Shown in pieces: positions 1-63,693 of a stretch of 63,693 nucleotides of DNA. The notes under the pieces are model-generated. The model saw only the letters and a list, made by a program, of their open reading frames with translations, was not told the origin of the DNA and did not search any database. The position numbers were made by a program, and so were the translations under genes. How positions within the stretch are numbered: position 1 is the stretch's first letter; each line of letters opens with the position of its first letter. Origin of the DNA: a virus; the IMG/VR virus record IMGVR_UViG_3300018954_000002, positions 1 to 63,693 of that record; one strand, 5' to 3'.

Positions 1-127
1 CCTCGATCCAGACCTCTTCGTCCGGATACATCTCCTCGGCCATGTACCGCGTGTCCGGGCACATCTCCGCGCCCCGGTGGTTGACTCCCTCGAAGTGCGT
101 GCTCGCGGCCCACTCCGGATGCCGCTC
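1..127. repeat. Terminal overlap identical to 63567..63693 (circular or circularly permuted assembly)
   Basis: Bases 1-127 are repeated exactly at 63567-63693. A CDS is continuous across the junction. Confidence 0.95.
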
Positions 128-163
128 CGGCTCGCACTCTCGTAGATGCATCACCGCAGTCAT
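1..163 (-). CDS. Hypothetical protein, 5' part of a junction-spanning CDS (64 aa in total; continues at 63566 down to 63535)
   Basis: ATG at 163 sits in an ATGA overlap with the stop of 160..354. MTAVMHLRECEPERHPEWAASTHFEGVNHRGAEMCPDTRYMAEEMYPDEEVWIE reads in frame into ...EREGTPASSS and a stop at 63535. Confidence 0.6.
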   Translation of the reverse strand, partial: MTAVMHLRECEPERHPEWAASTHFEGVNHRGAEMCPDTRYMAEEMYPDEEVWIE

Positions 164-354
164 CCCATATGCTCCGTGGTCTCGGGAAACTCTCCGTCGC
201 GCAGCGGGATCACGATGGTCAGGAATCGAGCCTTGTCGCCGCCCCGGGTGGACGTCTCGTCGCGGGTGACGTGCGCCTGCCCGGGGCCGTAGGTGCGGGC
301 GTCGCCGTCGAGCGTCACGGCCACCGAGTCGCCGAGCTTCAGGTCAACGCGCAC
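160..354 (-). CDS. Hypothetical protein (64 aa)
   Basis: GTG start preceded by GGGAGA 6 nt upstream. Protein-like composition. ATGA coupling to the next gene. Confidence 0.6.
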   Translation of the reverse strand: MRVDLKLGDSVAVTLDGDARTYGPGQAHVTRDETSTRGGDKARFLTIVIPLRDGEFPETTEHMG

Positions 355-640
355 GGTCAGTCTCCCGCTCGGTGTAGACCGTGCCCATGCTGGTCGGTCG
401 GCCCGTCAGCCGCGGAGTCGGGTCGACCTCCCACTCGGTGGCCACGACCACGCGGCGCATCGCCACGCCAGCCTCGTTCGTGTGGTACTCGTAGTGGGCG
501 TCGGTCAGCGTGTCGACGACCGCACCGGCCACGACGTCCGGATTGGCGACGGCCCCCATGCCATTCGCGTCGTACCCGACGTCGTGCACGATGCTCTCGA
601 CCTTCGAGCGGAACGCCTCAACGGCGAGCTGGTCTGTCAC
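344..640 (-). CDS. Hypothetical protein (98 aa)
   Basis: GTG at 640 sits in a GTGA overlap with the clamp gene stop. GGAGG lies 6 nt upstream. The longer track ORF N-terminus is off-frame junk. Confidence 0.6.
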   Translation of the reverse strand: MTDQLAVEAFRSKVESIVHDVGYDANGMGAVANPDVVAGAVVDTLTDAHYEYHTNEAGVAMRRVVVATEWEVDPTPRLTGRPTSMGTVYTERETDRAR

Positions 641-1815
641 TTCGAACCTCCGAGATTGCGTAGCGGCATCATCAGATACCGCCATGACGGGTCGTCCGGT
701 GACGTGAACACCACCGGCTTGTATCCACCGGGGGTGAGCGACAGCGACACGCTGTCCCCCGGAGCCGAGGCAAGCCCGGCTTGCAACATGGACGCCTTGA
801 GCGCGACTTGGCACGGCGGGCCGCCGTACTCGACGGCCACCTCCTCGTCGCCGTCCCCGCGCCCCTCGGCGCCGGCGTGCACGGCGACCATGCCGTCCTC
901 GAACGTCAGCTGCACGAGGTCGGCTTTCGGGTCGCCGAGCAGCGCGGCCCGCCTCATCGGCAGCAGCAGGTCCGCGGGGCGCAGGGTGGCCGTCTCCGGT
1001 CCGCGGTACTCGTACATCGGGCCCATGTCGAGCGCGGGGTGGTCGCTCGCCCTCAGTGTGCGCAACACCAGGGAGCGGGTCGCGGTGGCCAGGCTGAGCA
1101 CCTGCGCGCCCAGCCCGCGCTGCTCGTAGCCGATCGTGATGTCGTCAGTGAAAGCGTCCACCGCGTCGAGCAGGATGTGAGCGAATGGCAGGACGGACTC
1201 CCCGATGGGTGCGCCCTGCATCTCCGGGGCCCACGGGATGGTTTTCCGTGCGGCGCGGTACTTGTCGGTCGCGGACAAGGTCAGGAGTGGATAGCGCTCC
1301 TCGCCGGTGTCCGCGAAGTGGATGTGCAACCCGGCGAGCGCGGGGAGCGTCTCCAGGTCCCGGCCCGCCGCGATCGCCACCCGGTGAACCGCGTCGGCGA
1401 ACAGCACGTCGTCGACCACGCCGGCGGGGCGCGCCTGCTGGGGCAGCGTCGGATAGTCATTCTCGGACATCGCGGGGAGCGTCCACCGCCCGCTGCCAGA
1501 CGTCACGACGACGATCGGCCCGTCCTGCTCGAACGTCACCGGCCTGTCGGGGAAGGTGGACACGAGTTGGTCGAGCAGTCGCCCGGCGACGACGAACGCG
1601 CCCTCCGCGCTACCCGCGCCGTCTTGGGTGTCTGCGATGAACGCGGTCGCCGTGGCGTTCTCGCTCGTGCTGGCGATGACCAGCCCGCCCATGGGGAGCG
1701 CCTCGAACAACAGCCCGCCATAGACGGGCACGGTCGGCTTGGCGTCGACCCAGCGGGCGGTGTACTTGACGGCGGACGCGAGCGCGCTGGCCGGCACGGT
1801 GAATGAGCCCTTCAC
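637..1815 (-). CDS. dnaN: DNA polymerase III beta subunit-like sliding clamp
   Basis: 392 aa counted from the GTG at 1815 (GAAAGGA RBS; GTGA overlap with the methylase stop). Three-domain clamp-like sequence (VKGSFTVPASALASAVKY...LLFEA...LRPADLLLPMRRAALL...). Confidence 0.75.
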   Translation of the reverse strand: MKGSFTVPASALASAVKYTARWVDAKPTVPVYGGLLFEALPMGGLVIASTSENATATAFIADTQDGAGSAEGAFVVAGRLLDQLVSTFPDRPVTFEQDGPIVVVTSGSGRWTLPAMSENDYPTLPQQARPAGVVDDVLFADAVHRVAIAAGRDLETLPALAGLHIHFADTGEERYPLLTLSATDKYRAARKTIPWAPEMQGAPIGESVLPFAHILLDAVDAFTDDITIGYEQRGLGAQVLSLATATRSLVLRTLRASDHPALDMGPMYEYRGPETATLRPADLLLPMRRAALLGDPKADLVQLTFEDGMVAVHAGAEGRGDGDEEVAVEYGGPPCQVALKASMLQAGLASAPGDSVSLSLTPGGYKPVVFTSPDDPSWRYLMMPLRNLGGSK

Positions 1816-3206
1816 GTGGCGGGTCCTTTCTCTGCGAATGCGTCGAACAGGGTGCCGATCCCGGTCGGCTCCGGCGGTGGCTTCGGCCGCTCGCGTGCGG
1901 CAGCGAGCTGGCCAGGGTCCGTGGTACGCCACCCGGCAAGGCGGCAGTAGTCGGCGGACATGTCGACGCTGATTCCGTGCCGGCCGTAGGCGTGGGCGAC
2001 GAGCGCCGTAGTGCCGGTGCCTCCGAACGGGTCCAGGACGACCGAGGGGCGGGTGGGTGCGCTGGTGTCGGGGCAGGCGCACGCCTCTCCGACAATCGTG
2101 TGCAGCGACCGGTTCGTCACCTGCTGGCCGATAATCTCGCCGACATTGCGAGCACCGCCGCGAGTGCCGTCCGTCTGTCGAGTCCATCCGGCCTCGCGCT
2201 GCACCGAGGCGACCGGACGTCGGCCCTCGCCGCATGCCGTGCAGATCCCCGACGGTGACCAGCCCTGGATGATGCGGCGAGGCCACTCCATCGGGAACGC
2301 GGCGAAGTGATCCACTCCCAGCCCGGCGGGCACCTTGAACGGCTGCGTGGGAATGGTCCAGACGGAGCCGGGCAGCTTCCCGAGGGGGTTGACGAACTGC
2401 GCCGGGTTGAGCGTGTTCGGTGAGCCGACGGAGAAATGATCTCCCGCGTTATACGCCCTCCCCGCCCGCGCCACGCTGACCGGCGAGTGCGCCTCTCGGA
2501 TGGTGTCGACGGCGGAAAAGTACCGGGGCGACTTGACCAGGTGAAACGCCGTCTCGTGCGTGGTCATGCTGCCGTCAAGCAGCCGCTCGCCCTCGTCGAC
2601 GGTCAGCGTTCCTGCGGCGACCTGTTCGAGCACCGCCCGCACCAGTTCGGCAGGAGGCGGCGCCTCAGGTGCCCACCGGGACAGCCAAAACCACTGCTCG
2701 TGCGAGCGCCGCACCCGGTCCGTGACGCTCTCCGGTAGCCCGTTCGGCTTCGACCAGATCACTTCGGCGCGCAGGATCAGGCCGAGATCGTCGATGCACC
2801 GGATCGCGTACCGCCACGGCAGGCCGATCAGGGACTTGCCGGGCACCCCATCGACCGAGGACGGCCGAGACCTTCGGTGACCGCCGCGCGCCCCCTGTGC
2901 CATGTGCTCGTCCCGTCGCAGTCCCACGCCAGGATTGAGCCCCCCTGAGCCGGCGTATTTGTCGCCCAGATTGATCCACATCGACCCAGTCGGCTTGAGC
3001 ACCCGCATCCACTCCCGGGTGCACTCGATCAGGCTGTCGATGTACGCGGCAGGCGTCGGCTCGGCGCCGATCTGCCCGTCGTAGTGCTCGCCGCCGTCGG
3101 TGTAGGAGCGCAGGGCCCAGTACGGCGGCGAGGTGACGATCAGGTCGGCGGATTCGTCGGCGAGGGGCAGGAGCCGAGCGTCGCCCCGGATCACCTGCGC
3201 GGTCAT
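1812..3206 (-). CDS. Beta-class DNA methyltransferase (N4-cytosine or N6-adenine)
   Basis: Motif IV TSPPYW is N-terminal and motif I DPFGGTGTT is C-terminal. A Cys-rich insertion (CTACGEG...CACP) lies between them. Confidence 0.85.
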   Translation of the reverse strand: MTAQVIRGDARLLPLADESADLIVTSPPYWALRSYTDGGEHYDGQIGAEPTPAAYIDSLIECTREWMRVLKPTGSMWINLGDKYAGSGGLNPGVGLRRDEHMAQGARGGHRRSRPSSVDGVPGKSLIGLPWRYAIRCIDDLGLILRAEVIWSKPNGLPESVTDRVRRSHEQWFWLSRWAPEAPPPAELVRAVLEQVAAGTLTVDEGERLLDGSMTTHETAFHLVKSPRYFSAVDTIREAHSPVSVARAGRAYNAGDHFSVGSPNTLNPAQFVNPLGKLPGSVWTIPTQPFKVPAGLGVDHFAAFPMEWPRRIIQGWSPSGICTACGEGRRPVASVQREAGWTRQTDGTRGGARNVGEIIGQQVTNRSLHTIVGEACACPDTSAPTRPSVVLDPFGGTGTTALVAHAYGRHGISVDMSADYCRLAGWRTTDPGQLAAARERPKPPPEPTGIGTLFDAFAEKGPAT

Positions 3207-3379
3207 GCGGGACGCCGGGATCGCGCGATCCGGCGCTTGCGCGCCGCGAGGTACTCGTGAAGCGCCGAAGCCACGAAGTCCGACACCGAAACGTCGTCAG
3301 CCTTGGCGGCTGCTTCCGCTTCCTGCCAGACCTCGCGGCTTCGGCGCGAGACGTAGATCTGTCGTCGAGTGGGGGCCAT
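3203..3379 (-). CDS. Ribbon-helix-helix (CopG/Arc-like) DNA-binding protein, 58 aa
   Basis: Not in the ORF track (under 60 aa). Hand translation: MAPTRRQIYVSRRSREVWQEAEAAAKADDVSVSDFVASALHEYLAARKRRIARSRRPA. ATGA overlap with the methylase start. Confidence 0.65.
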   Translation of the reverse strand: MAPTRRQIYVSRRSREVWQEAEAAAKADDVSVSDFVASALHEYLAARKRRIARSRRPA

Positions 3380-3415
3380 GTGTGTAGCTTACGGCATAGG
3401 AACCTACACACACAA
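3380..3415 (-). promoter_or_regulatory. Leaderless sigma70-like promoter with an overlapping inverted repeat
   Basis: On the minus strand: TTGTGT, 18 nt, TAAGCT, 6 nt, then ATG(3379). A 9-bp inverted repeat TGTGTGTAG/CTACACACA (3379-3387 and 3404-3412) spans it. Confidence 0.5.
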
Positions 3416-3421
3416 GCCCGG

Positions 3422-3910
3422 TTACTCCTTCAGGCGTGACTCCCGCTGACGTACCGCCGTGGCCGCCCCGGCGACGCAGCCGGCCCATGCCGCCCGCAGC
3501 CCGCGCGTGCCCACCGGCACCGAGCCCCACACGACGCAGCTCGCCGCCGCCCGGGACACGGCTACCGCCGCCCGGTCGTCGTCCACCGTGAACTCCGTGT
3601 AGCAGATGCTGCCGCGCAACATCTGCTCCCCGGTCGGAGCAGGGTCAGGCGACACCATGCCGAGCGCGAGCCCGTGCGTTGCGGGCACGGGCAGGTCGAG
3701 CAACCAGTGCCGTTCGATCTGCATGGCGGCGACGTTGACGCACACGACGAGCAACTGCGACGCGAGATGCATCCGCTCCTCGGTGTGCACCAGGTGCGGC
3801 ATGGACAGGTCGACCTGCCAGACGTCGACGACTCCGGGGACGGTGCCGACGTCGGGCAGCCGGACCGCCCGGCCGGCGACCCCTTCGGCGACCAGCGTGA
3901 CGCCGCTCAT
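3422..3910 (-). CDS. Hypothetical protein (162 aa)
   Basis: Protein-like ORF. The start overlaps the stop of the upstream gene by 1 nt. Confidence 0.6.
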   Translation of the reverse strand: MSGVTLVAEGVAGRAVRLPDVGTVPGVVDVWQVDLSMPHLVHTEERMHLASQLLVVCVNVAAMQIERHWLLDLPVPATHGLALGMVSPDPAPTGEQMLRGSICYTEFTVDDDRAAVAVSRAAASCVVWGSVPVGTRGLRAAWAGCVAGAATAVRQRESRLKE

Positions 3911-4821
3911 CAGTCCTGCTCCTCGCGATTGAGGGTGGATCCACCGGCAGCCTCATCGTCAAGGCGCTCCGGCGGCAGGGGGAGGAAGATGGCCTCGCTC
4001 TCTCCGTCCTCGTCGTCTCCGGAGTCGAACATCGGGCCGAGATCGGACCGCTCGGCCGCGAGTTCGTCCTGCGTGACCATCACCGCCGGGTCGAACAGCG
4101 TCCCCTCGGCCTCGGCGTCCTCCCGCGCGTGCTCCAGCCTTACCCGCTCCAGCACGGGCATGTCCCCGGCGAGGATCTCGGGGTCGTCGCCGGCCCGGTT
4201 GTCGTCGGTCCACCCCGGCAGGTCGTCGGCGTCGATCTCAGACAGCTCCAGATCGCCCCGCGACCAGCCGCTCCAGCTCAATTCGTGAGCAAGCGGTCCG
4301 GCGGTGAACATGGCGGTCCGGTGCTGCGCCTCGTGGAACGCCTCGGTCTCGCTGTCAGTCAGCTTGCCCAGTTTGGTCGCTCCGTGTACAACCTCCAGGT
4401 GACGGCGCAGCTCGTCGGCCGGCGACATGGCCTCGCGCTCACGCTCCTCGTCCGCGTCGATCTCCTCGATCGAGCGGGGCAGGTCCCGGAACGCCGACTT
4501 CGCCAGCGCGGTCACCTCGTACGGCGGGAGCGCCTGCCCGGTGCGGGCGCTGAACTCGTCGGCCAGCATCTGCTTAGCCGCCTTGCGCCCGGCCTGCGTG
4601 GCGACCGGCTCGACCTGCCGGATGCGCAGCTTCACCCAGTGCACTCCCTCGGCATTGACCCCGGCGTCGGCGACGTCGTAGACGAGCAGGGCAACGCGGG
4701 GTTGCACGGTGCGACCCTCGGTCTGCTGTTGGTGCAGGGTGGTGATGAGGTCGAAGTCGTCGAGCCCGTTGACGTCGCCCTTGGGCAGCGCCGCGGCGAG
4801 CTTGATCTGATAGTCGGTCAT
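3910..4821 (-). CDS. Hypothetical protein with a strongly acidic C-terminal half (303 aa)
   Basis: Clean ORF with protein-like composition. Sits in the recombination/replication block. Confidence 0.65.
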   Translation of the reverse strand: MTDYQIKLAAALPKGDVNGLDDFDLITTLHQQQTEGRTVQPRVALLVYDVADAGVNAEGVHWVKLRIRQVEPVATQAGRKAAKQMLADEFSARTGQALPPYEVTALAKSAFRDLPRSIEEIDADEEREREAMSPADELRRHLEVVHGATKLGKLTDSETEAFHEAQHRTAMFTAGPLAHELSWSGWSRGDLELSEIDADDLPGWTDDNRAGDDPEILAGDMPVLERVRLEHAREDAEAEGTLFDPAVMVTQDELAAERSDLGPMFDSGDDEDGESEAIFLPLPPERLDDEAAGGSTLNREEQD

Positions 4822-4834
4822 GGTGCGGGTCCTC

Positions 4835-5473
4835 TCAGTCGACGGGAGGGAACGGGTGTCGGTTCGGGCTGGCGTACGCGGACTGGCTGTAGTGGATGGA
4901 GTAGCCCTGACCGCACGTGGCGCACCGGGCCGGGTCGGGCCGGTACTCGCCGTGGTCGCCCTCGTGGTAGATCGGCAGGCTGCACAGTTCGTCGCGGGAC
5001 TCGCCGTTCACGTACAGTCGCTGGTCGCAGGTGGGTCGCTGCCAGTCGGGGGCGTGCCAGACGATCTGGACGGGAGCGGCGTACCCGGCGCTGACGGTGA
5101 CGTGGTCGGCCTTGACCCACATGTTCGTCTTCCACGGGAAGCGGGAGAGGCTGATCCCGGTCGCCTGTGCGGCGTCCGCGAGATCTCTGTCCGGGGCGTA
5201 GTCCACGCCCAGGCTCACGCCGTAGGTGGTGCCCCGGAGCAGGTCGTCGATCAGGGCCTCCAGCGCCTCGGCGAACTTGGTGCCCTGGTCGTCGGAGACC
5301 GGGTGGCGACTGGCGAGCAGACCGCCCAGCATCTCGCCCACCTCGTAGGCGCGGTTCGCGGGGTCGCTGCGCGTGGGGCCGAGCCCGTCGAAGACGGGCG
5401 ATCCCACGGCCTGCGCCCACCAGAGAGCGGCGGCGCGGGCGGGGGTGTCGGCCTGGATCAGAGTGTCGGTCAT
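4835..5473 (-). CDS. Hypothetical protein, Cys/His-rich C-terminus (212 aa)
   Basis: ATG at 5473 with a GGAGGA RBS. The track ORF N-terminal 98 aa is junk. Confidence 0.6.
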   Translation of the reverse strand: MTDTLIQADTPARAAALWWAQAVGSPVFDGLGPTRSDPANRAYEVGEMLGGLLASRHPVSDDQGTKFAEALEALIDDLLRGTTYGVSLGVDYAPDRDLADAAQATGISLSRFPWKTNMWVKADHVTVSAGYAAPVQIVWHAPDWQRPTCDQRLYVNGESRDELCSLPIYHEGDHGEYRPDPARCATCGQGYSIHYSQSAYASPNRHPFPPVD

Positions 5474-5585
5474 GGTGCGGGTCCTCCGGTTCGTGCGATG
5501 ATCGATGGGTTCATGGTCGTCGGGAGCCGATCGGGAACGGACCGGCGCGGCGGGTGACCCGGAAGCACCCCGCCGCGCCGGTCTC

Positions 5586-5807
5586 CTACTCCGGGTAGTC
5601 CGTGACGACCTCCCACGGGCCGGTGAGGACGACTCGCCGAAGCTTGAGAACCTCACCCCCGACCCGCGATTGCGCCGTCTCGAACTCGGCGACCGGGAAG
5701 GCGTCGACCACCATCGCCGAGTCTCCGGCGCTGGTGGCGTGATCGGTGATGAACTCCACGGCGGCATTGCGGGCGCGCGGGTCGTCGTACGTCTTACGCG
5801 GGGGCAT
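5586..5807 (-). CDS. Hypothetical protein (73 aa)
   Basis: AGGAGA RBS before the ATG at 5807. Protein-like composition. Confidence 0.6.
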   Translation of the reverse strand: MPPRKTYDDPRARNAAVEFITDHATSAGDSAMVVDAFPVAEFETAQSRVGGEVLKLRRVVLTGPWEVVTDYPE

Positions 5808-5840
5808 GGGTTCTCCTGTTCCTCGTGCGGTTGACGGGTC

Positions 5841-6491
5841 CTACTTCGGGGGCTTGTCGCAGCGCACCACGTTGAACGGGTGCAGCCAGTGATCGCCGTT
5901 CTTGAGGCAGACGACCTTGTGTCCGCACTTCTTCGTGACGGGCTTGCGCCGCGAGACCGCGCCGTACGGCTGCGGCCATGCCGGGTCGTCCAGTTTCAGC
6001 GGCCACTCGATCGAGGCGAGTGCCCGTTGCGCCCGAGGGTCGATCTTCGCGATGAACCGCTCGCGCTCGAACATCTCCCCCATCCGCTGCAGCACCCATG
6101 CGTCGGCCTGGTTGTCGTCGTCGGGCGTACGTCCGGTCTGCTGAGCCACGAACGCCATGACCTCGGCCTTGTCCGCTCGGCCGTCACCGGTGGCGAACAC
6201 CTTCAACGCGCTCACGTTGACGTAGGCGAACGGAACGCCGTGCCGGGCGAGTATTTCGCGTGCCACACCGTGCACCCGCTCCAGGACGCCCGACGCCGAT
6301 TCGTAAGGCGGTACGGCCTCGATCATCGCGAGGTCGTACCGGGTGCCCTTCATCCAGTGGTTGAGGTGGTCGCGGATGATGCAGAACCGGCGGTCGCCCG
6401 TCTTTGCGTCGGTCCGCAGGGTGTACGGCCGCGCGCCCACCGGTGCGATGCCGGGCGCGGTGAGCGACAGGTCGAGCCCGATCACGTTCAT
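5841..6491 (-). CDS. RuvC-like Holliday junction resolvase
   Basis: N-terminal MNVIGLDLSLTAPG and a later DDNQADAW motif are typical of phage RuvC-family resolvases. C-terminal Cys cluster. Confidence 0.8.
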   Translation of the reverse strand: MNVIGLDLSLTAPGIAPVGARPYTLRTDAKTGDRRFCIIRDHLNHWMKGTRYDLAMIEAVPPYESASGVLERVHGVAREILARHGVPFAYVNVSALKVFATGDGRADKAEVMAFVAQQTGRTPDDDNQADAWVLQRMGEMFERERFIAKIDPRAQRALASIEWPLKLDDPAWPQPYGAVSRRKPVTKKCGHKVVCLKNGDHWLHPFNVVRCDKPPK

Positions 6492-6670
6492 CGCTTCCGC
6501 CCGTCATGCCCGTTCAACTCGTCGGCCTTCGTCTGCGCCTGGTCCCGGGAAGGGGTGACGTGGCGGTCAACGCGGACCTTCAGTTCGGAGTCGAAAACGT
6601 AGTAGAGCTTTTCCCAGCGCCGGGAGGTCCTGTAGCGGACCCGATAGCGCGGCAGATCCTCGCGGTTCAC
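6488..6670 (-). CDS. Hypothetical protein (60 aa)
   Basis: ATGA-coupled to the resolvase gene. Confidence 0.5.
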   Translation of the reverse strand: MNREDLPRYRVRYRTSRRWEKLYYVFDSELKVRVDRHVTPSRDQAQTKADELNGHDGRKR

Positions 6671-6864
6671 TGGACACCTGCCTGACTGCGTGCACCCTCT
6701 GCGACGTCGATTTCGTTGACCAACAACGCCCGCATGCCCAGCTCCAGTGCCTCGCTCAGACTGACACGCCGCCCGAGGTCCTTGGAGAGATCCAGTGCAA
6801 GCAGTTCCAGCGCTCGCTTGGCGTCCGGCTTGACCGACATGTTCACGTACCCGGTTGCTGTCAT
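6667..6864 (-). CDS. Ribbon-helix-helix-like small protein (65 aa)
   Basis: MTATGYVNMSVKPDAKRALELLALDLSKDLGRRVSLSEALELGMRALL has a strand-helix-helix pattern. The codons upstream of 6864 have low GC3, so I chose the shorter start. Confidence 0.55.
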   Translation of the reverse strand: MTATGYVNMSVKPDAKRALELLALDLSKDLGRRVSLSEALELGMRALLVNEIDVAEGARSQAGVQ

Positions 6865-6900
6865 GTCCAGTACGTTACCAGATAACCCAGCAACCGTCAA
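6865..6900 (-). promoter_or_regulatory. Leaderless sigma70-like promoter
   Basis: On the minus strand: TTGACG (6900-6895), 17 nt, TAACGT (6877-6872), 7 nt, then ATG(6864). Confidence 0.5.
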
Positions 6901-7187
6901 CTAGGCCCGCGCTGCGTCTTCGGTTGAACCCGCCAGTCCTTGGCGCGGACACAGGTGACGAAGTGTGACGTCCGCAGCAATGCCCCGCCCTCTTCCGCCA
7001 GGCCGGGCCCCTGTCCGGCGAGTACCTCGGCGTAGACGGTCCCCTGTCGTAACGACAGCAGGACGTTACCCACCCCGTCACTGGTCGGCTCAGCGTCCAC
7101 GGGCATCAACTTCCCGATCTTCGTGCGTGCCCAGATGATGTCCGCCCCGCACTCGGGGGTGCGGCACTTCTCGGTCGGGTAGGTCAT
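6897..7187 (-). CDS. Hypothetical Cys-containing protein (96 aa)
   Basis: CRTPEC...HFVTC arrangement. ATGA-coupled. Confidence 0.6.
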   Translation of the reverse strand: MTYPTEKCRTPECGADIIWARTKIGKLMPVDAEPTSDGVGNVLLSLRQGTVYAEVLAGQGPGLAEEGGALLRTSHFVTCVRAKDWRVQPKTQRGPS

Positions 7188-7435
7188 TGCGGTCGTCCCT
7201 TCCCGTAGCCAGTGCGGCCCGGTTCGAGCCGGTCGATGAACGCGATGATCTCGCGACGTGTGCGCCGGCTGGACTTCAAGAACCCGCAGGCGTTGGCCAG
7301 CTTCTCGCCGGATAGGTGCCTGCTCGCCGTGAACAGCGCATCTGCGCGTAGATCCTTCGGCACGGTCCCGTTGTCGAGCCGGCTTCTATGTGCGTCGATC
7401 GCTTCGCGTCTGGCGGCAGTGAACGGCTCGCTCAC
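7184..7435 (-). CDS. Hypothetical protein (83 aa)
   Basis: GTGA overlap with the ERF gene stop. Confidence 0.55.
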   Translation of the reverse strand: MSEPFTAARREAIDAHRSRLDNGTVPKDLRADALFTASRHLSGEKLANACGFLKSSRRTRREIIAFIDRLEPGRTGYGKGRPQ

Positions 7436-8388
7436 CGCCCACCACCCGGGCCACCCGTCGTCCCGTCAGCCGCGAGCAGCGCGCCGTCTCCGGGCTCCCA
7501 CGGCGGCGTCTCGCTGTTCGGGTCCGCCGTGCCAATGACCGAGTCGCGGACCGTGCGCCGGCCGGGAGCCGCGGTCGGCGCGGTCGGCGCCTGCGCGGCC
7601 TTCTTCTCGATCAGTTTCGCGATCACCGTCTCGGCCTGCTCGAACGTGAGTTCCTTGCTGGTCGACAGCGCGGGGTTACCGACCAGCCTCCCCGTGATCT
7701 CGATCCGGAGGGTGCGGTTCGCGTCCCCGCCGTATCCGAGTTCATTCCAGAGGGCGTGCATGCGTCGGTGCTGGCTGTCGTCGACCATGCGGCGATCGCC
7801 CGTCGCGGATGCCACCGTCCGCGGCGTGGCCCGGTCGCTCGGAAGCGGCGGGCGCCCCGCCCGCTGCGCTGTCGCCTTGGCGGGAGCGGGGGCGGGAGCG
7901 GGGGTGTCCCCCGCAGGTGATGGCGCCGCCTTCGCCGGTCGCGACCGGGTGGCGGGTGGCGTGCGCTGCGCAGTGGCGGGCCCCTCGCTCAGCCGCGACT
8001 CGTCGTCCTCGTCCGCCGCCACGCCGACCACCGCCGCGAGGCAGTACCGCCGGGCGTACGTGATCCGTCCGCCGATCATCTGGATTCCACCCTCGCCGGA
8101 CAGAGGGAACTCGCCTGACATGACCTCGCCGGAGGCGTGCATCAGGTGGTAGCGAAGTGCCATCTTTCCGTCCGAGCCGGCGCCCGGCATGGCGAGGAAC
8201 GACAGACCGTGCTTCGCGAGCAGCGGGAGAATCGCGTCGGACAGGTTGGCGAGGGTTACGTAGCTGTACGAGTAGGACCCGCCGTTCTTCTGTTGCACCT
8301 CGACGGTACGGTCCCGCTCCAGCTTCGGCAGTTCCGCCTGAACCTTGGCGAGCGCGGCGGCGAGCCCCCCCGGTGTCTGCGTGGTCAT
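7432..8388 (-). CDS. erf: ERF-family single-strand annealing recombinase
   Basis: From the ATG at 8388: ...NGGSYSYSYVTLANLSDAILPLLAKHGLSF...GGRITYARRYCL, which are hallmark ERF motifs. Pro/Ala-rich linker. Confidence 0.8.
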   Translation of the reverse strand: MTTQTPGGLAAALAKVQAELPKLERDRTVEVQQKNGGSYSYSYVTLANLSDAILPLLAKHGLSFLAMPGAGSDGKMALRYHLMHASGEVMSGEFPLSGEGGIQMIGGRITYARRYCLAAVVGVAADEDDESRLSEGPATAQRTPPATRSRPAKAAPSPAGDTPAPAPAPAKATAQRAGRPPLPSDRATPRTVASATGDRRMVDDSQHRRMHALWNELGYGGDANRTLRIEITGRLVGNPALSTSKELTFEQAETVIAKLIEKKAAQAPTAPTAAPGRRTVRDSVIGTADPNSETPPWEPGDGALLAADGTTGGPGGGR

Positions 8389-9243
8389 GATCCGGCCTCC
8401 ACGGTGGTGACGGCGTATGTCGAGGCGATGGGCGGGACGATCGGGTCGCCCACGAGATCCCGCGAGCCGGCGTCGAACCGGCCGACCTCGCGGACGTACT
8501 GGAACGCCAAATGCTCGTCCTCCTCGGCTTTCACCGGGATGAGCGAGTACCCGTCGGGGCGAACCCACACGGCGCCAGTCCACGCGATCTCCGGCATCGG
8601 GATCGCAGTGCCCGGATCTTTCGGGTCGGTCTGCAGGAACTCCGCGAAGCGATACCCGGCGAGCTGCAACGCCGTCTCGCCGAAGATCCCCGACCGGTTC
8701 GTCTTGGCGTCGATCAGGCACCAGTTCACGAAGCCGTCTTCATCGCGGGGCAGGTGGTCGTACTCCGGCATGTCCGGCAACAGGATGTCGCCGATGATGT
8801 CGATCTGCCCGCAGTAACGCAGGGTCTCGGAGTACACCAGGCACTCCAGGTGCCGCACCCGTAGCTGGAATTCGTCGAGGAACCGGACGTACGAGTTGAC
8901 GTGGCCGACCAGCGGATCCGGGATGGTGACCTTCTCGCCGCGCATCAGCCGCTCGCCGAACGTGTGCACCTGCGTGCCGCGGTTCGCCGCCTCGTCCTTG
9001 ACTGCGTATCGGCCGCGCTGCATCTTGCTCAGCCGCGCGGCGGGCGGAAGTGCGGCGAGCTCGTCCCAGTGGTCGAGCGTGTAATCGGCGGTCGCGTTGC
9101 CGGCCCAGTTGATGAGCGCTTTCTTCGGCATGCCGGCGTCGATCTCGCCGGTGACGCCGGGGACCCGTTCGCCGTTGGCGTCGAGGTCGACGTACCAGTG
9201 GTTCCGGCCGCTGTCCTTGCGGATAATCCTCATCGGGTGCGGG
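8385..9243 (-). CDS. PD-(D/E)XK (RecB/Cas4-like) exonuclease
   Basis: From the ATG at 9243 (GGAGAGGA RBS): GQIDIIGD ... CLIDAKT ... QLAGY motifs. Directly upstream of erf. Confidence 0.75.
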
Positions 9244-9559
9244 TCCTCTCCCATGCGCCGCGTGCGTCGAGCCACGCCTGAATCTTGGTGTCGTGCATCG
9301 GTATCCCGTAGACCGCTGTGTCGGTCGCCGCCGACGCCAGCGCGCACGCCGCCTCCCACGCCAGCATCTGCGCGTCGAACCGCTCGCGCTGCGCCGCGGT
9401 CAGCTCGTCGTACGTGCGAGTCCTGCGCGAAGACATCTCGTCCACGGGGACGACGAATCTCTGCGGGACTTCGAGGGAGACCCGCCCGCCGGTGTTGTTC
9501 CAGCCTTCCCGGACGGCCTTGCGCTGGAACGACTCGGGCTTCCACCTTCCGGGGCTCAT
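9230..9559 (-). CDS. Hypothetical protein (109 aa)
   Basis: Protein-like ORF. Confidence 0.55.
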   Translation of the reverse strand: MSPGRWKPESFQRKAVREGWNNTGGRVSLEVPQRFVVPVDEMSSRRTRTYDELTAAQRERFDAQMLAWEAACALASAATDTAVYGIPMHDTKIQAWLDARGAWERTRTR

Positions 9560-9562
9560 CCG

Positions 9563-9991
9563 TCACGCCTCCTGTTCGTTGCGGGTCGCGGTGGCCATCA
9601 GCCTGACGACCTGGCGCCGGGCGTTGTCCACGGCCACGATCGCCTGAGTCAGCGCGGCGTACACCTGCTCGGGCGTGCGGTGCTCGACGCGGGTCAGGTT
9701 GGTGACCACGCCGGCCGCGGCGGCGAGTTCGGTCCGGGCGCGGGCGGTCAGTGCTCGCCGGTCGTGCAGCGGCACGAGGACCCGCGGCGAGTGCGGGCCC
9801 CCGGCGAGCGGGCGAAGCGACGTCCGGTTGTACCGCTCGCCGTCGGAGGTCACGACCATGGTCTGCGTGATGTTGACGATGGTGACCTCGGGGCCGACCG
9901 CGTCGCGCCCGATCGGCGACTGGGACAACCTGAGGTCGACGGCGCGGTCGCCCTTCTGGGGCCACCGGCCCCCGGTCGCACCCTGGCTCAT
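9563..9991 (-). CDS. Hypothetical protein (142 aa)
   Basis: ATG at 9991 in an ATGA overlap with the ParB-like gene stop. The upstream part of the 508-aa track ORF is junk. Confidence 0.55.
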   Translation of the reverse strand: MSQGATGGRWPQKGDRAVDLRLSQSPIGRDAVGPEVTIVNITQTMVVTSDGERYNRTSLRPLAGGPHSPRVLVPLHDRRALTARARTELAAAAGVVTNLTRVEHRTPEQVYAALTQAIVAVDNARRQVVRLMATATRNEQEA

Positions 9992-10815
9992 TTCGGCTGC
10001 GGGAAGTTGTCGTTGGTCAGTTCGCCGCGGGCGATCTGGATGCGGTCCATCGACTCCCCCGCCCGGAATGCATTCCACGACCGGACGAACAGTGCCAGCT
10101 GCTCGGGCCGCGTGACCCGGTCTACCCGCACCCGGGCCATCCGGTTGCGCAGCGCCAGCACCGGCGAGCCGCCCGGGAGGTTGGCGCCGGAAACGTACTG
10201 GTCGAAGAACTGGTGTGTGAACTCTGCGTCGATCCGGTTGAACAGATAGTGGGCGACACCGGCTGGAGCCCCGACTCCGAGTCCGCGATTCTGGCAGTCC
10301 GTCGCCCGCTTGGACGCTGCGTCGTACCGCTCGGCCTCGGCCCGGTAGCGGTGCATGATCTCCGACGTGGTGGGGGCGAAGGTCCCACCGCCGCCCATGT
10401 AAAGCCCGACGTCCCACATCAGCGACCACCGCACGATCGCGGCCCCGCGCATCCGGTCGTGCGCGCCGGCGATCCGCAGCGCGTCGCCGGCGGACCGCGC
10501 CGCCCCGGAGTCGATGACCTGCATGGCCTCGGTGGGTACGTCGTAGGCGATGGTCATGTGCACGCCAGGGAACGCTGGGTCCTGCTCTCCGGCCAGAATC
10601 ACGGCGCGCATCCGGTTCTGCCCGTCGATCAGTGTGCCGGCGATGTCGACCTTGATCGTCTCGCCGGTGTTGGGGTTCCAGTTGCCGCCGAGCATGTCGC
10701 GGGCGAAGCGCGCGATGCGCGCCTCCTTGGGCCTGCGGTTGTTCTCGGCGTTGCGGCCAAGGATCTGTTTGGCTCTCTGCGGCGTGATCAGTTCGTGGTT
10801 GAAGGTGATGCTCAC
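9988..10815 (-). CDS. ParB N-terminal-domain (DGQ[N/H]R) protein
   Basis: ...KVDIAGTLIDGQNRMRAVILAG... is characteristic of the ParB/sulfiredoxin-like nuclease fold. Confidence 0.65.
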   Translation of the reverse strand: MSITFNHELITPQRAKQILGRNAENNRRPKEARIARFARDMLGGNWNPNTGETIKVDIAGTLIDGQNRMRAVILAGEQDPAFPGVHMTIAYDVPTEAMQVIDSGAARSAGDALRIAGAHDRMRGAAIVRWSLMWDVGLYMGGGGTFAPTTSEIMHRYRAEAERYDAASKRATDCQNRGLGVGAPAGVAHYLFNRIDAEFTHQFFDQYVSGANLPGGSPVLALRNRMARVRVDRVTRPEQLALFVRSWNAFRAGESMDRIQIARGELTNDNFPQPK

Positions 10816-10842
10816 GGGTCGGCTCGCTTTCGGGGAGTGCGG

Positions 10843-11097
10843 TCAAGACGGACGTGGACGAATGAGTCGAGCGGTGATGCGCGCGAGAAGGCCCGGCGCA
10901 CGGTGCGTGTGCTGGATGCCGAGTGCACGGCGCGCGCGGACGAGGTCGGCCACGTCCACGCCGAGCCGACCGGCCGAGGTGTTGAGGTCCCCGGTCAGGT
11001 CCGACGGTCGGATGACGACGATGGTCTCCGGGGCGGGTTGGTCGTTCAGGCGACGCGCGTCTCCGGCGTCGAGTTCGCGGATGTCCCACTGGCGCAT
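10843..11097 (-). CDS. Small HTH DNA-binding protein (84 aa)
   Basis: ATG at 11097 with a GAGGAG RBS. Helix-turn-helix-like SAGRLGVDVADLVRARRALGI. Confidence 0.5.
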   Translation of the reverse strand: MRQWDIRELDAGDARRLNDQPAPETIVVIRPSDLTGDLNTSAGRLGVDVADLVRARRALGIQHTHRAPGLLARITARLIRPRPS

Positions 11098-11108
11098 GGC
11101 GCGTCTCC

Positions 11109-11420
11109 TCACTGCGCGGTCACAGTTTCGCGGGCGTAGGCGCCGACCACCGCGCCCAGGGCGTCGGAGAGGGCGTGCGCCGGGATGAGCGCGGCGCGTG
11201 CCTTGGCGGCGCCGCGGATGGCCTTACTACGGGCGACCTGGAACTCCCAGCCGTTGCCCCAGCGCTCGCGGGCACCGTCGGTGAAGGTGACGACCCGCTC
11301 GGCGTACGGGGTGAGCTTCTCGACCTTGGCGACCTGCCGGAAGGCGTGGGTGTTGCTGGAGCGGATGACCATGCCCGGCTTGAGTTGGGCGGTGGTGCGA
11401 ATCTTGGTGCGCATCTGCAC
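11109..11420 (-). CDS. Hypothetical protein (103 aa)
   Basis: First gene downstream of promoter P1. GGGGAG RBS. Confidence 0.6.
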   Translation of the reverse strand: MQMRTKIRTTAQLKPGMVIRSSNTHAFRQVAKVEKLTPYAERVVTFTDGARERWGNGWEFQVARSKAIRGAAKARAALIPAHALSDALGAVVGAYARETVTAQ

Positions 11421-11449
11421 TCCCCGTGCTTCGTCTGACTGGTACGCCT

Positions 11450-11479
11450 AGTCTATATCCATGTATGGATAAGTGTCAA
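11450..11479 (-). promoter_or_regulatory. Promoter-operator cassette P1
   Basis: On the minus strand: AACTCTTGACAC, -35 TTGACA (11479-11474), 18 nt, -10 TAGACT (11455-11450). The spacer is filled by the palindrome TATCCA-N4-TGGATA (11456-11471). Confidence 0.75.
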
Positions 11480-11519
11480 GAGTTGCGGCGAGCCGCGGCG
11501 GGCATCTCGTGGCCGCAGG

Positions 11520-11831
11520 TCACTCGTCCTCCTCGGCCGACGTGTTGCGTACGACGTCTTCGATCAAGTCCATCAGGTCGAGTCCGTGCGCTGCGGCGAT
11601 GGCCGGGAGCATGGGGTCGATGTGGACCATCTTGTCGTCGATGCGGATCCCCCCGCTGTAAACGCGGATCAACTTCTTGCGCCCGGTGAGCCACCGGGAG
11701 ACGGTGACGTCGGACGGACGGCTGCCCGTCAGCTCCTCGACCCGGTCCGCGATGGCAGCACCGCTTAGGGTTTGGTCCTTTCTCGCGGCACGCAGTTTCT
11801 CGGCGAGTCGATCGGCTGACGGGTTCGCCAT
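11520..11831 (-). CDS. XRE/Cro-CI-type HTH transcriptional regulator (103 aa)
   Basis: From the ATG at 11831: LAEKLRAARKDQTLSGAAIADRVEELTGSRPSDVTVSRWLTGRK. Confidence 0.65.
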   Translation of the reverse strand: MANPSADRLAEKLRAARKDQTLSGAAIADRVEELTGSRPSDVTVSRWLTGRKKLIRVYSGGIRIDDKMVHIDPMLPAIAAAHGLDLMDLIEDVVRNTSAEEDE

Positions 11832-11976
11832 GTCGGGTTCCACCCCCTCTCCTTCCTGTCGTGGCCAGCCCGGTCGGGTTGACCTTTGTGCCCTCGGCCC
11901 GGCTCGAACGGGCTGCAACCCTGGAATCCCGATGCGCGACGCTTATGCGTCCCATCTCCTGGCGGGGGCGGGTGGT

Positions 11977-12372
11977 TCAGTCGCGAGGGGCCAGTTTCGT
12001 CACGCCGAGGACTCGGCTGGCGTGCAGGGCTGCCGCGCCGTGGCTGTCGCCCTGGCCGTGTCGACGTGCGATCAGGTGCAGCAGGGCTTCGTCCACCCGC
12101 TCGAACCGTAGGTGGTCGCCCTCGCCGCCGTGCACCGTGGCGAAGTTCAGAGTGGCGATCGAGCCGCGCTCGTAGCGGATCACCTCAACGACGTACGAGC
12201 CGGTCACGTCGAGTTCCGCGTCGGGCTCGATGTCGTCGAACAGGCTGACCACGTGGCCGATCCGGTAGCGGTCGCCGAGGCGCAGGATGGTGGCGAGTGC
12301 CTGGTTGCGCTGGAAGATCCGGTGCTGCCGCTCGTAGGCGGCGTCTCGCTCGATCTCCTGAAGGCGGTTCAT
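11977..12372 (-). CDS. Hypothetical protein (131 aa)
   Basis: AGAGGA RBS. Protein-like composition. Confidence 0.6.
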   Translation of the reverse strand: MNRLQEIERDAAYERQHRIFQRNQALATILRLGDRYRIGHVVSLFDDIEPDAELDVTGSYVVEVIRYERGSIATLNFATVHGGEGDHLRFERVDEALLHLIARRHGQGDSHGAAALHASRVLGVTKLAPRD

Positions 12373-12378
12373 GGCGGG

Positions 12379-12717
12379 TCAGTCCTCTTGGGTGCTGCGG
12401 GTCTCGGCGGAGGCGAGCCGCGCGGCGTCCTCGGCGGCGGCCTCGATGCGGTAGCGGTCCGCCTCGGCGGCGTGCTGGACTGCGGTGTGCAGCTGCGCGC
12501 TCATCAGCCACACGGCGTGCTCGTGGACGGCCCGCCCGGCGACCTCGGCGGCCCATTCCCGGCCCGGCCTCGGCACCATTTCCAGCAGGTTGGCCAGCTG
12601 CTCGAAGGTGTCGGCGAGGGTCCGCAGGCTGGAGGCGTTGATGCGGAGATGTCGCTGCGCGCGCTGGGTCGAGTACTCCGCAGGGGTCGGGAGCGCCTTG
12701 CGGCTGAAGTCGTTCAT
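12379..12717 (-). CDS. Hypothetical protein (112 aa)
   Basis: First gene downstream of P2. GGAGA RBS. Confidence 0.6.
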   Translation of the reverse strand: MNDFSRKALPTPAEYSTQRAQRHLRINASSLRTLADTFEQLANLLEMVPRPGREWAAEVAGRAVHEHAVWLMSAQLHTAVQHAAEADRYRIEAAAEDAARLASAETRSTQED

Positions 12718-12756
12718 GGCGGGTCTCCGATCGGGATTGCCTTGCTGGTGTGACCC

Positions 12757-12786
12757 AGTCTATATCCATGCGTGGATAAGTGTCAA
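12757..12786 (-). promoter_or_regulatory. Promoter-operator cassette P2
   Basis: -35 TTGACA (12786-12781), 18 nt, -10 TAGACT (12762-12757). Palindrome TATCCA-TGCG-TGGATA at 12763-12778. Confidence 0.75.
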
Positions 12787-12820
12787 GGGTTCCGAGGGAG
12801 GGAGATTGCGCCAACGCGAA

Positions 12821-12851
12821 GCGGCCCGGCGGTTGGTGGCCGCCGGGCCGC
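12821..12851 (-). terminator. GC-rich hairpin (12-bp perfect stem)
   Basis: GCGGCCCGGCGG, 7-nt loop, CCGCCGGGCCGC. Followed on the minus strand by TTCGCGTTGG. Confidence 0.55.
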
Positions 12852-13042
12852 TGTCGCTTCCGTCCCGCCCTTTACGGTCCTCACCAGAGCCGCGGGTCGC
12901 CCACGGGATTCCTGTCCCGCTCAGTTCGCCCGGTAGGGTCGCGTCACCCCGGCTCGCGCGCTGCCGCCCCTGGTTTGGCCGGTAACCCAGCTTGGGGAGC
13001 TGATCAGGTTGGTCCGGCACCACCCGCTGCCTCCCTGACACC

Positions 13043-13381
13043 TCAAACTCTACCCTGGGGTGCCGTTCGTGTCAAGCCCGTCAGGCTAGTTGGCACAAAC
13101 TGGCCCTGACCTGCGGAAACGGCCCTGGCGCGGGCCCGGTGACGTACGGCCGCCTTGCTGACCGCCGCCACGGAGACGCCCAGCTGAGCGGCGGTCGCCG
13201 CCTGCGTGGCGTCGGCGAGGGCCTCTACGACCGCCGCGTCACCCACGGCGGACAGCGCGGCTTTCGCCACGTCCGTCAACGCCCTGGCCGCGCGTACCCG
13301 CTCCAGAGCGGGCATGGTGGGCAGTTGCTCCAGCGCCGACACCAGGGCGGCCAGTTCGTCGCCCGCATCCGGGGCCGTCAC
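13043..13381 (-). CDS. HTH-containing protein (112 aa)
   Basis: GTG at 13381 in a GTGA overlap. TQAATAAQLGVSVAAVSKAAVRHR is HTH-like. The 3' end carries an embedded promoter. Confidence 0.55.
   Translation of the reverse strand: MTAPDAGDELAALVSALEQLPTMPALERVRAARALTDVAKAALSAVGDAAVVEALADATQAATAAQLGVSVAAVSKAAVRHRARARAVSAGQGQFVPTSLTGLTRTAPQGRV
13047..13075 (-). promoter_or_regulatory. Consensus sigma70-like promoter embedded in the 3' end of 13043..13381
   Basis: TTGACA (13075-13070), 17 nt, TAGAGT (13052-13047). It is written with codons that are rare for this genome (TTG ACA CGA ... GGT AGA GTT). Confidence 0.65.
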
Positions 13382-13572
13382 GCGAGCCACCCGCGGCGTC
13401 TACGCGATCGCCGACTCGTGAGCAGCGACATCACCACGGAGAACACGACGGCTACCGCCACCGCCGGCCACCCGCCAGCCCGGTAGACCGCCGTGCCGAG
13501 CAGGATCACGACGCAGGCGAGGACGGCGACAGGCCACGTACCGCGCGAGCGGCGGGAGCGACGGCGAGCCAT
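13378..13572 (-). CDS. Small membrane protein, 2 predicted TM helices (64 aa)
   Basis: MARRRSRRSRGTWPVAVLACVVILLGTAVY...AVAVAVVFSVVMSLL. Confidence 0.55.
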   Translation of the reverse strand: MARRRSRRSRGTWPVAVLACVVILLGTAVYRAGGWPAVAVAVVFSVVMSLLTSRRSRRRRGWLA

Positions 13573-13802
13573 CACGCGCTCCGCTCGTGGTTCTCGACGT
13601 GCACGATCGCGGCCTGTACCGCGTCCTCGAACCCCCACCACTCGCGCTCCGGCTCGATGTCCGGCGGGCAGTGGGGGGACTCGGAGCACTCGATGCGGAG
13701 GGTGCCCTCGGCGGGGTCGACGTCGCGGACGTACACGACCGGGTCACCCGGGAGTGCCTCGCCACGTGCCGCGCGGTCGGTGGTGACGATGACGGTGGCC
13801 AT
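13572..13802 (-). CDS. Hypothetical protein (76 aa)
   Basis: ATG at 13802. Start-stop overlaps on both sides. Confidence 0.55.
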   Translation of the reverse strand: MATVIVTTDRAARGEALPGDPVVYVRDVDPAEGTLRIECSESPHCPPDIEPEREWWGFEDAVQAAIVHVENHERSA

Positions 13803-14302
13803 CAGTGCACCTGCCTCATCTGGTCGGACTCGGAGTCGAGGAGCTGGCCGACCGCCCACGAGCGGGCGAGGCGGTCGTAGATCCTGACCATCTCGGCGTA
13901 CGTCTTCATCGTCGAGCGCATGAGGGTCGTGTGGACGTTGGTCCACCCGAACTGCTGCCGGTTGAGCCACATGTCGCGCGCTGCACCGCGGTAGCCCTCG
14001 ACGGCCTTCGCGCGCTTCTCGGCGTACGGGTTGCCGAACTCGATCAGGGTCGCGATGCGCTGCTCGCGGGTCGGCTCGGGCGTGGTGGCTTCGAGGTAGG
14101 CCGACCATGCGTCGTGGTCGTAGGGGTCCTCGGGTGCGGAGACGTCGGTCAGGTTGGGCTCGCGGTGGGGGCCACGGTCGGCGGGGGCGTAGGGGTACGG
14201 GTCCTCTCCGCGAGCGAACTTGTCGAGCTCGGTCCGTAGTTCTGCGACGTAGGCGTCGTACTCCGGCGTTCCGACCGGGTAGCGCGGCTCCGGCTGCGTC
14301 AT
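13802..14302 (-). CDS. Hypothetical protein (166 aa)
   Basis: Clean protein-like ORF. Confidence 0.65.
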   Translation of the reverse strand: MTQPEPRYPVGTPEYDAYVAELRTELDKFARGEDPYPYAPADRGPHREPNLTDVSAPEDPYDHDAWSAYLEATTPEPTREQRIATLIEFGNPYAEKRAKAVEGYRGAARDMWLNRQQFGWTNVHTTLMRSTMKTYAEMVRIYDRLARSWAVGQLLDSESDQMRQVH

Positions 14303-14445
14303 CGCGCACCACCGGCGGTGAGCAGGAACAGCGGGCGCAGGTCGCGGGCGATGATCTGCACCGCCGCGACCTCGCTGCGGCGCATGCTGCGAACGCGGAC
14401 GGTGGAGTGCTGCCGGTCGGAGATCCTGCGGTTGCGGCGGGCCAT
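14299..14445 (-). CDS. Small basic protein (48 aa)
   Basis: MARRNRRISDRQHSTVRVRSMRRSEVAAVQIIARDL... ATGA-coupled downstream. Weak RBS. Confidence 0.4.
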   Translation of the reverse strand: MARRNRRISDRQHSTVRVRSMRRSEVAAVQIIARDLRPLFLLTAGGAR

Positions 14446-14450
14446 CGTGG

Positions 14451-14678
14451 TCACCGCCCGGCCAGTGCAGCGGCGTGGTCGTCGTCGAGTGTGGCGAAGC
14501 GCAGGGTCCCGTAGCTGACCTCGCCGGTCAGCTTGACGCCCTTCTCCACGCGCCCGTTCGGCCACAGGACGTCGCACACCGTCTTGCGCTGGCGGACGAT
14601 CTGACCGCGGACGACGAGGTCGTCCTGCGGGTCGGTCCACTCGGCTGCGACGTAGACGGGGAACTCTTTGCGGGCCAT
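14451..14678 (-). CDS. Hypothetical protein (75 aa)
   Basis: AAGGAG RBS before the ATG at 14678. First gene downstream of P3. Confidence 0.6.
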   Translation of the reverse strand: MARKEFPVYVAAEWTDPQDDLVVRGQIVRQRKTVCDVLWPNGRVEKGVKLTGEVSYGTLRFATLDDDHAAALAGR

Positions 14679-14718
14679 CTGGACCACTCCTTGGTGTCGT
14701 TCGTTCCTGACACCACCT

Positions 14719-14748
14719 ACGCTATATCCACACGTGGATAAGTGTCAA
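14719..14748 (-). promoter_or_regulatory. Promoter-operator cassette P3
   Basis: -35 TTGACA (14748-14743), 18 nt, -10 TAGCGT (14724-14719). Palindrome TATCCA-CACG-TGGATA at 14725-14740. Confidence 0.7.
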
Positions 14749-15008
14749 GAGTTCTGCGCCACGGAGTTTCCCGGCAGTCCCGCGATCCTGTATGCGTACG
14801 CCTGCACGCTGTCGACGTACACCCGCCGGTGCCCACGGAGCACTCGCCCGCGAACGTCCTCCGTCACCCGGTGCGCCCGGGTCCACGCGAACTCCAGCTC
14901 TCCCAGCGAACAGAGCGCGCGAATTTCGCGAAGCGAAACACCGAGCGTTTTCGCAGCCTGTCCCGTGGTCATCGTCTCGCGGTCGCCCCGCGTGGCTTCG
15001 CTTGTCAT
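14745..15008 (-). CDS. MerR/excisionase-type HTH DNA-binding protein
   Basis: MTTGQAAKTLGVSLREIRALCSLGEL. The start is ambiguous (ATG at 15008 or 14972). The stop lies inside the P3 -35 box. Confidence 0.6.
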   Translation of the reverse strand: MTSEATRGDRETMTTGQAAKTLGVSLREIRALCSLGELEFAWTRAHRVTEDVRGRVLRGHRRVYVDSVQAYAYRIAGLPGNSVAQNS

Positions 15009-15556
15009 GTGGTCAAAGTAGCAAGACGAACGAAAGTCTGCCATGCTGCGAACCATGACCCCGCTGACTTCGCTTCGTTCGCTTCGTTCGCTCCCGTTCG
15101 CTCTGGCTTCGCTGTTCGTCGTCGTGAGCGTCATCGCTGCGTTCGCATACGCGATCAACGCATGGCAGGTCTACGGCTTCGCTGCGAACGTGTGGCAGCT
15201 GCCGGCGGTCCTGTGCGTCTTCGCCGCGCTCGTCGCCGACGCTCTTTCGCTCGCCGGACTCTTCACCACGTACATCCTTCGCAGAGCGAAGCTGCACGTC
15301 CGCGCGTACGCATGGTTCGTCTTCCTCAGCATGACTTCGCTGTCCATCCTCGCGGCCGAGTCGTTCGCGAAGTGGCGTCAGCTCCCGCAAAGTTCGCGGG
15401 ATCTCTTCGCCAACGAACCCTCGCTCATCGAAGCGGACAGCGTCGCTGGCGGGGTTCTCGACGACGCGAACGTGGCCGCTGCCGTGATCGCCCCTGCGCT
15501 CGCTCTCGCGGTGCACCTGCTCATCATCTGCGTTCGCCACGCGGTTCCGGCTTCGC
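14887..15556. repeat. TTCGC/GCGAA-dense island 1
   Basis: About 29 copies counted by eye in about 670 bp. Background elsewhere is about 2-3 per kb. Includes the 9-bp tandem TTCGCTTCG at 15070-15095. Confidence 0.7.
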
Positions 15557-16047
15557 GGGACGGCGCGACCCCGGCGGGGCACCCTGACTTCATCGCCTGC
15601 CCGCTCTGCGGCGGCGACGCCATCTCGCCCACGGTGCTCGCGGAGCACATGGCCCGGCGGCACCCGGCTCCCTCCGTGGCCCAAGGGCCTCCCCGCGCCG
15701 TGCGTCCCGTCCGGACCGAGCAGGCACCGGAGCCCGACCGGCCTGTTCCGGTCGTGCGCGAGCAGGCCGAAAAGGTCCAGGTCATGCCCCCTGCGCCCCG
15801 GCGCGGAGGACGCCGGGGCGGAATCAGCGCAGTGAACAAGGCGAACGCTGTTGCCCGGGTCATCGCCAAGGAGATGACCGCAGCCGAGGTGGCCGCCCTG
15901 CTGGACTGCTCGACGCGCGCCGTCGAACAGTGGGTTAAGGCGTACCGCGAGCAGCAGGCGGGCCAGCCCCTCGCCGCGATGCGCACGTTGACCGACGGAT
16001 CCGGGCAGGTCAACGGCCACAAGCCGGAAGAGACGGTGAGCCTGTGA
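15043..16047 (+). CDS. DUF2637-like polytopic membrane protein with a C-terminal HTH
   Basis: Four hydrophobic helices in the N-terminal half, a CPLCGG Cys/His (zinc-finger-like) motif, and C-terminal MTAAEVAALLDCSTRAVEQWV. This gene type usually sits next to FtsK-like genes in actinomycete conjugative elements. Confidence 0.6.
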   Translation: MLRTMTPLTSLRSLRSLPFALASLFVVVSVIAAFAYAINAWQVYGFAANVWQLPAVLCVFAALVADALSLAGLFTTYILRRAKLHVRAYAWFVFLSMTSLSILAAESFAKWRQLPQSSRDLFANEPSLIEADSVAGGVLDDANVAAAVIAPALALAVHLLIICVRHAVPASRDGATPAGHPDFIACPLCGGDAISPTVLAEHMARRHPAPSVAQGPPRAVRPVRTEQAPEPDRPVPVVREQAEKVQVMPPAPRRGGRRGGISAVNKANAVARVIAKEMTAAEVAALLDCSTRAVEQWVKAYREQQAGQPLAAMRTLTDGSGQVNGHKPEETVSL

Positions 16048-16087
16048 GCACCCGCGAGGGCCCACGGATGCGCACGGTGAGTGATAT

Positions 16088-16287
16088 TGCAAGTGCAAGT
16101 GCCGCCGCGCCCTTTTCAGACGCGCCGGTACCTAGGGGGGGAGATGCAAAGGATCTTGCAAGCCGTCCGGTATGGACCGATTGCAAGGCGCGGTGCAAGT
16201 CCGGTTTGATCAGGTTGCAAGCCCCGCTGCAAGCCCTGCAAGTCACGCAGCGTAGGGATCCCGGACCTGCAAACGATCTACTGCAAG
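16088..16287 (+). repeat. Array of 11 TGCAAG/TGCAAA hexamers upstream of the traB-like gene
   Basis: Copies start at 16088, 16094, 16145, 16157, 16182, 16194, 16216, 16228, 16237, 16268 and 16282. Three pairs are 12 bp apart. Confidence 0.85.
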
Positions 16288-16303
16288 CGAGGGGGGCAGG
16301 GCC

Positions 16304-18505
16304 ATGGCGGTGAAGGCAGACGAGCGCCGCGAGCGCGAGCAGGGCGGCCACACCCGGCCGACCAGCAAGCGGCACGTCCCGTTCCTCGCGTCCTTCCTGG
16401 TCGCGTTCGTCGTCATCCCGGTCACGTTCGCGATCTCCCACGCCATCTACCTCTGGGACCCCGCGACCGGCCTCATGCTCGCGCACGGATGGTTCATCAC
16501 CGGCTGCACCGTCGCGTTGGTCGCCGTCGGGATCGGCCTGTTCCACGCCAAGCGCACCACGTTCCTGATCAAACACGTCGCGATCACCGTGTTCCTGTTC
16601 GGCGCGGCCGGCGACGTCATCACCCTCGCCGGATTCCGGCATCGCTTCCTCGACGTCGTGTGGTTCTTCGCGACCCTGATCGTGTGGCTGTCGTGGATGC
16701 TCTACCGCGTCGACGCCTTCCGTGCGAAGGCGACCGGCGAATCGAGCGACTCGTGGGGCGACGTCATCGGCCTTGCGAAGTCGCGGCCGAAGAAGGTTCG
16801 CACGACGCCCAGCGAAGTCATCATCGACGTCGAGCACGGCCCCGGCGAAACGATCGGCGACGTCCGCAACGCAGCGAAGGAACTGGAGGACAAGGCCGGT
16901 GCCATCGTCGGGCGAACGACCGTCATCGCGGGCGAACGTGGCGGGTCTTCGCAGATTCGCTTGACGATGGCGGACCCCTTCGACGAGTGGCGAAAGTTCC
17001 CCGGCCTTTCGCACCCCGGCGGTTCGTTCGCTCTGCCGTTTCGCACCGCGTACTACTCAACCGGCGACGACCAGTGGTTCGGTTTCGCTCGCGGCACCCT
17101 CGCTTCGCCGCTGACGAACTTCGTCGCGCCGCAGGCGACCTTCGTCGGCATCGTCGGCACCACCGGCGCAGGCAAGTCCGGCGAACAGAACAACATCGCC
17201 GCCGAGGGGCTTTCGCGGTGCGACGCGATCCTCTGCTGGGTCGACGCGGAGAAGCTGTTCCAGAACGCCGGGTGGTGCCTGGACATGCTCGGCATGGCGG
17301 CCCCGGACCGGCCGAAGGCGGCACGGCTTTCGCGGGCGCTCAAAAAGCTGGCCGAGCACCGGGTGCAGTTGTTCGGTCAGATGTCGCTCGACGCCGCCCT
17401 CGACCCCGACAACCCCGACGCCATCGGTGGCCGGGAGTGGACGCCGGAGGTCGCCCGGGAGACCGGGGAAGCCGCCGTGCTCGTCATCATGGACGAGGCC
17501 GACACGTTCCTGCAGAAAGGCGAATGGGACTGGCTCGGCAAGCGGGGCCGCTCCCTCGGGATCTTCCTGTGCCCGTCCGTGCCCCGGGCGTCGACACAAG
17601 AGGTGCCGGCGGCCTTCCGCGGCAGCATCGCCGCGTGGAAGACGTTCGCGATCGGCGACAAGTACAGCGGCGAGTTCACCCTGTCGCAGTCGACCCGCGA
17701 CGCCGGGGCGGACCCGGAGTCGCTGCGCATGCCGGGCGGCCACTGGTTCGACCTCGCGCCCGGCGTCGACCCCCGGCTGTGGCCGCTGCTCTGCCGATCG
17801 TTCTGGTCGGACGGCCGGATGCTGCGACAGATGGTCCTCGCCGCCCGCCAGCGGTTCACGCCGATGGACTTCACCGACGCGGCGAAGGCCGCGATGGGGC
17901 AGGACTACGAGGTGTGCACCCCCGCCGCGGTGATGGCTGTACGCGCGCCCGAGGTGCGCAACGAAGGCGACGGGGCCGCCGCGCCGGCGGACCCGCAGAC
18001 GACGCAGGAGACTCCCGGACCCGCCGGACCTGCCGACAGCAGAGGAGGAGATGACGTGGACACCGAGCCCGTCGAACGCACAGAAGAGGGCGCCCGCGCC
18101 CCGGAGGGGGATGATGGCGTCGTCGCCACTCTCTCTCACCCGGGCCTGCCGGGCGCCGCCGAGTCCGACCCCCGCGCGCCGATCGAGCGCGGCACCACGG
18201 GAGTCGAGGTGCCGGAGGACAAGCCGCCCGCCCCATCGAGAGAACAGGAAGACGCCGACCTCGACCACGCCCTGGTGAAGCTGTACCAGGACGACGTGTC
18301 CGAGTTCACCCCGGAGGACGTCGCCGATCGGCAGCAGTACGCGATGCAGCCGTGGACGATGTCGCGCCGGCTCGGTGCCCTCGCGGCGTCCGAGACGATC
18401 AAACCGCCCGGCCTCAAGGTCGAGCGACTCCGCGCCGGGCGGTACCTGTTGGTCCGCGTCGGCCCGTCCCCCCGCCCCACCAACGTCCCGCGAAAGGGTG
18501 AGTAG
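16304..18505 (+). CDS. traB: FtsK/SpoIIIE-family DNA translocase, TraB-like
   Basis: N-terminal TM helices, Walker A GTTGAGKS, Walker B VLVIMDEAD, an acidic linker and a C-terminal winged-helix-like tail. 733 aa. Confidence 0.85.
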   Translation: MAVKADERREREQGGHTRPTSKRHVPFLASFLVAFVVIPVTFAISHAIYLWDPATGLMLAHGWFITGCTVALVAVGIGLFHAKRTTFLIKHVAITVFLFGAAGDVITLAGFRHRFLDVVWFFATLIVWLSWMLYRVDAFRAKATGESSDSWGDVIGLAKSRPKKVRTTPSEVIIDVEHGPGETIGDVRNAAKELEDKAGAIVGRTTVIAGERGGSSQIRLTMADPFDEWRKFPGLSHPGGSFALPFRTAYYSTGDDQWFGFARGTLASPLTNFVAPQATFVGIVGTTGAGKSGEQNNIAAEGLSRCDAILCWVDAEKLFQNAGWCLDMLGMAAPDRPKAARLSRALKKLAEHRVQLFGQMSLDAALDPDNPDAIGGREWTPEVARETGEAAVLVIMDEADTFLQKGEWDWLGKRGRSLGIFLCPSVPRASTQEVPAAFRGSIAAWKTFAIGDKYSGEFTLSQSTRDAGADPESLRMPGGHWFDLAPGVDPRLWPLLCRSFWSDGRMLRQMVLAARQRFTPMDFTDAAKAAMGQDYEVCTPAAVMAVRAPEVRNEGDGAAAPADPQTTQETPGPAGPADSRGGDDVDTEPVERTEEGARAPEGDDGVVATLSHPGLPGAAESDPRAPIERGTTGVEVPEDKPPAPSREQEDADLDHALVKLYQDDVSEFTPEDVADRQQYAMQPWTMSRRLGALAASETIKPPGLKVERLRAGRYLLVRVGPSPRPTNVPRKGE
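16724..17333. repeat. TTCGC/GCGAA-dense island 2 (inside traB)
   Basis: About 20 copies by eye. GCGAA dominates from 16724 to 16932 (8 of 9). TTCGC dominates from 16948 to 17329 (9 of 11). Confidence 0.65.
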
Positions 18506-18508
18506 CCG

Positions 18509-18889
18509 ATGCCGCAGATGCCCCCGGCCAATCAGTCGACCAAGTACAACGAAGAGATCGAGGCGCTCGGCGTCGCCGTCCGCGCTGCGGCGATCGCCGG
18601 CCACGACTTCCTGTCCCCACTCGCCGCGTCGCTGTCTCGGCGCCTGGCGAAGGGTCTGCGTTCCGAGGGGCTGGACGGCGGCAACTTCGCCTCTCGGTTC
18701 CTGCGCGGCGGGGACGCCGCCCGGACCGCGATGTGGATCACCGAGCCGATGCGGGCCGCCGCGGCGGACCTCTACAACTGCTCCGTGAACATGACCACCT
18801 TCGTCCGGCGGTTCCGGGTCGGCTACGTCGACGCGATCATCCAGGCACGGAACACGGCGAAGGACGACGACATCGTCGTCGTCCGCTAA
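18509..18889 (+). CDS. Hypothetical protein (126 aa)
   Basis: Starts 4 nt after the traB stop. Protein-like composition. Confidence 0.6.
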   Translation: MPQMPPANQSTKYNEEIEALGVAVRAAAIAGHDFLSPLAASLSRRLAKGLRSEGLDGGNFASRFLRGGDAARTAMWITEPMRAAAADLYNCSVNMTTFVRRFRVGYVDAIIQARNTAKDDDIVVVR

Positions 18890-18915
18890 CGGCAGACGAG
18901 GCAGGAGGACCGGCG

Positions 18916-19311
18916 GTGTTCAACAGTCAGGCGCGGACCGAGCGCAGGAAGCGGGACCGCGAGCAACAGCGGTGGGCGGCGAACAAGCGCGTCGGCCACG
19001 ACCTCGCGTACTGGATCCTGTACGGGGGGCAGATGCTGGCCGCCGTTGGCCTCGCCCTGCTGGCCTTCGCAGCGGTATGGGTGTGGGTCTCCGTCGACCG
19101 CATCCTCATCGCGGAGACGCTCGGCGCCGTGGGGATCCTGATCCTCGCCGTGTATGCCGCGTGGTGGGCCCGGCGAGCGACCCCGCAGTCCCGCGTACTC
19201 GCTCGCGCCGCAGGCATGGCCAACAACGCGCTGGTCTGGCATCTCGTCGGAGCCGCCGGCCTCCTGCTCGTCGTGGCCGGCGTGCTGCTCTGGCAGCAGG
19301 TCGCGGCGTGA
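18916..19311 (+). CDS. Spd-like polytopic membrane protein (131 aa)
   Basis: GGAGGA RBS, 6 nt, GTG at 18916. Three or four hydrophobic helices. Confidence 0.6.
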   Translation: MFNSQARTERRKRDREQQRWAANKRVGHDLAYWILYGGQMLAAVGLALLAFAAVWVWVSVDRILIAETLGAVGILILAVYAAWWARRATPQSRVLARAAGMANNALVWHLVGAAGLLLVVAGVLLWQQVAA

Positions 19312-19544
19312 GCGGCGAGCGCCGCCGGGTGGAGGTCGTGGTCGTCCGCGGCCTTGCCCGGCTGCTCGCCGCCGGGACGGCACTGACCGCCCTCGGCGCG
19401 CTGGCCTTGGTCGGCTGCATGTGGTCGTGGGCCCGGGACGCGGGTGCCGACCCGTCCGTGCTGTGGATGCTCGGCGGGATCGCCGCCGTCCTGTTCGTCG
19501 GAGGGATGTTCTCCGTGGTGGCGTTCGAGTGGGCGCGGGCATGA
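19308..19544 (+). CDS. Small membrane protein, 2 TM helices (78 aa)
   Basis: GTGA overlap at 19308. Confidence 0.55.
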   Translation: MSGERRRVEVVVVRGLARLLAAGTALTALGALALVGCMWSWARDAGADPSVLWMLGGIAAVLFVGGMFSVVAFEWARA

Positions 19545-19990
19545 TCGCCGGGTCGCTCGTCCTGGCCGCGATCGCCCTGCTCGTGCTCGCGCTCCGGCTC
19601 GCCCGCCGCCGCGAACCGTCGCCGGGTCGGCAGGTGACGATCCAGCGCCGCGCCACACCGGCACCTCCGAAGCGACAGCCGCCGCGGCGCGACATCCCGC
19701 ACGCGCTCTACGTCTGCCCGCACCAGTTCGGCGGCGTCGTCTACGTCGGCATCTCGCACGAGCCGGAAGCGCGGCACGAGCGACGGATGGCTGAGTTCAG
19801 GCGCGGCAACCCCCGGGTCGCGTGGGTCGCCGACTCCACCGGCCGGATGCAGATCATTCGGTGGTACCCGGATCGGTCCGCCGCGCTTGCGGCCGAGGAC
19901 GCCCTGATCAAACGTCTCGCCCTGGAGGGACACCCGGTCGCCAACGTCCAGGGCAACCCGCTACGAAGGAGGACTCGTCGTGCTGCGTGA
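19541..19990 (+). CDS. Membrane-anchored GIY-YIG-like nuclease domain protein (149 aa)
   Basis: ATGA overlap. N-terminal TM helix MIAGSLVLAAIALLVLAL, then ALYVCPHQFGGVVYVGISHEPEARHERR...AAEDALIKRL...N. Confidence 0.5.
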   Translation: MIAGSLVLAAIALLVLALRLARRREPSPGRQVTIQRRATPAPPKRQPPRRDIPHALYVCPHQFGGVVYVGISHEPEARHERRMAEFRRGNPRVAWVADSTGRMQIIRWYPDRSAALAAEDALIKRLALEGHPVANVQGNPLRRRTRRAA

Positions 19991-20312
19991 CGTCCCGCAG
20001 GTGCAGTGCCACCACCGCGTCGAGGACGGCGGGAGGGCGCTGGTCGCCGTCCTCGTGTCGGCCGGCGTGCCGCTGGAGACCGCGTACATCCTGAAATGCG
20101 ACGACGTGCACCCGTTGGTCGAGCTGTACGCCCGCTCCCGGTGCCTGGCCAAGGGGGAGCGGACGCTGGTCGCCGAGCTCCCCGACCCGCCGACGCCGGA
20201 GCGCCCCGAGCCCCGATCCGTCGGGGCATCGGCGGTCACCGCCGCGCTGTGGGCGACCCTGGCCCTCGTCTTCCTCTGGCTGGCGGGCGCGCTCACGGCG
20301 GCGGTCCTGTAG
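19980..20312 (+). CDS. Hypothetical protein with a C-terminal TM helix (110 aa)
   Basis: Protein-like ORF ending in AVTAALWATLALVFLWLAGALTAAVL. Confidence 0.5.
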   Translation: MLRDVPQVQCHHRVEDGGRALVAVLVSAGVPLETAYILKCDDVHPLVELYARSRCLAKGERTLVAELPDPPTPERPEPRSVGASAVTAALWATLALVFLWLAGALTAAVL

Positions 20313-20521
20313 TGACCGTCTACGACTACGATCCGGACGAGTACGGGTGGCGTGTGGCGAATCCGCGCCTTGACTACGACCCCGACGTCGGTCAGCACTC
20401 GGCCGGCGAGGACCGGTACGCCGAGTGGCTCGCGTGGCACGACGCGCACTGCACCGACGACCACAGCACTGAGTCGTACCTGCGCGCGATCGTCACCATC
20501 GACCCGCATCCGTTCCTGTAG
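20312..20521 (+). CDS. Hypothetical protein (69 aa)
   Basis: GTG overlapping the previous stop by 1 nt. TVYDYDPDEYGWRV... Confidence 0.5.
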   Translation: MTVYDYDPDEYGWRVANPRLDYDPDVGQHSAGEDRYAEWLAWHDAHCTDDHSTESYLRAIVTIDPHPFL

Positions 20522-20532
20522 AGAGGACCCGC

Positions 20533-21435
20533 ATGGCCTCGTCCATCTGGCAGTGGGGCCGGCGCCCCGACCCGACGCCCGCCGACCGGTCCGCCGCGCT
20601 CGGCGGGCCCAACCCGAACACCGCATGGCCCACGGCGCTCGACATCAGTCAAGACGAGATGCAGCGCGGATGGCTTCCCCGAGAGGATCGACCCATGACC
20701 GAACCCCAGCCCCAACCTCCCGTCGACGACTGGCCCGAGGAGAGTCAGGCGGCGCCCGGCGACCGGCCGCCGCCGCAGCACGCCGCCGCCCCGGAGACGG
20801 AGCGCTTCGACCGCCGCCCGGACTGCCCTCACTGCCTCGGAACGGGGAAGACGTTGACCGCCAACGACAAGCTGCGCCAGTCCCTCGCGCTGTTCCCCGT
20901 CGAAGACGCGGCGGCGATGGACGGCATCGTCGCCGGCTTCTACGCCCGGCTCGTCGCCCGGGATCAGACCGGCGGCCCGGGGGGCGGGCCGAAGCCGCTC
21001 GGCGAGCAGCTCGCGCCGCTGTTCCCCCACGACCTCACCACCGGCCCCGCGCCGAACAGCCGGGGGAACCCGCAGCGGGACATGCTGCTGCACGCGCTCG
21101 TCGCCATGATCGAGGAGTACGACCCGGACAACCCGACGTCGCAGGGCATGCAGGTCCGCGAGCAGGAGTTGCTGCGCGCCGGGCGGTCGCACTCGTCGTT
21201 TCGTCGTCCGGACGGCTCGGAGCGCCCGCCCTCGGCTGCGGAGTACGCGGAGGTGTTCGACGTGCTCGCGGGCCTGCTGCACGAGGCGTTCGGCGACAAG
21301 TGGTTGCCGGAGTACGACGAGCTGTGGGCCGAGGCGTACGACGACGCGGTGGTCGTGATGCGCTACGCCGGCCGTGAGCACCAGAGGGAGACCGGCGGTC
21401 GCCTGGTGGGCCGGATGCCGAGGCAGGCGCGATGA
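20533..21435 (+). CDS. Globin-fold domain protein with an N-terminal extension (CPHC knuckle)
   Basis: The C-terminal ~200 aa follow a bacterial globin pattern: ...GIVAGFYARLVA...LFPHDL...PQRDMLLHALVAMI...GRSHSSF...EYAEVFDVLAGLLHEAFGDKW...LWAEAYDDAVVVM. Confidence 0.5.
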   Translation: MASSIWQWGRRPDPTPADRSAALGGPNPNTAWPTALDISQDEMQRGWLPREDRPMTEPQPQPPVDDWPEESQAAPGDRPPPQHAAAPETERFDRRPDCPHCLGTGKTLTANDKLRQSLALFPVEDAAAMDGIVAGFYARLVARDQTGGPGGGPKPLGEQLAPLFPHDLTTGPAPNSRGNPQRDMLLHALVAMIEEYDPDNPTSQGMQVREQELLRAGRSHSSFRRPDGSERPPSAAEYAEVFDVLAGLLHEAFGDKWLPEYDELWAEAYDDAVVVMRYAGREHQRETGGRLVGRMPRQAR

Positions 21436-21569
21436 ACTGGGGGTGGCTCCGACGCCGGCTCCTGGCGTCGCACCGGCACCGATGGGTGCGCGGCGACTCG
21501 GCGGGCGCGAGGGCGTGCGTCTCGTGCGGCGTGTGGCGCTGGCCGCTGGTCGGCCTGCGGCGCGGCTGA
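21432..21569 (+). CDS. Small basic Cys-containing protein (45 aa)
   Basis: ATGA-coupled. MNWGWLRRRLLASHRHRWVRGDSAGARACVSCGVWRWPLVGLRRG. Confidence 0.4.
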   Translation: MNWGWLRRRLLASHRHRWVRGDSAGARACVSCGVWRWPLVGLRRG

Positions 21570-21587
21570 CCCACTCTCCGAACGGTG

Positions 21588-21617
21588 GGCCCTCACTTCG
21601 GTGGGGGCCTTCCTCTT
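21588..21617 (+). terminator. Intrinsic terminator with a UUCG tetraloop
   Basis: GGCCCTCAC-TTCG-GTGGGGGCC, followed by TTCCTCTT. Confidence 0.7.
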
Positions 21618-21651
21618 GCGATCACTACAGCGCGCGCTGTAGTCTACGGGC
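21616..21651 (+). promoter_or_regulatory. Leaderless promoter with an 18-bp perfect palindrome in the spacer
   Basis: TTGCGA (21616-21621), 18 nt, TAGTCT (21640-21645), 6 nt, then ATG(21652). Palindrome CTACAGCGCGCGCTGTAG at 21625-21642. Confidence 0.65.
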
Positions 21652-21894
21652 ATGACGAACGTCATCGACCACCAGGACGCAGCCGGGATGGCAGGGGCTC
21701 CGCTCGGCGCCTTCATCGACGGCATTCGCGTCGGGACCGTGGCAGACCACAGCACGGACCCGTTCGGCGAGCACCTGGCCCGCCGCATGCGCGCCGCCCA
21801 CCAAGGCGCACACGTCGAGATCCTTCTGACCTGCCCCGGACACCCACACGTGGCCGCCGTCGACTGCCTCGACTGCGCGCCTGAGGACGAGTGA
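21652..21894 (+). CDS. Hypothetical protein (80 aa)
   Basis: Protein-like ORF. Confidence 0.6.
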   Translation: MTNVIDHQDAAGMAGAPLGAFIDGIRVGTVADHSTDPFGEHLARRMRAAHQGAHVEILLTCPGHPHVAAVDCLDCAPEDE

Positions 21895-21898
21895 GCAG

Positions 21899-22021
21899 GT
21901 GATCGCCCGCCTGCTCGCCGCGGCCGAAACCCTCGACCGCGTCATCTCCGACCTCCGCACGCTCGCATGGTGCGCAGCGTGCGCCGCCTACATCTGCGCA
22001 GTGGAAAGGACCCGCTCATGA
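21899..22021 (+). CDS. Small hypothetical protein (40 aa)
   Basis: GTG start. ATGA-type coupling to the next gene. IARLLAAAETLDRVISDLRTLAWCAACAAYICAV... Confidence 0.35.
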   Translation: MIARLLAAAETLDRVISDLRTLAWCAACAAYICAVERTRS

Positions 22022-22398
22022 CCCGAAACGCCGAACTCGCCTATCAGGTGCTCGACCACATCCTCGCCCACCCCGAGATGCACGACCAGGGCGATTGGTT
22101 CCGCAGGACCGAGTGCGGCACCGTCGCCTGCTTCGCCGGGTGGGCCACGCTGCTGTCCGGTCTCTCTTTCGCTCCCGGCTCGATCATTGTCGAGCACGCC
22201 CCCGATCATCTTCTGCGCCTGCGTGAGATGTCGGTCGGTCGGGCGGCGGCGCGGCTTCTCGGCCTGCCCGATCCGCACTGGACGGCCACCGAGGACGGCA
22301 ATGAGGCCGACGACCTGTTCCACCCCGGCAACGACCGGGAGGATCTGGCCGAGCGCGTGGAGAAGTATTTCGGCCCCCGCCCGGTGGCGACGTCATGA
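22018..22398 (+). CDS. Hypothetical protein (126 aa)
   Basis: GGAAAGGA RBS before the ATG at 22018. Confidence 0.6.
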   Translation: MTRNAELAYQVLDHILAHPEMHDQGDWFRRTECGTVACFAGWATLLSGLSFAPGSIIVEHAPDHLLRLREMSVGRAAARLLGLPDPHWTATEDGNEADDLFHPGNDREDLAERVEKYFGPRPVATS

Positions 22399-22643
22399 CC
22401 TTCCTGCACCGCGTCGGCTTCGCCGTCGCCCAAGTCGCCCGCCGGACGTGGGACTTCTACGCCGGGCCGGCGCTGACGCCCGACGCGCTTCCGCCGTACC
22501 CGCTGCGCTGCCAGCACTGTCCCGAGCCGATCGAGTTCGTCGGATGGTGCGGCGGCTCGATGTTCGCCGATCCGGCCGGGCGCATCACCTGCGACGCCGA
22601 GCAGCACATCCCGCACCGTCCCATGCCGAGCATCCTCGGCTGA
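22395..22643 (+). CDS. Hypothetical Cys-containing protein (82 aa)
   Basis: ATGA overlap. Confidence 0.55.
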   Translation: MTFLHRVGFAVAQVARRTWDFYAGPALTPDALPPYPLRCQHCPEPIEFVGWCGGSMFADPAGRITCDAEQHIPHRPMPSILG

Positions 22644-22656
22644 AAGAGAGACGACC

Positions 22657-23073
22657 ATGACCGAGAAGAGACCCATCCTGCCCGGCATCACCGGCCCCAT
22701 CTGGCGCGACCGCGACGGCGACCCGTGGGAGGAACTGCCCGATGGGCTCCTGCGTAACGTCGCGGACGACGGCGACCCCCACCCCGGGGCTGCCTATTCT
22801 CGCGGGTACGTAAAGAGCGTCTGGGGGTCACTCACCCGCGAGACGCCCCTCACGTGGGACCTCCCGCCCGAGCCGGGCCCCGAGGTGCGGGCGGTACGCA
22901 CCCAGGACGGCCAGATTTGGTGCCGCTCCGAAGGCCACCACGTAACCGGAGGTTGGCAGGCGATCCACAACGACCGAGGGGCTCGCCCTCGGTGGCATAC
23001 CTTGCTCTGCGGCATGGGCCAGCTCACCGACGCCACCGCCGAGGTCGAGGCGCAGGACGGAGCGACGGCATGA
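22657..23073 (+). CDS. Hypothetical protein (138 aa)
   Basis: Protein-like ORF. Confidence 0.6.
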   Translation: MTEKRPILPGITGPIWRDRDGDPWEELPDGLLRNVADDGDPHPGAAYSRGYVKSVWGSLTRETPLTWDLPPEPGPEVRAVRTQDGQIWCRSEGHHVTGGWQAIHNDRGARPRWHTLLCGMGQLTDATAEVEAQDGATA

Positions 23074-23339
23074 CCCGGCCGACCATCGTCGAGTGCCACG
23101 ACCGGTACCGCTCGACCTTCGACCACGCCGGCGTCGACATCCGAGGGACCCGACTCGGCATCGACTGCCACCTCGACGAAAGGGAGTGGCGTCTGCTGCG
23201 TGCCGACATCAAGGCGGGCAAGTACGACGACCTCTACCCGGACGAGCGGGTGCAGTGCACTGACCCTGAGTGCGCGAACGCCAACCCGCAGCCCCTCGCC
23301 CACGCCGAGCGGCCCCCGAGACGGTTCCCCGATGCCTGA
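23070..23339 (+). CDS. Hypothetical protein (89 aa)
   Basis: ATGA overlap at 23070. Confidence 0.55.
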   Translation: MTRPTIVECHDRYRSTFDHAGVDIRGTRLGIDCHLDEREWRLLRADIKAGKYDDLYPDERVQCTDPECANANPQPLAHAERPPRRFPDA

Positions 23340-23562
23340 CGACAAGGGACGTCTGTTCGCGTCCGACATCGCCGAGCAACTCGGCATCCAGCCGTCCGAC
23401 TGGCGTGCCCGAGTCTCCCGCGGGCACGCGCCCGGACCGATCGACCACGCCGTGCACGGCGGCGCGGTGCGTGCCGTATGGGACCCGGAGACGTTCTCCG
23501 AGTACCTGCGCAAGCGCGACGAGCGCCTCGCCTCGCGCGCCACCACCACGGAAGGAGATTGA
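23332..23562 (+). CDS. Small HTH-like DNA-binding protein (76 aa)
   Basis: LFASDIAEQLGIQPSDWRARVSRG. Confidence 0.5.
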   Translation: MPDDKGRLFASDIAEQLGIQPSDWRARVSRGHAPGPIDHAVHGGAVRAVWDPETFSEYLRKRDERLASRATTTEGD

Positions 23563-23565
23563 CCC

Positions 23566-24063
23566 GTGCCTATCTCTGATCCCTCGTCCGTGATTACGGA
23601 CGATCTGCTGAACACCTTCCGCGACGCCTGGATGAACTCCATTCAGTCCGACCCGCGTACCGACGACCCGGAGCGAGTCGCCGACCGGGCCGGGCTGGAA
23701 GCGGTAGCCGCCGAGATGGCGGGACCGTGGAGGACCGCGCAGGCGATCGACAGCGAGGTCATCGTCGAGGCGACGCGGCTGCTGAACTACGCACTCCACC
23801 TGCGGATGCACGGTGAGCGAGCGCCCGGCGGGAACGAGACGTGGGCCCAGTTTGACCGCGAGTGCGAGCACTTCCTGAGGGCTATCCGTCCGAATTCTGC
23901 GCCCGCGTGTGGCTACCGGCCCGCCCACCTGGCGCACGAGTTCGTGAATGTCGCCAACGACGAGCGCGACTTCGACGAGGAGGCGTGGTGCTACGGCGTG
24001 CCCGAGCCGGCCGCCGCCGTTACCGCGCCCGACGTGACTGAGGGCGGTGCGGGCCGTGGCTGA
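23566..24063 (+). CDS. Hypothetical protein (165 aa)
   Basis: Protein-like ORF. Confidence 0.6.
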   Translation: MPISDPSSVITDDLLNTFRDAWMNSIQSDPRTDDPERVADRAGLEAVAAEMAGPWRTAQAIDSEVIVEATRLLNYALHLRMHGERAPGGNETWAQFDRECEHFLRAIRPNSAPACGYRPAHLAHEFVNVANDERDFDEEAWCYGVPEPAAAVTAPDVTEGGAGRG

Positions 24064-24487
24064 CCTGCCCCCGACTCAGTACCTCGTGATGGAGGTGCTC
24101 GCTGCCCGTGCTCGGACCGGCGAGTCGCTGTGGACCTTCCCGTCCAACCTGGCGGTGCCGCTGCGCGCTCTCGAGGAGCGCGGCCTGATCTCGGTGATGC
24201 ACGGCATCGTCCAGAACACGGTTCGGGCCAGGCTCACCGACGCCGGCCGCGCCGAGTGCCTCAAGGGTGACTACGTGACCCCCCTCGCCCGGAAGGCGCT
24301 CGAAGCGGTCGAGGAGGGCATGCGCGCCGCGTCGTCGCTTCTCGCCGCGGCCGGGACCCCGCAGGCGGCCGATCAAGCCCTAGGTGTTGCGTACGCCATC
24401 CCGAAGGTCAAGGCGTACGTGCGCGGCGCCTTCCTGTTCGGTACGGATAGCGCGCCAAGCCTCTCGTCGGAGGTGGACCGTGGCTGA
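24047..24487 (+). CDS. Winged-helix (MarR-like) protein
   Basis: PTQYLVMEVLAARARTGESLWTF...LRALEERGLISV...RLTDAGRAE. The start could be either GTG, at 24047 or 24056. Confidence 0.5.
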   Translation: MRAVADLPPTQYLVMEVLAARARTGESLWTFPSNLAVPLRALEERGLISVMHGIVQNTVRARLTDAGRAECLKGDYVTPLARKALEAVEEGMRAASSLLAAAGTPQAADQALGVAYAIPKVKAYVRGAFLFGTDSAPSLSSEVDRG

Positions 24488-24719
24488 ACTGGTGCTCTAC
24501 GAGCTTGGCCGGACCCGCATCGCCAGCCCGGACGGCTGCGCTGTGTGTGGCCACCCCGAGCGCGGCCACCACCGGTGGTATGTCGAGCCGCACATCCAGC
24601 CGGGCGTACCGGTCACCTACGTGCGGCCGAACGACGCTACCCGCCTGGCCCGGATGAAGCTACGCCGTGCTGAGCGGAAAGACGCGGCGAGCGATACCGG
24701 TTCAAAAACGACCCCTTGA
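24480..24719 (+). CDS. Hypothetical protein (79 aa)
   Basis: The GTG overlaps the end of the previous gene. CAVCGHPERGHH motif. Confidence 0.5.
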   Translation: MAELVLYELGRTRIASPDGCAVCGHPERGHHRWYVEPHIQPGVPVTYVRPNDATRLARMKLRRAERKDAASDTGSKTTP

Positions 24720-24769
24720 CCGACCCGCACATCCTGAAAGCATCCCGCTCCCGAAAGGAACCCCACCCC

Positions 24770-25093
24770 ATGACCCGCATCTACCGCCGCAGCATCGCCG
24801 CTGGTATCGCCGTGGCCCTACTCCTCGCCGGACTCACCGGCTGCGCCAAACGCAGCATCGACCCCCGCAGCACCGGATCCGTCGAGGTCGAGGGCACCGA
24901 CGGGTCCCTGATGAAGTTCTGCGACGGAACCATCCTGATCTACTGGACGCCCGGCCGGAACAGCGGCGAAGAGGACGACTACGAGTTCATCGTCTACGAC
25001 GGCTGCACGCCGGACGGCCGGATCGTCAACGGCGACAACGCCGAGACCCGCCCGCCCACCGAGGATCTGAACCCGGAATCCGAGGACGACTAA
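24770..25093 (+). CDS. Lipoprotein (107 aa)
   Basis: GAAAGGAA RBS. Signal peptide and lipobox: MTRIYRRSIAAGIAVALLLAGLTGC. Confidence 0.7.
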   Translation: MTRIYRRSIAAGIAVALLLAGLTGCAKRSIDPRSTGSVEVEGTDGSLMKFCDGTILIYWTPGRNSGEEDDYEFIVYDGCTPDGRIVNGDNAETRPPTEDLNPESEDD

Positions 25094-25104
25094 CCAGGCA
25101 CGGA

Positions 25105-25143
25105 GCAGCCCCGCACCTCTGGCCGGAGGAGATGCGGGGCTGC
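25105..25143. terminator. Bidirectional hairpin between convergent blocks
   Basis: GCAGCCCCGCA ... TGCGGGGCTGC outer stem, with an inner CCTC/GAGG pairing. Confidence 0.65.
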
Positions 25144-25153
25144 CGTCTGTGCG

Positions 25154-25396
25154 CTACCGCGCGCCAGTGATGACCCGGTCGCCGGTCCCGCGCTTCGCCG
25201 CCCACGCGGTGATGACGCCGGAAAGCTGTCCGACCAGCACGGCCGCGGCCGTCGAGGCGAACGTCGGGAGGGTGCTGAAATCGATCGTGCCGAGCCACTC
25301 GACAACGCTGAGGGCTGCCGTGGTGACGACCGTACTGACTGCGAATCCGAGCTTGCTGTCGCGATAGAGCTTCTTGGCTCCGTCTCCGATGGACAT
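25154..25396 (-). CDS. Small membrane protein, holin-like (80 aa)
   Basis: GAAAGGA RBS. Two hydrophobic helices. Confidence 0.5.
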   Translation of the reverse strand: MSIGDGAKKLYRDSKLGFAVSTVVTTAALSVVEWLGTIDFSTLPTFASTAAAVLVGQLSGVITAWAAKRGTGDRVITGAR

Positions 25397-25413
25397 GGTG
25401 TGGGTCCTTTCGA

Positions 25414-25950
25414 TCAGGTGGAAAGCGTTCCTCGCCTGCGACCGCGGGTTACGATCGCCTCGGACAAGCTGTGGTACGCGAGCGGGATCAACAACAACGC
25501 CATGAACACCGCGTGCGGCAGGGCGTACACCGTCAGCGCGAACACCCGTGGCGCCGTCGACCACCACCCCGCGCGGCGGTACGACGAGAATGCGGCCCCC
25601 CACCGGACGCCGAGCCACATCAACCACGCCCGGACCGGCGGCGTGTCGAGCTCCTCCAGCGCCTGACGGAACAGCTCGTCGCACTCGACCGACGACATCC
25701 GGCCGTGCTTCACGAGCTTTTCAAGCGCGTCGTCGTGCCAGATGGCGCCGGGCACCCACCGGCCGAACCGGGCGATCAGCCACACGGCGACGCGCGGGAC
25801 CGAGGCGAGGTCGGTAACCGTGCCAGCGGGCACGGTCCACTCGCCGTAGGTGATCGGCTCCAGGGTCACCCACCGCTGGTCGTCGATCAGCCGCACCACG
25901 ACTTCGGTGCCGACGGGGAACCGGCGCCTACGCGGGACTCGCACCGGCAC
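25414..25950 (-). CDS. DUF1353-like protein with a C-terminal TM region
   Basis: VTDLASVPR ... AIWHDDAL pattern. The start may be the second GTG, at 25944. Confidence 0.55.
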   Translation of the reverse strand: MPVRVPRRRRFPVGTEVVVRLIDDQRWVTLEPITYGEWTVPAGTVTDLASVPRVAVWLIARFGRWVPGAIWHDDALEKLVKHGRMSSVECDELFRQALEELDTPPVRAWLMWLGVRWGAAFSSYRRAGWWSTAPRVFALTVYALPHAVFMALLLIPLAYHSLSEAIVTRGRRRGTLST

Positions 25951-25987
25951 CTCCGTTGATGTTCATGCTGGTCATCATCCCACGTCT

Positions 25988-26413
25988 CTACGCTTTCGCC
26001 GCGTCCTGCGCGCGGACCTCGGCCGCCGCCGCCGCCCACAGCGCGGGGAACCGGTTGCGGATGGCCTGGATCGGCACGCCGTCCTTGCGGAACCGCTCGT
26101 CGGCCGCCGCCCACACCTGCCGCCGGGCCGCGTCTTTCCACCCGCCGGGGCCGGGTAGCGCGTTGATGACGTCTTCGTTCGGCCCGGCAAGCGGGGCGAT
26201 CACCCACTCCAGCCCGCCGCCCTCGCGCGGCCGGCGGTACCCCGGGAAGTCGATGCCCCACGCGCGCACCACGTCGGGGCCCGCCGGGATGGAGGTCATC
26301 TGCGCTTCGGTGAGGCCAATGTTCATGCCGTGGTACGCCAGCAGGGAGTCGGGCGCCTGCCCGGCCAGGGCCACGAAGTACAGCGTCGTCGGGGTGCCGA
26401 GGTCAACCGGCAT
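25988..26413 (-). CDS. Hypothetical protein (141 aa)
   Basis: Protein-like ORF. Confidence 0.6.
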   Translation of the reverse strand: MPVDLGTPTTLYFVALAGQAPDSLLAYHGMNIGLTEAQMTSIPAGPDVVRAWGIDFPGYRRPREGGGLEWVIAPLAGPNEDVINALPGPGGWKDAARRQVWAAADERFRKDGVPIQAIRNRFPALWAAAAAEVRAQDAAKA

Positions 26414-26446
26414 GAGCGTCCTCCTGTGGCTACGGTGTCGAATCCG

Positions 26447-26569
26447 TCAGCGCGAGCGCCGCGCCGACTTACGCCCGGCTTTCACCTTGGCCCGATCTCG
26501 CTTCGGACGGCCCACCTTCGACTCGGGCACCGAGTACCCGCAGTACCCGAACAGCGACCCGTACGGCAT
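26447..26569 (-). CDS. Small basic protein (40 aa)
   Basis: Not in the ORF track. Perfect AAGGAGG RBS. MPYGSLFGYCGYSVPESKVGRPKRDRAKVKAGRKSARRSR. Confidence 0.5.
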   Translation of the reverse strand: MPYGSLFGYCGYSVPESKVGRPKRDRAKVKAGRKSARRSR

Positions 26570-26584
26570 AGCCGCCTCCTTTTG

Positions 26585-26655
26585 CTTGATGGCCACTTGC
26601 AGTAAAGCCCCAAATCGCGGCGTTTCCGCAGGTCAACCTACTTGATGGGCACTTG
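26585..26655. repeat. Two 15-nt direct repeats CTTGATGG(C/G)CACTTG in a lower-GC intergenic region
   Basis: Copies at 26585-26599 and 26641-26655. Confidence 0.7.
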
Positions 26656-26723
26656 TGCTTTCGTTGCTAGTACGTTTCGAGTAGACCGATCACGGATTCG
26701 TGGTGGCGGCCCTCCGCTGGCGC

Positions 26724-28373
26724 TCACCGGCGCCTCACGAACCCGCGGCGCTTCACCTTCGCCAGCATCCGCGCCACGCTCGGCGTGTACGAGTCCAGCT
26801 CCAGTGTCGCAGCGTTGTCCGCCGACGAGTACGACGTCGCGGCAATCTTGAACACCGTGATTCCGTCGCGGCCGTCGGAGTTCAGGGAGTCGGGGTACGA
26901 CTCGACCCCCTTGACCCGGATCAACTCGCCGGGCCGGATCTCCCACGGGTTCACCATGCGCCCCGAGCGGAAGTCCACGATCGGGCGGCGGATCGTCAGC
27001 CGGCCCGCGTTCACCGGGACCTTGTGCTCGGCGAGGAACTGGTCGCCGACCCGCTCGGCGTTGACCTGCGTGCTGGCCTCGTCGCCGAGATCGATGAAGG
27101 CCGTGCGATCAAATCCGGCATCGGTCAGCGCCTGGACCGTCTGCGTGCGCACCGGCACTCGGATCGTGCCTCGGTTGTGGTAGCGGACGGCCACCCGGTT
27201 GAACACGGTGTTGCCGGACGCCGGGGCGGCGAACCCGTCGAGGACGTCGGCCTCGTACCGCGGCACGACCGGCCATGCCACCCACTCGAACCGGAACTTG
27301 CCATTGGCAGGGTTCGACTCCCACAGGTGGTAGGTGTACCCCTGCTCAAGCAGCATCATGTCGTCCAGGATCTTCGCCGGGGTCGCGCCGTCCGGGTACA
27401 CGAGGTGGTCGATCGCGAACGACGTGGCGTGGATCGTCGCGTTCGCACCGTCGATCGTCTGCTGCAGGACCCGGCCGAGCAGATCCCCGACCACGTTCGA
27501 GGCGTTGATGGTGTCGGCGGCGTACGCCCCGCCGGCCAGCCACTCCGTCCCGTTCGACTGGTACAGCACGGTCCGCACGACCAGGTTGGTGATCTGCACC
27601 CACCAGGTGTCCGCGTTGACCACCCCGGCCGCGCCGTTGTAGTGGAACCGCAGGATCGGCCTGTTCCTGCCGAGCGTCCAGTCGGCGTACGTCTTCGCGA
27701 TCGACCCGCCGGTGGTGGAGAAGGTCGCCGTCCACGGGACGTCGGCCGCACCCACGCCGGAGGTGGCCGCGTACAGCGACGCCACGAGCGACGTCGCGTT
27801 CTGCCCGGCCTTCCACGTGAACGACACTCGCGACAGCTTCATGCCCGAGGACGCGATCCCCCGGTGCGACGCCACCGACCGCGGCGAGTTCGCCCCGTCC
27901 ACGCTCGTGCCCTGCGGGATGCGCAGCACCAAGGCGGGAGTGTCCGAGCCGGCCACGGCGCCGGTGTCCTGGAGCTGGTCGACCTGCGCGGCGGGGGTGA
28001 CCACGTCGATCTGATCCCAGTTCGACGGGTCCGCGTCGACGTAGTAGAGCTGGCGGGTGTCGTCCTGTAGATGCGCCTGACCGCCGATCGCGGCGAGCTG
28101 GAACGACTCGCCGTCGTCGCCGGCCGAGCGGCCAGGGTCCTGCAGCCGGCCCTCGTAGACGGTCTCGCCGGTCTGCCCGTCGTAGACGTACAGCCGGCCG
28201 AACTGCCCCACCTCGCCGGGCATGAGGCGGATCGGCCGGTACAGCGACACCGTGCAGTCGGCGTACCCGCCGGGCGAGGTGCTGCCGAACGTGAAGTCGC
28301 TGATCTCGTTCGTGATGTGCCGGAACCCCCGCGCGGTGGACAGCGCGACCGACAGCGGGACCGAGACGCTCAC
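26724..28373 (-). CDS. Minor tail protein (549 aa)
   Basis: Large protein directly downstream of the tape measure and distal tail genes. Confidence 0.7.
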   Translation of the reverse strand: MSVSVPLSVALSTARGFRHITNEISDFTFGSTSPGGYADCTVSLYRPIRLMPGEVGQFGRLYVYDGQTGETVYEGRLQDPGRSAGDDGESFQLAAIGGQAHLQDDTRQLYYVDADPSNWDQIDVVTPAAQVDQLQDTGAVAGSDTPALVLRIPQGTSVDGANSPRSVASHRGIASSGMKLSRVSFTWKAGQNATSLVASLYAATSGVGAADVPWTATFSTTGGSIAKTYADWTLGRNRPILRFHYNGAAGVVNADTWWVQITNLVVRTVLYQSNGTEWLAGGAYAADTINASNVVGDLLGRVLQQTIDGANATIHATSFAIDHLVYPDGATPAKILDDMMLLEQGYTYHLWESNPANGKFRFEWVAWPVVPRYEADVLDGFAAPASGNTVFNRVAVRYHNRGTIRVPVRTQTVQALTDAGFDRTAFIDLGDEASTQVNAERVGDQFLAEHKVPVNAGRLTIRRPIVDFRSGRMVNPWEIRPGELIRVKGVESYPDSLNSDGRDGITVFKIAATSYSSADNAATLELDSYTPSVARMLAKVKRRGFVRRR

Positions 28374-29830
28374 GTCGTCGCCGGCCGCAGCGGGAATAGG
28401 TAGCGCGGGAAGTACGACGCGGTGAGCACGTTGGTCGCGGTGATCGAGTCACCGGTGCCGAGCGACGCCGTGCCGGTGCCGACGTCGCGGACGAAGAACA
28501 CCCGGTTGGTCCGGCCCGGCGTGATCATCAGTCCCGACCCGGCAATCTCGATGGCCTCGGTGGACGTCAACTGCCCGTTGGTGTTCAGGCAGTACACCGA
28601 CGGACTCGGCCCGCCCTGCGCCACGAACGTGTCCGACGAGAACGTCTGCGTCGTCGGCCATTTGATGTACTCGGTCCGATCGTCCGACGGCAGGAACAGC
28701 AGAAGGTCCGTGTCGAGCGTCCCGGACCCGGAGTGCCGCTGTGCCTGCAGCGACAGGAACACGCCTTCGGTGGCGAGTTCCGTGCCGGTCAGCCCGTCGA
28801 CCACCGGGTCGTAGTTGATCGGGATCTGCACCCGGCCGAGGTCGACGTACATGATGTTCCCCGCCGTGCCCGGAGCCACGATCCGCACCGCGTCGCCGAC
28901 GATCTGGATGTTCGTCGACCCGTACAGCAAGCGCAGGTCCCACACGTCGGCGGTGGTGTTCTGCCGGATGCGGGCGAACACCCGGTACGACCCGCGTGCG
29001 TCGACGCTGGCGGTGGACGGGAACCGGGTCGTCGTCGACAGGCGGGTGAGCATCGTCGTGGTGGTCGGGGTGGTCTTCACGAAGTTGGACCCGGAGCCGG
29101 AGAACGCCGCGTTGTTGGCCTGCACGACGGTCTCGGTGCCCATCGTCATCGACTCGGCCTGCAGCACGAGCGGGGTGTTGGCCACCGTGCCGCGGCGGCG
29201 CACCGACAGGGCGGACCGCAGCCGGCCGGTCGCGCCGAGCCCGTGCGTGCCGTTGGTGAAGCGGATCGTCAGGGGGGTCTCGACGTCGCCCTTCACGGTG
29301 GTGATGTCGAAATACATCCCGTTGGTGCCCGCGGCCGGGTTGTTCGTCACCGTGGCCGCCGAGAGGGTCTCGCGCAGGCCGTAGCCGAACGGCTCGCACG
29401 GGATCTCCAACGTCACCTTGCCCTGCATCGGCAGCCGCATCGACATGTCGTACACGGCGTCCGGGGCCGGGAAGGTGCGGAAGAACATCGGGTTGGTGGT
29501 GCCCATCTGCACGCGGATGATGTTGCCTGGCCCGCCGGGCTCGACCGACTCCCGCGACAGTTCCCGGGCCAGGGACTGCAAGAGTGTCGCCTGGAGGTCC
29601 GCGGTCGCCCGGGTCACGAACAGCGGGATCCGCAGCACCCGGTTCTCGAACGCCGACGCCGGCAGCGTCGCCCCGTCGCTCATCATCGACGACGCCCACG
29701 CCCGCCGCCGCTGCGGCGGGGACATCTCCGGCTGCTCGGTCAGGACGATCCCGTTGGTCAGCGAGTTGATGTCCAGGCGCACCGTCGGCGACGACGCGAT
29801 CGAGTCGACGAACTGCCACGTGTGCGGCAT
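28370..29830 (-). CDS. Minor tail protein (distal-tail-like, 486 aa)
   Basis: Immediately follows the tape measure gene, with a start-stop overlap. Confidence 0.7.
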   Translation of the reverse strand: MPHTWQFVDSIASSPTVRLDINSLTNGIVLTEQPEMSPPQRRRAWASSMMSDGATLPASAFENRVLRIPLFVTRATADLQATLLQSLARELSRESVEPGGPGNIIRVQMGTTNPMFFRTFPAPDAVYDMSMRLPMQGKVTLEIPCEPFGYGLRETLSAATVTNNPAAGTNGMYFDITTVKGDVETPLTIRFTNGTHGLGATGRLRSALSVRRRGTVANTPLVLQAESMTMGTETVVQANNAAFSGSGSNFVKTTPTTTTMLTRLSTTTRFPSTASVDARGSYRVFARIRQNTTADVWDLRLLYGSTNIQIVGDAVRIVAPGTAGNIMYVDLGRVQIPINYDPVVDGLTGTELATEGVFLSLQAQRHSGSGTLDTDLLLFLPSDDRTEYIKWPTTQTFSSDTFVAQGGPSPSVYCLNTNGQLTSTEAIEIAGSGLMITPGRTNRVFFVRDVGTGTASLGTGDSITATNVLTASYFPRYLFPLRPATT

Positions 29831-32511
29831 CAGGCTCCCCTCGACCAGAGATCGGCTTGCGCCCCGATCATGCTATCCGCGCGGGTGCCCGCTCGGTTGA
29901 CATGCCGGCCGACGACGTCACCGATGCGCGGGGCCAGCCGCGACAGCACGTCGAGCATCTGCTGCATCACCTCCAGCTGCTCGTCGGCTCGCGTCGACAT
30001 CGGCTCCGGCTTGCCGGTGTTGTTCGCGATCAGGTTCCATCCCTGCTGCAGCGTCGTCCGACCGGTGTCCGCCGTGCCGACCTTGCGGATCGGGACCACC
30101 TGACCGCCCTCGGCCATGGCGATGTGGATGTGGTTGCGGTGCGCGTTCATCAGGGACTGATTGAACGACCCCATGTTGCGGCCTCGGGTGTAGGCGTAGT
30201 CGCGGCGCCGCGTGCGGTGGATCAGTTCGAGCGGGCGCTTGCTGGCCAGGTAGGACGCGAGGGCGTCCATGTTGAAGCCCATCCAGTCGACCGCCCGGCC
30301 ACTGCCGTGCCACTTCGGGTCGCCCGGCCTGTACCCGTTGCCGAACGATCCCTGACGGGGGCCCGACTTGATGAGCCGCACCACCTGGCGCCAGATACCG
30401 GAGTCGCCGCGCTGCGCAGCCGGCGAGCTCGGCCAGTTGCCGAACACCGGCGCGACCCGGCGCAGAGCTTCCTCCTGCTGCATGACGTAGGCGTTGCGCA
30501 CGTTGACCGGGAACCGCATGTACCGCGACGTCTCCACGGGCGCGATGACCCGGCCGCCGTAGGCGTAGGGGGCCAGCGCTTCCCGGGGGACGCGCCGGTG
30601 CTGAATGGCTTCCATCGCCGCAGCGCCGTAGTAGTCCACCGAGGCGACGGGATGTACCCATTCGTTCGCGGTCAACCGCACCCGCGGGACGCCGTCCACG
30701 GAGGCGGTGATGTTGTCGGCCTTCGAATGCGGCGAGTGCCCCGGCACCCGGCCGCCGTCGGCGAGCAGCGACCGCATCGCCGCTGAACCCTCGTAGCGCA
30801 CCTGGTTGATCGTCTTGCCCTCGGCGAGCGCCCGCTGTGCGAGGTAGACCCGCTTCAACTCGATGATGATCTGGTTGACGCCGGACGCGATCAGGTCCGT
30901 CTCCTTGCGGCCGGGGATCCGCCCGTACGTCTTGATCAGGTCCCGGGTCTTGCGGTCGTTCAGGCCGAGCCGGTCGGCCTCCCGCTCGATCGCCTTGGTG
31001 CGCGCCTCGTGCTTCTTGCGGGCCGAGTCGGTGGACTGGCCCTGCGCGATGTTGGCGTAGTACATCTCGTTCGACGACTGCAGGAGCGCTTCGAGGCCGT
31101 CGCGGTTCGCCCGGCCGGCTTGGGTGTTGATGCTCAGGCTGCGGCCGTTGGTCTTCACCGACGCCGACAGCGAGTCCAGCGCCGCCTCGTACGCCTCGGT
31201 CGCCTCGGTCGCCGTGACCGCGCCGCCCGTCATGCTCGCCTGAGCCTTGCGCAGCCCGTCGATAAGCTGAGTCGTGTACGACGCGCGCGGGTTGAACGAG
31301 TCGAGCACGCTGCTGTAGTTCTGCTGCGCGGTGGTCAGCGCCTTCTGCTGCTTCGTCAGCGCCTCCTGCCGGACCTTCATCGTCTCGGCGTCGTCGCCGG
31401 CCTTGCGGATGCTCTCGCCCATGGCCAGGTTGGCGCTACCCGTGCGCCGTGCCGACTCGCCCGCGTCGTCGGACGCCGACGCCCAGTCGTGCAGCTTGAG
31501 GATCGAGTCGAGCACCATGTCGCCATTGATCCGCTCGCCGATCTCGTACAGCTCCGCGAACATGTTGACCAGGCGGAACGTGGTGTCGACGCCCATGTCG
31601 ATGACGCCGAACAGCTGCGTCAAGGCGCGGGCCGACGACTCGCCGTTGTCGGCCATCCCCTCCAGCCCGGTCGACAGCGACTCGCCCACCCGCGCGATCC
31701 CGGAACTGATCGCCTGCACCCCCGGCCCGGCGTTCGCGACCAGCTTCTCGACGGCGTCGCCCATGTCGTCGATCGCCGAGGTCACGCCGCGGGTCAGCAC
31801 CGGGACGTAGCGCGAGGAGTCCCGCAGGATCCGCTCCACGTCCACCCGGTCGATGGCCCGCTCGATCTCGGTGACGCCTTGCAGGGTCGGCTGCACGAAC
31901 ACGCCGCCGGCACGCAGAAGCCGGCCCTCGATCCGGTTCCCCATCCCCTCGATCGCCTCGGCGACCCGCTCGTCCTTGCGGGCCAGGGCGAACCCGCCCA
32001 CGACACCGCCGACGCCGACGCCGCCGACCACCCCGGCCGACAGCGCGGCGGACAGCAACGGCGCAGCGCTGAGCCCGGCGGCGGCCACCACCCCGAGCAG
32101 GGGCGCGGACACCGGCAGCCGGGCCATCAGGGGGCCGAGCCGGGCACCCATCGACGCCGCGAATCCGGTCGCCGCCGCGGGCCCGGCAGCCTCCCCGGAT
32201 CCCCGCAGTTTCTTCTCGAACCGGTCCACCTGCCGGATGGCGTCGTCGGCCTTGACGCGCAACTCCACCGTGTCGGCGTCGGCCGCCAGCGACCCGAGCC
32301 GCCGACGGGTCTCCTCGATGGCGGCGAGCGCCTGCACGGGGCTTACCTTCATGTCGATCGGGTCGAGCCGCAGCGACCGCAGCTGTTTGTTCAGGGCGCC
32401 GCCGAACTCCCGCCCGACCCGGGTCGCCTTGATCCGGACGTCGGGCCGCAGCTTCGAGTCGTCGGCGCGGATCTCGACGTACGCATCGGAGAGCTTCCTG
32501 CCTCGTGCCAC
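29830..32511 (-). CDS. Tape measure protein with an embedded LAS/M15-like peptidase motif
   Basis: 893 aa, coiled-coil and Gly-rich TM segments. HGSGRAVD ... HRNHIHIA near the C-terminus (about 30110-30330). Confidence 0.85.
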   Translation of the reverse strand: MARGRKLSDAYVEIRADDSKLRPDVRIKATRVGREFGGALNKQLRSLRLDPIDMKVSPVQALAAIEETRRRLGSLAADADTVELRVKADDAIRQVDRFEKKLRGSGEAAGPAAATGFAASMGARLGPLMARLPVSAPLLGVVAAAGLSAAPLLSAALSAGVVGGVGVGGVVGGFALARKDERVAEAIEGMGNRIEGRLLRAGGVFVQPTLQGVTEIERAIDRVDVERILRDSSRYVPVLTRGVTSAIDDMGDAVEKLVANAGPGVQAISSGIARVGESLSTGLEGMADNGESSARALTQLFGVIDMGVDTTFRLVNMFAELYEIGERINGDMVLDSILKLHDWASASDDAGESARRTGSANLAMGESIRKAGDDAETMKVRQEALTKQQKALTTAQQNYSSVLDSFNPRASYTTQLIDGLRKAQASMTGGAVTATEATEAYEAALDSLSASVKTNGRSLSINTQAGRANRDGLEALLQSSNEMYYANIAQGQSTDSARKKHEARTKAIEREADRLGLNDRKTRDLIKTYGRIPGRKETDLIASGVNQIIIELKRVYLAQRALAEGKTINQVRYEGSAAMRSLLADGGRVPGHSPHSKADNITASVDGVPRVRLTANEWVHPVASVDYYGAAAMEAIQHRRVPREALAPYAYGGRVIAPVETSRYMRFPVNVRNAYVMQQEEALRRVAPVFGNWPSSPAAQRGDSGIWRQVVRLIKSGPRQGSFGNGYRPGDPKWHGSGRAVDWMGFNMDALASYLASKRPLELIHRTRRRDYAYTRGRNMGSFNQSLMNAHRNHIHIAMAEGGQVVPIRKVGTADTGRTTLQQGWNLIANNTGKPEPMSTRADEQLEVMQQMLDVLSRLAPRIGDVVGRHVNRAGTRADSMIGAQADLWSRGA

Positions 32512-32521
32512 GCCTACCTCC

Positions 32522-33405
32522 TCACCGCAGCGCCCGGAGCTTGATGTCGCGCACCGTCATGGACTTCGGTTGCTCGCTTGCCGGTGGCGAGGCCAGGTCC
32601 GCGTTGAACGCGGCGACCTCCTGCTCCCACAGCGGCACCGGAACTTCCCCGCCCATCGCCGCCGCGACGCCGGCCGCGATCTGCAGCGCCTGCACCTCCC
32701 GGGCCAGATCCTCCAGCCGCAGGGTGTATGCGACCGCGAGGATCTCGGCCAGGGTCAGATGATCCCCGCCTCGTGCAGCTTCTCCCGGTCCCGGCGTTCG
32801 GCCTCGATCGCCTCCCGCTGGACCCGGATGCGCTCCTCGTGCTGCATCACGTAGAACTCCTGAATGTCCGGCCGTCCTCGCTCCAGGGCCAACGCCTGAT
32901 GGAGATCCGAGCCCGACAGCAGATCCGGCGAGGGCGAGCCGACCGCGGACGAGTCCGGAGTTCTCGGTGACCCATCGGGCGAGCCGGACCGCCGCCCAAT
33001 AGGAAAATCCGTCGTCGCCTCCACCACGGCGCCGGTCAGGGCGCGGATGTCCGCCCACAGATCCGACACCTGCTGACCGTTCTCCTTGGCCAGCCGCCAG
33101 TACGTGGCGAAGTCGTCCGGGTGGATGAGGTCGTGCAGCGCGGTCATGGTCGCCTTGAAGCCTGCGGTGACCGACCGGCTCGCCGCCGTGAGCAGTCGTG
33201 CCTGGTCCTCCGGTTTGAGCGCCTCCAGGTCCGACAGGTCGAGGTCGGCCAGTCCCTCGACGTCGACGTCGCGGCCCGCCTCCAGAAACTCGATCTCGAC
33301 CGCGTCGGTGGCGTGCGGGTTGACGCGGATCTTCGACCCGAAGTAGTCGAACTCCAGGTCGAGCGGCTCGCGCTTGCGACCGAGTGAGCCGATGCTGCGG
33401 CCCAT
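32522..33405 (-). CDS. Tail assembly chaperone frameshift product (G-T-like)
   Basis: A -1 shift is possible on the GGGG run at 32767-32764, just before the G-frame stop. The -1 frame then reads DHLTLAEILAVAYTL... Confidence 0.45.
32755..33405 (-). CDS. Tail assembly chaperone (G-like)
   Basis: Position between the major tail protein and the tape measure. An overlapping -1-frame ORF extends to 32522. Confidence 0.65.
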   Translation of the reverse strand: MGRSIGSLGRKREPLDLEFDYFGSKIRVNPHATDAVEIEFLEAGRDVDVEGLADLDLSDLEALKPEDQARLLTAASRSVTAGFKATMTALHDLIHPDDFATYWRLAKENGQQVSDLWADIRALTGAVVEATTDFPIGRRSGSPDGSPRTPDSSAVGSPSPDLLSGSDLHQALALERGRPDIQEFYVMQHEERIRVQREAIEAERRDREKLHEAGII

Positions 33406-33998
33406 CACGAACCGAGCCGCCCCGTGCCGGCACCGTAGACGGCGAACGCCTTGCCCGCGGCCGGGCGCTCGAACGACCACGTCGTCGCGATGCCCGCCGC
33501 CGTGCCGCGGCCGAACGAGGACTGCATCTCGCCGCCGTTGATGCACTGCCGACCGACCAGCCGCAGCGTGTGATCCAGCGACTCCCACCCGACCATGCAC
33601 CGGATGATCGCCTCGGGCTCCGGCGGCTCCAGCTTCGACGACAGCGTCGCGCCGGTGCCGGACACCGTGGAGATGGCCGACGTCGGCGCATTCATCGCCC
33701 GGCGCAGGTTGTGAAGGGTGTAGTTCATCATCACGAACGCCAGCGTCGTGGTCATCTCGGTCACCGAGTAGGCCACGGCGTCGAACAGCTCGGCCGCCCG
33801 GATGGGCTCGATGTTCTGCGTCGAGGCGAACGTCGAGCCCTCCTGCGTGGGCCCGGTCGGGATCCACGCCGCCGGCCACGTGTCCGCGTCGTAGGTGGAC
33901 CCGGCCGCCACGTGAGTAGGCTCGGCGGTCGCCAGCGGGGCCAGGAACAGGAACCCCGGCTCCTTGATGATATTGGGAGTGGTCTGCGACAGCGGCAT
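33405..33998 (-). CDS. Major tail protein
   Basis: 197 aa, in the canonical position upstream of the chaperones. Confidence 0.7.
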   Translation of the reverse strand: MPLSQTTPNIIKEPGFLFLAPLATAEPTHVAAGSTYDADTWPAAWIPTGPTQEGSTFASTQNIEPIRAAELFDAVAYSVTEMTTTLAFVMMNYTLHNLRRAMNAPTSAISTVSGTGATLSSKLEPPEPEAIIRCMVGWESLDHTLRLVGRQCINGGEMQSSFGRGTAAGIATTWSFERPAAGKAFAVYGAGTGRLGS

Positions 33999-34000
33999 GG

Positions 34001-34429
34001 CTACTTACCCCTCTTGATCGTGCTGGTCGCCGGCTTGTCGCCGTCGGTCTCCTCGGGCGCGGCCACCGCCTGCGGCTTCTCCTGCTCGGACTCGCGCTCG
34101 GCCTTGCGCGACGCAGCGGCCTTGTCCTTCTCGGCCCACGCCTCGCGCTCCGCGGTCGTCGCCGAGTCGGTGCGCTCCAGCACCTCCCGGCCCGCCGCCG
34201 ACGTGCGGGTGGTGACCAGGCCCATCTCGTCCCACTTGAGTCGCTCGACCGTGGAGATCGGCACAGCGTCGCCCGGGGTGAACGCGACCACCGCACCCCA
34301 CGGGATGTAGTCGAGGGCCACGTACTTGCCGTACTCGGCCTCCCGCTCGGCGCGACGCGCCTCCACCGCGGCGAGGTCGGGGTCAGCCGCCAGCGCCGCC
34401 TTGTCGTTCTCGATCCCTGGATACGTCAC
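34001..34429 (-). CDS. Hypothetical virion-module protein (142 aa)
   Basis: Protein-like ORF. Confidence 0.55.
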   Translation of the reverse strand: MTYPGIENDKAALAADPDLAAVEARRAEREAEYGKYVALDYIPWGAVVAFTPGDAVPISTVERLKWDEMGLVTTRTSAAGREVLERTDSATTAEREAWAEKDKAAASRKAERESEQEKPQAVAAPEETDGDKPATSTIKRGK

Positions 34430-34740
34430 TCCGCTACTCCTTCTAGGGCACGTTCGAGGAAGTTGGTCGCCCGCAGCCGGTCGGTTCCTTCGTTGTGGAA
34501 GTACATGTAAAAGCGGTCACGGGTCCACGAGACCCGCACCGTCCACTCGTCGATGTCGACCACCGGTTCGGCCCGGATCGACTCGGCACCGGCGCCGGTG
34601 CGCCGCGGCGCGTAGCCCGGGGACTTCGCCCGCTCGACCACCGGCGCGGCCTCTTCCATCAGGAAGTCGCGCAGGTCGTCGGAGGTCATCAGGGCGCGGT
34701 AGGCGCTCTCGTCGTGCACGACGCGGATGTCATCCGGCAT
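34426..34740 (-). CDS. HK97 gp10-like head-tail joining protein
   Basis: 104 aa with ...WTVRVSWTRDRFYMYFHNEGT... Sits in the head-tail connector region. Confidence 0.55.
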   Translation of the reverse strand: MPDDIRVVHDESAYRALMTSDDLRDFLMEEAAPVVERAKSPGYAPRRTGAGAESIRAEPVVDIDEWTVRVSWTRDRFYMYFHNEGTDRLRATNFLERALEGVAE

Positions 34741-35218
34741 AGCCGACCTCCTCGGCCGTGAACACGAGCGCCGCCGTGGCGGTCACCGACGGCTCCGGGT
34801 TCGGGGCGAGATCCTGCGCGTCCTGCGCATACGACGACAGCCACAGCCGACCGGTGGGCCACAGCGGCGCGTCGACGAGCGCCGACGCCACGGCCGAGCA
34901 CAGGTCGCCGAGCGCCTGATCGACGCCCTCGCGGTCCTCGCCGGGCTGGAACATCCGCACGCGCAGTTCGAGCGTCGGGGTCTGCGTGAGCACGGTCGGG
35001 GACTCGGCGGTCACCTCGCGCACGGCCGAGCGGATCGGCATGCCGTACACGCAGATCCGCTCCGGCATCTCGGCCGGCTCGAAGTGGGCGATCTCCACCG
35101 GCCGCGACGCGGTGGATACGAGCAGCTCGGTCCCGATCGGCGCGACGATGTCGCCGTCCGCGATGGAACGCAGGCGAGCCAGGGCCAGCCGCTTGATGGG
35201 CCACGCGAGGATCTTCAC
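34730..35218 (-). CDS. Head-tail connector/completion protein (163 aa)
   Basis: GTG at 35218. Called from position. Confidence 0.5.
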   Translation of the reverse strand: MKILAWPIKRLALARLRSIADGDIVAPIGTELLVSTASRPVEIAHFEPAEMPERICVYGMPIRSAVREVTAESPTVLTQTPTLELRVRMFQPGEDREGVDQALGDLCSAVASALVDAPLWPTGRLWLSSYAQDAQDLAPNPEPSVTATAALVFTAEEVGYAG

Positions 35219-35222
35219 GCGA

Positions 35223-36095
35223 TCACCCGAACCCGGGGCGCGGCGACAGGTGGCGGGCGTACGCGGCGTCCGTCTCGGGGATGCCGGTCCGGTCCTCGGT
35301 GGCTGAGGCGTAGACCGTGCTGCCGCCGGCCGCGTCCACCGTGACGACCCGGGCGGCGCGGTCCGAGAGCGCCGACTGGTTGGCCATCGCGAGGCTCTTG
35401 AAGCGCAGCAGGGCACCGCGCTTGATGTCGGGCACCGGGCGGTCGTGGCCGTGCTCGTACTCGACGACGACGTTGCGGGCGCCGGGGTGCACCGACCCCC
35501 ACGAGCCGGGCGGGTAGATCAGGCCCGTGTCGGAGAACGTCAGCGCGGCGACTGCGGATGGGGCGTACGCCACGCCGTTGACGGTCATCGCCCGGACGGC
35601 GCGGATCATCGTGTGGGTGGTCACCAGGGGCCCGAGGGAGTTGCCGGACAGGGTCTCGCGGCAGAACCGGGGCACCCACGCCTGCCCGGTGATCTGCTCG
35701 CACTCGTCCTCGGTGTTGGTGCGCGCCTCGATCAGTTTCGCGGTCGGGTAGCGCGTGGTGTTCTGTAGCGCCGCGTCGGACGCCCGTCCCTCGGCGAGAC
35801 CGAAGTAGAAGCTGCCGACGACCTCGATCCGGTCCTGGTCGAAGACGATGGCGTCGCCGCCGAACGTGCCCGACCACGTCACCGTCAGCTCGTCGAGGAC
35901 GTCGGAGCCGGGGAACAGGTAGGAGTATGCGTTGTTGATGTCCGGACCGGTGGCCGACGCGACGTCGACCACCGTCCCGTCCAGGCGGGCGACGGACACC
36001 GTGACGGACCCCGTAGCGGGCGTTCCCACCTCGTCGAGATAGAACGTCCGCTGCAAGGTCGCCTTGGAGGTCCGCAGGACCCGCAGATCGGTCAC
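35223..36095 (-). CDS. Virion structural protein (290 aa)
   Basis: GTG at 36095. Called from position, between the head and tail genes. Confidence 0.5.
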   Translation of the reverse strand: MTDLRVLRTSKATLQRTFYLDEVGTPATGSVTVSVARLDGTVVDVASATGPDINNAYSYLFPGSDVLDELTVTWSGTFGGDAIVFDQDRIEVVGSFYFGLAEGRASDAALQNTTRYPTAKLIEARTNTEDECEQITGQAWVPRFCRETLSGNSLGPLVTTHTMIRAVRAMTVNGVAYAPSAVAALTFSDTGLIYPPGSWGSVHPGARNVVVEYEHGHDRPVPDIKRGALLRFKSLAMANQSALSDRAARVVTVDAAGGSTVYASATEDRTGIPETDAAYARHLSPRPGFG

Positions 36096-36096
36096 G

Positions 36097-36585
36097 TCAA
36101 GCCTTCGGCTTCCCGGTCCGACCCTGCGGCGGCTGCGTGCGCGCACCGCTGCGCAGCGACTCGACGTCCACCCGGGCCGACCCGCCGGTCGGGGCCGCCG
36201 GCTCGTCGCCGATGACGTCGCGGACGTCCTGCGAGTTGTCGTAGGCCGCCTCCACGGCTGCGCGCCGCTTCTCGGCCGCGTTCGTGAGGTCGCTCATCTC
36301 CGCTCCGATCCGCTTCTCTGCCGCGATGGTGAGCTGTTCGTTCGAGTCGTGCGGCGGGATGTTGCGGGGGTCGCTGCCGTCGAACGGCACCTTCGGGTTG
36401 GTGTTGTCGTCGATCGTCGGGTCGCTCGTGCCGTGCGGCTGCACCGGCACGTGCCCGGAGTTGTCGGTGACGACGTTGTTCGGCTGCGGCTCGGGCTGCG
36501 CGCCCTCGATGTCGCTGGCCGTGGGCGGCGGCGCCGTCTCTTCCTTCGGCGCCGCGGTCGACTTGCTGTCCTTCTGCTCAGCCAT
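36097..36585 (-). CDS. Hypothetical Pro/Asp-rich protein (162 aa)
   Basis: ATG at 36585. Confidence 0.5.
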   Translation of the reverse strand: MAEQKDSKSTAAPKEETAPPPTASDIEGAQPEPQPNNVVTDNSGHVPVQPHGTSDPTIDDNTNPKVPFDGSDPRNIPPHDSNEQLTIAAEKRIGAEMSDLTNAAEKRRAAVEAAYDNSQDVRDVIGDEPAAPTGGSARVDVESLRSGARTQPPQGRTGKPKA

Positions 36586-37150
36586 GAGTGGCCGCTTCCC
36601 TTCCGTGAACGTGCACGAGTCCGTATCCGTCCGGGTCCACCGACCCGACGAGTTCCTTTCCACCGCAGGGACGCAGGCCCGCCCAGAAGCGCCGGACCCC
36701 CGGGTACCGGAAGTTGGCGATGCCGCGCACGAGTACGAGCCCGCCGGGGCGGACCATCGGCGCGAACCGCTGGTAGTCCGCCCGGATCCCGTGCTCGGTA
36801 TCCCGGCCGCCGAGCACCAGCACGTCCACCGCCCGCCCGCCGATCAGGTCGCCGACCCGCCCGTACGGCACGGGCTGGCGCGGATCGCCCACGACCACCG
36901 AGACGGACGTCGGCCACCGGTCGCCGGTGAACCCGTCCTCCGGAGCCGGGTCGCGGTCGGCCAGCGCGACGAGTTCCGCGCCGGTCGACCACCACGCCCA
37001 CCACACGGCGGGCTCCGACCGGATGTCCACGATCAACCTCGGGTGCAGGGTCTCGACCACGTCGAGGGCCGCCCACAGCTCGTGCGGGTTGATCCCGGCG
37101 CAGCGACGCCCCGCCTCAAGGGCGATGTCGCGAGACAGCTCCGCGGTCAT
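36578..37150 (-). CDS. Class I SAM-methyltransferase-fold (Methyltransf_24/CmcI-like) protein
   Basis: DVLVLGGRDTEHGIRADYQRFAPMVRPGGLVLVRGI resembles the family core. The Gly-rich motif I is degenerate (LIVDIRSEPAVWW). Confidence 0.45.
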   Translation of the reverse strand: MTAELSRDIALEAGRRCAGINPHELWAALDVVETLHPRLIVDIRSEPAVWWAWWSTGAELVALADRDPAPEDGFTGDRWPTSVSVVVGDPRQPVPYGRVGDLIGGRAVDVLVLGGRDTEHGIRADYQRFAPMVRPGGLVLVRGIANFRYPGVRRFWAGLRPCGGKELVGSVDPDGYGLVHVHGREAATHG

Positions 37151-37152
37151 CG

Positions 37153-37515
37153 TCAGTCCCCGAACACCACGACGGCCACCTTCGCCGTCACCGCCGGGGT
37201 CGTCCCGGCCACCGTGGCGGTGACGCGGACGAACGACTGCGTCGGGATCGCGGACACGGTAGCGTTGCCGACGCCCGCGAGGGCCGCCGACGACGCGCCG
37301 GGAACCGCGGCCCATCCGGTGCTGCCGTTCTCCGACTGTTCCACGACCACGGTGAGCGTCGGGCCGGTGCCCGTCGCCGCTGAGGTGTGGACCATGACCA
37401 GTACGACGGCGGCCTCTCCCGACGCGGCGAGCGGGCCGGACGACGTAGCGCCCGCCCCTGCCGTGGTGAGCGTGAGCGCGATGTCGCCCCGAGCGAACTG
37501 CAACCCTGCCGGCAT
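37153..37515 (-). CDS. Small Ala/Thr/Val-rich head-associated protein (120 aa)
   Basis: Directly downstream of the capsid gene. Confidence 0.5.
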   Translation of the reverse strand: MPAGLQFARGDIALTLTTAGAGATSSGPLAASGEAAVVLVMVHTSAATGTGPTLTVVVEQSENGSTGWAAVPGASSAALAGVGNATVSAIPTQSFVRVTATVAGTTPAVTAKVAVVVFGD

Positions 37516-37551
37516 ATCTACCGCCCTCCTTAAAGTTTCGGGGCCGAGACT

Positions 37552-39003
37552 TTAGAAGGTCGGGGTGACCATGCCGGTGTCGGTGATCGCCTGCACCGAG
37601 TTACTAAACCGCCTGAAGCTGTAGGCAAAGTAACCATACAGGACCATAAGGACACCCAAACTCGCCGCCGCGGCCTGCTCTGCCCGGATGAAGATCGGGG
37701 CGTTGGGGTCTTCCCAGAGATGGCACTCGTCGGTGTCGACGATGTAGATCCGGTCCTCATTCGTGCCCGTGCCGAGGTTGGTCGCGATGTTCGCGTCCGT
37801 GACCACGGCCAGACCCGACGGCAGGAACCCGCGGAACCCGCGCCCGTACTCGGCGCCGGTCGCCACGCCGCCCGCGTCGCCCGGGATGTTCGGCTGCTGG
37901 ATGAACGGGCGCGAGGTGGTGAGCTGCGACTGCATCCAGTACCACCGGCGGGGGTGCATGAGAGCCACCTTCGCCGAGCCGAGACCTTGGAGTGCCGTCT
38001 CGACCGCGCCGGCCGCGCCGAGCAGCTTCGGCCACAGCTCGGCCGCCGTCGGGGAGGCGTCGGTGTAGGCGTTGGCCACGGCTACCGCGTTGAGCCCGGT
38101 CGTCGCCTGGTTGATCAGGGTGGAGTCCAGGGTCGCCGCGTACCGGCGCATGAGGTCGTCCATCACGACGCCCTCGACGCCCGTGCCACGCTCGATCGCC
38201 TGACGGGACAGGGTCTGCTGGCCCGCCGCCGTCTGGATGTTCTCGGTCAACAACGTGTCGTCGATGTCGGTGTTGCTGACGTTCGTGTTCTCCGACGCCT
38301 GCAACGCCACGCTGGTCGGCGTGGTGATGCGGGAGATGTTGACCGTCATGCCGGAGTCCGGGAGGTCGTGGCGGTTGCAGATGTCCGCGAACGGCCGCAT
38401 GTTCGACAGGGCCGGGGCGTACAGCTCCGTGAGGTACTGCGGCACGACGAGGCCCGCGAACGCGCCGGTGCCCGCCGCACGGGTGAGGTACTGGCCGCGC
38501 TCGACCCGCTCCTCCTGCATGTGGCGGTTGAGTCGCTGCTCGGCCTCCAGGTCGCCGTAGAGGGTCTTCATGACGATGTCGCGCACGAACGGGCCGCCCT
38601 TGCCGGTGTTGCCCCGGTGGTAGGTGCGCTCCTCCTGGCCGATGCGGTGCACGTGGTCATAGGCGGGGGATCCTCCGGCGCGCTGGCCGCGCTCGGGGAG
38701 CGGCTGCGCGCCGCCCGGCCCGCGCTGCGCGAGCGCTTCGTCGGCCTCCATCTCGCGGACCTTGGTCCGGCGGGCGATCTCCAGCTTGCGCCGGACGCCT
38801 TCGAGCTCGGCCTTGGCTGCGGAGTCGTTGCGCTCCTCGGCCTGCACTTCGTCGTCTTCGGATTCGGTCAGGTTGGCACGGCCGTCACGCTTCGCGCGTT
38901 CGAGGATGGAGCGGATCGTCGCGCGGGAGCGGTCGCCGCGCTTGATGGCCTGCTCTTCCTCAACCTCAAGGCCGATGATGATGTCGTCGATCGTCGCAGC
39001 CAT
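37552..39003 (-). CDS. HK97-fold major capsid protein with an N-terminal coiled-coil delta domain
   Basis: AAGGAGA RBS before the ATG at 39003. 483 aa. Confidence 0.85.
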   Translation of the reverse strand: MAATIDDIIIGLEVEEEQAIKRGDRSRATIRSILERAKRDGRANLTESEDDEVQAEERNDSAAKAELEGVRRKLEIARRTKVREMEADEALAQRGPGGAQPLPERGQRAGGSPAYDHVHRIGQEERTYHRGNTGKGGPFVRDIVMKTLYGDLEAEQRLNRHMQEERVERGQYLTRAAGTGAFAGLVVPQYLTELYAPALSNMRPFADICNRHDLPDSGMTVNISRITTPTSVALQASENTNVSNTDIDDTLLTENIQTAAGQQTLSRQAIERGTGVEGVVMDDLMRRYAATLDSTLINQATTGLNAVAVANAYTDASPTAAELWPKLLGAAGAVETALQGLGSAKVALMHPRRWYWMQSQLTTSRPFIQQPNIPGDAGGVATGAEYGRGFRGFLPSGLAVVTDANIATNLGTGTNEDRIYIVDTDECHLWEDPNAPIFIRAEQAAAASLGVLMVLYGYFAYSFRRFSNSVQAITDTGMVTPTF

Positions 39004-39058
39004 GACGGCTGTCTCCTTACGTAGCAGGGTGTGAGCCTGCCGCGCAGGAACGGTCACG

Positions 39059-39178
39059 TGCCGGTCTGACTGCCGGGTGCGTTCGTCCTAACCGCCGCGA
39101 TCTGACTGTCTCGCCGGTCTGCGTGGCTTGTGGGACGCGCGCCCGGTCTGGCTGCCGGGGACCGCCGATCTGACTGTC
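39059..39178. repeat. Imperfect tandem duplication in the protease-capsid intergenic region
   Basis: CCGGTCTG(A/G)CTGCCGG at about 39061 and 39143. ACCGCC(GC)GATCTGACTGTC at 39091-39110 and 39161-39178. A partial CCGGTCTGCGTGG at 39114. Confidence 0.75.
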
Positions 39179-39200
39179 GACGGAAGGTGCGCCGTGCTGA

Positions 39201-40979
39201 TTACTTCTCTGCGGCTAGTTGCGCCTCGATGAGCGCAATGCTACGGCCCCGAGGCTGCTCAGGGGTAGCGGTGATGTTCTTGGACCGCTCGACGATCGCG
39301 CGGGCGACGTCCGGGTCGGTGCGTTCGCGCATGGCCAGCGCGTCCGGTGTGCCGAGCGAGGACGCCTCGATCCGACGGGCGATCCGCCGCTGCATCGGGT
39401 CCGGGGCCGCGCCGCGGCCGGCGTACCGGTAGCCGTAGCGGGTGATGTCGTGCGTCCGGGCCATCCGCTCGTCGAGATCACGGTCGCCGGTCGCCGGGGT
39501 GCGGTCGTGGCGCGTCTCCACCCGGTCGGCGAGACCGAGGTCGACGGCCTCCTTGCCGATGGCCCACGTCTCCGCGCGCATGAGGTCCATCCACTCGGCC
39601 GGGTCGCCCCCGGCCCGCCGGGCGTACAGGTCGGCGATGTTCTCCGACTGACGGCGCAAGAAGGTGACCATCCGGTCGTGGTCCATGTCGTCGCCGTCGG
39701 TCGTCGCCGACGCGCAGTGAATCATCATCTGTGTGCCCGGCATCATCACGACCTCGTCACCCGCCATGGCGATCACCGACGCCGCGCTCGCCGCGTACCC
39801 GTCGATGTACGACGTCACGCGGGCCGGGTGGTGCAGCAAGGACGAGTGGATCGCCAAGGCGTCGAACACGCTGCCGCCCGGCGAGTTGATCCGAAGGGTG
39901 ATGTTCGGGGCCGTGATCTCCTCCAGCGCCATCGCGAACGATTTGGCGTTGGTGCCGAACGACCCGCCGATCTCGTCGTAGATGAAAATCGTTGCCGTCG
40001 CGCTGTCGCCCTGCGCCGCCTTGCCGTCCCGGGCGTCGTCGTACTCCTCGCCGTCCGCGTTGCGGATGGCAAACCACGGCAGTTTCACGTTCTGGATCGT
40101 GGACACCGTGCGCTCGGTCTGCTCGCCCGCGAAGAACCGGCGGTACCGGTCCGCGGTCCGGTCGATGCGCGCCCGCAGTCGGGCGGCGAGATCCGAGCCG
40201 GACGCCGACCGCCCGGCGACCTCGATACGCTCCCGCCGTGCGCTGGTCGGCGCCTCGCCGCGGCGCTGCAACCGCTCGGCCGCCGCGCGCAACGCACCTT
40301 GCGGCAGGTGGTCGATGTCGTTGAGCACCTCGGCCGTACGGGCGGCGATGTCGGTGTACGGGTTCGCGCCGTAGTTCACCGCCGACACGTCGCCGCGGTC
40401 GATGTCCCACTCGATGATCTCGAACTCGGTCCAATCCTCCGACCACAGCCCCTTACCCTCGGGGATCATGAAGGCGTAGGACATCTGGTCGATGTTGCCG
40501 TCGTCCATGGCAATTAGCATGTCGGCCACGTCGCGGCGCTTCGGGTTGACCCATGCGTCATGCCACGCGCCGGTGTCCTCCTCGCGCAGTTCGAGCGTCG
40601 GCTGCCGGGTCCCGTTCGTCGCCGTCCGGGCCATCGTCACCCCGGCGTGGTTGATGAGGAACGCCACGTCGGGATCCGACGCCAGCGAGCGAGCACCCGA
40701 CCCGGTCCGCACCCGCTCGGCGTACTCGCCGAACACGTCCCACATCGGATACGACCGGTTGTAGACCGTGAAGTAGCCGAAGGTGTGCACCATGTCGATG
40801 CCGTTGCGCTTCTCGGGCTTCGCCCGGATCTGCGTCTTCGTCGGCACTCGCCGGGCCGCGCCGATCCCCGGCACGGCCGACCGGTACGCCCGGAACGCGG
40901 CGTCACCCCCGCGCTCCCCATGCTGCTCCGCGGCCTGCCGCCGCAGCGCGGCGGCTGCGCGTCGTTCGCTCGCCGACAT
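39201..40979 (-). CDS. Prohead protease fusion: HK97-type S78 domain plus ClpP-like S14 domain
   Basis: N-terminal FGYFTVYN...FLINH...MSYAF...GANP. Central IFIYDEIGG...INSPGGSV...GYAASAASVIAMAG...MIHCAS. One continuous 592-aa frame. Confidence 0.75.
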   Translation of the reverse strand: MSASERRAAAALRRQAAEQHGERGGDAAFRAYRSAVPGIGAARRVPTKTQIRAKPEKRNGIDMVHTFGYFTVYNRSYPMWDVFGEYAERVRTGSGARSLASDPDVAFLINHAGVTMARTATNGTRQPTLELREEDTGAWHDAWVNPKRRDVADMLIAMDDGNIDQMSYAFMIPEGKGLWSEDWTEFEIIEWDIDRGDVSAVNYGANPYTDIAARTAEVLNDIDHLPQGALRAAAERLQRRGEAPTSARRERIEVAGRSASGSDLAARLRARIDRTADRYRRFFAGEQTERTVSTIQNVKLPWFAIRNADGEEYDDARDGKAAQGDSATATIFIYDEIGGSFGTNAKSFAMALEEITAPNITLRINSPGGSVFDALAIHSSLLHHPARVTSYIDGYAASAASVIAMAGDEVVMMPGTQMMIHCASATTDGDDMDHDRMVTFLRRQSENIADLYARRAGGDPAEWMDLMRAETWAIGKEAVDLGLADRVETRHDRTPATGDRDLDERMARTHDITRYGYRYAGRGAAPDPMQRRIARRIEASSLGTPDALAMRERTDPDVARAIVERSKNITATPEQPRGRSIALIEAQLAAEK

Positions 40980-40986
40980 GTCTCGC

Positions 40987-42231
40987 CTACCTCTCATCCG
41001 CGCCGGGGCCGGGCAGGTTGCCGAGCTCGCCGGGGTCGCTGTCGCTGGCCGCGCCCTTCGGCGGGCCGTAGATCTTCTCGAACTCGTCGATCTGCGCGTC
41101 GGTCAGCGCAGGCAGGTTCTCCAGGGCGCGAGCCTCGGTGTTGGTCAGCAGGCGCGAGTCGATGCGGGACTTGAGCACCTTCTGTCGGGTCGCCGGGTCC
41201 ATCCGCAGCAGGGCGTCGGTGTTCATCTTCACGTACCGCGGCGTCGGCAACAGGCGCGACAGGGCCCGCTCGCGGCGCTTCACTGAGGGGCCCATGTGGT
41301 AGATCAAGAACTGCAGGTTGCGCTCGGTGATGTTGGCGTACGTGATGCTGCCGCCCGAGCTGGCCTGCACGTCCACGAGGTCGGCCGGCGTGTCGAAGAA
41401 TCGGCAGATGTCCGCGCCGGCCAACTTCCGGCCGTCGATGAACTCCTGCCCCGCCTGCTCGGCTTGGATGACTTTGTACTCCCAGTCCGCGCCGGTGACG
41501 AGCAGATCGCCGTTGGCCACCGTGTCGGCCCACCACTGCTTGACCTGAGGCGTGTCCTCGCCGTTGAGCCGCTTCGCGGTGTTGCGCATCATCGCCTTGG
41601 GCACGCCGCCGCCACCGAACCAATCCAGGCCATACTGCTGCATGTTCAGCGCCTCGCCGATCGACAGCGCCGCGTACAGCACCGTCGGGAGGCCGACCTT
41701 GAGTCCGGGTACCACGTTGGCCCGCTCGTGGTAGACGTCCTCCGGGTCGTATTCCTCCTTGCCGATCCGCCACCGCGGAGCCTCGCCGGGTCGGGCGATG
41801 TACGCGCACGTCGACGCCTGCACCAGTTCGATCCGGGTCGGGATCCCCTTCTTGTGGTACTTCGAGGGCAGGGTGGAGCGCTCGACGATCAGGCCCACGG
41901 CGTTGCCGGAGCGGCGCAGGTCCACCTCGGTCATGGCGAGGAAGTCGACGATGTCGAGCTCCGTGCCGCCGGGGTCGGTGAGGATGGCGGGCTTCATCGG
42001 CAGTTCGGTCTGCATGCCGAGCAGGTCGCGGTACTGGTCGACGGGGAAGGTGGACATCAGGCCGGCGTGCAGGCGGATGCATGCCCAGACGACGGAGTTC
42101 CGCATCGCCTTGTCGTCGGTGACGACCACCTTCCCGACCTGCCGGGTACCGCCGCCTGCCCGACCGGGGATCAGATCCTCGGCCCCGGTGATGCCCCAGA
42201 ACGCCCGCGCCTGCCGACCGAACAGCCCCAT
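40987..42231 (-). CDS. Portal protein (HK97 family)
   Basis: 414 aa, downstream of the terminase. Confidence 0.85.
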   Translation of the reverse strand: MGLFGRQARAFWGITGAEDLIPGRAGGGTRQVGKVVVTDDKAMRNSVVWACIRLHAGLMSTFPVDQYRDLLGMQTELPMKPAILTDPGGTELDIVDFLAMTEVDLRRSGNAVGLIVERSTLPSKYHKKGIPTRIELVQASTCAYIARPGEAPRWRIGKEEYDPEDVYHERANVVPGLKVGLPTVLYAALSIGEALNMQQYGLDWFGGGGVPKAMMRNTAKRLNGEDTPQVKQWWADTVANGDLLVTGADWEYKVIQAEQAGQEFIDGRKLAGADICRFFDTPADLVDVQASSGGSITYANITERNLQFLIYHMGPSVKRRERALSRLLPTPRYVKMNTDALLRMDPATRQKVLKSRIDSRLLTNTEARALENLPALTDAQIDEFEKIYGPPKGAASDSDPGELGNLPGPGADER

Positions 42232-42548
42232 CAGTGGCCCCTAACGTGCAGAGTGCCCGGGTCTTCCGGGCCGGGCAGCGCAGTCACGTGTGGGTGCTTA
42301 CCGCGCGGCACCTTCGCCGGGCGCGCCGGGATCTGCCGACGCTGCGCAATGCCGGAGAGCGCGGTGACGACCAGTCCGGCGCAGAGCAACCCCACAGGGA
42401 TCCCCCATGCCTCCCACGCCCCGGCGCCGGCCGCCGCGGCGAGCAAGAGCACGCCGAGGGCATCCATCACCGTCGTGACGACGTCGTTAAACCGGCGCAC
42501 GAGCGGATCGGGCCGCGCGAGCACCTGCGGCGCGTCGTCGTCAGCCAT
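42231..42548 (-). CDS. Small membrane protein (105 aa)
   Basis: Two hydrophobic helices. Lies between the terminase and the portal. Confidence 0.5.
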   Translation of the reverse strand: MADDDAPQVLARPDPLVRRFNDVVTTVMDALGVLLLAAAAGAGAWEAWGIPVGLLCAGLVVTALSGIAQRRQIPARPAKVPRGKHPHVTALPGPEDPGTLHVRGH

Positions 42549-42551
42549 GCG

Positions 42552-44123
42552 TCACCCCAGACTCGATCCGATGGAGTACGAGCCGCCAAGCCACTCGACC
42601 TCCTCGCCCGCCGCACGGGCCAGCGTCACCGCGTACGTCGGCGAGGCGTCGCCGCCCTCGCCCGCGCGCTGCCACCGCCACTCGTCGCCGAACGTGTACT
42701 TCGCCAGCCCCGCGATGGAGTCGTTAAGTTCCGGCTGGTCGATGTGCCTGATCCTACGGTCCGGGCGATCAGATTCGGTCGTCCCGACCTCGCCCGTCTC
42801 CAAGAAGAACTGCCGACACGCCTTCGACACGTCGGGGCCCTGCATCACCACGAGTTCGGTGTCGACGTTCGCCTCGGCCAGCGCCCGGCGTAGCGGGGTG
42901 ATGATCGGGGCCGCCGGGCCGTGCGCCGCGATGCCGATCGAGCACGGGCCCATGCGCTCCGCGACGTCCACCAGGGCGGGCACCGTCCACGACAGGCCCG
43001 GCTCGCGGGCGACCAACTCGACGTAGGTGTCGCCGTTGACGTCGAGCGCCGCCATGCCGATCGAGGCCACCGACTGATCCGGCGCCGCGTCCACGCCGAA
43101 CGCGATCGGGTCCAGGTAGCGGCCCGACACGTTGGGCACCCGCAGGCCGCGCCACGTCGCCTCGGTGATCACGCCCCACTTCGCCACGCGCGCGTCCGGC
43201 TCCCACCCGAGGTACTCGGCGCAGAAGTCGATCAGGTCCATCGCCTCGAAGTCGGAGCGGATCGCCGCCTCGTCGACCGTGTGGCCGAGCGCTGGCATGC
43301 ACGACCACCACGTGTCCGGGTCCGCCGGGTCCATGTCCGGGTCCGCCGACCACTCGAAGTACGCCACCCGCGAGCGCACCCCGGCCTGCACCCGGTGCCG
43401 GCCGTTCTGCCGCTTGGTGTGCAGGTACGGCCACGTCCCGGGCATCTTGCGGGACAGCCCCGGGATCATCGACGCAATCCAGAGCTGGCGCCACTTGCGG
43501 GTCAGCATGGCAGGGCGCAGACCCAGTTCGGTCCGCATGTCCTCCTTCGCCCACGCCTCGTCGATCACGGCCAGGTCGATCGTGTCACCGGTACCGCCGG
43601 TCTTCGCCGTGGTGCTGCCCGGCCCCCACGTCGACCGGTTCGGCCATTTGATCTGCTCGAAGTTGGTCCGCAGCCGCACGTCGATCTGCGGGGCGAACGC
43701 CGACTCCTTGAGCCGCTCGACGTGGATGTCGCGCCACTTCTGTTTCGCGTTGTCGGCGGTCTGCGCGGTGTAGAGGACCCGCTGCGGGCCGGGGTCGACG
43801 ACCGGGCGGCCGAGTTCCTCGCGTACCCACTGCGCCAGCTTCGCGTTGATCGCCGTGCACCGGTGGGTCATCAGGGGGAACATAAACTCCGTCTTGCCCT
43901 GCTGCCGGTTGATGATGAGCACGGCCTCGTCGTACGCGAAGTACCCCGTGTCCGGGTCGATCTCCAGCGCGACGTCGGCGATCAGGTGTTGGTGCGGAAG
44001 GAACGGCTTGCCGAGCTTCGCGGCGACCTTCGCCAGCCCGGGGCCGAGCGTCGGCCGATCCGGGGTCCGCGGCGTGGCGAACCGGGGCGGGCAGCGCAGG
44101 TCGGCCGCGGTCAGGGTGGTCAT
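42552..44123 (-). CDS. Terminase large subunit
   Basis: 523 aa from the ATG at 44123. ...LIINRQQGKTEF...DLAVIDEAW... ATPase motifs. Confidence 0.85.
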   Translation of the reverse strand: MTTLTAADLRCPPRFATPRTPDRPTLGPGLAKVAAKLGKPFLPHQHLIADVALEIDPDTGYFAYDEAVLIINRQQGKTEFMFPLMTHRCTAINAKLAQWVREELGRPVVDPGPQRVLYTAQTADNAKQKWRDIHVERLKESAFAPQIDVRLRTNFEQIKWPNRSTWGPGSTTAKTGGTGDTIDLAVIDEAWAKEDMRTELGLRPAMLTRKWRQLWIASMIPGLSRKMPGTWPYLHTKRQNGRHRVQAGVRSRVAYFEWSADPDMDPADPDTWWSCMPALGHTVDEAAIRSDFEAMDLIDFCAEYLGWEPDARVAKWGVITEATWRGLRVPNVSGRYLDPIAFGVDAAPDQSVASIGMAALDVNGDTYVELVAREPGLSWTVPALVDVAERMGPCSIGIAAHGPAAPIITPLRRALAEANVDTELVVMQGPDVSKACRQFFLETGEVGTTESDRPDRRIRHIDQPELNDSIAGLAKYTFGDEWRWQRAGEGGDASPTYAVTLARAAGEEVEWLGGSYSIGSSLG

Positions 44124-44329
44124 CGGCGATACCGGCGGCGGTAGTCCGCCCACAGGGCGGCGGCGAGAGCGCATAGAGCCGCCGCGGCGACGCATGACAC
44201 GACCGCCCCCCGCATCTCGTCCGGCTCGGGCATGCCGTCCGTTGCGACCACGAAGACGATCAGGGTCAGGCAGAACAGGGCGGGCACGGTGACAATCCAG
44301 GCGAGCGTGCGCGCGTCCCTGGCCTCCAC
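44120..44329 (-). CDS. Small membrane protein, 2 TM helices (69 aa)
   Basis: GTG at 44329. Confidence 0.45.
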   Translation of the reverse strand: MEARDARTLAWIVTVPALFCLTLIVFVVATDGMPEPDEMRGAVVSCVAAAALCALAAALWADYRRRYRR

Positions 44330-44330
44330 G

Positions 44331-44618
44331 TCAGCCTCCGACGGTGGGCGTCGAGACGTCGTCCTCGAACTCGCCCCACCCCGGACTCTCATCGCCACCC
44401 TTGCGTGTCAGCTTCTCCATGACCTTGGTCAGCTCAGCCGCCAGCTTCGCTGTGACTGATGGTCCGTCATCGGACCCCCGTTTGTCGATCACAGCGGCCA
44501 GCCAGAGCGCCAGCGCCTTGTACGTGCGGGCCCCGGGCACCTTCGCCATGTCGATGTCGGCGAGGTCCGCCTGCACGGCGAGCAGGACCGGGCCAGGCTT
44601 CTCCTCAGGCTCGCTCAT
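44331..44618 (-). CDS. Putative terminase small subunit
   Basis: 95 aa, helical, just upstream of TerL. Confidence 0.45.
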   Translation of the reverse strand: MSEPEEKPGPVLLAVQADLADIDMAKVPGARTYKALALWLAAVIDKRGSDDGPSVTAKLAAELTKVMEKLTRKGGDESPGWGEFEDDVSTPTVGG

Positions 44619-44827
44619 ACCGTGTCGCCCCGCAGCGTCGCGGCGGCGTAGTCGAGTAGGTCGGCGGCGTCGGCCCGGGTCAGCCCGTCGGTGAGCGCCA
44701 CCTCCGTGCGCGCGTGCTGGCCGTCGAATGCCGGAGCCAGCGAGACAAGCACCGCCGGGCGGTCCTCGGCCAGCGCGAGCGCGACGTCATCGCGGAACGT
44801 GGGGTCGGCCGGCACCTGCGGGTCCAT
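44615..44827 (-). CDS. Hypothetical protein (70 aa)
   Basis: ATG at 44827 overlaps the upstream stop. Confidence 0.5.
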   Translation of the reverse strand: MDPQVPADPTFRDDVALALAEDRPAVLVSLAPAFDGQHARTEVALTDGLTRADAADLLDYAAATLRGDTV

Positions 44828-45696
44828 CACAACCCCTTCGCGTCGAGCCACGCCCGGATCGCGCGCCGCTTCGGGCGCGACGCGACGGCATCCCGGCGGG
44901 CCCACGGGCCCACGGCGGCGGCGAGCGCGAGGTCGGCGGCATCGGACGGTGACATGTCCGGGTCGACCGGCTCAGGCGCGGGAGCGTCCGACGCGACGAA
45001 GAACGTGACGTCGCCCTGCCTGTCGAGCAGATCGCCGTACTCCTCGGCGGGGATCGCGAACCGACCGTCCTCGCCGAACCCCTCGCCCCACGAATTGGCG
45101 AACCACACCAGACCCCGCTCTGCGTCGTAGCCGTCGCACACGTACTCATGCCCGCCTGCGTCCCGACCGGTCGGGTGTACGATGCCCTCGGCGTCCGGCT
45201 CGAACATGTCTTCGGTCCACCACGTGCCGGTGATGAAGGGGCGCTCCATCAGTGCCTGCAGCGCCGTGTCGAGGGTGAAGGCCCACTCGTACCCGGCGAT
45301 CAGGCCGTTGGCGTGCAGCACCTTCGCCACGCTCAGCCCGTCGCTGCCGGTGTCCTCCGGCGGGTACGACCCGGGAAACGGGTCGATCATCGTGGCGTGC
45401 GCGTAGACGTTGACGGCGCCCGACTGGTCGAGCGGGATCAGTTCGAGCTCGTGGGCGTCCAGCGTCGTGTGAAACGGGTCGGTGGCCATGCACCCGACCG
45501 CGGCGTTGCCGGTGCATGAACCGAGGTTGCCCTGATCGAAGATCGGGACGTGGCGGGTGTGGCGGACCGACCGCAGCTTGACGTCGGCCGTGCGGACCGG
45601 GAAGCGGCGCGAGCGCGGGTCGTGGTTGACGTGCCGGCCGAGGCGGGGATCTGCCGGGCGGACCGTCTGCGCGACGCGGTAAGTGCCGGAAGCCAT
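44827..45696 (-). CDS. Papain-like (C1 family) cysteine peptidase
   Basis: DQGNLGSCTGNA (catalytic Cys), GGHEY (His), NSWGEGFG (Asn-Ser-Trp). GGGAGG RBS. Confidence 0.75.
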   Translation of the reverse strand: MASGTYRVAQTVRPADPRLGRHVNHDPRSRRFPVRTADVKLRSVRHTRHVPIFDQGNLGSCTGNAAVGCMATDPFHTTLDAHELELIPLDQSGAVNVYAHATMIDPFPGSYPPEDTGSDGLSVAKVLHANGLIAGYEWAFTLDTALQALMERPFITGTWWTEDMFEPDAEGIVHPTGRDAGGHEYVCDGYDAERGLVWFANSWGEGFGEDGRFAIPAEEYGDLLDRQGDVTFFVASDAPAPEPVDPDMSPSDAADLALAAAVGPWARRDAVASRPKRRAIRAWLDAKGL

Positions 45697-45753
45697 CAGG
45701 CCGCCTCCCTGAGATGATGGACCGGAACGCTCCCCGGCCCGCTAGGAGACATC

Positions 45754-46305
45754 ATGCCCGACCCTGACCCGAATCGGACCGACGACGAGAACGCCCGCAT
45801 CGCCCGCATGATCGACGCAGGGGTGCCCGTCGACCGGATCAAGCCACTCGCGGACGGCACTTACGCCTACGTGGCACCGTGTCGTGCCGAGTCGGCCTCT
45901 GCGCTTGAGCCCGGCACGCTGCCGTACGAGTACGAGTCGACCGACGCGCACCTGGCGCAGATCGGGGCATTGCCCACCCTGCGTCACGCCGTCGAATCAC
46001 GATTCCCGGAGCGATATGCCGCCGCGCTCGGAGACCCGACGATCCGCTACCGCACCACGTTCCTGATCGGGGACGGCGCTCAGCCGCCGTACGTGTCGGG
46101 CGAGGTCGCCTCGCAGTTGCTGACCGCCCACAACCCGATCGAGAGCGACACACTGGCCGAAGGTCTCGCCCTGATGCCGGACCACATCGGCCGCGTCCTG
46201 GTCGAAGAACGCCAGTACGACGACGTGCACCACGCGGACCGCGGCGACCGGTGGCGCGCGGTGCGGACGTGGACCCGCACGGACGACGGTTGGGGGCACT
46301 CGTGA
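45754..46305 (+). CDS. Hypothetical protein (183 aa)
   Basis: AGGAGA RBS. Divergent from the late block. Confidence 0.6.
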   Translation: MPDPDPNRTDDENARIARMIDAGVPVDRIKPLADGTYAYVAPCRAESASALEPGTLPYEYESTDAHLAQIGALPTLRHAVESRFPERYAAALGDPTIRYRTTFLIGDGAQPPYVSGEVASQLLTAHNPIESDTLAEGLALMPDHIGRVLVEERQYDDVHHADRGDRWRAVRTWTRTDDGWGHS

Positions 46306-46373
46306 CGTGCGAAGCAACGCGAACCGCCCTGCGCCCGATGGGGTGGACGTGCGCGGGAGAGTAGCTGTCTGTC

Positions 46374-46607
46374 GTGCTGGAGGGGCCCGGCGGGCTGCCG
46401 GTCGTCTGCCCGACCGAACGACTGATGGACCTCGGCTTGGCCGAGTGGCAGATCATGGCACGGAGCGGCGGACCGCGGCCGTTCGCAGGGGGCGACCACT
46501 ACCACGTCACCCTCCCGCCGCTGCCGCACCCGCTGTACGTCTGGTTGAGCATCCTCGCAACACGAGCCAACCGACGGGGTGGCACTCTTGACACACTCGG
46601 GCGGTAA
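46374..46607 (+). CDS. Hypothetical protein (77 aa)
   Basis: GTG start. In the same frame as a 20-codon ORF (46302-46364), separated from it only by a TAG and three further codons. Confidence 0.4.
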   Translation: MLEGPGGLPVVCPTERLMDLGLAEWQIMARSGGPRPFAGGDHYHVTLPPLPHPLYVWLSILATRANRRGGTLDTLGR

Positions 46608-46617
46608 GATGCCGCAC

Positions 46618-47016
46618 ATGAAGACTCGACTCGCTGCCGTCGTCTCCGCCGCGTTCATCGCCGCCGGGATGACCCTCGCCGCCACACCGCCCGCCCACGC
46701 GCAGGCCAACTGCGCCCACTCCGAGCCCGTCCTGCGGGTCACCACGTACACCCTGCCCGGGTACTGCGGGTACAAGGGCGAGTGGGCCCTGTCCATCGAC
46801 GGGGGATGCCACAACATGCTCAACGGATGGCGCAACACCACCGACTCGCTGGTCAACTACCACTCGTATCCGGTCCGGATCTACTCCGGGCTCTACTGCA
46901 CCGGGCCGGGCTACACCCTCGGGTCGGGCAACAGCCACCCGCGTCTCGCGAACACGGCCGTCGGGGGCAACGACGCCGAGTCCATGCGGCTCTGTGTGCC
47001 GGGTGGACGCTGCTGA
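46618..47016 (+). CDS. Secreted Cys-rich protein (I36/beta-gamma-crystallin-like)
   Basis: Signal peptide MKTRLAAVVSAAFIAAGMTLAATPPAHAQA. ...VRIYSGLYCTGPGYTLGSG... Confidence 0.6.
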   Translation: MKTRLAAVVSAAFIAAGMTLAATPPAHAQANCAHSEPVLRVTTYTLPGYCGYKGEWALSIDGGCHNMLNGWRNTTDSLVNYHSYPVRIYSGLYCTGPGYTLGSGNSHPRLANTAVGGNDAESMRLCVPGGRC

Positions 47017-47034
47017 AACCCGACGCACAGCGAA

Positions 47035-47062
47035 GGGCCCCACCCCGGCCAGGGTGGGGCCC
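47035..47062 (+). terminator. Hairpin terminator
   Basis: GGGCCCCACCC-loop-GGGTGGGGCCC. Confidence 0.65.
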
Positions 47063-47121
47063 TCGTCGTTCCGGAGACACCGTCCGAGGCTCAGCGTACG
47101 CGACCGTGCGACGATCAGGCC

Positions 47122-47388
47122 ATGCCGCTGAACAACCCGCACCACCGCGCACCCGAGATCGACCGCGACCCGCTGACCGACTCCGGCATCCACCGCACCC
47201 TCGGCACCCGCGTACGCCTGCACGTGGCCGGGGCCGACCCCATCGAGGTCGGGCTACTCGAACTGAGCGGAGTCACGGCGTGGTGGCAGATCAGTATGCG
47301 GGTGCGCGAGCAGATGCCTATCGAGGTCGAAGGGCGCATGTCGTTCGCCGCGGGCGTGGTGCAGTGGGTCGAGCGGATCGAGAGCTGA
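47122..47388 (+). CDS. Hypothetical protein (88 aa)
   Basis: Protein-like ORF. Confidence 0.55.
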   Translation: MPLNNPHHRAPEIDRDPLTDSGIHRTLGTRVRLHVAGADPIEVGLLELSGVTAWWQISMRVREQMPIEVEGRMSFAAGVVQWVERIES

Positions 47389-47394
47389 CATGGT

Positions 47395-47428
47395 GATGGC
47401 CACCCCGGGCGCAACCAGGGTGGCCATC
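47395..47428. terminator. Hairpin between convergent genes
   Basis: GATGGCCACCC-12 nt-GGGTGGCCATC. Confidence 0.6.
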
Positions 47429-47517
47429 GAGGGCCCTAGCAAGACCAACCACTCCGCCGCTGCGCGAGGATTGCAGCCCTCCGCCTGCGGCCATGTCAGC
47501 CTAGCACCGCGGCCCGG

Positions 47518-47985
47518 TCAGGGCGCGTAGACGCTGTTCGTCTGGTCGTTCATGTACGCCGAGAAGTCACCCCAGATGCCCGGCCTCGGGACCGTCGTGC
47601 CCTTGCCGGTGCAGCCCCAGCCGTCGAAGAACGTGATGTAGTCGTTCGTCCCGGCGGTGGTCCCGCGGTGGTAGTAGGACGTCGCCCGGTTCGCGAACGT
47701 CGAGCCATCGTCGGCGGGGTGGTCGGCGTTGAGGTCCATGCACCTGATGCCCGCGCCGTCGCTGTGCTGGTAGATCGTGGCGTGGAGCCGCTGCCACCGC
47801 ACCCCCGTACCGCCGGAGAACTGGTACAGGCAGACGGCGCCGCTGTCGCACGCCCACGCCAGGCTCGACGCCTCGTAGCGCACCCACCCGCCCGACGCCT
47901 GCGCCTGGACCGGTATGGCCAGCGTGACGACGGAGAGCAGGGCGGCGAGGGCCGAGGCGAGAGCGGCGCGGATGCGAGGGGTCAT
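47518..47985 (-). CDS. Secreted protein, peptidase-inhibitor I36 / beta-gamma-crystallin-like
   Basis: Signal peptide MTPRIRAALASALAALLSVVTLAIPVQAQA. ACDSGAVCLYQFSGGTG ... ITFFDGWGCTGKG. Confidence 0.6.
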   Translation of the reverse strand: MTPRIRAALASALAALLSVVTLAIPVQAQASGGWVRYEASSLAWACDSGAVCLYQFSGGTGVRWQRLHATIYQHSDGAGIRCMDLNADHPADDGSTFANRATSYYHRGTTAGTNDYITFFDGWGCTGKGTTVPRPGIWGDFSAYMNDQTNSVYAP

Positions 47986-48017
47986 GCGATCAGGGTAGGG
48001 CATGGGAGGGTGGACGG

Positions 48018-48146
48018 ATGGGCCAAGTCAAACGGGTGATGCGAGTCGTCGGCATCGTGCTACTCGCGGCGTGGATCGGTGCGTCCTTCCTGTTCGGTGT
48101 GCTCGTGCTGCATCCCGAGTACGTGCGTGGGTTCGAGGCGTGGTGA
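48018..48146 (+). CDS. Small hydrophobic peptide (42 aa)
   Basis: Not in the ORF track. GGGAGG lies 8 nt upstream. MGQVKRVMRVVGIVLLAAWIGASFLFGVLVLHPEYVRGFEAW. GC3 is about 80%. Confidence 0.4.
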   Translation: MGQVKRVMRVVGIVLLAAWIGASFLFGVLVLHPEYVRGFEAW

Positions 48147-48375
48147 GTGGGGCGTGTGCGCATGCATGACCATGCGGTGTGGTGCGTGAGGCTCGGACGT
48201 ACGTGACGCTGCGTGATGTGGGCTTGAGAGGGTCGAGAGTCACGAGAGTTGCGATGGTTGAGCGTTGAAGTGATCGCGTTACGTTTACGCAGGTCAGAGC
48301 GTTGTGGCTCGCGATTTTTTTAGACAGCACGAGGCCGAAAGCGCGCCGCGCATCCCGCAATTTTTCCTCCCGCCC

Positions 48376-48409
48376 AAAAAAACACCCTGAGTGATACCCA
48401 CCCAGGGTG
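48376..48409 (-). terminator. Canonical intrinsic terminator
   Basis: On the minus strand: CACCCTGGGTG-GGTAT-CACTCAGGGTG, followed by TTTTTTT. Confidence 0.8.
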
Positions 48410-48447
48410 CCCGTGCATAAGTGTCAAGAGTTATGCGGTATGGCGCG

Positions 48448-49035
48448 TCACCCGCGACACGACGGCGGGTCCGGCCGATCCTTCTTGCCTGGCTTCTTCG
48501 CCTGACCGGGCGGCACCTTCCCCGAGTTGCCCGCCGTGCCGTCGCCGCGAGGCGGGACCGGGCGCGGTTTCTCCGGCTCGACGGACGGCGCCTGCGGCTC
48601 AGGTGCGCCGGGGCGGGGCTTCTCGGCCTGTGCGGGGCGCTGCGCGGGCGGTTTCGGGCGCTGGGGCGCTGACTCGGCCTGCCGCGGGCCCTGCTGGCGA
48701 GGCTCGGGGCCCTCCGCGCGTTCGGGGCGGGCACCAGGCGCACCGACGAGCAGCAGACGCGGGCCGGCTCCGGTGCGGACGCTTGGCGTGGTCGGCGCGC
48801 CGGCCGGCGCGGCGGGGTCGGAGTCCGGGGCCGTGACGATCGGCTGTACGAACTTCGGGGCGGGTCCGGCGAGGATGTCGTCGGGTGGCACCATGCCGAG
48901 GGGCAGCAGGAGCGTCACGCCCGCGGCGCCGAGCAGCGCCCGGCGCCCGAGGTGGTCGGTCAGGCCCGGACGGCGGTGGCTGCCGGCCTTGCGCCCGCTG
49001 CGGCGGTGCTTCGCGTGCATGATGGGGTCGCGCAT
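48448..49035 (-). CDS. Pro-rich protein with an N-terminal RR/TM segment (195 aa)
   Basis: GRRALLGAAGVTLLLPLGM, then a long Pro/Ala/Gln/Lys-rich tail. Confidence 0.5.
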   Translation of the reverse strand: MRDPIMHAKHRRSGRKAGSHRRPGLTDHLGRRALLGAAGVTLLLPLGMVPPDDILAGPAPKFVQPIVTAPDSDPAAPAGAPTTPSVRTGAGPRLLLVGAPGARPERAEGPEPRQQGPRQAESAPQRPKPPAQRPAQAEKPRPGAPEPQAPSVEPEKPRPVPPRGDGTAGNSGKVPPGQAKKPGKKDRPDPPSCRG

Positions 49036-49051
49036 GCGATCACGGTACCGC

Positions 49052-49243
49052 TCACCAGTCCCGACGTCCTGCGTCGACCCAGCTGGCGGACAGGATGACG
49101 GTCAGCGCGGGGACCGCGGCGAGCAGCAGGAAGCGGAACTCCCCGTACGACACCATGCCCGGCGTGTGCTCGAACCACAGTACGTACGCCAGTGCGAGAT
49201 ACGCCGCGGTGGCTGCGAGTCCGGCGACGGCCGGGCGGGTCAC
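49052..49243 (-). CDS. Small membrane protein (63 aa)
   Basis: GTGA overlap at 49243. Two hydrophobic helices. Confidence 0.5.
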   Translation of the reverse strand: MTRPAVAGLAATAAYLALAYVLWFEHTPGMVSYGEFRFLLLAAVPALTVILSASWVDAGRRDW

Positions 49244-49509
49244 CGGATCGCCCGCAGCCAGTCGTCGTGCCGCTCGACTCTGAGGGTCGCGCGCCGGAAC
49301 GCCGGGGCGTCGACGTACCCCAGGAACGTCGACGGGTAGTCGCGGGCAGCCTCGGCCGTCTTGAACGGGCCGAACACGAACGCCTCGCGCTGCGAGGCGT
49401 GGTCGCAGATCAGGAACCATCGTTCGCGCGGCTTCGTCCGGAACCACCGCCACGGCCATGCCGCGAGGTCACCCACGGGGCACCCACCGGGCAGCAGCTT
49501 CGCGCACAT
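49240..49509 (-). CDS. Hypothetical protein (89 aa)
   Basis: Protein-like ORF. The start is uncertain. Confidence 0.5.
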   Translation of the reverse strand: MCAKLLPGGCPVGDLAAWPWRWFRTKPRERWFLICDHASQREAFVFGPFKTAEAARDYPSTFLGYVDAPAFRRATLRVERHDDWLRAIR

Positions 49510-49720
49510 CGGTTGGCACTCCGGGGTACTCGCCGCTGTAGAACTGCACCGCAGCCGCGAGCAGCCGAAGGTCGGCCTTGGCGAGTTCGCCGACAGGAAG
49601 GGCTCCGACTACCCGCCCGGAGCACCGGACGCCCTGCCAGTCGCCCACATGCGTCCATCCGGTCGGATAGCGGTCCGAGGGGCCGATCGGCCTTCCGCAG
49701 TTGGCGCAGGACTCATCCAC
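49469..49720 (-). CDS. Small zinc-ribbon-like protein (83 aa)
   Basis: MDESCANCGRPIG... Confidence 0.5.
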   Translation of the reverse strand: MDESCANCGRPIGPSDRYPTGWTHVGDWQGVRCSGRVVGALPVGELAKADLRLLAAAVQFYSGEYPGVPTDVREAAARWVPRG

Positions 49721-50177
49721 GGGGGACCTCCGACTCGGGCACGAGGTTCAGCCAGTACGGCAGCTCCAGCCGGCGCAGCGCGACGGAGAACGGCGGCAGG
49801 TCGCCCGCGAGGAGGCGCGTCGGGCCGAGAGCGATATCGACGTCCTCGCGTGGCTGGCCCGAGGTCGACCACAGGTAGGCATGCTTGCGGTACTCGCCGC
49901 GCAGGAACGCCTCGGCGTACTCCTGCCAGCCGTTGCGCGCGACCTGCCGGACGGCAGGACCGTAGTGCTTCGCCTGCTCGAACGGCACGTGCTCAGGACC
50001 CCGATGCTTCTCGATCAGGTCGAGGAAGAAATGCACGTCGCCGTGCGCGTTGGCGCACAGCCACACCATGTTCTCGGCCCGGCTCGTCCCACCGCGGGAC
50101 TGCGGGCGCAGATGGTGATACTCGTGCGCGGTGACGTACTCGTGCCGGTGGACGATGCACTTCGTGAGGCGGGGCAT
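49713..50177 (-). CDS. HNH endonuclease
   Basis: HEYHHLRPQSRGG...ENMVWLCANAHGDVH. Confidence 0.8.
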   Translation of the reverse strand: MPRLTKCIVHRHEYVTAHEYHHLRPQSRGGTSRAENMVWLCANAHGDVHFFLDLIEKHRGPEHVPFEQAKHYGPAVRQVARNGWQEYAEAFLRGEYRKHAYLWSTSGQPREDVDIALGPTRLLAGDLPPFSVALRRLELPYWLNLVPESEVPRG

Positions 50178-50524
50178 CACGCGCCGCCGTCGAGCGTCGC
50201 GGCGATCGTGTCGTCGGTCGTGGTGATGAACCCCGTGCCGGGCACGAACCACACCCGGTCGCCGTCGCCCACCTGCGAGCGCTGCACCTCGACGCCGTCC
50301 TCGAAGTACGCCCACGTGCCGCGGCCCATGTCGGAGTCGAGGCGGATCGGGATGCCAAACACGGCCCTCGTAAGCCGGCCGACGGCCACGGGGTCGGGCT
50401 TGGGCGCTGGATGGGACTGCAGCCAGCGGTAGATGGCCTCGCCACAGCGAAGCTCACGGTGTTTCGGCAGTTCGGGGAGGCTGGCGAGGATCTCGCGGAA
50501 GGACGCGAGCGGGTCAGTGGTCAC
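50177..50524 (-). CDS. Hypothetical protein (115 aa)
   Basis: GTGA overlap at 50524. Confidence 0.55.
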   Translation of the reverse strand: MTTDPLASFREILASLPELPKHRELRCGEAIYRWLQSHPAPKPDPVAVGRLTRAVFGIPIRLDSDMGRGTWAYFEDGVEVQRSQVGDGDRVWFVPGTGFITTTDDTIAATLDGGA

Positions 50525-50748
50525 GGCTGCACGACCACTTCGACCCACGCGGCGGGAACGCGGACCTCTCCCGTCTCCGTGGCGTACGGGTACGGGGTGC
50601 GCAGCGGCGCGGCGAGCATGCGGCCGTCCGGCAGCGACCAGAGCATCATGCCGGCGCCCGCGTCGAACTCGACCGGACGGAAGGGTCGGCGGTTCAGAAT
50701 GCCGAGCATGTCGGTCAACGGTCTTCCGGAGCGGGTTTCGTCGGTCAC
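50521..50748 (-). CDS. Hypothetical protein (75 aa)
   Basis: GGGAGGA RBS before the GTG at 50748. Confidence 0.55.
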   Translation of the reverse strand: MTDETRSGRPLTDMLGILNRRPFRPVEFDAGAGMMLWSLPDGRMLAAPLRTPYPYATETGEVRVPAAWVEVVVQP

Positions 50749-50788
50749 GGCGGGTCCTCCCGGCGATGGGGGCGGTACGTACGACACT

Positions 50789-51424
50789 TTACGCCGACGA
50801 GTCGCCCCGTGTCTCCACGTCCCGCTCGTCCTGCATCTTTCCTCGCTGGTCCTGTGCGCGCCCGCGGACGTCCTGCGCTTGGGCTCGCTCGTGATCCTCC
50901 CCGAGCGCGAGCCGCACCGCACGGGCGATCCGCTGCTCGAAGTCGCCGTTCACCGCCTGCGCGGCCGAGGTGGCGGCGTCGGCGGCACGGTGCGCTTCCT
51001 GCTGACCGTAGAGAGCAAGCTTCCGGCTCTCCTTCGCCTCGGCCACGACCGCCTGCCGGGTCTCAAGGGTCCGCCGGGCATGGAGCATCGCAACGGTGAG
51101 GGTGCACAGCACGCCGATCGCACCGGTCGCGTTCAGGAAGAGATTGATCAGGCGAAAGAACGAGTCGGTCGGTGTGCCGGTGATCGCGAGAACGACGAAG
51201 ACGGCGAGGAATCCGACGAGGATCACCGTGCCGCAGACGATCGCGACGGCCGGGGCCGCCTTCACCCACTCGCCCTTGCCGGGCAGCTTCTGCACCCCCG
51301 CGTCGAACTTGTCGCCCGATCCCTTGCCCTGACCCTGGAGGGTGCGCAGCGCGGCGATCGTCTCGGCGAGTTCGCGCCGCTCCCGGTCCGCGTCACCGAT
51401 CAGGTCGCCGCCGTCCGACATCAT
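50789..51424 (-). CDS. Membrane protein of the lysis cassette (211 aa, 2 TM helices plus a charged tail)
   Basis: Directly downstream of the holin-like gene. Confidence 0.55.
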   Translation of the reverse strand: MMSDGGDLIGDADRERRELAETIAALRTLQGQGKGSGDKFDAGVQKLPGKGEWVKAAPAVAIVCGTVILVGFLAVFVVLAITGTPTDSFFRLINLFLNATGAIGVLCTLTVAMLHARRTLETRQAVVAEAKESRKLALYGQQEAHRAADAATSAAQAVNGDFEQRIARAVRLALGEDHERAQAQDVRGRAQDQRGKMQDERDVETRGDSSA

Positions 51425-51765
51425 GCAGGGCCCCCGTCCACTCGCTCGATCAGGTCGTTGGCTGCCTTCAGGTCCGAGCGGAAGAACAGGATGGCCGCCC
51501 ACGTCCCTACGGCCTGAATGACGTGCCACCACACCGCCACCCATCCGACAGCGGGATGCCGGTCGTGCCCGGAGAGTACGTCCCACACCATGTCCGAGTG
51601 CGAACCGGTGCAGCCGACGAAGAACACCGCCATGGCGACCATGGTTCGCCTCGACACTTCGAGATACGGCACGAGCAGCACCGGCACGAACAGGTAGCCG
51701 AGGGCAAGAACCACGTTCGCCACGACGTACAGCTGCGCGGCGAGTCCGTACTCCAGGCCCGTCAC
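51421..51765 (-). CDS. Holin-like polytopic membrane protein (114 aa)
   Basis: GTGA overlap with the endolysin stop. Three or four hydrophobic helices. Confidence 0.55.
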   Translation of the reverse strand: MTGLEYGLAAQLYVVANVVLALGYLFVPVLLVPYLEVSRRTMVAMAVFFVGCTGSHSDMVWDVLSGHDRHPAVGWVAVWWHVIQAVGTWAAILFFRSDLKAANDLIERVDGGPA

Positions 51766-53327
51766 CGGCCGGCTGCCAACCGGGCGCCGACCTCCGCGGC
51801 CCGCGCGCCGAGTGCGACCCGGAGCAACTCCGCGATCTCGTCGGCGTCCGCACCGCCCGCGGCCAGACCGGCGAGCACGTCGCGTGCCGCTTGGCTCACC
51901 TGCCGGTCGATGTGCGCCTTGATCTGCGCGAGCTCCTCGGCGTCCGGGACGTCGCGCTGCAACATCGCCATGACCGACTCCATCGTCGCCCGCAGGTTCG
52001 CGCGCATCTCCAGCAGGACCGAGTACGTGGTGTCCGGGCTGCCGACCGCGCCGACTCTCTGGTGCCACGGCGCGACCCGCAGGGCGCTCGCCTGCGGGGT
52101 CGCGACGCCGGGCGCGAGCCGCGCGGACCACCAGGCGTCCATGCGGGCGTTGAAATCGGCCTGCGAGATCGTTGCCATGTCGTCCTCCTCGGGTGGCGGC
52201 GCCGGTGTCGGCGCGACGCCCCACGGTCGGGTGTCGTTCTCCTGCTCGGTGGTGTACCGGGCGCTGAAGTGCGCGTGCTTGTCGTGCGGGTTCGCGCCGG
52301 TGTAGGGCCGCCACGCCCATCCCCACGAGCGGGACGCGATCCGGCCGTTACGGATGATGTTCTGCAGTCGCACGTCACGGCCCTCGGCGTGCGCCCGGCG
52401 GATAGCCTCCACCTTCGCATCGAACCATCCGGGCGCCGGCCAGGGCCCCGAGTCGTCGATATCGATCGCGTGGACCTCATTGACGGCATCGGAGTCGGTG
52501 AACGGCGTCTTCCCCGTCTCGTCGGGGTTGTGGTCGGATGAATCCTGCGCGTGCGCAGCGTCGCCGATGCTTCCGTCGCTCGCCTTGTCGCGGGTCGGGC
52601 TGACTCGGTTGAACTCCTCGCGCAGTGCGACCAGGCAGGGCACCAGGACCCAGCTCGGCGTTGGGGGCATCGGGTCACCTCCGGACATCGCAGCCCACAC
52701 CGCGGGGTCGCGGATCAGGGACAAGGAACAGCCTCCCGTACCCGGTAACGGTCGCACACCCCACTGCAGGATGCTGAACGACCGCCATCCGCCCCACCCG
52801 GCCGCCCAAGCGGGTGAATCCGCCGCCGGTTCGGCCTGCACGGGGGTGTTCGGCGGGCCCATCAGGTACGGGGTGAGGCTGGCCCCGCTCCAGCCGCGTG
52901 GCTTCCACCAGTAGTCCGCCGAGTAGATCGCGATCGGACGGCCCAGCGCCTCCTGCATGGTGCCGACGTAGTCGTGCACGTGCGCCCACGTCGGCGGGGC
53001 GATGCCGTTCTTGCCGTCCTCCTCGACGTCGACCACATGACCGAACCGCTCCAGTCGGACGCCGAACAGGTTCCGCAGCCGCGCGAGGTTCGTTTCGGCC
53101 TGCTCGACGCCCGATGTGCGCCCGTCGAGCCAGTGATAGGTGGATCTGCCCATGCCGAGGGCGGTCGCGTACGTCATCTGGTTGGCGAGCCACGACCCGG
53201 CGACGTAGCCGCGGCCCCCGGTGAGCGCGAGGTTCGCGATGCTGTAGCCGACGGACTTCGCCTGCGCGAGATCGAGCGGGTCGGAGCGTTCGACCTGCCA
53301 GCGGCTCACGTCGACCAGTCGGATCAT
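51762..53327 (-). CDS. Endolysin: N-terminal GH25 muramidase plus a central His/Asp-rich putative peptidase domain
   Basis: MIRLVDVSRWQ... (GH25 signature). SDGSIGDAAHAQDSSDHNPD...VHAIDID...HDKHAHF. Confidence 0.8.
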   Translation of the reverse strand: MIRLVDVSRWQVERSDPLDLAQAKSVGYSIANLALTGGRGYVAGSWLANQMTYATALGMGRSTYHWLDGRTSGVEQAETNLARLRNLFGVRLERFGHVVDVEEDGKNGIAPPTWAHVHDYVGTMQEALGRPIAIYSADYWWKPRGWSGASLTPYLMGPPNTPVQAEPAADSPAWAAGWGGWRSFSILQWGVRPLPGTGGCSLSLIRDPAVWAAMSGGDPMPPTPSWVLVPCLVALREEFNRVSPTRDKASDGSIGDAAHAQDSSDHNPDETGKTPFTDSDAVNEVHAIDIDDSGPWPAPGWFDAKVEAIRRAHAEGRDVRLQNIIRNGRIASRSWGWAWRPYTGANPHDKHAHFSARYTTEQENDTRPWGVAPTPAPPPEEDDMATISQADFNARMDAWWSARLAPGVATPQASALRVAPWHQRVGAVGSPDTTYSVLLEMRANLRATMESVMAMLQRDVPDAEELAQIKAHIDRQVSQAARDVLAGLAAGGADADEIAELLRVALGARAAEVGARLAAGR

Positions 53328-53350
53328 GCGCTCAGTGTGCCACGGACGGC

Positions 53351-53388
53351 GAGAGGGCTCCGGGGATCGCCGGTCCCGGAGCCCTCTC
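53351..53388 (-). terminator. Strong hairpin immediately upstream of the endolysin start
   Basis: GAGAGGGCTCCGG ... CCGGAGCCCTCTC (13-bp stem). Confidence 0.55.
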
Positions 53389-53463
53389 TTTCACCGCACG
53401 TCGGGGGCGCGATACCGGCGACCCGCTACGATTCCGGTCGCTCTACCCCTCCGATGCGCTCGA

Positions 53464-53631
53464 TCATAGCGCCTGGACGGCTTTGCGGACCTCTGGCGGC
53501 AGCGAATCGACCTGTTCCGGGGAGAGGACGGCCCATCCGGCGGCGCGCAGCTTCGCGGCCTGCGTCTCTTGCCCGCGACGCACGACCGCCGCGGTGGCGG
53601 CGGTCGTGTTGGGGCGCTTGGGGGCGGGCAT
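53464..53631 (-). CDS. Small protein (55 aa)
   Basis: MPAPKRPNTTAATAAVVRRGQETQAAKLRAAGWAVLSPEQVDSLPPEVRKAVQAL. TGATG coupling to the upstream micro-gene. Confidence 0.45.
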   Translation of the reverse strand: MPAPKRPNTTAATAAVVRRGQETQAAKLRAAGWAVLSPEQVDSLPPEVRKAVQAL

Positions 53632-53765
53632 CAGGACATGCATCCGCACTTTGGAGCAAAGGACGTGTGCTGCGCGGGGGTCTTCTTCTGGCACTCGATG
53701 CCAGCCGGATGGCGGTGCTCGCAGTCTCGGCACTTCCGCGTCAATTTCTGCTTTCCCTGTGTCAT
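53631..53765 (-). CDS. Small Cys-rich protein (44 aa)
   Basis: Not in the ORF track. MTQGKQKLTRKCRDCEHRHPAGIECQKKTPAQHTSFAPKCGCMS. Leaderless start. Confidence 0.45.
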   Translation of the reverse strand: MTQGKQKLTRKCRDCEHRHPAGIECQKKTPAQHTSFAPKCGCMS

Positions 53766-53801
53766 GCCTAAACGATAACACGGTACCGTCTACCGTGTCT
53801 A
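53766..53801 (-). promoter_or_regulatory. Leaderless promoter with an inverted repeat in the spacer
   Basis: On the minus strand: TAGACA (53801-53796), 18 nt, TATCGT (53777-53772), 6 nt, then ATG(53765). Inverted repeat ACACGGTA/TACCGTGT at 53778-53798. Confidence 0.5.
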
Positions 53802-54146
53802 GCCCCTCGGAATGCCGCCGGGAAACCACTCGCGGGACGCCGGCCGCCGCGCGCTGGCACGTGCGCCGCGGGACTGATTGCACAACCGGTCGCACACCGG
53901 GCACGGATTCGGTGGCTCGCCGGGACCCATCGTGCCGTGCGCCGGGCGCAGGTTCGAGAGATCGTCCACACCCGGGATCAGTCGGCCCGCCACGTCGCGC
54001 GGCCACAGCCGGTGCGGGACGATGTGGTCCGCCGTCCGGGCGCCGTGGTGCCCGCAGATGCCGCAGATGTCGTTCGAGGCTAGTAGAAGGGCCCGATTCC
54101 GCCGGTACGGGCGGCTACCGGTGCCGGAGCGCCCCGATCCGGTCAC
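53799..54146 (-). CDS. HNH endonuclease (115 aa)
   Basis: GTGA overlap with the fibre gene stop. CGICGHHGARTADHIVPHRLWP...NLRPAHG...CPVCDRLCN. Confidence 0.7.
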   Translation of the reverse strand: MTGSGRSGTGSRPYRRNRALLLASNDICGICGHHGARTADHIVPHRLWPRDVAGRLIPGVDDLSNLRPAHGTMGPGEPPNPCPVCDRLCNQSRGARASARRPASREWFPGGIPRG

Positions 54147-57100
54147 TCGACCGACGAGTAGCGCAGTGAGCCGGAGGGTTCGGCGTACGCCACCGATGTC
54201 CGGCCCGGCTCGACCGTCGACCGGGCCACGGTCACCGAGTCGGCCACCACGAAGTCGACCACGCCGGTGAGCATCTCGGCCGACGCGAGCAGGGTCACGA
54301 CCGCGGCCAACGCCGCGCCGGTGCTGCGCATCTGCGCTCCGCCCGCGGACAGGGACACCGTGACGGTCAGGACGGTGGAGATGGGGGCGGATCTGCCGGT
54401 CGTGGTCGTGAACGTGGCCGAAATCGCCAGCACGGCACCTGCGGCAGGCCCGCGTGTCGCCGCGGCAGACAGCGAGACGGTGATGGCGAGCGTGGCCGTG
54501 GCCAGCACGGGCGGCGTGTCCGTGGTCGCGTCGGCCGCGAGCACCGCGGTGGCCGCGAGAGACGCGGCGGCGAACAGGGACTCCACGGCGGCGGCGGCCA
54601 CCGTCGCGGTCACCAGCAAGGCGGCCGCCGCGGCGCGTTGCGGCGTGACCGCGGCGGACAGCGTGGCGACGGCGGCGAGCGCGGCACTGGCCACCTGAGC
54701 CAGCGTTGCGGCCGTCGTCAGGGTCGCGGTGACGTTCAGGGCGGCGATCGCAGGCGAATCGCCGAGCACGGCGCCTGCCGAGAGCGCCGCAGTGGCCGAC
54801 AGCGCCGCATCCACCGGAGCGGACCTGCCGCCCGTGGCCGCCAGGGTGGCGGCCACGGCGAGGGACGCCTGCGCGGACAGCGTCCCGACCGCCGCAGCCG
54901 CGAGCGTCGCCGTGGCCGCGAGAGACGCGACGGCCGTCCTCGACACCGGAGCGGTCGCGGACAGCGTGACCGTCACCGGCAGGACGCCGGCCAGCGGGCG
55001 GGAGACGGGCGTGGCGGTCGCCAGGGTGGCCGTGACGGGCAGAACCGCCGCAGCAGACCGGGCGGCCGGCGCCGTGGACGCGAATGTGGCCGTCACCGGC
55101 AGAGCGGCGTCCGCCGTGTCGGTGACGGTGGCCGCAGTGGACAGGGTCGCCGTGACGGCAAGGGCGGGTCCGGCCACCGCGGTCCGGTCGGCGGCTGCCG
55201 AGAAGGTCGCCGTCGCTGCCAGCGCCGCCGAGGACGTGGCGGGGGTGGAGACGTCCGCGGCGGCTTCGAAGGTCGCTTCGACGGCGAGGTCGGTGGCGAA
55301 CGTCATCGGGATCAGGCTGGCACCGGCCGCCAGGGTCGCGGTGACGGCGAGGCTGGCGACGGCCGACTCGACGATCGCCGTGCCGAACGACAGGGGCATC
55401 TGCACCCGTACGATGCCGTCGTCGGTGGTGATTCCCTGGTACGTGACGCTGATTGTGGTGCCGTCGTCGGCGAAGTCGAGCCAGCCGTACGCCCTGAGGA
55501 CCGCCGGGTAGGTGTCGTACGTGCCGAACGAGTAAGTGATGCTGCTCATGTCGAGAGAACCCTGCTGGAACGGGGCGCCGCACGCCTGCGGGATGCCGAC
55601 GGCGCCGGGTGTCGACCCGTCGTCGGCGGCCAGGGCGTGGGTGTCGCCGAAGATCACGAAGACCTTCCCGGCGACGCCGGCCGTGTTGTTGATGAAGTTG
55701 GTCATCTCCTGGAATTCCGTGGCGAACGACGACCAGCGGTCGCCCGACGTGCCGCCCTCGGTGCGCCACGCCATGTTCCCGCAGATGACTTTGAGCGGCT
55801 CGGTCTCCTGCAGCCGCGCCTTGAGCCACGCTTTCTGTTCGACGCCCAACATCGATTTCGACGACGAGTCCGGGTCCAGATAGTTGTTGCGCTGGCTGCG
55901 CGGGTCGATCTGAATGAACCGGACCCGGCCGATCACCCAGGTCTGCCACGCCCCCCGACCGTCGGTGGCCGGCAGGTTGTAGTGCGGAATCACGTTGCGG
56001 TACGCCGCGGCGACGTCGGCGCCCCTGACGTTGTTCTTGTCGCTGCCGTTTCCTCCCCAGTCGTGGTTATCCCACATGTACGTTATGGGGATTTCCGACA
56101 ACATCGGGGCGAACAGCGGTTGATCCAGGGTCTGGAACCACTGGTCGTAGACGCCTTGCAGGGTGTCGCTGGCCCCCCAGTCCTCGTAGTGGATGTCGCC
56201 CATGTGGATCAGGCGCCGAGCCTTGCCGGAGCCGGCCGCGACGCTGCCTGTCTTCTGCCTGATCGCCTCGAACGTATTCGTCGAGAGCACGGTGAACTGA
56301 CACGACCCGAAGGCCACCGAGAAGTTCGCCGCCGTACCGGGCGTGGGGTCGGTGGTGAACGACCCGAACCCCTCGCTGTTGATCGTCCCGTCGGCCTCGA
56401 CGCCGTAGTAGTACAACGTGTTCGGGCTGAGGCCGGTGACGGACAGCTTCGCGAGGCCCTGCGTGCCGGCCGCGACCGCCGTGCCGAACACCGGCGAGGT
56501 CAGCAGGTCCGCCGTGGTGCTCACCTTGAGCCGGGCGGTGCTCGTCAGGCCGGAGAAGGCGTACGTCACCGTGCAGCCGCTCGACGACACGTTGCCGCAC
56601 ACGGGGCCGAGAACCACCTGTGGCGGCGGGTTGCTGGTCTGCCCGTACGGCACCAGCTCGAAGATGAACCACACCGCGGTCGACGAGCTGACCGCGCCGG
56701 AGCCGTTGGTGAGCGAGACCGGCAGCTGCCGAACCAGGCCATTACTGTCGTGGATCGAGGTGGACGGGTTGATGCCCGTCGGGGCGGTTCCGGGCTTCGC
56801 CGCCGCCCTCGTGGTGTATCCGGTGGGCGGATTCCAGGTCGATCCGGACCGGTCGCCGAAACTGACCCCGATCCACGGCAGTGTCGAGCCGGGGGTGATC
56901 GTGGACGTGGTGTGCAGCGCGGTCGACGCGCCGGACTCCCACCCCGAGGCGTACGACCCGACCGGGGTCGTCTCCGAGCACCCGGCGTAGGCCATGGCGG
57001 CGAGCGCCCACTCCACCGCCGATGAGCAGGTGAACGTCAACGCCGTGGCGTCGCCGGTGCGCCAGATGCGCCACAGCCACGCCGCGCGGTGGTCGTTCGG

Positions 57101-57445
57101 CGAGCCGGTGTCCGAGATCGGGCCGACCTGCGTCCACGTGCCCTGATTCGGGGTGATCGTGGCGGCGCTGATACCCCCGGCGTGCGCGTCCACGGTGATC
57201 GCCACCATGACGAGGTCGCCGTCCTGCGGCGCGATGGTCAGCGTGGGGGAGGTGAGCGCCGTGGCGTCGGAGACGGTGGCCGCGGTCCACCCGGCGGGCT
57301 GCCGGACGAAGATGGGCGAGCGGACCGCGACGATCTGCGAGGGCACCGGGTACGGGACGGCCGCCTCGCCGTACCCGAGCGTCGTCCACCGGTTTGACTG
57401 GCCGACGTACGGACTGGCCGCGCCACCGCTCTGGTAGATCGGCAC
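54143..57445 (-). CDS. 1100-aa tail-fibre-like protein with a PhoD-like metallophosphoesterase domain and 18 C-terminal repeats of 20 aa
   Basis: VTGLSPNTLYYYGV (PhoD_N-like), FGSCQ, HMGDIHYEDW, WDNHDWGGN, FGDTHA. The C-terminal 366 aa have a 20-residue period around (L/A)xVTATL. Confidence 0.75.
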   Translation of the reverse strand: MPIYQSGGAASPYVGQSNRWTTLGYGEAAVPYPVPSQIVAVRSPIFVRQPAGWTAATVSDATALTSPTLTIAPQDGDLVMVAITVDAHAGGISAATITPNQGTWTQVGPISDTGSPNDHRAAWLWRIWRTGDATALTFTCSSAVEWALAAMAYAGCSETTPVGSYASGWESGASTALHTTSTITPGSTLPWIGVSFGDRSGSTWNPPTGYTTRAAAKPGTAPTGINPSTSIHDSNGLVRQLPVSLTNGSGAVSSSTAVWFIFELVPYGQTSNPPPQVVLGPVCGNVSSSGCTVTYAFSGLTSTARLKVSTTADLLTSPVFGTAVAAGTQGLAKLSVTGLSPNTLYYYGVEADGTINSEGFGSFTTDPTPGTAANFSVAFGSCQFTVLSTNTFEAIRQKTGSVAAGSGKARRLIHMGDIHYEDWGASDTLQGVYDQWFQTLDQPLFAPMLSEIPITYMWDNHDWGGNGSDKNNVRGADVAAAYRNVIPHYNLPATDGRGAWQTWVIGRVRFIQIDPRSQRNNYLDPDSSSKSMLGVEQKAWLKARLQETEPLKVICGNMAWRTEGGTSGDRWSSFATEFQEMTNFINNTAGVAGKVFVIFGDTHALAADDGSTPGAVGIPQACGAPFQQGSLDMSSITYSFGTYDTYPAVLRAYGWLDFADDGTTISVTYQGITTDDGIVRVQMPLSFGTAIVESAVASLAVTATLAAGASLIPMTFATDLAVEATFEAAADVSTPATSSAALAATATFSAAADRTAVAGPALAVTATLSTAATVTDTADAALPVTATFASTAPAARSAAAVLPVTATLATATPVSRPLAGVLPVTVTLSATAPVSRTAVASLAATATLAAAAVGTLSAQASLAVAATLAATGGRSAPVDAALSATAALSAGAVLGDSPAIAALNVTATLTTAATLAQVASAALAAVATLSAAVTPQRAAAAALLVTATVAAAAVESLFAAASLAATAVLAADATTDTPPVLATATLAITVSLSAAATRGPAAGAVLAISATFTTTTGRSAPISTVLTVTVSLSAGGAQMRSTGAALAAVVTLLASAEMLTGVVDFVVADSVTVARSTVEPGRTSVAYAEPSGSLRYSSVE

Positions 57446-57451
57446 CGGGCG

Positions 57452-57883
57452 CTACTCGTCGTGGATCCAGGAGACTTCGACCGCGGGACCCGTCGCCGCG
57501 CCGAAGTTCCAGAGCAGCAGGCCCGCGGACACGGGTACGACGAGACCCTGCGGGAACGTCCAGATCATGCCGGAGCCGATGACCGCCGGAAGAACGATCT
57601 TCTCCATGTAGACCGTGCCGATCGTTGGCGCCGTGGTGATCGCCGTGTCGACCGCGCAGGTCGACGCCACCGACCGGACGTCCTCAGCCTGAGGGGTCGC
57701 CGAGGTGAACGTCGCGCCGACCGTGGCCGAGCGGATCACGCCCACCGACAGCGCCACGGCGGTCGAGGTGAAGACCTTGATCTCGAAGATGCGGGCGACC
57801 CGGTCGGCGGGGGTGCGGAACTGCGACACGAAAGTACCGGTCGCGGGCGCCGCCTTGGTGACGCCGGTCCTGTACCTCGCCAC
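57452..57883 (-). CDS. Hypothetical (structural?) protein (143 aa)
   Basis: GGAGG RBS before the GTG at 57883. Confidence 0.5.
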   Translation of the reverse strand: MARYRTGVTKAAPATGTFVSQFRTPADRVARIFEIKVFTSTAVALSVGVIRSATVGATFTSATPQAEDVRSVASTCAVDTAITTAPTIGTVYMEKIVLPAVIGSGMIWTFPQGLVVPVSAGLLLWNFGAATGPAVEVSWIHDE

Positions 57884-57884
57884 G

Positions 57885-58235
57885 TCAGCCTCCAGCCCGG
57901 CGCAGGGTCGCCGCCGCCACGTCGAGTTCGGTCGCTGCGTTGCGCTCGGCCAGTTCGGCAACGTGCACAGCGTTCATCAGCACCTCGCCCGAGTCGGACC
58001 CGGGCTCGTCATCCGGTCGACCGGCCCGTTCCCACTCGGCCAGTCGGGCGCGGCAGGCGGACAGGGCGCGGGCGGCGTCGGCGTGACGCACCCTCGCTTC
58101 GAGCACCTCGCGCTGGAGCGGCTCGATCATCTCGGGTGCCCGCAGATCCTCGGTGCCCACCACCGTGCGGGCGGCCGGGCCGCGGCCGAGGGCGGGCCAC
58201 TCCAGGACGGCCTCGGGGCCGTCCGGCCCGGTCAT
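57885..58235 (-). CDS. Hypothetical protein (116 aa)
   Basis: ATGA overlap at 58235. Confidence 0.5.
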   Translation of the reverse strand: MTGPDGPEAVLEWPALGRGPAARTVVGTEDLRAPEMIEPLQREVLEARVRHADAARALSACRARLAEWERAGRPDDEPGSDSGEVLMNAVHVAELAERNAATELDVAAATLRRAGG

Positions 58236-58624
58236 GCCGCCAGCGGCGCGAGAGACACGCTCATCGACGCGAGGGTGAGGGTGTCCCCGGTGTTGACGGT
58301 CTTGGGCGTGGTGAGCTGCACCGAGAAGTAGAACGTACCGGCCGAGCTCGCGCCCCAGTCGGAGATGTCGGTGACAACCTCGCCGTTGGTGCCGGCCCAC
58401 GCCGTCCACGACGGGGTGTTATTGATCGACTTCGAGCCGGCCGACGCGGCGGCCCACGTCGCGGACGGGCGGGTGGTCACCGACGAGACGTTCGCGGTGC
58501 CGTTGGCGCCGGGGTCGCCGGTGTGCAGACCGATGAACGATCCGGCCGGGGTAGTGAAGGCGGTACCGCCGAGCAGGTTCAGCCAGGCGTTGGCCAGGTT
58601 GACCGCAGAGAGACCCCGAGCCAT
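58232..58624 (-). CDS. Putative minor tail / fibre-associated protein (130 aa)
   Basis: LNLLGGTAFTTPAGSFIGLHTGDPGANG...GDTLTLASMSVSL resembles a conserved phage tail-associated family. Confidence 0.45.
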   Translation of the reverse strand: MARGLSAVNLANAWLNLLGGTAFTTPAGSFIGLHTGDPGANGTANVSSVTTRPSATWAAASAGSKSINNTPSWTAWAGTNGEVVTDISDWGASSAGTFYFSVQLTTPKTVNTGDTLTLASMSVSLAPLAA

Positions 58625-58625
58625 G

Positions 58626-59009
58626 TCACTCGCCCTTCACGACGTCGTCGCGTTCCGCGAACGGGTCCTTGATCTTCATGACGTGGTCGAGCATCTTGCG
58701 GCCGGTGCCCGGCGCGTTGGCTACCTGCGGCCCGCAGGTGCCGGTCGGGCATCCGGCGTTCGCGCAGCAGTCGAGGTGGCGATCGGAGCTGGCCCGGTCC
58801 TGCAATTCGCGAAGCAGTCGCGGCCGGTCGGCAACCGGGGCGTTGTCGAGGACCCGGTTGACGATCTCGTCGGAGACCTCGATCTGCAACTCGTCGGGCA
58901 GGTCGGCGCCGCGGGTGCCGGCGATGGAGTGCCGGGGGTGGTCGTCCACGCCGCCGCAGAGGTCGCAGACCTTGAGGACGCGGCCGTTGCCGATGGATCC
59001 TGCTGCCAT
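58626..59009 (-). CDS. Cys-rich hypothetical protein (127 aa)
   Basis: ATG at 59009. CDLCGG ... DCCANAGCPTGTC. Confidence 0.5.
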   Translation of the reverse strand: MAAGSIGNGRVLKVCDLCGGVDDHPRHSIAGTRGADLPDELQIEVSDEIVNRVLDNAPVADRPRLLRELQDRASSDRHLDCCANAGCPTGTCGPQVANAPGTGRKMLDHVMKIKDPFAERDDVVKGE

Positions 59010-59089
59010 CCGGGGGGACCTCGCCGTCTGCGATGCGATGATGCGCCCGATCATCGCATCCTGAGTGCCCCGATGCCAATGCCGGACAG

Positions 59090-59162
59090 CGAACGACCCC
59101 GGACCGGAGTACCTGTCTGCGCGCGATGCGCTCCAAGGCTATGCCGGGTCCGGGGTCGTTCG
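59090..59162. repeat. Long hairpin: 16-bp perfect inverted repeat
   Basis: CGAACGACCCCGGACC (59090-59105) pairs with GGTCCGGGGTCGTTCG (59147-59162). Confidence 0.8.
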
Positions 59163-59211
59163 GGCTTGCGTGCAGGTCACCACCACACGGTGTCGGAGCG
59201 GGTCATCGCGG

Positions 59212-59310
59212 TCACCTCCTCAGGTCGAGCATGCGGTCGACGGCACGCCACGCCTTGACGAACGCGGCGGCCACGGACGCGGCACCGAGCAGAAGCAGGG
59301 CGGGGATCAT
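59212..59310 (-). CDS. Tiny hydrophobic peptide (32 aa)
   Basis: ATGA-coupled. MIPALLLLGAASVAAAFVKAWRAVDRMLDLRR. Confidence 0.35.
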   Translation of the reverse strand: MIPALLLLGAASVAAAFVKAWRAVDRMLDLRR

Positions 59311-59627
59311 CGCCCCTCGACCATCCCGAGCAACCGCCGCAAGCTGTCCACGTGGGCATGCGGGGCGTCGGCATCGAGCTTCTCGACCGCCCAGCGCAGC
59401 GCGGCTATTTGGCCGGGAGACAACTCCCGCCTCTCCTGCGGCTGCTCGCCTTCCAGTTCCACGGGGAAGCTGAAAACCACGGCACCCGCCAACCCCACGC
59501 GCTCCGCAGCGGCGTGGATGGCCTCGCCCAGCGGGGCGAGCTTGCTGGGATCGGCCTCGCCGAGCCGGTCAAGCACGAGGATCGTCCGTTCGCCGTCGAC
59601 CACCATCGAGCGCAGACGGGGGGTCAT
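59307..59627 (-). CDS. Hypothetical protein (106 aa)
   Basis: ATGA overlap at 59627. Confidence 0.55.
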   Translation of the reverse strand: MTPRLRSMVVDGERTILVLDRLGEADPSKLAPLGEAIHAAAERVGLAGAVVFSFPVELEGEQPQERRELSPGQIAALRWAVEKLDADAPHAHVDSLRRLLGMVEGR

Positions 59628-59842
59628 CGTTCGATCCGGTTGAGCAGGTCCGTCAGCACCTGAGAGTGCCCCCGGAAGGCGTCGGCGACCGGCCCGGGAA
59701 ATCGCTCCCGGACGGCGAGCTCGGCGAGGGCCCCGCACGCGAACGCGACAGCGACCCGCTCGCGTTCAGTCAGCACCGGCTCAGGCCGGGCGGCCGGACG
59801 CCGCAGGAGCATCTCAATGGACGGGATCCCGGTGTAGTTCAT
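59624..59842 (-). CDS. Hypothetical protein (72 aa)
   Basis: ATG at 59842. Confidence 0.5.
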   Translation of the reverse strand: MNYTGIPSIEMLLRRPAARPEPVLTERERVAVAFACGALAELAVRERFPGPVADAFRGHSQVLTDLLNRIER

Positions 59843-59844
59843 CT

Positions 59845-60069
59845 TCACGCCGTCCCACTCCCGCCAAGCGGATAGTTCGCCGGGTTGCCGCGAGTCGGAT
59901 GCCACCGGCCCGACTTCGAGAGCCACGGCCAGTCGATACCGGCGCGCTTGCGTCGATCGTCCATGCACAGCGCGTCGTTGACGTGCTCCTCTACGGCGTA
60001 GGCGGTGGTTCCGCAGTCGATGCACCTCGTGCGGTACAGGTGCGACATGGGCACCGGCTCGGGGATCAC
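59845..60069 (-). CDS. Small zinc-finger-like protein (74 aa)
   Basis: GTGA overlap at 60069. RCIDCGTTAY... Confidence 0.5.
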   Translation of the reverse strand: MIPEPVPMSHLYRTRCIDCGTTAYAVEEHVNDALCMDDRRKRAGIDWPWLSKSGRWHPTRGNPANYPLGGSGTA

Positions 60070-60452
60070 GATCCGCCCCCGCAGCGGTGCGCGCGGCTCG
60101 ACGCGAGGGCGAGCTGAGGTGTGGCGTACGGGCCCCTCCAGCTACGACACCGCAGGTCCGCGCCCATGCACCGGTACCGGAACCCACCCTCAGCCCGTCG
60201 CACCTCGACCGCCACCTCGGATGCCCCTTCCGTGATCAGGATGACGGGGTGGCCCGTACCGGCGATGTGCGCAGCGGTCCAGACCTCCCGGTCGTCTCGG
60301 GAGCGGAAGGGCTGTGCCAGGTCTTCGCTGCAGGCGGCGCACACCGCGAGGTGCCACAGGAACAGCGTGCCGACCCCGCCCTCGGGGGAAGCGCTCGCGG
60401 CGGCGGGGATGCCGGGGACTCTCGCGGGCGGTGAGAGCGGGGTCGACGTCAT
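60066..60452 (-). CDS. Hypothetical Cys-containing protein (about 128 aa)
   Basis: ATG at 60452 (alternative at 60464). Confidence 0.5.
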   Translation of the reverse strand: MTSTPLSPPARVPGIPAAASASPEGGVGTLFLWHLAVCAACSEDLAQPFRSRDDREVWTAAHIAGTGHPVILITEGASEVAVEVRRAEGGFRYRCMGADLRCRSWRGPYATPQLALASSRAHRCGGGS

Positions 60453-60507
60453 GCCCGACAGCATAGCGAAACTCTTGACACTCTGCTGCCCTCTCGGGGG
60501 ATTGGCA

Positions 60508-60900
60508 TCACGCATCGCGGAGTCCGGCGTTCAGTCGGGCCACGACCTCAGGGTGCAGCGTCACGGGGATGGGCGCCGTCGAGTCGTACACGCGGCACAG
60601 GTCCCGCCACATCTGTGCGACGGATCGGGTGCCGACGCCGGGACTCCACCGGCACTCACGGTGGTCCCCGAAGTTCTCGCCGGCGACCACCACGGGCGCG
60701 CGGCTCCCGGGAGCGCCCCGGCCACCGCCGGGCGGCTCCAGTGCGGTCATCAGTTCGGCTGCGGTCACCTCGGCGCTGCGCCGACCGTCCGGGTGGGTCA
60801 CCGTCCAGGCGTCCCGGCCGCGCGCCTTGCGGGCCAGCAACCCCCGTTCGATGGCGGTCGTGCGGACGTCGTAGTCGGTTGCTGCGTGGTCACTCGTCAT
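60508..60900 (-). CDS. Hypothetical protein (130 aa)
   Basis: Protein-like ORF directly downstream of the palindrome cluster. Confidence 0.55.
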   Translation of the reverse strand: MTSDHAATDYDVRTTAIERGLLARKARGRDAWTVTHPDGRRSAEVTAAELMTALEPPGGGRGAPGSRAPVVVAGENFGDHRECRWSPGVGTRSVAQMWRDLCRVYDSTAPIPVTLHPEVVARLNAGLRDA

Positions 60901-60924
60901 GGGTCAAGACCTTCCGGGAGCCAA

Positions 60925-61097
60925 GGGGTGGACAAATTTTGGTTAAGGGGTGGAGGGGTGGACATTGTCCACCCCTACCCCCGAGGCATGCCGCGCGTAC
61001 GGTCAGAATAAGTTGTTGTTATTAGGACATACCGACCCTGTTTTTGGCGGAATCCGGGGGTTAGGGGTGGACACGTGTCCACCCCTCCACCCCTTAA
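60925..61097. repeat. Symmetric cluster of GGGGTGGA(CA) repeats and palindromes around an AT-rich core (candidate origin or operator)
   Basis: Single copy at 60925-60934. Perfect palindromes at 60955-60975 and 61064-61085. 22-bp inverted arms TTAAGGGGTGGAGGGGTGGACA (60943-60964) and its complement (61076-61097). AT-rich core at 61005-61035. Confidence 0.85.
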
Positions 61098-62497
61098 TCA
61101 AGATCACTCAGCACGTACGTAACGGTCGGCTGACCGCGGTACTCCGAGGGCTTTCCGATCACGTCTCCGGACATCAGCAGGAGATCAACGGCAGCATCGA
61201 AGTACTGCCGGTCCCTCGATGCCAGGGCCGAGCGCAACGGACCGCGTTGCATGCCGTCCGCGCCCACCCGGGCGAGCCTCTTGCGGATCGAGCGCAACAC
61301 CCGCTGCACGTCCGCCTCGCCGACCTTCTCGGTGACGATGATCGCCCGCTCGGCCTCGGCGACCGCCACGCGGGCGTTCGCCTCCCGCTGCACCGCCGAG
61401 AGCGCCTCGACGCACACGGTGCGCGTTGCGTCGGACACCGCCATGACGACGCCGGCAAGGCGCCAATCGTCCTCGCTGGCCGCCGTACGCCCGTCCAGGA
61501 TGGCCAGCGCGCACGCCACCTTGACGCGGGTCAGCACGGCGTGACTGTCGAGGGCGTCGCCGACGTCGCGGTTACGGTCCTGCCGTGCCTGCCGGATGGT
61601 CCGCTCGGCCACCTCCGGGATGTCCATGAAGATCCGTGACTGCCGCTTGAGCTCGACTGTCGGGCACTCGTTCCAGTCCGGCGGTCGCCACAACATCGGC
61701 GGCGGCGTGGCCGGCAGGTCGTCGATGTCCGGGGCGTCGCGGTCGCTGACCGGCAGCCACACGAACCGCTGTGGCGTGCCGCCGTCCGCGTCGCCGAGCA
61801 GCGCGGCCGACCGGCGCGGCTGGATGCCGGCCCACAGGCACATCCGGTACCGGTGCTCCGGCACCATCATCCGTTTCGCCTCGTCCACGTAGAAGAACCC
61901 GAGCTGCTCGCCCATCGCGGCCTGCCGCAGCTGCCCGGTCAGGGTGGACGCCTGCCGGTTCGCCAGCGCGGCGAGGTTGTCGATCTCCGGGATCTCCACG
62001 AGCGCAGCGTGGTTGTACATCTTCGGCGGGTCGCCGCGCTTGCCCGGCCGCATGAACATGTGCGACAGGCCCTCGCCGCTGCCGAGCGGCGCCGTGCGGA
62101 ACGACGTCTCCCGCTCGCCGAGGTCGAGCACCTCCCCGGCGACGCCCGCCGCCGCCCCCTTCCCGCTGCCAGACGGGCCCACGAGCCCGATGAACAGATT
62201 CAGACTCGCCGCCGTGCCGATGACCGGCGGGATCTGCACGAACGGCGGCGTCGCGGCGACCACACGGGTGAGCACCGAGCCGAACACCGCCCACGGCCCG
62301 GACATCCGGGACCGGGCGTAAGTGCGGATGTGCTCCAGAACCGGACGCTCCGTCCAGAAGTCGCCCGGCTTCGCCTCCTGCCGCTCGTCCTTGGTGATGG
62401 CGACCTGATCCCATCCCTCGGGCGGCTCGCGCCAGATGAGGTCTTCCCAGTCGTCTTCGTCGGGATGCCCCGGCACGACCGGGAGGTCCCCCGCCAT
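61094..62497 (-). CDS. DUF3987-like P-loop NTPase (putative replicative helicase or initiator)
   Basis: 467 aa from the ATG at 62497. Walker A GLVGPSGSGKGA, FFYVDEAKRM, GTPQRFVWLPV. Confidence 0.55.
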   Translation of the reverse strand: MAGDLPVVPGHPDEDDWEDLIWREPPEGWDQVAITKDERQEAKPGDFWTERPVLEHIRTYARSRMSGPWAVFGSVLTRVVAATPPFVQIPPVIGTAASLNLFIGLVGPSGSGKGAAAGVAGEVLDLGERETSFRTAPLGSGEGLSHMFMRPGKRGDPPKMYNHAALVEIPEIDNLAALANRQASTLTGQLRQAAMGEQLGFFYVDEAKRMMVPEHRYRMCLWAGIQPRRSAALLGDADGGTPQRFVWLPVSDRDAPDIDDLPATPPPMLWRPPDWNECPTVELKRQSRIFMDIPEVAERTIRQARQDRNRDVGDALDSHAVLTRVKVACALAILDGRTAASEDDWRLAGVVMAVSDATRTVCVEALSAVQREANARVAVAEAERAIIVTEKVGEADVQRVLRSIRKRLARVGADGMQRGPLRSALASRDRQYFDAAVDLLLMSGDVIGKPSEYRGQPTVTYVLSDLD

Positions 62498-62907
62498 CAC
62501 GGAGCCTCGGCGGTGCCCGGCTCGACGACGGCAGGCCATTCGACGTCCGGGTCGGGCATCTCGCCTACTCGGACCACGTTGCCGGCCTCGTCGACGCCAG
62601 TGGCGCCGCGCGCCGGGATCGGCCGCGGCGGGCGCGCGGCGTCGATCGCACGCTGACGTTCTGCTCCGGCCTCGATGGCGGCCAGTCGCTCGCGGTACCG
62701 CTGCTCGGCGGTGCGCTTCACGATCGGCTCGCCGGCCCACCGGACGATGTCCTCGGACATCTCCAGCGCGAGCGACGCGCCGGAGCGGAAGGCGAGGGCG
62801 AGGAGGTACGCCACCTCTGAGCGGTTGAACGTCTCCCGCTCGTTGAGCTGCCGCTGCACTACGCACCCGGAGCACCCGGGGCAGTCCGTGGCCAGGTGGA
62901 TCGTCAT
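62497..62907 (-). CDS. Hypothetical protein with an N-terminal Cys cluster (136 aa)
   Basis: MTIHLATDCPGCSGCVV... ATGA overlap upstream. Confidence 0.55.
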   Translation of the reverse strand: MTIHLATDCPGCSGCVVQRQLNERETFNRSEVAYLLALAFRSGASLALEMSEDIVRWAGEPIVKRTAEQRYRERLAAIEAGAERQRAIDAARPPRPIPARGATGVDEAGNVVRVGEMPDPDVEWPAVVEPGTAEAP

Positions 62908-63134
62908 GAGGCCACCCTCCGGGCGCTGCCGACGACCCTGTCGGCCATGTATTTGCGCAGTTCCTCGCGGGGGTAGCGGATGGAGGACCCGTGGCCGTCG
63001 CCGAGGCGGGCGTAAGGTGGGCCGCTGCCGCGCTTGCGCCACTCGAACAGCGTGCGCGGTTGGACCTGGAGCACCTCGCCGACTTGCTCGACGGTCATCA
63101 TCGGCGGGTACGCGATCAATGGGTCGTCGGTCAT
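62904..63134 (-). CDS. Excisionase/MerR-type HTH DNA-binding protein (76 aa)
   Basis: MMTVEQVGEVLQVQPRTLFEWRKRGSGPPYARLG. Confidence 0.65.
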   Translation of the reverse strand: MTDDPLIAYPPMMTVEQVGEVLQVQPRTLFEWRKRGSGPPYARLGDGHGSSIRYPREELRKYMADRVVGSARRVAS

Positions 63135-63168
63135 GCGTGGAATCCTATCGCATTTTGCGGAAGAAGGC

Positions 63169-63205
63169 GCGTCGCCCCGGCTCCCCCTCGAAGCCGGGGC
63201 GACGC
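63169..63205 (-). terminator. Hairpin terminator (14-bp stem)
   Basis: GCGTCGCCCCGGCT-loop-AGCCGGGGCGACGC. Confidence 0.65.
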
Positions 63206-63217
63206 GATCAGAATCGG

Positions 63218-63538
63218 TCAGGCGGTCGGTCGGAACGGCTTCCTGTACGGCGGCACCTGATCCGGGTACAACCGCTCCAGCGGGGCCCGGCGCCCGAGCC
63301 GCAGCAGGAACTCGGCCTCGCTGTCGGCGGTCGCCGGGCAGGCGTACCCCCGGTGGCTGCGTTCGAGCGCCGCGGCGTGCGGCGCGGAGTCGGCAACGCC
63401 AGTCATCAGGCACCCGAGGCAGCCCCACCGGTACTCGGTCGTCTCGGGCTGCTGTTCGCATCCGGGGTGCCGGTCGAACCCGCCGGCCGCTGCCGGCGGG
63501 CGCAGCGGAACACCACACCCGGCGGCGCAGGCGGTCAC
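63218..63538 (-). CDS. Cys-rich hypothetical protein (106 aa)
   Basis: GTG at 63538 in a GTGA overlap with the junction-spanning CDS stop. Confidence 0.45.
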   Translation of the reverse strand: MTACAAGCGVPLRPPAAAGGFDRHPGCEQQPETTEYRWGCLGCLMTGVADSAPHAAALERSHRGYACPATADSEAEFLLRLGRRAPLERLYPDQVPPYRKPFRPTA

Positions 63539-63693
63539 GAGGACGACGCGGGGGTTCCCTCCCGCTCCTCGATCCAGACCTCTTCGTCCGGATACATCTC
63601 CTCGGCCATGTACCGCGTGTCCGGGCACATCTCCGCGCCCCGGTGGTTGACTCCCTCGAAGTGCGTGCTCGCGGCCCACTCCGGATGCCGCTC
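63535..63693 (-). CDS. 3' part of the junction-spanning CDS (same gene as 1..163)
   Basis: The frame is continuous from the ATG at 163 through the 127-bp overlap to the TGA at 63537-63535. Confidence 0.6.
   Translation of the reverse strand, partial: ERHPEWAASTHFEGVNHRGAEMCPDTRYMAEEMYPDEEVWIEEREGTPASSS
63567..63693. repeat. Terminal overlap identical to 1..127
   Basis: Exact repeat, read directly from the sequence. Confidence 0.95.

Follow-up and report, generated by a model that had tools for sequence, protein, structure and literature searches.

A one-way TGCAAR repeat array beside a TraB-like translocase gene in a tailed-phage genome: a candidate clt-like locus

The window analyzed here, that is, the whole stretch of 63,693 nucleotides of the virus record IMGVR_UViG_3300018954_000002, is the complete genome of a tailed phage whose host is high in GC, and not a plasmid, a point that had escaped the initial annotation of this DNA. 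Positions 1-127 are identical to positions 63567-63693, pointing to a circularly closing genome of approximately 63,566 bp. Its structural and lysis genes code for a large terminase, a portal, a major head protein, a tail tube protein, a GH25 lysin and a prohead protease fused to a ClpP-like domain (598 aa, Peptidase_S78 type; 39201-40997, minus strand); an 1100-aa protein from the same region (54143-57445, minus strand) contains a PhoD-like phosphatase domain. The DNA-metabolism genes comprise those for a β-clamp, an ERF recombinase, a RuvC-like resolvase, an N6/N4 methylase and a primase/polymerase, with the clamp, ERF, RuvC-like and primase/polymerase genes lying at 0.6-8.7 kb and 61-63 kb. 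Among the approximately 80 ORFs scanned we recognized no integrase, ParA/ParB, or Rep-type or other replication initiator, and the PADLOC defence-system models returned no matches.

The locus of interest is the 256-bp gap between a stop codon at 16047 and the ATG of a traB-like gene at 16304, in which an array of short repeats had been reported. This array (array B; 16088-16287, plus strand) consists of 11 TGCAAR sites in a single orientation, which we regard as putative TraB recognition sites of a clt-like kind. Both the size of the gap and the reported counts hold on recounting: there are nine copies of TGCAAG (starting at 16088, 16094, 16157, 16182, 16194, 16216, 16228, 16237 and 16282) and two of TGCAAA (starting at 16145 and 16268), every one of them on the plus strand. 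The three pairs said to be spaced by 12 bp (16145/16157, 16182/16194 and 16216/16228) are likewise real, and the pairs sit within a 34-bp tandem duplication (16165-16198 and 16199-16232). A palindromic extension of the sites was also proposed, of which less survives: CTTGCAAG occurs in only one copy (16155-16162) and the shorter TTGCAA in four. The suggested consensus YTGCAAGYC stands in part, with a pyrimidine at -1 in 8 of 11 copies and at +7 in 9 of 11, and with S rather than C at +8; the flanks are thus only roughly kept and the core of the site is 5-6 bp.

The word is not over-represented in the genome as a whole, where a count, proposed as a check in the initial annotation, gives 17 occurrences of TGCAAG against 12 expected; 10 of these 17 matches fall within array B (nine on the plus strand and one on the minus strand). 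No comparable density exists elsewhere, since outside the array TGCAAR is found just seven times on both strands of 63.4 kb. The Poisson expectation for TGCAAR is 0.011 per 200 bp and the probability of at least 11 is about 7e-30, and dinucleotide shuffles of the gap itself contain on average 0.25 and at most 4 TGCAAR. With 11 such words per 200 bp, array B is a cluster of short words of the kind that characterizes clt loci (words of 5-9 bp over a stretch of about 50-250 bp). A coding repeat was ruled out, because the motif is found in all three frames of a spurious ORF of low GC3 (16044-16313, an out-of-frame relic) and is therefore a repeat at the DNA level. An enrichment of GATC (Dam) sites in the array was similarly dismissed, as GATC is common across the genome (7.25 per kb). 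The gap has a GC content of 64% against a background of 70% and is devoid of an AT-rich stretch.

As had been pointed out, the motif differs from the TraB recognition sequence (TRS) word of the plasmid pSVH1, GACCCGGA, of which array B holds no copy; given that TRS words are plasmid-specific, this absence is compatible with clt membership. In the window as a whole, GACCCGGA is present at 21 sites against 6.8 expected, and these are dispersed (e.g. 5556, 17711, 26913, 36630, 43315 and 62546). They lie mostly on the plus strand at 5.5-32.8 kb and mostly on the minus strand at 36.6-62.5 kb (19 of 21 fit this pattern; permutation p approximately 0.009), a polar distribution that could be either an artefact of codon usage or a KOPS-like guide.

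Several other blocks can be distinguished within the gap. Its 5' part (16048-16114, plus strand), which includes the first two TGCAAG copies, contains a recombination junction and an out-of-frame relic of the tail of an upstream gene (RTVSD..ASAS) of the type found in a relative designated L001. In L001 and three further relatives (L026, L027 and L028) the upstream gene extends past the first copies of TGCAAG and terminates at the TAA of CCCTAAGGG; its counterpart in the window ends at 16047 with a different C-terminus (..VNGHKPEETVSL, followed by the stop), of the type seen in a more distant relative, L018. As the L001-type tail is out of frame in the window, the conservation of the sequence there is at the level of DNA. 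Near this junction ACGGTGAG is duplicated, at 16033 and 16074. Downstream of the relic is a central block, TTCAGACGCGCCGGTACCTAGGG (16115-16137, plus strand), which is invariant in the close relatives; its family consensus, GACGC-N6-10-CCTWWAGG, is recognizable in L014, L015, L018, L022, L023, L031 and L033, whatever their repeat word, and it may be a bend or a site for an accessory factor. It is followed by the two tandem 34-bp units mentioned above (16165-16232, plus strand; 76% identity), with the structure GTCCGGTWTG-N6-TTGCAAG-N6-TGCAA; these constitute the higher-order repeat behind the 12-bp pairs and are also present in L001 and L026-L028. Adjoining the last sites of array B is a conserved 3' block, TCACGCAGCGTAGGGA (16243-16258, plus strand), which appears as TGCAAGTCACGCAGCGTAGGGA in the window versus TGGAAGTCACGCTACGTAGGGA in L018, with related TCAC..CCGTA blocks in L001, L015, L022 and L023. 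This block may be a promoter or 5'-UTR element of whichever gene comes after the array. A reading of the region as an ECF-sigma promoter with -35 and -10 elements (TGCAAC-N17-CGTA) was dropped, for its spacing fits the window only and its position is not conserved in the alignment.

The gene 3' of the gap (16304-18505, plus strand) encodes a 733-aa TraB-like dsDNA translocase, for which we predict transmembrane helices, an FtsK-type motor and, beyond a disordered linker, a winged helix at the C-terminus. It matches the plasmid TraB profile NF041214 with E=1.8e-45 over profile positions 4-623 of 639 and scores 155.6 bits against a curated cut-off of 800; judged by this profile, it is a distant TraB homologue and not an equivalog. 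Pfam returned no match for the protein. It is about 25% identical to TraBs of Streptomyces and Amycolatopsis plasmids, and possesses Walker A and B motifs of the form GTTGAGKS and VLVIMDEAD. An AlphaFold2 model (pLDDT 81) displays four N-terminal transmembrane helices (residues 25-144), a RecA-type motor and a linker leading to a C-terminal domain (pLDDT approximately 90) made up of helices 646-662, 670-676 and 683-696 and strands 704-710 and 713-718, in which the third helix (683-696, ..TMSRRLGALAAS) is the putative recognition helix. In Foldseek searches the motor recovered that of FtsK (6t8o; E=7e-16, TM-score 0.63-0.65); the isolated C-terminal domain model gave weak matches to generic wHTH folds (best 3b73; probability 0.96, E=0.12), and FtsK gamma was absent from its top structural matches. 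The model thus endows the protein with the two parts expected of a TraB, an N-terminal membrane anchor and a C-terminal winged helix.

An FtsK-like motor next to a repeat array can also be read as part of a centromere-like segregation system, in which the interaction of TraB with its sites would partition or clear the phage DNA across septa in the manner of FtsK/SpoIIIE, acting in hyphal compartmentalization or sporulation rather than in cell-to-cell transfer. Arrays of short direct repeats beside partition genes are typical of plasmid centromeres, and the closure of the genome by the 127-bp terminal overlap is compatible with a circular episome. We consider this rather improbable: the approximately 80 ORFs scanned include no gene for ParA, ParB or a replication initiator, nothing supports a plasmid-prophage state, and the best family match of the protein is to a TraB of plasmid transfer. 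It differs from the reading of the array as a clt-like cluster of TraB sites in biological role only.

The traB-like gene is flanked by genes of unequal ancestry. Immediately after it is gene X (18509-18889, plus strand), whose 126-aa product has no known domain and in which we recognized no DNA-binding domain; it is the third member of what we term the array-traB-X cassette. Its closest relatives are those of L001 and L027, as for TraB, and homologues of it follow the array in L022 and L015 (E=3e-8 and 2e-7). On the other side of the array is the gene for a 334-aa DUF2637-HTH membrane protein (15043-16047, plus strand), which combines transmembrane helices with a CPLC..H..H motif resembling a zinc ribbon and, at its C-terminus, an HTH_23 domain (E=2e-6), and whose L022 homologue matches DUF2637 with E=1e-8. 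A sequence search of the PDB with this protein gave no matches, and it displays no similarity to the plasmid TraA proteins. The gene is a conserved upstream partner of traB that belongs to another mosaic module. Divergently oriented to it is a gene for an 87-aa excisionase/MerR-like HTH_17 protein (14745-15008, minus strand; PF12728, E=3e-5; phrog_2907 excisionase, E=8e-4), which is L022/L018-like and has no match in L001. At the thresholds given, the HTH_23 domain and, weakly, this HTH_17/excisionase-like protein are the only matches to DNA-binding domains among the ORFs scanned around traB. Between the HTH_17 gene and the minus-strand gene 14451-14687 there is a near-perfect palindrome, TATCCAC-AC-GTGGATA (14725-14740), a candidate operator or terminator.

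Array A (14997-15285, plus strand), a second and separate site array, contains about 10-14 TTCGC(T) words in several reading frames; it extends over the divergent promoter and into the 5' end of the DUF2637-HTH gene. Its equivalents in relatives are made up of CTTCGC (19 copies; L018, 2018-2265), GACGCAACG (9-11 copies; L001, 1951-2450) and TGCGCA (11-12 copies; L003, 2477-2710, and L004, 2928-3176). The word of array A follows the lineage of the DUF2637-HTH gene and, in part, the HTH_23 helix, TTCGC being common to the window and L018. Judged from this sequence covariation, array A is probably the site array of the DUF2637-HTH protein itself, or else of the HTH_17 protein.

Searches for relatives recovered 45 homologues, all metagenomic and several of them on contigs of 62-64 kb. 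GenBank phages yielded neither a relative at the DNA level nor a TraB match, PLSDB plasmids no DNA-level relative and only TraB matches of about 25% identity, and GTDB genomes no close relatives. A close clade (L001, L026, L027 and L028), whose TraBs are 62-67% identical to that of the window, has 9-10 one-way copies of TGCAA[G/A/C] in the gap. In an alignment of five phages of this clade the spacers vary but the TGCAA blocks do not, which amounts to a phylogenetic footprint; GATCTTGCAAGC and the central block CTTCAGACGCCCCCGTnCCCTAAGGG are also invariant. In intermediate relatives (TraB 42-57% identical) the word drifts to TGAAAC, to TGAAAG or to mixtures of TGCAAT and TGCAATTGCA. In a distant clade (TraB 33-37% identical, together with L024, L031 and L033) no gap separates traB from the upstream gene, and a homologous element, retaining the central and 3' blocks, is found 3' of traB. 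Here the words are TGGAAG (14 copies in L018), TGAACA (6 in L024), GGAAAG (about 7 in L022) and TGCAAC with TGAAA (L014 and L015). The array is thus 5' of traB in the window, L001-L013, L019 and L026-L028, and 3' of it in L014, L015, L018, L022-L024, L031 and L033, so that it adjoins traB, as clt loci do, in the window and in all relatives with arrays; one locus, L032 (P0043), has no clear array beside traB. Because the gene after the array in the distant clade is homologous to X, the gene order (HTH gene, traB, X) is the same in both clades and the array alone changes side. Between phages all the copies switch their word together (TGCAAG, TGAAAC, TGAAAG, TGGAAG, TGAACA), and the word is accordingly element-specific and differs between related elements, again as in clt loci.

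Two observations on individual relatives deserve mention. In L031 (3414-3579) and L033 (3922-4116), the most distant of the relatives, the copies are inverted around a central CCTWWAGGTCAG (CGTTTCA with TGAAACG, and TTTTTC with TGAAAAA, respectively), a hint that the nucleoprotein complex may be bent or looped instead of forming a plain one-way track. In L003 (3616-3972) and L026 (490-915), which represent two separate lineages, a T5orf172/MUG113-type gene is placed between the array and traB, suggesting a mobile, homing-type gene aimed at this spot.

The relatives also bear on the possibility that the repeats act in RNA, where UGCAAG copies in the traB leader would bind an RNA-binding protein or fold so as to control translation. 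In its favor, all copies are on the transcribed strand between two co-oriented genes. Nevertheless, we regard it as highly improbable, as Rfam yields no match, the covariation term of RNAalifold is positive (i.e. no covariation) with only trivial TGCA self-pairs, and the palindromic TGCAATTGCA pairs and inverted copies in L008, L009, L015, L031 and L033 point to recognition of double-stranded DNA.

A stronger contender, which we nonetheless hold to be unlikely, is an operator or promoter array, coated by a phage transcription factor (possibly TraB or X) that controls the following gene, namely traB in the window and gene X in the distant clade, and that has no role in translocation. Without exception the element occupies an intergenic gap, at the end of which stand the conserved TCACGC..CGTAGG block, a ribosome-binding site and a start codon, and every copy points along transcription. 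Moreover, array A lies over the divergent promoter just upstream, so that this group of phages may build its regulatory regions from such arrays. Control of plasmid traB genes by repressors is known (PMC4170104), and the initial annotation had offered a Kor/TraR operator as one of two alternatives, the other being a clt-type array. Yet 9-14 one-way copies over 200 bp would be unusual for an operator, and a consensus scan found neither a sigma-70-like promoter nor a terminator. The gene regulated would vary between the clades, and it is the adjacency to traB that is constant; furthermore, the T5orf172 insertions of L003 and L026 part the array from traB, and the array is kept. The Kor/TraR version in particular is disfavored: no GntR/Kor-type repressor gene was recognized among the ORFs scanned around traB, and the location of the distant-clade element 3' of traB, before the next gene, makes a dedicated Kor-type operator of traB unlikely. 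Of the two alternatives, then, the clt-type array is favored by its resemblance in form to published clt loci, its conserved adjacency to traB, the concerted change of word and the co-inheritance of the cassette, and the Kor/TraR operator is weakened.

The mosaic structure of the window helps in identifying the protein that reads the array. The region 13802-19990 consists of an L001-like cassette (array B, traB and X) set in an L018/L022-like backbone, which supplies the HTH_17 gene, p166 and the DUF2637-HTH gene on the left and p278 on the right. The DUF2637-HTH protein of the window is 51% identical to that of L018, whose TraB is 38% identical, and 35% identical to that of L001, whose TraB is 69% identical. 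The junction is at about 16047-16075, with the relic tail left behind, and no leftover L018-type TGGAAG array was found in the window. As every copy changes in concert, a co-evolving, element-encoded reader is implied; and as the window uses TGCAAG in a backbone like that of L018, whose word is TGGAAG, this reader ought to be encoded within the array-traB-X cassette. On these comparisons it should be TraB or the 126-aa protein X, the latter being the alternative candidate reader of array B. Two other candidate binders had been named in the initial annotation, and both are disfavored. One is the HTH tail of the 15043-16047 protein, which belongs to an L018-like module and whose helix does not track the motif, the HTH_23 helix RTAQLWV being identical in TGCAAG-type and TGAAAC-type phages. 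The other is the HTH protein of 14745-15008, likewise part of an L018-like module whose closest relative uses TGGAAG. Among loci with clear arrays, all those whose TraB helix 3 carries S/T-R-R-L/F have TG[C/A]AA sites, and the two loci in which the first Arg is substituted have G-containing words, namely SERF with TGGAAG in L018 and SKRF with GGAAAG in L022. Helix 3 reads ..TMSRRLGAL.. in the window and ..RCSERFRAL.. in L018. Array A tracking the DUF2637-HTH lineage and array B tracking traB would amount to a double dissociation, one drawn from few lineages and confounded by linkage.

These comparisons also count against an origin of replication of the iteron type, to which a phage initiator would bind, an idea that derives some appeal from the direct repeats, including the 34-bp tandem unit, from the conserved central block, from the local drop in GC (64% against 70%) and from the fact that no origin was identified elsewhere. 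Its standing is nevertheless very low: the gap lacks an AT-rich stretch for unwinding, it is bordered by the genes for the HTH membrane protein and TraB and not by an initiator gene, the replication genes are at 0.6-8.7 kb and 61-63 kb, and the array stays coupled to traB at the mosaic junction and sits on different sides of traB in the two clades.

Taken together, the comparisons lead us to favor, by a modest degree of confidence, the interpretation that array B is a clt-like cluster of TraB recognition sites, possibly with a regulatory function as well. It is supported by the confidently modelled C-terminal winged helix of TraB, as opposed to X, which lacks a recognizable DNA-binding domain. 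Both the binding of TraB to array B and any function in transfer are deduced from sequence and structural models. Under this proposal TraB would be anchored in the membrane by its four N-terminal helices, and six TraB winged-helix domains would dock on the one-way TGCAAR sites, perhaps aided by a factor at the central GACGC..CCTAGG block. The TraB hexamer would then assemble on the phage DNA and might pump the dsDNA genome through a septum or into a neighboring cell in the style of Streptomyces plasmids. The invariable position of the element directly ahead of a start codon makes it probable that it contains a promoter or leader for the next gene as well, so that binding of TraB could feed back on expression. 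Such a docking site suggests that the phage DNA could be moved without virions.

Certain features sit less easily with a clt-like array. The covariation comes from few, non-independent lineages, and adjacency alone could explain the co-inheritance of array and traB. The core of 5-6 bp is shorter than the 8-bp TRS, and the winged helix matches generic wHTH folds only (E approximately 0.1). The SRRL core of the helix is common to TGCAA-type and TGAAA-type phages and leaves the C/A difference unaccounted for. L032 is without a clear array and the inverted copies of L031 and L033 are ill-suited to one-way loading. That a gene start invariably marks the end of the element is also compatible with a purely regulatory role, and no plasmid-maintenance or integration genes were recognized among the approximately 80 ORFs scanned.

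A broader scenario, which we put forward as tentative and on balance doubtful, is that a family of tailed phages of about 60-80 kb, known from metagenomes only and infecting high-GC actinomycete hosts, carries a portable cassette of array, TraB pump and X, in which word and reader co-evolve and which recombines between backbones. This cassette would pump the phage genome as naked dsDNA across hyphal cross-walls or into neighboring cells, a virion-independent means of spread borrowed from Streptomyces conjugation. If the array is indeed a loading site for TraB, conjugation-type translocation would extend beyond plasmids, AICEs and rare plasmid-phages to ordinary-looking tailed phages, with a bearing on how phages spread within multicellular, mycelial hosts. 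The phages would also offer a natural series of pairs of winged helix and word (TGCAAG, TGAAAC, TGGAAG, GGAAAG, TGAACA), rendering a TraB/FtsK-gamma-like specificity code directly testable, with array A, whose word follows the DUF2637-HTH lineage, as an internal control at the same locus. The 256-bp fragment and traB would likewise constitute a compact, orthogonal mobilization module for actinomycete genetics.

Among known systems, the Kor/TraR type of control (KorA of pIJ101, TraR of pSN22) resembles the phage locus in having repeated sites upstream of traB. It differs in that the scanned phage ORFs include no GntR-type gene, the distant-clade array is 3' of traB and the number of copies is much higher. 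In FtsK-KOPS and SpoIIIE-SRS an FtsK-type motor reads a short oriented word through its C-terminal winged helix for directional loading, and the words are dispersed and skewed over the whole chromosome. The phage TraB-like protein shares the motor fold (the match to 6t8o); in contrast, TGCAAG is clustered at one locus and not over-represented elsewhere, which is not the distribution of a polar guide.

A combination of phage and tra genes has precedents in pZL12 and pFP4, which the accessible parts of the literature describe as plasmid-phages of Streptomyces with phage structural genes and a TraB-type transfer gene (PMC4170104, PMC3583192, PMC4487206, PMC7157519), both being 85-90 kb plasmids and pZL12 having ParA and ParB (PMC4487206). 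Within the accessible literature, no clt-type array is described for either. The replication locus of pZL12 was reportedly characterized by Zhong et al. in 2010 (cited in PMC4487206 and PMC7157519). Such plasmid genes of pZL12 (ParA, ParB, replication locus) have no counterpart among the ORFs scanned in the 63.6-kb phage.

The closest parallel is with the clt/TRS loci of conjugative plasmids. As far as the published accounts were accessible, these loci span 50-175 bp beside a tra gene and are composed of element-specific direct repeats of 5-9 bp: G(C/A)AAC in three copies in pIJ101, a 9-bp repeat in nine copies in pJV1, TGACACC in four copies, footprinted by TraA, in pWTY27, and the 8-bp TRS of pSVH1, read by helix α3 of the TraB winged helix; where tested, TraB or TraA binds through its C-terminal winged helix (PMC3583192, PMC4170104). 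Clusters of 5-7 CTGACA(C) words flanking traB in pCQ3 (L029; 5566-5707 and 3480-3520) and in an Amycolatopsis plasmid (L030; 5520-5655) resemble the pWTY27 repeats, and by this analogy are likely to be unannotated clt loci. The clt region of pIJ101 includes TTGCAAC, GCAAC, GAAAC and AGGTCAGA, which resemble the TG(C/A)AA(C/G) words and the central block of the phages, with an unrelated recognition helix in pIJ101. Like these loci, the phage element occupies 50-260 bp beside a tra gene and is dense in copies of a short repeat that is specific to the element and for the most part keeps one orientation, and it is presumably paired with an FtsK-like translocase, anchored in the membrane and bearing a winged helix at its C-terminus, as predicted for the phage protein. 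The phage system is distinguished by its tailed-phage replicon, a shorter core (5-6 against 7-9 bp), more numerous copies (11-14) and a conserved central block outside the repeats; its array is 5' of traB in the clade of the window and, in the distant clade, 3' of traB, which is the usual position of clt.

Follow-up and report, generated by a model that had tools for sequence, protein, structure and literature searches.

Two ~650-bp stretches in the genome of an uncultured actinobacterial phage, one inside a traB-like pump gene and the other reaching into the gene upstream of it (gene X), are packed with the 5-base motif GCGAA through synonymous codon choice. These arrays are non-random and come close to saturating the positions that the encoded proteins permit. 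The two-island layout is conserved in related elements, which carry lineage-specific motifs, and the orientation of the motif copies is explained by coding. The window, i.e. the whole stretch of DNA analysed, comprises 63,693 nucleotides (IMG/VR record IMGVR_UViG_3300018954_000002), and the features concerned are the following.

14745–15008, minus strand: small HTH_17 (excisionase/BldC-like) gene, 87 aa; PF12728, E 2.9e-5; excisionase phrog.
14850–15556, no strand: island 1; 11 GCGAA and 19 TTCGC.
15043–16047, plus strand: gene X, 334 aa; HTH_23, E 2e-6; DUF2637, E 6e-9 in the orthologue of relative L004.
16088–16287, plus strand: TGCAAG array of one orientation in the non-coding X–traB spacer, midway between the islands.
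16304–18505, plus strand: traB-like gene, 733 aa; NF041214 plasmid_TraB, FtsK PDB match, phrog_24831.
16724–17333, no strand: island 2; 10 GCGAA and 10 TTCGC in traB codons 141–343 of ORF 16304–18505.

A preliminary description had placed about 20 copies of the motif in about 610 bp at 16724–17333, within traB codons of about 140–345, and the recount agrees with it in number, position and codon range. On the top strand, GCGAA starts at 16724, 16737, 16775, 16812, 16845, 16874, 16912, 16932, 16990 and 17181, and TTCGC starts at 16797, 16948, 16956, 17008, 17027, 17040, 17084, 17104, 17212 and 17329. At the rate found in the rest of the window, 1.7 copies would be expected in the 610 bp instead of 20 (Poisson 3e-15). 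The window as a whole contains 225 copies, a surplus over the 160 ± 11 of dinucleotide shuffles that the two islands explain. When synonymous codons were resampled at fixed TraB protein sequence, 5.8 ± 1.4 copies resulted, where 21 were observed (z ~10). Furthermore, the motif is used at 20 of the 24 positions in island 2 where the amino-acid sequence allows it in either orientation; elsewhere in traB the figure is 5 of 38. Copies occupy all three codon phases. The part of TraB encoded here lies directly after the transmembrane (TM) domain and runs through Walker A.

The second island reported 2 kb to the left is real, with 30 copies against 1.95 expected (3e-25). Island 1 covers the 5′ part of the HTH_17 gene, a 34-bp divergent spacer and codons 2–170 of gene X, which encode the TM domain. 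Permitted positions are nearly saturated in both coding portions and the edges are sharp; no motif use was found in gene X past codon ~170. The HTH_17 gene, which contains the left part of the island, is the first gene of a leftward early operon. A scan of 14000–18800 for promoters and terminators found nothing, and no tRNAs were found.

The core of the motif is the 5-mer itself, with G preferred, then A or C, before CGAA and a base other than T after it. No longer consensus was found around GCGAA, and a search for a hidden second motif in islands of this class (class A), with GCGAA masked, returned only the near-variants ACGAA and CCGAA. Neither helical phasing nor a fixed spacing was detected, the median gap being 20 bp. 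TTCGCGAA, GCGAAnnTTCGC and same-orientation pairs at 13 bp are modestly in excess, and the TTCGCGAA arrangement is over-represented, with 15 cases. The islands have a GC content of 66–68% and lack an AT-rich tract.

Most of the 18 related elements, whose TraB identity reaches down to ~35%, have both islands where the window has them, one in the 5′ half of gene X, upstream of traB, and the other in TraB codons ~140–345. The islands are tied to the pump module. The motif is lineage-specific: GCGAA, the palindrome TGCGCA or (G/A)CGCAAC, and both islands of a genome always share a class. Each relative is enriched in its own motif at fixed protein (z 6–12, synonymous resampling). The class switches even between close relatives, as in the window and L002 (78% identity in the TraB core) and in L003 and L088/L093 (79–80%). 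Since the two places are occupied by other motifs in relatives, the stretches resemble docking sites for a phage DNA-binding protein more than directional guides. Single-protein queries of IMG/VR found no further relatives. Similarly, tblastn with TraB and X against 50,697 phage records gave no match, the window showed no DNA similarity to known phages or plasmids, and scans of metagenomes and genomes returned mostly distant FtsK motors among the matches listed.

These comparisons also dispose of the concern, raised at the outset, that conserved peptide motifs produce the pentamers. Peptide-driven pentamers are ruled out by the synonymous resampling and by the replacement of the motif in relatives with conserved protein sequence. 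A few copies in island 2 do lie on conserved dipeptides (GE at 16845, FA at 17027 and the GE of GKSGE at 17181), which is what an explanation without function, by codon usage, repeated peptides or biased mutation, has in its favour. Against it stand the resampling result, the sharp island edges and the recurrence of the same architecture with different motifs over conserved proteins. The resampling and the motif replacement already refute this explanation, and we accord it practically no probability.

The copies in island 2 had been described as showing a clean orientation switch, diverging from a centre near 16940 in the manner of the KOPS/SRS guidance motifs of FtsK and SpoIIIE. The counts stand: eight of nine copies up to 16932 read GCGAA and nine of eleven from 16948 read TTCGC. 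The split, 8:1 and then 2:9, is significant at 16940 (Fisher P = 0.0055) and with any split point allowed (permutation P = 0.012), and island 1 is split in the same sense (P = 0.023). The switch is nevertheless a by-product of coding. Permitted positions in island 2 are themselves divided 10 forward to 2 reverse on the left and 2 to 9 on the right, and polarity is not supported, the pattern of the switch being equal to that of the positions permitted by the amino-acid sequence. Homologues of traB that use other motifs keep islands at the same places, and they share the left/right bias in permitted positions, which sums over 17 relatives, users of other motifs included, to 116:42 on the left and 103:161 on the right. 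In island 1, the switch falls where the coding strand changes between the two divergent genes.

A polar guide that diverges from a centre, is read by a gamma-like winged helix of TraB and directs translocation could still draw on the significance of the split, on the winged helix at the TraB C-terminus and on a similar trend, rightward and then leftward, in island 2 of several class A relatives. Several observations oppose it besides the permitted positions and the coding-strand change. One clade uses the palindrome TGCGCA, and therefore its islands carry no direction; in L003, the two orientations are interleaved (8:7) in probably non-coding DNA; the recognition helix of TraB is identical across motif classes; and copies beyond the islands do not markedly favour one strand (69 versus 87 in sense terms). 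This analysis already largely refutes the KOPS-like reading, which is now highly improbable. A methodological warning follows: the orientation of short motifs inside a gene needs to be compared with protein-permitted positions before polarity is read from it.

The traB gene has the architecture of TraB: an N-terminal membrane anchor, an FtsK-type P-loop motor and a C-terminal winged helix. Four hydrophobic segments (aa 23–136) are followed by a conserved domain (140–280), the motor, with Walker A at 285–293, Walker B at 397–400 and invariant G/K/S and DE.D columns, an acidic linker and the winged helix (~650–722). The protein matches NF041214 plasmid_TraB over its full length (E 1.8e-45), at 155.6 bits, far under the equivalog cut-off of 800 bits. 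It also matches FtsK PDB 2iuu (E 3e-4) and is ~25% identical to Streptomyces TraB. The AF2 model of the C-terminus has an H-H-H-beta-beta fold (pLDDT 84); its best Foldseek matches are generic winged-helix proteins, all weak, and none gave a specific link to FtsK gamma. As a determinant of motif specificity, the winged helix seems improbable, since it shows no covariation with the motif (Mantel r = 0.01), and its recognition helix, T.SRRL, is unvaried across motif classes. The reader is therefore probably not TraB.

Gene X is the best candidate for the reader. Its product begins with a 4-TM, DUF2637-like domain, continues through a Pro-rich linker that carries a CxxC..H..H insert, and ends in an HTH_23. 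Like TraB, X is a membrane protein whose DNA-binding domain is tethered. Motif class follows gene X and not the winged helix of TraB. The window element combines a clade-I TraB with a clade-IV motif and an X whose C-terminal half is clade-IV-like (54% HTH identity to L044, with the zinc-finger insert and the QVNG tail in common). Correspondingly, L092 combines an L002-like X (TM 72%, HTH 73%) with the L002 motif, even in a traB island that is unrelated. The covariation between X and motif class is nonetheless weak. A Mantel test against the X HTH gave r = 0.18 (P = 0.016), with six regions tested in 18 phylogenetically structured genomes; the X HTHs of the four TGCGCA genomes are very different, at 20–35% identity, except for L086/L087 at 76%; and L093 has a class-A-like X HTH. 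Genomes of classes B and C also retain a significant GCGAA excess, so that a single degenerate reader or a pair of readers may be involved.

Other readers were considered among the HTH_17 proteins. The window-type HTH_17 gene has orthologues in seven relatives and is absent from L003, where GCGAA islands persist, and it was rejected on that ground. The L086-type HTH_17 was rejected as well, being common to genomes with different motifs and 82% identical in L003 despite the change of motif. No gene was found that is present in all TGCGCA genomes yet missing from L003.

It is proposed that the islands are orientation-independent, high-avidity binding arrays for an element-encoded protein, probably X, and serve the TraB pump as clt-like capture sites; we put this at somewhat under an even chance. 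A single sequence-specific, element-encoded DNA-binding protein would occupy both islands, the likeliest reader being the C-terminal HTH of X, held to the membrane protein by a long, flexible, Pro-rich tether. Many such independent, flexibly tethered domains would bind the ~5-bp motif with high avidity. Binding of this kind fits because the motif is only ~5 bp long, fills nearly all allowed positions, stands in either orientation and is irregularly spaced; neither a fixed-geometry filament nor a directional signal fits. By way of the arrays, the 2.5-kb X–traB region of the phage or plasmid DNA would be pinned at the membrane in which the TraB pump is inserted, and TraB-type transfer of double-stranded DNA would have there a clt-like locus for capture or loading. 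We infer the identity of the reader, its tethering to the membrane and the link to DNA transfer.

Among the alternatives, the islands could be operator or silencing sites. The same reader, whether X, HTH_17 or another element protein, would cover the region of the divergent early promoters as well as the 5′ portion of traB, and would so repress the early genes and the pump, which could be toxic, in kil/kor-like fashion or as a roadblock. Such a role suits the position of island 1, which straddles the 34-bp divergent junction and takes in the opening ~500 bp of the first gene on either side, and also the five TTCGC copies at 15069–15108, which are 9–11 bp apart. Unregulated traB is not tolerated in Streptomyces plasmids, where TraR represses traB (PMC4447253), and HTH_17/BldC-like proteins oligomerise on short-repeat arrays (PMC5859096). 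Island 2, however, lies 420–1030 bp inside traB, distant from promoters, and the irregular spacing and mixed orientation are unlike head-to-tail filaments. The two HTH_17 types also behave contrary to this expectation, the window type being missing from L003 despite its full GCGAA islands and the L086 type changing little there though the motif differs. We regard repression as somewhat unlikely.

A replication origin or partition centromere is improbable. On this account, iteron-like or omega/ParR-like arrays would recruit an initiator or segregation protein, with one array inside the gene of its binder, as in lambda O-ori or SPP1 oriL. The same short motif does occur in two clusters, one of them within a DNA-binding protein gene; the motifs are lineage-specific, as are iterons and centromeres; and the islands lie in the early region, adjoining replication and recombination genes. 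Yet Rep, ParA and ParB were not detected, the putative helicase (DUF3987-like) is ~17 kb away, and an irregularly spaced 5-bp motif in DNA of 66–68% GC, with no AT-rich unwinding element, resembles neither regular direct repeats of 17–22 bp nor contiguous heptads. More improbable again are targets of DNA modification, restriction or a host factor, such as clusters of methylation sites like SeqA-bound GATC or sites for a host nucleoid protein, with motif differences reflecting different methyltransferases or hosts. TGCGCA and the TCGCGA core of the over-represented TTCGCGAA are typical type II palindromes, and these phages encode various methyltransferases. Against this, GCGAA and CGCAAC are non-palindromic, two recombinant genomes have the motif class that goes with their linked gene X, and the methyltransferase family and position vary among the relatives, so no modification module is conserved with the islands.

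If the binding-array explanation is correct, synonymous codon choice is by itself enough to saturate extended portions of essential coding sequence with a cis-acting signal, and a binding array and two membrane-protein genes are written on the same bases. Close relatives would then provide a natural series of specificity switches (GCGAA, TGCGCA, CGCAAC), useful for mapping how an HTH is retargeted. The role of FtsK/TraB-like pumps in actinobacterial phages, so far listed as ‘FtsK-like, function unknown’ (bioRxiv 10.1101/2024.02.16.580700; PMC11536984), would also become testable. A bolder extension, which we regard as unlikely, is that these elements are ~63-kb tailed phages of uncultured Actinomycetota with a working conjugation-type module, in which the TraB pump and the membrane-tethered reader X would act on cis sites in the element's own coding DNA. 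The pump would move the genome, as double-stranded DNA, directly from one hyphal compartment or cell into another, with no virions involved, and reader and sites would co-diversify like incompatibility groups.

Several known systems resemble the islands in part. In lambda O and in SPP1 gene 38 with oriL/oriR, origin iterons lie inside the initiator gene, linking reader and site genetically, and a second cluster lies elsewhere. Such iterons are ~19 bp long, few, regularly spaced and beside an AT-rich region, whereas none of these properties is seen here. The heptads of omega (pSM19035) and the ParR/parC centromere-operators are many copies of short, element-specific motifs in mixed orientation that are bound cooperatively. 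They are contiguous 7-bp units in non-coding promoter regions with a ParA-type partner, which was not found here. KOPS (FtsK) and SRS (SpoIIIE) are likewise short motifs tied to an FtsK-family pump with a C-terminal winged helix. Those motifs are 8 bp, non-palindromic and chromosome-wide, with replichore polarity; here, motifs of 5–7 bp, palindromic in one clade, are confined to two islands, and their orientation is set by coding and not selected for itself around a point of convergence or divergence. In pIJ101, the actinomycete conjugative-element protein SpdA2 binds a site, sps, within its own gene (PMC4170104). That site is a single palindrome affecting plasmid stability, in contrast to an array of 30 copies, and SpdA2 does not belong to the DUF2637 membrane proteins.

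The clt (or TRS) loci of the Streptomyces plasmids pSVH1, pJV1, pIJ101 and pWTY27 share with the islands element-specific repeat clusters at the gene of a TraB/FtsK-like double-stranded DNA pump. Their short repeats adjoin or overlap traB and vary between elements; the pIJ101 clt has the 5-bp repeat G(C/A)AAC, and that of pWTY27 extends 16 bp into traA (PMC3583192; PMC4447253). In the window, similarly, the repeats lie in traB and the adjacent gene, and the motif depends on lineage. The islands differ in extent, with 20–40 copies over 600–700 bp against 3–9 copies over 50–175 bp, and in arrangement, with both orientations and irregular spacing in place of mostly direct repeats of 7–9 bp. Known clt loci are non-coding or at the 3′ end of traB, whereas the islands, two in number, occupy coding DNA of gene X and of the 5′ half of traB, and the host element is a tailed-phage-like genome. 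Finally, known clt is read by TraB itself, and here the winged helix of TraB does not covary with the motif. The compact clt format, a short set of non-coding repeats, is better fitted by the TGCAAG array than by the islands. This array has nine exact copies and two of TGCAAA, and 10 of the 17 CTTGCA/TGCAAG sites in the window fall within the 16088–16287 spacer. Direct repeats of TG(C/A)AA occur in the same spacer of clade I–III relatives and are missing where there is no spacer. It may be at the TGCAAG array that TraB is actually loaded or regulated.

The pentamer GCGAA (TTCGC on the other strand) is concentrated in two islands of the window. At coordinates that the preliminary description had given correctly throughout, island 2 holds 10 GCGAA and 10 TTCGC copies on the top strand, against 1.7 expected from the 2.8 copies/kb in the rest of the window (Poisson 3e-15), and a second island does lie about 2 kb to its left, with 30 copies against 1.95 expected. 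The window contains 225 copies in total, compared with 160 ± 11 in dinucleotide shuffles, a surplus close to the content of the two islands. Among k-mers of length 4 to 8, GCGAA was the most strongly enriched, and it did not extend to a longer consensus. A weak third cluster, with nine copies over 536 bp, most of them top-strand TTCGC, occurs at 43546–44081, in the 5′ part of the large-terminase gene. The locus comprises:

14745–15008, minus strand: HTH_17 (excisionase/BldC-like) gene, 87 aa, divergent from gene X and 34 bp away from it
14850–15556: island 1, spanning the 5′ parts of the HTH_17 gene and gene X
15043–16047, plus strand: gene X, directly upstream of traB; DUF2637-like multi-TM domain, Pro-rich linker, C-terminal HTH_23
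16088–16287, top strand: TGCAAG array, nine exact copies and two TGCAAA, in the 257-bp non-coding X–traB spacer, midway between the islands
16304–18505: traB-like ORF (NF041214 match, domain layout), holding island 2
16724–17333: island 2

The island 2 gene product is a distant member of the TraB family that shares about 25% identity with Streptomyces TraB and matches NF041214 over its full length, below the cut-off. Four hydrophobic segments (aa 23–136) and a conserved domain are followed by an FtsK-type motor, whose Walker A and B are invariant, and, after an acidic linker, by a C-terminal winged helix. In the window (15598–15675, X aa 186–211) and in the relative L044, a zinc-finger-like insert, CxxC...H....H, lies between the TM domain of X and its HTH, where L004 and L093 have a GIY-YIG-like insert; a weak GIY-YIG match also occurs in the window's operon at 19154–19990. 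The very start of gene X (15069–15112) carries five TTCGC direct repeats 9–11 bp apart (ttcgcttcgttcgcttcgttcgctcccgttcgctctggcttcgc), a spacing that matches BldC/Xis-type head-to-tail sites. An imperfect palindrome, tatccacacgtggata, is found at 14726–14741, within the 57 bp that separate the HTH_17 gene from its leftward neighbour.

The motifs of island 2, diverging from a point near 16940, had been likened to the polar KOPS/SRS-type guide sequences of FtsK-type pumps. The underlying counts were borne out (GCGAA in eight of nine copies up to 16932, TTCGC in nine of 11 from 16948), and the split at 16940 is significant (Fisher P = 0.0055; permutation P = 0.012 with any split point allowed), as is a split in the same sense in island 1 (P = 0.023). 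The polarity reading is not supported, and the orientation switch is a consequence of coding. Permitted positions, those where some synonymous choice would yield GCGAA or TTCGC without altering the protein, are themselves split 10 forward:2 reverse on the left side of 16940 and 2:9 on its right side (Fisher 0.003), with Ala-Lys, Gly-Glu and Ser-Glu pairs encoded on the left and Phe-Ala, x-Ser-x and Leu/Val/Ile-Arg on the right. The same bias is seen in 17 relatives, users of other motifs included (summed, 116:42 left versus 103:161 right), and overall is a property of the TraB protein family. In island 1, the switch falls at the coding-strand change between the HTH_17 gene and gene X; in L003, 15 copies lie in the 200 bp that precede the likely start of X, their orientations interleaved (8:7). 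KOPS-like polarity is further unsupported because some relatives use TGCGCA, a palindrome that therefore cannot encode direction.

A peptide artefact as the cause of the enrichment was ruled out by synonymous resampling, in which the TraB protein was held fixed and codons were redrawn from traB's own usage: 21 copies were observed at nt +200 to +1150, versus 5.8 ± 1.4 resampled (z about 10). The possibility raised in the preliminary description, that conserved peptides in homologues explain the pentamers, fails on this result and on the differing motifs of relatives. Copies are spread over all three codon phases. Island 2 is saturated, since 10 of the 12 permitted positions in each orientation are used between traB nt 380 and 1050, compared with 5/38 elsewhere in traB; of the four left unused, two are mutually incompatible and another is incompatible with a used site. 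In island 1, saturation holds for the HTH_17 gene as well as for gene X, and the motif ends abruptly past X codon about 170. About half of the residues beneath the window's motif copies are common to relatives of other motif classes, so some island 2 sites may also have been created by amino-acid change.

Public metagenomes yielded 45 TraB homologues, several on contigs of 62–63.5 kb, and DNA from 18 was compared by an unbiased k-mer search for islands. Most of the 18 carry islands at the same two places as the window, with a motif that differs by lineage:

Class A, GCGAA: window, L003, L004, L005, L043, L044, L084, L085, L094
Class B, palindrome TGCGCA with some GCGAA: L086, L087, L088, L093
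Class C, (G/A)CGCAAC or GCGCAA with some GCGAA: L002, L092, L083, L001, L082

In L089, this search found no traB island and only a modest GCGCA excess upstream. Both islands of one genome share the same motif, and each lineage motif is enriched above synonymous expectation (z 6–12). The motif switches even between close relatives, namely the window and L002 (TraB core 78% identical) and L003 and L088/L093 (79–80%). Such lineage-switching, island-shared motifs are the hallmark of co-evolution between a sequence-specific protein and the sites it binds. The enrichment is conserved and appears to be functional; its reader and its function are inferred.

Across motif classes the recognition helix of the TraB winged helix (T.SRRL) hardly varies, and it is almost identical in L003 and L088; winged-helix divergence does not follow motif profile (Mantel r = 0.01). 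Of six protein regions, only the HTH of X shows a correlation between its divergence and motif profile (Mantel r = 0.18, P = 0.016, weak given multiple testing). Two recombinant genomes are more telling. The window combines a clade-I TraB with an X whose C-terminal half is clade-IV-like (HTH 54% identical to that of L044, with the zinc-finger-like insert and a QVNG tail common to both), and carries the clade-IV motif. L092 has an L002-like X (TM 72%, HTH 73%) and the L002 motif, also inside its unrelated traB. However, TGCGCA genomes carry very different X HTHs, the HTH of L093 is class-A-like, class B and C genomes keep a GCGAA excess, and no gene specific to TGCGCA genomes was found. Gene X is therefore the most likely candidate reader, at roughly even odds. 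The window's HTH_17 type was rejected as reader, being absent from L003, whose GCGAA islands are full, as was the other HTH_17 type, which L003 and L086 share at 82% identity although their motifs differ.

At least the final 30 nt of the window repeat nt 98–127, so that its ends (1–127 and 63567–63693) overlap by about 127 nt; the window (70% GC) thus represents a genome of about 63.6 kb assembled as a circle. Its genes include those for a large terminase (phrog_9), portal, prohead protease/ClpP, GH25 lysin, ERF recombinase and beta clamp, and for a DUF3987/AAA-lid protein (61094–62539) that may be the replicative helicase. The terminase shares at most 30% identity with its counterparts in Gordonia, Arthrobacter, Mycobacterium and Microbacterium phages, and at the DNA level the window matched no phage or plasmid record. 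The explanation that fits the islands best is a set of co-evolving protein-docking arrays belonging to the TraB/X module of this tailed-phage-like element. The sites follow no fixed spacing (median gap 20 bp) and occur in both orientations, which argues for independent, flexibly tethered domains over a fixed-geometry filament. X is predicted to be membrane-anchored, with a flexible tether of the kind needed, and TraB is a membrane pump encoded between and within the islands. The arrays would provide high-avidity, orientation-independent capture of this 2.5-kb segment at the membrane, serving TraB.

Rival readings would make the islands a kil/kor-like silencing array, at a locus that is the divergence point of two early operons here and in all relatives; a replication origin or centromere, in a genome whose scanned proteins include no integrase, ParA/ParB or Rep-type initiator; or modification or host-factor sites, an N6/N4 methyltransferase being encoded in the window. 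Membrane capture serving TraB is the best-supported model, and would make this a functionally clt-like locus with a putative reader and function.

The TGCAAG array has only seven other copies of its repeat elsewhere in the window, and it also includes one CTTGCAAG palindrome. In relatives from three clades the corresponding spacer carries TG(C/A)AA direct repeats, often accompanied by a GATCTTGCAAG or GATCTTGAAAC box; where the spacer is missing, so are these repeats, but both islands are kept. In size, orientation and location the array is nearer than the islands to a classical clt/operator, and it is the better candidate for a polar array. On the plasmid with the closest TraB (27% identity; Amycolatopsis NZ_CP108429, locus L090), six CTGACA copies lie within 600 bp (7020–7620), starting 34 bp past the traB stop, and match the classical clt position; an S. 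canus plasmid (L091) has 22 CGCGACA copies at 7930–8530. Known clt loci consist of short, element-specific repeats that lie at traB or overlap it (PMC3583192, PMC4447253). Unlike the islands, such loci are compact, have mostly direct repeats and have TraB itself as their reader; the islands are therefore a clt variant rather than a member, and constitute a new variant of clt/iteron-type cis elements.

Follow-up and report, generated by a model that had tools for sequence, protein, structure and literature searches.

We identified, in a 63,693-bp contig of a soil-actinobacterial phage analysed over its whole length (the window), a gene for an 1100-residue protein whose core (residues ~275-690) is a genuine PhoD-family domain, with a match to that family far beyond chance. 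As an explanation of the whole gene we favour, with a probability of about 0.55, an accessory 'rope-and-bead' fibre whose backbone would bear the PhoD enzyme and serve in an attack on a host wall polymer.

The PhoD-family core

The reading frame lies on the minus strand, opens with GTG and is uninterrupted (its coordinates in Table 1 include the stop), and the independent JGI gene call yields an identical protein. GC3 is 0.94, 0.93, 0.90 and 0.93 for the N-terminal domain, core, repeats and tail, respectively. A long antisense reading frame overlapping positions 54143-57445 was rejected as an artefact (GC1 0.92, GC3 0.59).

Table 1. Features of the fibre cassette and its flanks; positions are those of the window
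Feature	Position	Strand	Basis
Sigma-70-like promoter match TTGGCA-18-GATGAT, with TG	59050..59079	-	consensus match only
w142, small Cys-rich protein, first cassette gene	58626..59054	-	69% identical to its L179 counterpart
Gp80-like fibre/whisker subunit, 130 aa	58232..58624	-	PF23140, 8JOU and whisker matches
Possible helical ORF, 116 aa (uncertain gene), between the Gp80-like gene and w143	57885..58235	-	GC1/2/3, ATGA overlap
w143, conserved 143-aa all-beta jelly-roll, putative second small fibre partner	57452..57883	-	homologues, AF2
Putative PhoD-bearing fibre backbone protein, 1100 aa, whole gene	54143..57445	-	ORF, JGI call, motifs
N-terminal domain, aa 1-270, rare beta-rich module	56636..57445	-	few relatives, weak phrog_553 match
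FN3-like beta-sandwich, aa 275-368 (PhoD_N / purple-acid-phosphatase N-domain)	56342..56623	-	Pur_ac_phosph_N, AF2
PhoD-type metallophosphoesterase catalytic domain, aa 369-690	55376..56341	-	Pfam, profile, Foldseek
~18 x 20-aa repeats, aa 697-1056	54278..55357	-	periodicity, AF2
Non-repeat C-terminal tail, aa 1057-1100, proposed virion anchor	54146..54277	-	sibling tail, homologue fusions
Perfect GC-rich hairpin GAGGGCTCCGGG...CCCGGAGCCCTC	53353..53386	-	read straight from sequence

All five motifs in which the first-pass annotation had recognised a PhoD signature are present: VTGLSPNTLYYYGV at residue 336, FGSCQ at 379, HMGDIHYEDW at 414, WDNHDWGGN at 458 and FGDTHA at 599. HMM searches and structure prediction both bear out that assignment. 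The core matches Pfam PF09423 (PhoD) at 31.0 bits, over the gathering cutoff of 27 (E=1.9e-7), three PHROG families match the protein (E 4e-106 to 3e-49), and a 17-sequence family profile finds B. subtilis PhoD (PDB 2YEQ, E=2.8e-27) as well as 9UYA (E=1.8e-16), whose deposited name is 'Alkaline phosphatase, secreted'. The AF2 model has a pLDDT of ~90 across residues 275-690, and its best Foldseek match is again 2YEQ (E=7.4e-19, TM 0.63), followed by purple acid phosphatases; SMPDL3 phosphodiesterases also match, at ~1e-5. For the FN3-like part, AF2 places strands at residues 276-364 (pLDDT 81-96), and Pur_ac_phosph_N matches under the Pfam cutoff (E=1.1e-3).

The candidate ligands in the core are C382, D417, Y420, D459, N460, H461, D601 and H603. 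Across 23 homologues, down to 24% overall identity, C382, D417, Y420, H461/D462, D601 and H603 are invariant. In the alignment, C382, D417, Y420, H461, D601 and H603 correspond to PhoD C180, D207, Y210, H267, D436 and H438, each of which kills PhoD when mutated. Ligands of the Fe and of the first metal (M1) are thus invariant; those of the second calcium are not conserved. Opposite the CaB ligands N271/N272 of PhoD stand G465 and a position that varies, and an Asn takes the place of PhoD D266; the trinuclear centre of PhoD may therefore not be intact. The DNHD motif of the phage protein is similar to GNH(D/E), the active motif in purple acid phosphatases. The domain is probably catalytically active.

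The N-terminal domain (residues 1-270) has just 14 relatives among 1.84 billion representatives; a beta-helix protein and a further protein with repeats are among the partners. It matches phrog_553 'minor tail protein' weakly (E=0.002), its AF2 confidence is low, and it is probably a binding 'head'. The protein has no signal peptide, both an RR motif and a hydrophobic segment being absent from its N-terminal sequence, so that its substrate would be reachable only on the virion or after lysis.

Repeats, partner genes and genomic setting

The first-pass annotation had also described a long C-terminal repeat domain like those of receptor-binding proteins. Long repeats are indeed there: ~18 units of 20 residues, each with the core motif A-A-L-x-V-T-A-T-L-s-A-a-A and a 7-residue linker, give an autocorrelation of 0.32 at lag 20 (z=15), and the copies have diverged at the DNA level. 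The likeness to receptor-binding proteins did not hold up. The domain is a low-complexity array with one amphipathic beta-strand per 20 residues, for which AF2 predicts one strand per unit and no confident fold (pLDDT <50), and it is tied to Gp80-type genes. Small upstream Gp80-type genes accompany periodic C-terminal repeats in 11 of the 14 repeat-bearing proteins versus 5 of the 79 others (Fisher p=2e-8); with PF23140 genes alone the figures are 7/14 versus 3/79 (p=3.5e-5). The other small upstream families, phrog_644, phrog_3758 and w143, have no detectable homology to Gp80, a point against the proposed fibre. In L009, L010, L053, L057 and L065 the gene just upstream of PhoD is of the PF23140 type. 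In nine of nine unrelated annotated phages, moreover, the protein with the strongest lag-20/40 periodicity (z 5.0-16.4) is encoded adjoining a Gp80-like gene, compared with z<=3.4 for 48 control neighbours. This statistical tie fits a rope scaffold of the GP4 Fiber-1 / Bas63 type, and by analogy the repeats look like a 'rope' for Gp80-type subunits. Where structures are solved, in Bas63/Sf14, the whisker gene has as its immediate neighbour the gene of the collar protein that bears the rope (9MT4_G); the Bas63 rope is too short for periodicity to show. ORF87 of a GP4-like phage has ~11 units of 20 residues versus 10 Fiber-I chains in 8JOU, but it has no PDB match and stays a candidate for the GP4 rope gene.

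The operon with small tail-associated-looking genes that had been proposed around the PhoD gene survives as a tight same-strand cassette of real upstream genes, not as part of a tail or baseplate module. Its Gp80-like protein matches PF23140 'Podophage GP4 fiber I protein gp80' (E=1.2e-23) and PDB 8JOU chain a (E=1.5e-9), and its family profile matches the Bas63/Sf14 whiskers 9MT4_I and 9C39_K at ~1e-10. The stop of w142 is 1 nt from the Gp80-like start; w142 has a 120-residue counterpart at the matching position in the sibling contig L179, matched no Pfam or PHROG family, and probably has its true start internally, at about M16-I20. Immediately 5' of it is a sigma-70-like promoter match (the scan of the region gave 2 matches, versus 0.2 expected from shuffles). 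A GGAGG Shine-Dalgarno sequence precedes the GTG of w143 at 57883. This protein has 37 homologues, one of them on a 71,552-bp NCBI contig, and counterparts (62-66% identical) in L004 and L179, where they immediately precede the gene for the large fibre protein. Its AF2 model (pLDDT 93.7) found no significant match in the PDB and many uncharacterised phage proteins in BFVD (TM up to 0.8). The possible 116-residue frame (GC1/2/3 0.84/0.57/0.85) overlaps the stop of the Gp80-like gene by ATGA and ends against the w143 start; it is absent from L179 and has no Pfam match. The GC-rich hairpin, which lacks a T-run and was hence missed by the hairpin scan, is likely to mark the end of the transcription unit, ahead of the endolysin gene. 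The PhoD gene is directly upstream of a GH25 endolysin and holin-like membrane proteins, and the cassette stands isolated between replication and lysis genes, away from the head and tail modules, which counts against a fibre.

In L179, the w142, Gp80-like (72%) and w143 genes are 66-72% identical to those here, and the large protein of 566 residues has an N-domain, ~13 repeats of the matching type and a similar tail, without PhoD. Because the matching fibre cassette occurs there without it, PhoD is an optional cargo module. Close relatives have the PhoD gene between the MCP/capsid and connector/tail-tube genes, and in others it closes the tail module, behind TMP/Dit/Tal, or, in phage P1312, follows TMP. 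Two homologues are fusions: P0006, whose sequence is recovered by translating two JGI contigs, carries DUF6093 (E=4.7e-30), and P0014, known as a protein from two contigs, carries phrog_792 'major tail protein' (E=9e-78). In each the fused end is the one matching the C-terminal tail of our protein, which we propose as a virion anchor.

Proposed function and its alternatives

We propose that the product of this gene forms the backbone of an accessory fibre on the virion, of the same type as those of podophage GP4 (Fiber I) and myophages Bas63/Sf14 (collar whiskers). The rare beta-rich N-terminal domain would be its binding head, and the FN3-like domain followed by the Fe/Ca-type metallophosphoesterase its predicted enzyme. 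Each of the ~18 repeats would offer one amphipathic strand as a docking site for the Gp80-like subunit encoded two to three genes upstream, and the short C-terminal end would attach the fibre to the virion, with the neck/collar or the length of the phage tail as the probable site. The likely task of the enzyme would be to cleave phosphodiester bonds of an anionic polymer on the host surface, for instance wall teichoic acid or another phosphate-linked glycopolymer; the host is taken to be one of the Micromonosporaceae, to which all of the closest genomic relatives belong. The virion could thereby move through the wall layer at adsorption or escape debris, like the appendages of phi29 gp12, which are attached to the neck. 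That the protein is incorporated in the virion we infer from synteny, from the fusions of homologues to structural proteins, and from the crude proteome available for cyanophage YongM; docking, attachment site, enzymatic activity and substrate are likewise predictions. Wall teichoic acid is a plausible substrate, on pure inference, and our literature search found no report documenting teichoic acids in Micromonosporaceae. It cannot be the general one, since cyanophages and Verrucomicrobia/Bacteroidota MAGs have homologues too; cyanophage and Gram-negative hosts have no teichoic acids.

An auxiliary metabolic role, with a soluble PhoD scavenging phosphate from organic phosphoesters and a coincidental adjacency to fibre genes, is unlikely in our view. 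Cellular PhoD enzymes are phosphate-starvation phosphatases, Streptomyces BE-cluster phages have their homologue in a tRNA-rich non-structural region, and in cyanophages phoD is very highly transcribed during infection, independently of the neck-fibre genes, which was interpreted as phosphate acquisition (2026 preprint). The same preprint, however, reports that phosphate depletion inhibited the phoD-carrying phage and gave it no advantage. In our protein the PhoD domain is a covalent insert in a fibre scaffold that L179 has without it, the export signal is absent although PhoD chemistry is extracytoplasmic, and the genes of relatives lie within structural modules or are fused to them. The neighbouring endolysin and holin-like genes would suit an enzyme kept out of the virion, released with the endolysin to cleave teichoic-acid or linkage-unit phosphodiesters and so finish the breakdown of the wall, like mycobacteriophage LysB, and repeat-less homologues do sit immediately before lysins. 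But a slot just ahead of the lysis cassette is normal for the last tail-fibre genes of actinophages, in the closest relatives capsid and connector genes flank it, at a distance from the lysis genes, and the Gp80-type coupling and structural-protein fusions would go unexplained; we regard this role as improbable.

We hold it equally improbable that the PhoD fold was recruited without hydrolysis, as a phosphate-polymer-binding lectin or receptor-binding domain. Phage fibres often carry degenerate enzyme folds, and the unconserved second calcium site and the Asn at D266 would agree with this, but the invariance of the Fe-site ligands, bridging ligands and catalytic His points to selection on chemistry, and the DNHD motif and purple acid phosphatase matches also argue for an active enzyme. 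Least probable, finally, is a nuclease, superinfection-exclusion or phospholipase-D-like enzyme directed at extracellular or incoming DNA, membrane lipids or lipoglycans instead of wall polymers. The authors of the P1312 study first suggested for its ORF22 a DNA degradation that blocks superinfection; Streptomyces PLD enzymes are PhoD-family members, and the 9UYA and SMPDL3 matches point the same way. The protein, however, is not specifically similar to nucleases, the membrane is hard to reach from a fibre on the neck or side, and display on a fibre with a binding head would better suit a surface polymer.

Comparison with known systems

B. subtilis PhoD, the best profile and Foldseek match, shares the fold, the N-terminal beta-sandwich, and the Cys/Asp/Tyr/His Fe-site pattern and bridging Asp (C382, D417, Y420, H603 and D601 here); the phage protein belongs to the Cys-type subfamily described for PhoD and Streptomyces PLD. 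The phage protein differs in its ~17% identity, the lack of a Tat signal, of a C-terminal capping helix and of the CaB asparagines, DNHD instead of DDHE, and a domain set within a long putative fibre protein.

Annotated homologues are already on record in GenBank for at least 63 phages. ORF22 of Thermobifida phage P1312, a 'phosphodiesterase' of 1096 residues (phrog_24476; core 31.5% identical, E=9e-37), is of similar size and lies in a structural gene neighbourhood. It differs in an N-terminal core followed by a CBM4_9-type region in place of 20-residue repeats, a Tal-like position directly after TMP and a tail protein with no Gp80 partner seen, and a signal peptide predicted by the authors; their virion MS table has no coverage for ORF22, while TMP and ORF23 were detected. 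Cyanophage PhoD (YongM, Elbi, A-Lf14/A-Alj1/A-Hlh1; core ~33% identical) has genes for neck or capsid fibres as neighbours (in A-1(L)-like phages phoD is 'consistently adjacent to neck fiber genes', 2026 preprint), but is a separate protein of ~630 residues, not fused to a fibre, and is interpreted in the literature as a phosphate-acquisition AMG. The YongM homologue ranks seventh in the proteome of a phage preparation, beside the capsid fibre protein; that preparation was only 'amplified, concentrated', and DNA polymerase and thymidylate kinase were also present. The SEA-PHAGES 'purple acid phosphatase' or 'hydrolase' genes (Streptomyces BE cluster, Microbacterium EK1, where presence is variable, and others) have a homologous core, in the BE cluster aligning from ~residue 209, so that part of the pre-core region is common to both; they encode ~650 residues without repeats, and in the BE cluster their neighbours are tRNA rather than structural genes.

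The first-pass annotation had set this enzyme apart from the classical phage depolymerases. That novelty is reduced: teichoic-acid hydrolysis was already hypothesised for P1312 ORF22 (2015), and virion-borne teichoic-acid phosphodiesterases of other folds are established in phi29 gp12 and the baseplate GDPD of Lactobacillus phage Ld17. The proposed role is alike, a virion-displayed cutting of poly(glycerol/ribitol-phosphate)-type wall polymers at adsorption. The folds differ completely: phi29 gp12 has a beta-helix, the Ld17 enzyme a GDPD TIM barrel and our protein a PhoD/purple-acid-phosphatase metallophosphoesterase sandwich. Activity is demonstrated for the first two and predicted for ours. 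If our reading is true, this may be a further kind of virion-borne enzyme cutting phosphate-linked cell-wall polymers.

GP4 Fiber I (gp80, 8JOU) and the Bas63/Sf14 whiskers (9MT4, 9C39) have a small subunit homologous to our Gp80-like protein and a partner polypeptide from an adjacent gene, and in their structures subunit dimers are strung on an extended 'rope'. The GP4 and Bas63 ropes are short and bear no enzyme, that of Bas63 being an N-terminal extension of an Ig-like collar and that of GP4 a separate protein, whereas the putative rope here, whose docking and attachment are proposals, is C-terminal, spans ~360 residues and is joined to a PhoD enzyme and an extra head domain.

A PhoD-family domain in a 1100-residue phage protein

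The protein under study (P0001) is encoded by a genuine gene: JGI's own annotation of this 63,693-bp contig predicts an identical protein, and GC3 in its four regions (0.94, 0.93, 0.90 and 0.93) is coding-typical for a 70%-GC genome. These values, the independent call and the many homologues rule out an artefactual ORF of GC-rich DNA; the long ORFs that overlap the gene on other frames show an inverted codon-position GC pattern and are artefacts themselves. The window covers all, or nearly all, of a siphovirus-type genome, in which a tRNA search found none. Megablast with 23.7 kb of it gave no DNA-level match among GenBank phages, so it is not a known phage. Since the genomic relatives closest to the PhoD core (46-52% identity) all come from Micromonosporaceae (Actinoplanes, Micromonospora, Salinispora and Krasilnikovia), a host in that family is likely. 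Prophage relatives are present in GCA_040300925.1 and GCA_043204765.1.

The five motifs from which a PhoD-like domain had been proposed are all found in the protein, at aa 336, 379, 414, 458 and 599, and both an HMM search and structure prediction bear the proposal out. Pfam PhoD (PF09423) scores 31.0 bits against a gathering cutoff of 27 (E=1.9e-7), with homologues at 40-43 bits, and three PHROG families, labelled 'unknown', 'hydrolase' and 'phosphodiesterase', match the protein strongly. Single-sequence phmmer searches of the PDB with the whole protein and with its C-terminal region gave no match; a profile of 17 family cores matched 2YEQ, the B. subtilis PhoD, with E=2.8e-27, and 9UYA, deposited as 'Alkaline phosphatase, secreted', with E=1.8e-16. 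AlphaFold2, supplied with 23 homologues, modelled aa 275-690 at a pLDDT of about 90, and the best Foldseek match of this model in the PDB was 2YEQ (E=7.4e-19, TM 0.63, target-normalised). The model has the PhoD/purple acid phosphatase two-sheet metallophosphoesterase fold, preceded by a beta-sandwich N-domain whose Pfam match is sub-threshold (E=1.1e-3). The domain almost certainly belongs to the PhoD family. Plant purple acid phosphatases (1e-10 to 1e-13) and SMPDL3 enzymes came next in Foldseek, the former matching the target more weakly than PhoD does. A true purple acid phosphatase has Asp in its motif 1 and binds the divalent metal through a His2-Asp-Asn set; we rejected this assignment, since motif 1 of the target has Cys (GSCQ), not Asp, and its motif 5, GDTHA, is of the PhoD type GDxH, not GHxH.

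We then mapped the metal ligands by aligning the target to PhoD residues and judging conservation over the 23 homologues. In PhoD, C180 (Cys or Asp), D207, Y210 and H438 bind Fe3+, and C180A, D265A, N271A, N272A and D436A abolish activity while D207A and D266A cripple the enzyme (PMC4223295); the CaA site consists of D265, D266 and the bridging D436, and the CaB ligands N271/N272 are near-invariant in the family. The whole Fe3+ set matches in the alignment (C382, D417, Y420 and H603). At the CaA site D459 and D601 are kept and D266 becomes N460, so that the target reads DNHD where PhoD has DDHE. The CaB ligands are without counterpart in the target alignment, in a stretch where the alignment may be shifted. 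Judged from these residues, the target is a Cys-subtype PhoD-family member in whose family the Fe site and the bridging Asp are strongly conserved; at the third metal site it may depart from PhoD. We predict, with good confidence, that the domain is catalytically competent.

Metal-ligand residues of B. subtilis PhoD and the aligned positions of the target
PhoD	Target	Conservation
C180	C382	invariant in 23 homologues
D207	D417	invariant
Y210	Y420	invariant
D265	D459	conserved; Asp or Ser in the scan pattern
D266	N460	Asn or Asp across the family
H267	H461	invariant
N271	G465	near-invariant Gly
N272	position 466	variable across homologues
D436	D601	invariant
H438	H603	invariant

The proposed fibre cassette and its 20-residue repeats

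The first-pass annotation had placed the gene in an operon with small tail-associated-looking genes and had likened its long terminal repeat domain to those of receptor-binding proteins. Tight same-strand small genes are indeed present upstream, and one of them encodes a Gp80-like fibre subunit (PF23140, E=1.2e-23); w142, w143 and a possible helical ORF are the others, the stop of w143 lies 7 nt from the PhoD start, and a promoter-like site is located upstream of w142. The repeat domain is also there, with about 18 units of 20 aa; the likeness to receptor-binding proteins gives way to a putative role in Gp80 docking. Each unit has the core motif A-A-L-x-V-T-A-T-L-s-A-a-A followed by a short Pro/Arg/Gly/Asp linker, and in the AlphaFold2 model every unit forms a single strand, with no fold predicted confidently. 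At the DNA level the copies are diverged and tandem repeats are weak; the repeats are therefore old and maintained at the protein level, rather than the result of recent slippage.

Features of the window
Feature	Coordinates	Strand	Remarks
Tape-measure-like gene	29830-32511	minus	
Major-tail-protein-like gene		minus	
Head-tail adaptor	35223-36146	minus	phrog_442, 307 aa, unusually long
Major capsid protein	37552-39057	minus	
Portal, protease		minus	
Large terminase	42552-44195	minus	
Membrane protein, probable holin	50789-51400	minus	predicted multi-pass
Membrane protein, probable holin	51421-51759	minus	predicted multi-pass
GH25 endolysin	51762-53327		
Perfect hairpin	53353-53386	minus	12-bp GC stem; precedes the endolysin gene
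Two tiny ORFs	starts 53765 and 53631	minus	
Promoter-like site	53801-53772		upstream of the two tiny ORFs
HNH-like ORF	53799-54125	minus	just after the PhoD gene 3' end, slight overlap with it
PhoD-bearing gene (P0001)	57445-54143	minus	GTG start, 1100 aa
w143	57452-57883	minus	GGAGG ribosome-binding site
Possible helical ORF	57885-58235	minus	116 aa, Ala/Glu/Arg-rich; coding-like GC pattern; fills the Gp80-like/w143 gap
Gp80-like gene	58232-58624	minus	PDB 8JOU_a E=1.5e-9
w142	58626-59054	minus	Cys-rich
Primase/polymerase	61094-62875		
HNH endonuclease gene			present

Other elements surround the cassette. The w143 protein has no significant fold match in the PDB, and its matches in BFVD are to unannotated phage proteins only; Pfam gave nothing useful for w142, for the ORF in the Gp80-like/w143 gap or for the HNH-like ORF. 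The last has the Cys/His pattern CGICGHH...HIVPH...N...H...CPVCDRLC and may be a homing endonuclease that has inserted itself after the fibre gene, ahead of the lysis genes. One of the two tiny ORFs encodes 44 Cys-rich residues, the other about 55 aa beginning MPAPKR. The two putative holins follow directly on the endolysin, with weak, non-specific Pfam matches.

In Fiber I (gp80) of GP4 and in the whiskers of Bas63 and Sf14, small subunits sit as dimers along an extended rope polypeptide, which is fixed to an Ig-like collar that encircles the head-tail adaptor. Searching with a profile built from 20 sequences of the window's Gp80-like family, we matched 8JOU_a with E=3e-33 and, at about 1e-10, two whisker chains, 9MT4_I and 9C39_K. 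Of 93 distinct PhoD-core proteins compared, 14 had C-terminal extensions with strong periodicity (z above 8, lag 20-29). A small gene of the Gp80, phrog_644, phrog_3758 or w143 type lies at most 2.2 kb upstream in 11/14 periodic versus 5/79 repeat-less cases (Fisher p=2e-8); the Pfam-defined Gp80 family alone gives 7/14 versus 3/79 (p=3.5e-5). These counts lack phylogenetic independence, and neighbours of this kind served as seeds for three of the small families. Two of the three exceptions (loci L025 and L033) have divergent Gp80-like and w143-like ORFs upstream, as judged by eye. Repeat-less homologues of about 650 aa close the tail module (TMP, Dit, Sipho_Gp37, ..., PhoD, lysin), and Gp80 genes are absent there. 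Merging the four small families into one was rejected, the best hhalign comparison (E=0.011, probability 3.8%) being not significant.

The same adjacency appears in nine annotated Gp80-carrying phages (a GP4-like Ralstonia podophage, six mycobacteriophages, Gordonia phage GordDuk1 and Skermania phage SPI1). The protein with the strongest lag-20/40 periodicity of its neighbourhood (z 5.0-16.4) is always encoded immediately beside the Gp80-like gene, with one small gene in between in GreaseLightnin, and the other neighbours score z<=3.4 in 48/48 cases. In the experimentally solved system of Felix O1 type, the whisker gene is immediately preceded by a gene for 166 aa whose product matches the deposited 'Collar protein' (9MT4_G, E=4e-105), and the Bas63 paper reports that the collar protein bears the rope as an N-terminal extension; the Bas63 collar/rope has no significant periodicity (z=1.6) and is too short for it. 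ORF87, beside Fiber I in the GP4-like Ralstonia phage RPZH3 (L093:2867-3844), encodes a 325-aa 'virion associated protein' that is Gly/Ala/Leu-rich with a 10-aa sub-period and has about 11 units of 20 aa, against 10 Fiber-I chains in 8JOU. It has no sequence match in the PDB and is a candidate for the published GP4 rope. Taken together, the association, the adjacency in phages, the solved collar neighbour and the ORF87 counts make each 20-aa repeat a likely, if unproven, docking site for a Gp80-like subunit, and we lean towards the reading that the repeats form a Gp80 rope. As to the collar, the head-tail adaptor of the window is unusually long, and in relatives the gene that follows PhoD has N-extensions rich in beta structure, with an Ig-like likeness seen by eye only, and Pfam found nothing in the head-tail adaptor candidates.

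Of the 409 GenBank phages with Gp80-family genes, 363 are mycobacteriophages. The genes often bear the label 'head protein', yet stand at the tail-module end beside a 20/40-aa-periodic 'minor tail protein', as in myco- and Gordonia phages (loci L094, L095, L097, L178, L182-L184) and in Skermania phage SPI1 (L096). Such pairs probably form fibres of the GP4/Bas63 type, which casts doubt on the name 'head protein'.

PhoD as an optional module and its probable place on the virion

A large-database search returned 22 relatives of the target, an IMG/VR scan at least 100 viral contigs encoding relatives, and a GTDB genome scan 308 loci. The conserved unit is the FN3-like + PhoD core of about 420 aa, and all else varies: the core is N-terminal, central or C-terminal in proteins of 394 to 1845 aa, two unrelated N-terminal domain types occur, and the C-terminal extensions are hypervariable. 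Few proteins share the N-domain of the target (aa 1-270): an exhaustive search of 1.84 billion representatives found only 14 relatives; a word-index homology search with a 275-aa fragment of it had missed database proteins 51-65% identical that the exhaustive search found. These relatives are standalone, or are joined to a right-handed beta-helix protein or to another protein with repeats of about 20 aa, a distribution that fits a putative binding head module. Two viral contigs, L047 (9233-13015 and 15306-18122) and L053 (3910-7761 and 9263-12343), each encode two PhoD-core paralogues, one with 20-aa repeats and an upstream Gp80 gene, the other with a long non-periodic C-terminal extension.

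A natural 'deletion' control for the PhoD module is provided by the sibling contig L179 (62.9 kb; 9240-12139, JGI 3300062859 Ga0604468_0000046), in which the cassette recurs at the genomic position that it has in the window: replication genes, w142 (69% identical), Gp80 (72%), w143 (66%), a large protein and lysin. Its large protein of 566 aa has an N-domain and then about 13 repeats that share the consensus (DAALAVTATLAATA); the C-terminal tail is similar too, and there is no PhoD core. On this comparison of gene orders and sequences, PhoD is cargo, an optional module on a conserved fibre backbone. The 116-aa helical ORF is also missing from L179, where the Gp80-like and w143 genes abut.

Cellular PhoD is typically Tat-exported, whereas the first 60 aa of the target contain neither a twin-arginine motif nor a hydrophobic segment (maximum KD 1.25); the protein is therefore not exported, and would be extracellular only on virions or via lysis. 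Its relatives keep structural company. In the closest ones (L004, L005, L007, L009 and L010) the Gp80-PhoD pair is flanked by the major capsid protein gene on one side and connector/tail-tube genes on the other; the P1312 homologue comes after TMP and a tail protein, and that of Microbacterium phage Phinky between the major tail protein and the head-to-tail adaptor. Two homologues are fusions: P0006 (834 aa; L005:7679-10183) joins the core to a C-terminal DUF6093, at the place of the small post-PhoD gene of relatives, and P0014 (868 aa) to a C-terminal phrog_792 'major tail protein' domain (E=9e-78). P0006 has a translation match in two JGI contigs and P0014 is recorded on two contigs. The contig of the DUF6093 fusion encodes, in addition, a separate GDPD protein (PF03009) at 18940-19761, after the tail genes, and thus two phosphodiesterase folds in one phage.

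Cyanophages bring in a competing reading, in which phoD serves phosphate metabolism. According to a 2026 preprint on A-1(L)-like cyanophages, phoD is 'consistently adjacent to neck fiber genes'; the preprint reads the gene as a phosphate AMG, yet its phoD-carrying phage was inhibited under phosphate depletion. In Nostoc phage YongM a 'capsid fiber protein' gene follows the PhoD homologue, and the homologue ranked seventh, with 35% coverage, in LC-MS/MS of a phage preparation that was merely concentrated and also contained replication enzymes. Two observations count against virion association: virion MS of P1312 lists no coverage for ORF22, and Streptomyces BE-cluster homologues lie among tRNA genes. 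Weighing the synteny, the fusions and this crude YongM proteome against them, all of it indirect evidence, we consider the target to be probably displayed on the virion.

Possible substrate and relation to known virion enzymes

The reading with the best support is an accessory fibre whose head would bear an active phosphodiesterase directed against some surface polymer with phosphate linkages. Wall teichoic acid, proposed by the first-pass annotation, is the obvious candidate, purely by analogy, because teichoic acid is the presumed substrate of B. subtilis PhoD, because virion-borne teichoic-acid phosphodiesterases of other folds exist and because teichoic-acid hydrolysis was suggested for P1312 ORF22 in 2015. 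A literature search for teichoic acids in Actinoplanes and Micromonospora yielded nothing directly usable, and we regard a substrate of teichoic-acid type as no better than a tentative assignment. Relatives also occur in cyanophages and in Verrucomicrobia, Bacteroidota and Chloroflexota MAGs, so that the substrates of the family are not all teichoic acid.

Much of this was known: at least 63 GenBank phages and three PHROGs include annotated PhoD-like genes, and the teichoic-acid hypothesis, the GP4/Bas63 fibre architecture and virion teichoic-acid phosphodiesterases of other folds have been published. The literature searched contained no biochemically characterised phage PhoD. What appears new is the PhoD core as an optional module in a Gp80-type fibre backbone, a putative general rule across actinophages by which a Gp80-like gene adjoins a 20-aa-periodic protein, and the fibre-associated reading that joins the actinophage and cyanophage cases. 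A wider and more novel reading, to which we give a probability of about 40%, is that Gp80 rope-and-bead fibres are a widespread actinobacteriophage display platform, with one repeat of about 20 residues per subunit and interchangeable distal heads, here including a PhoD-family Fe/Ca phosphodiesterase.

If this is correct, repeat number would predict fibre length, and the Gp80/periodicity rule could re-annotate hundreds of actinophage 'head protein'/'minor tail protein' pairs, including those of mycobacteriophages, as GP4/Bas63-type fibres. Phage 'phoD' genes, now called hydrolases, purple acid phosphatases or phosphate-scavenging AMGs, would be reread as accessory-fibre components, and the cyanophage 'phoD AMGs' beside neck-fibre genes would also be virion fibre enzymes. 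The target would be the first metallophosphoesterase-type virion depolymerase of phosphate-linked wall polymers, and a potential new source of teichoic-acid/anionic-polymer depolymerases for actinobacteria. PhoD/purple-acid-phosphatase metallophosphoesterases would then form a fourth catalytic class of virion enzymes attacking Gram-positive wall polymers. Known virion teichoic-acid phosphodiesterases are phi29 gp12, the GDPD of Ld17 and enterococcal GDPD tail proteins; whereas gp12 and the Ld17 enzyme have a beta-helix or GDPD fold, the target has the PhoD/purple acid phosphatase fold instead.
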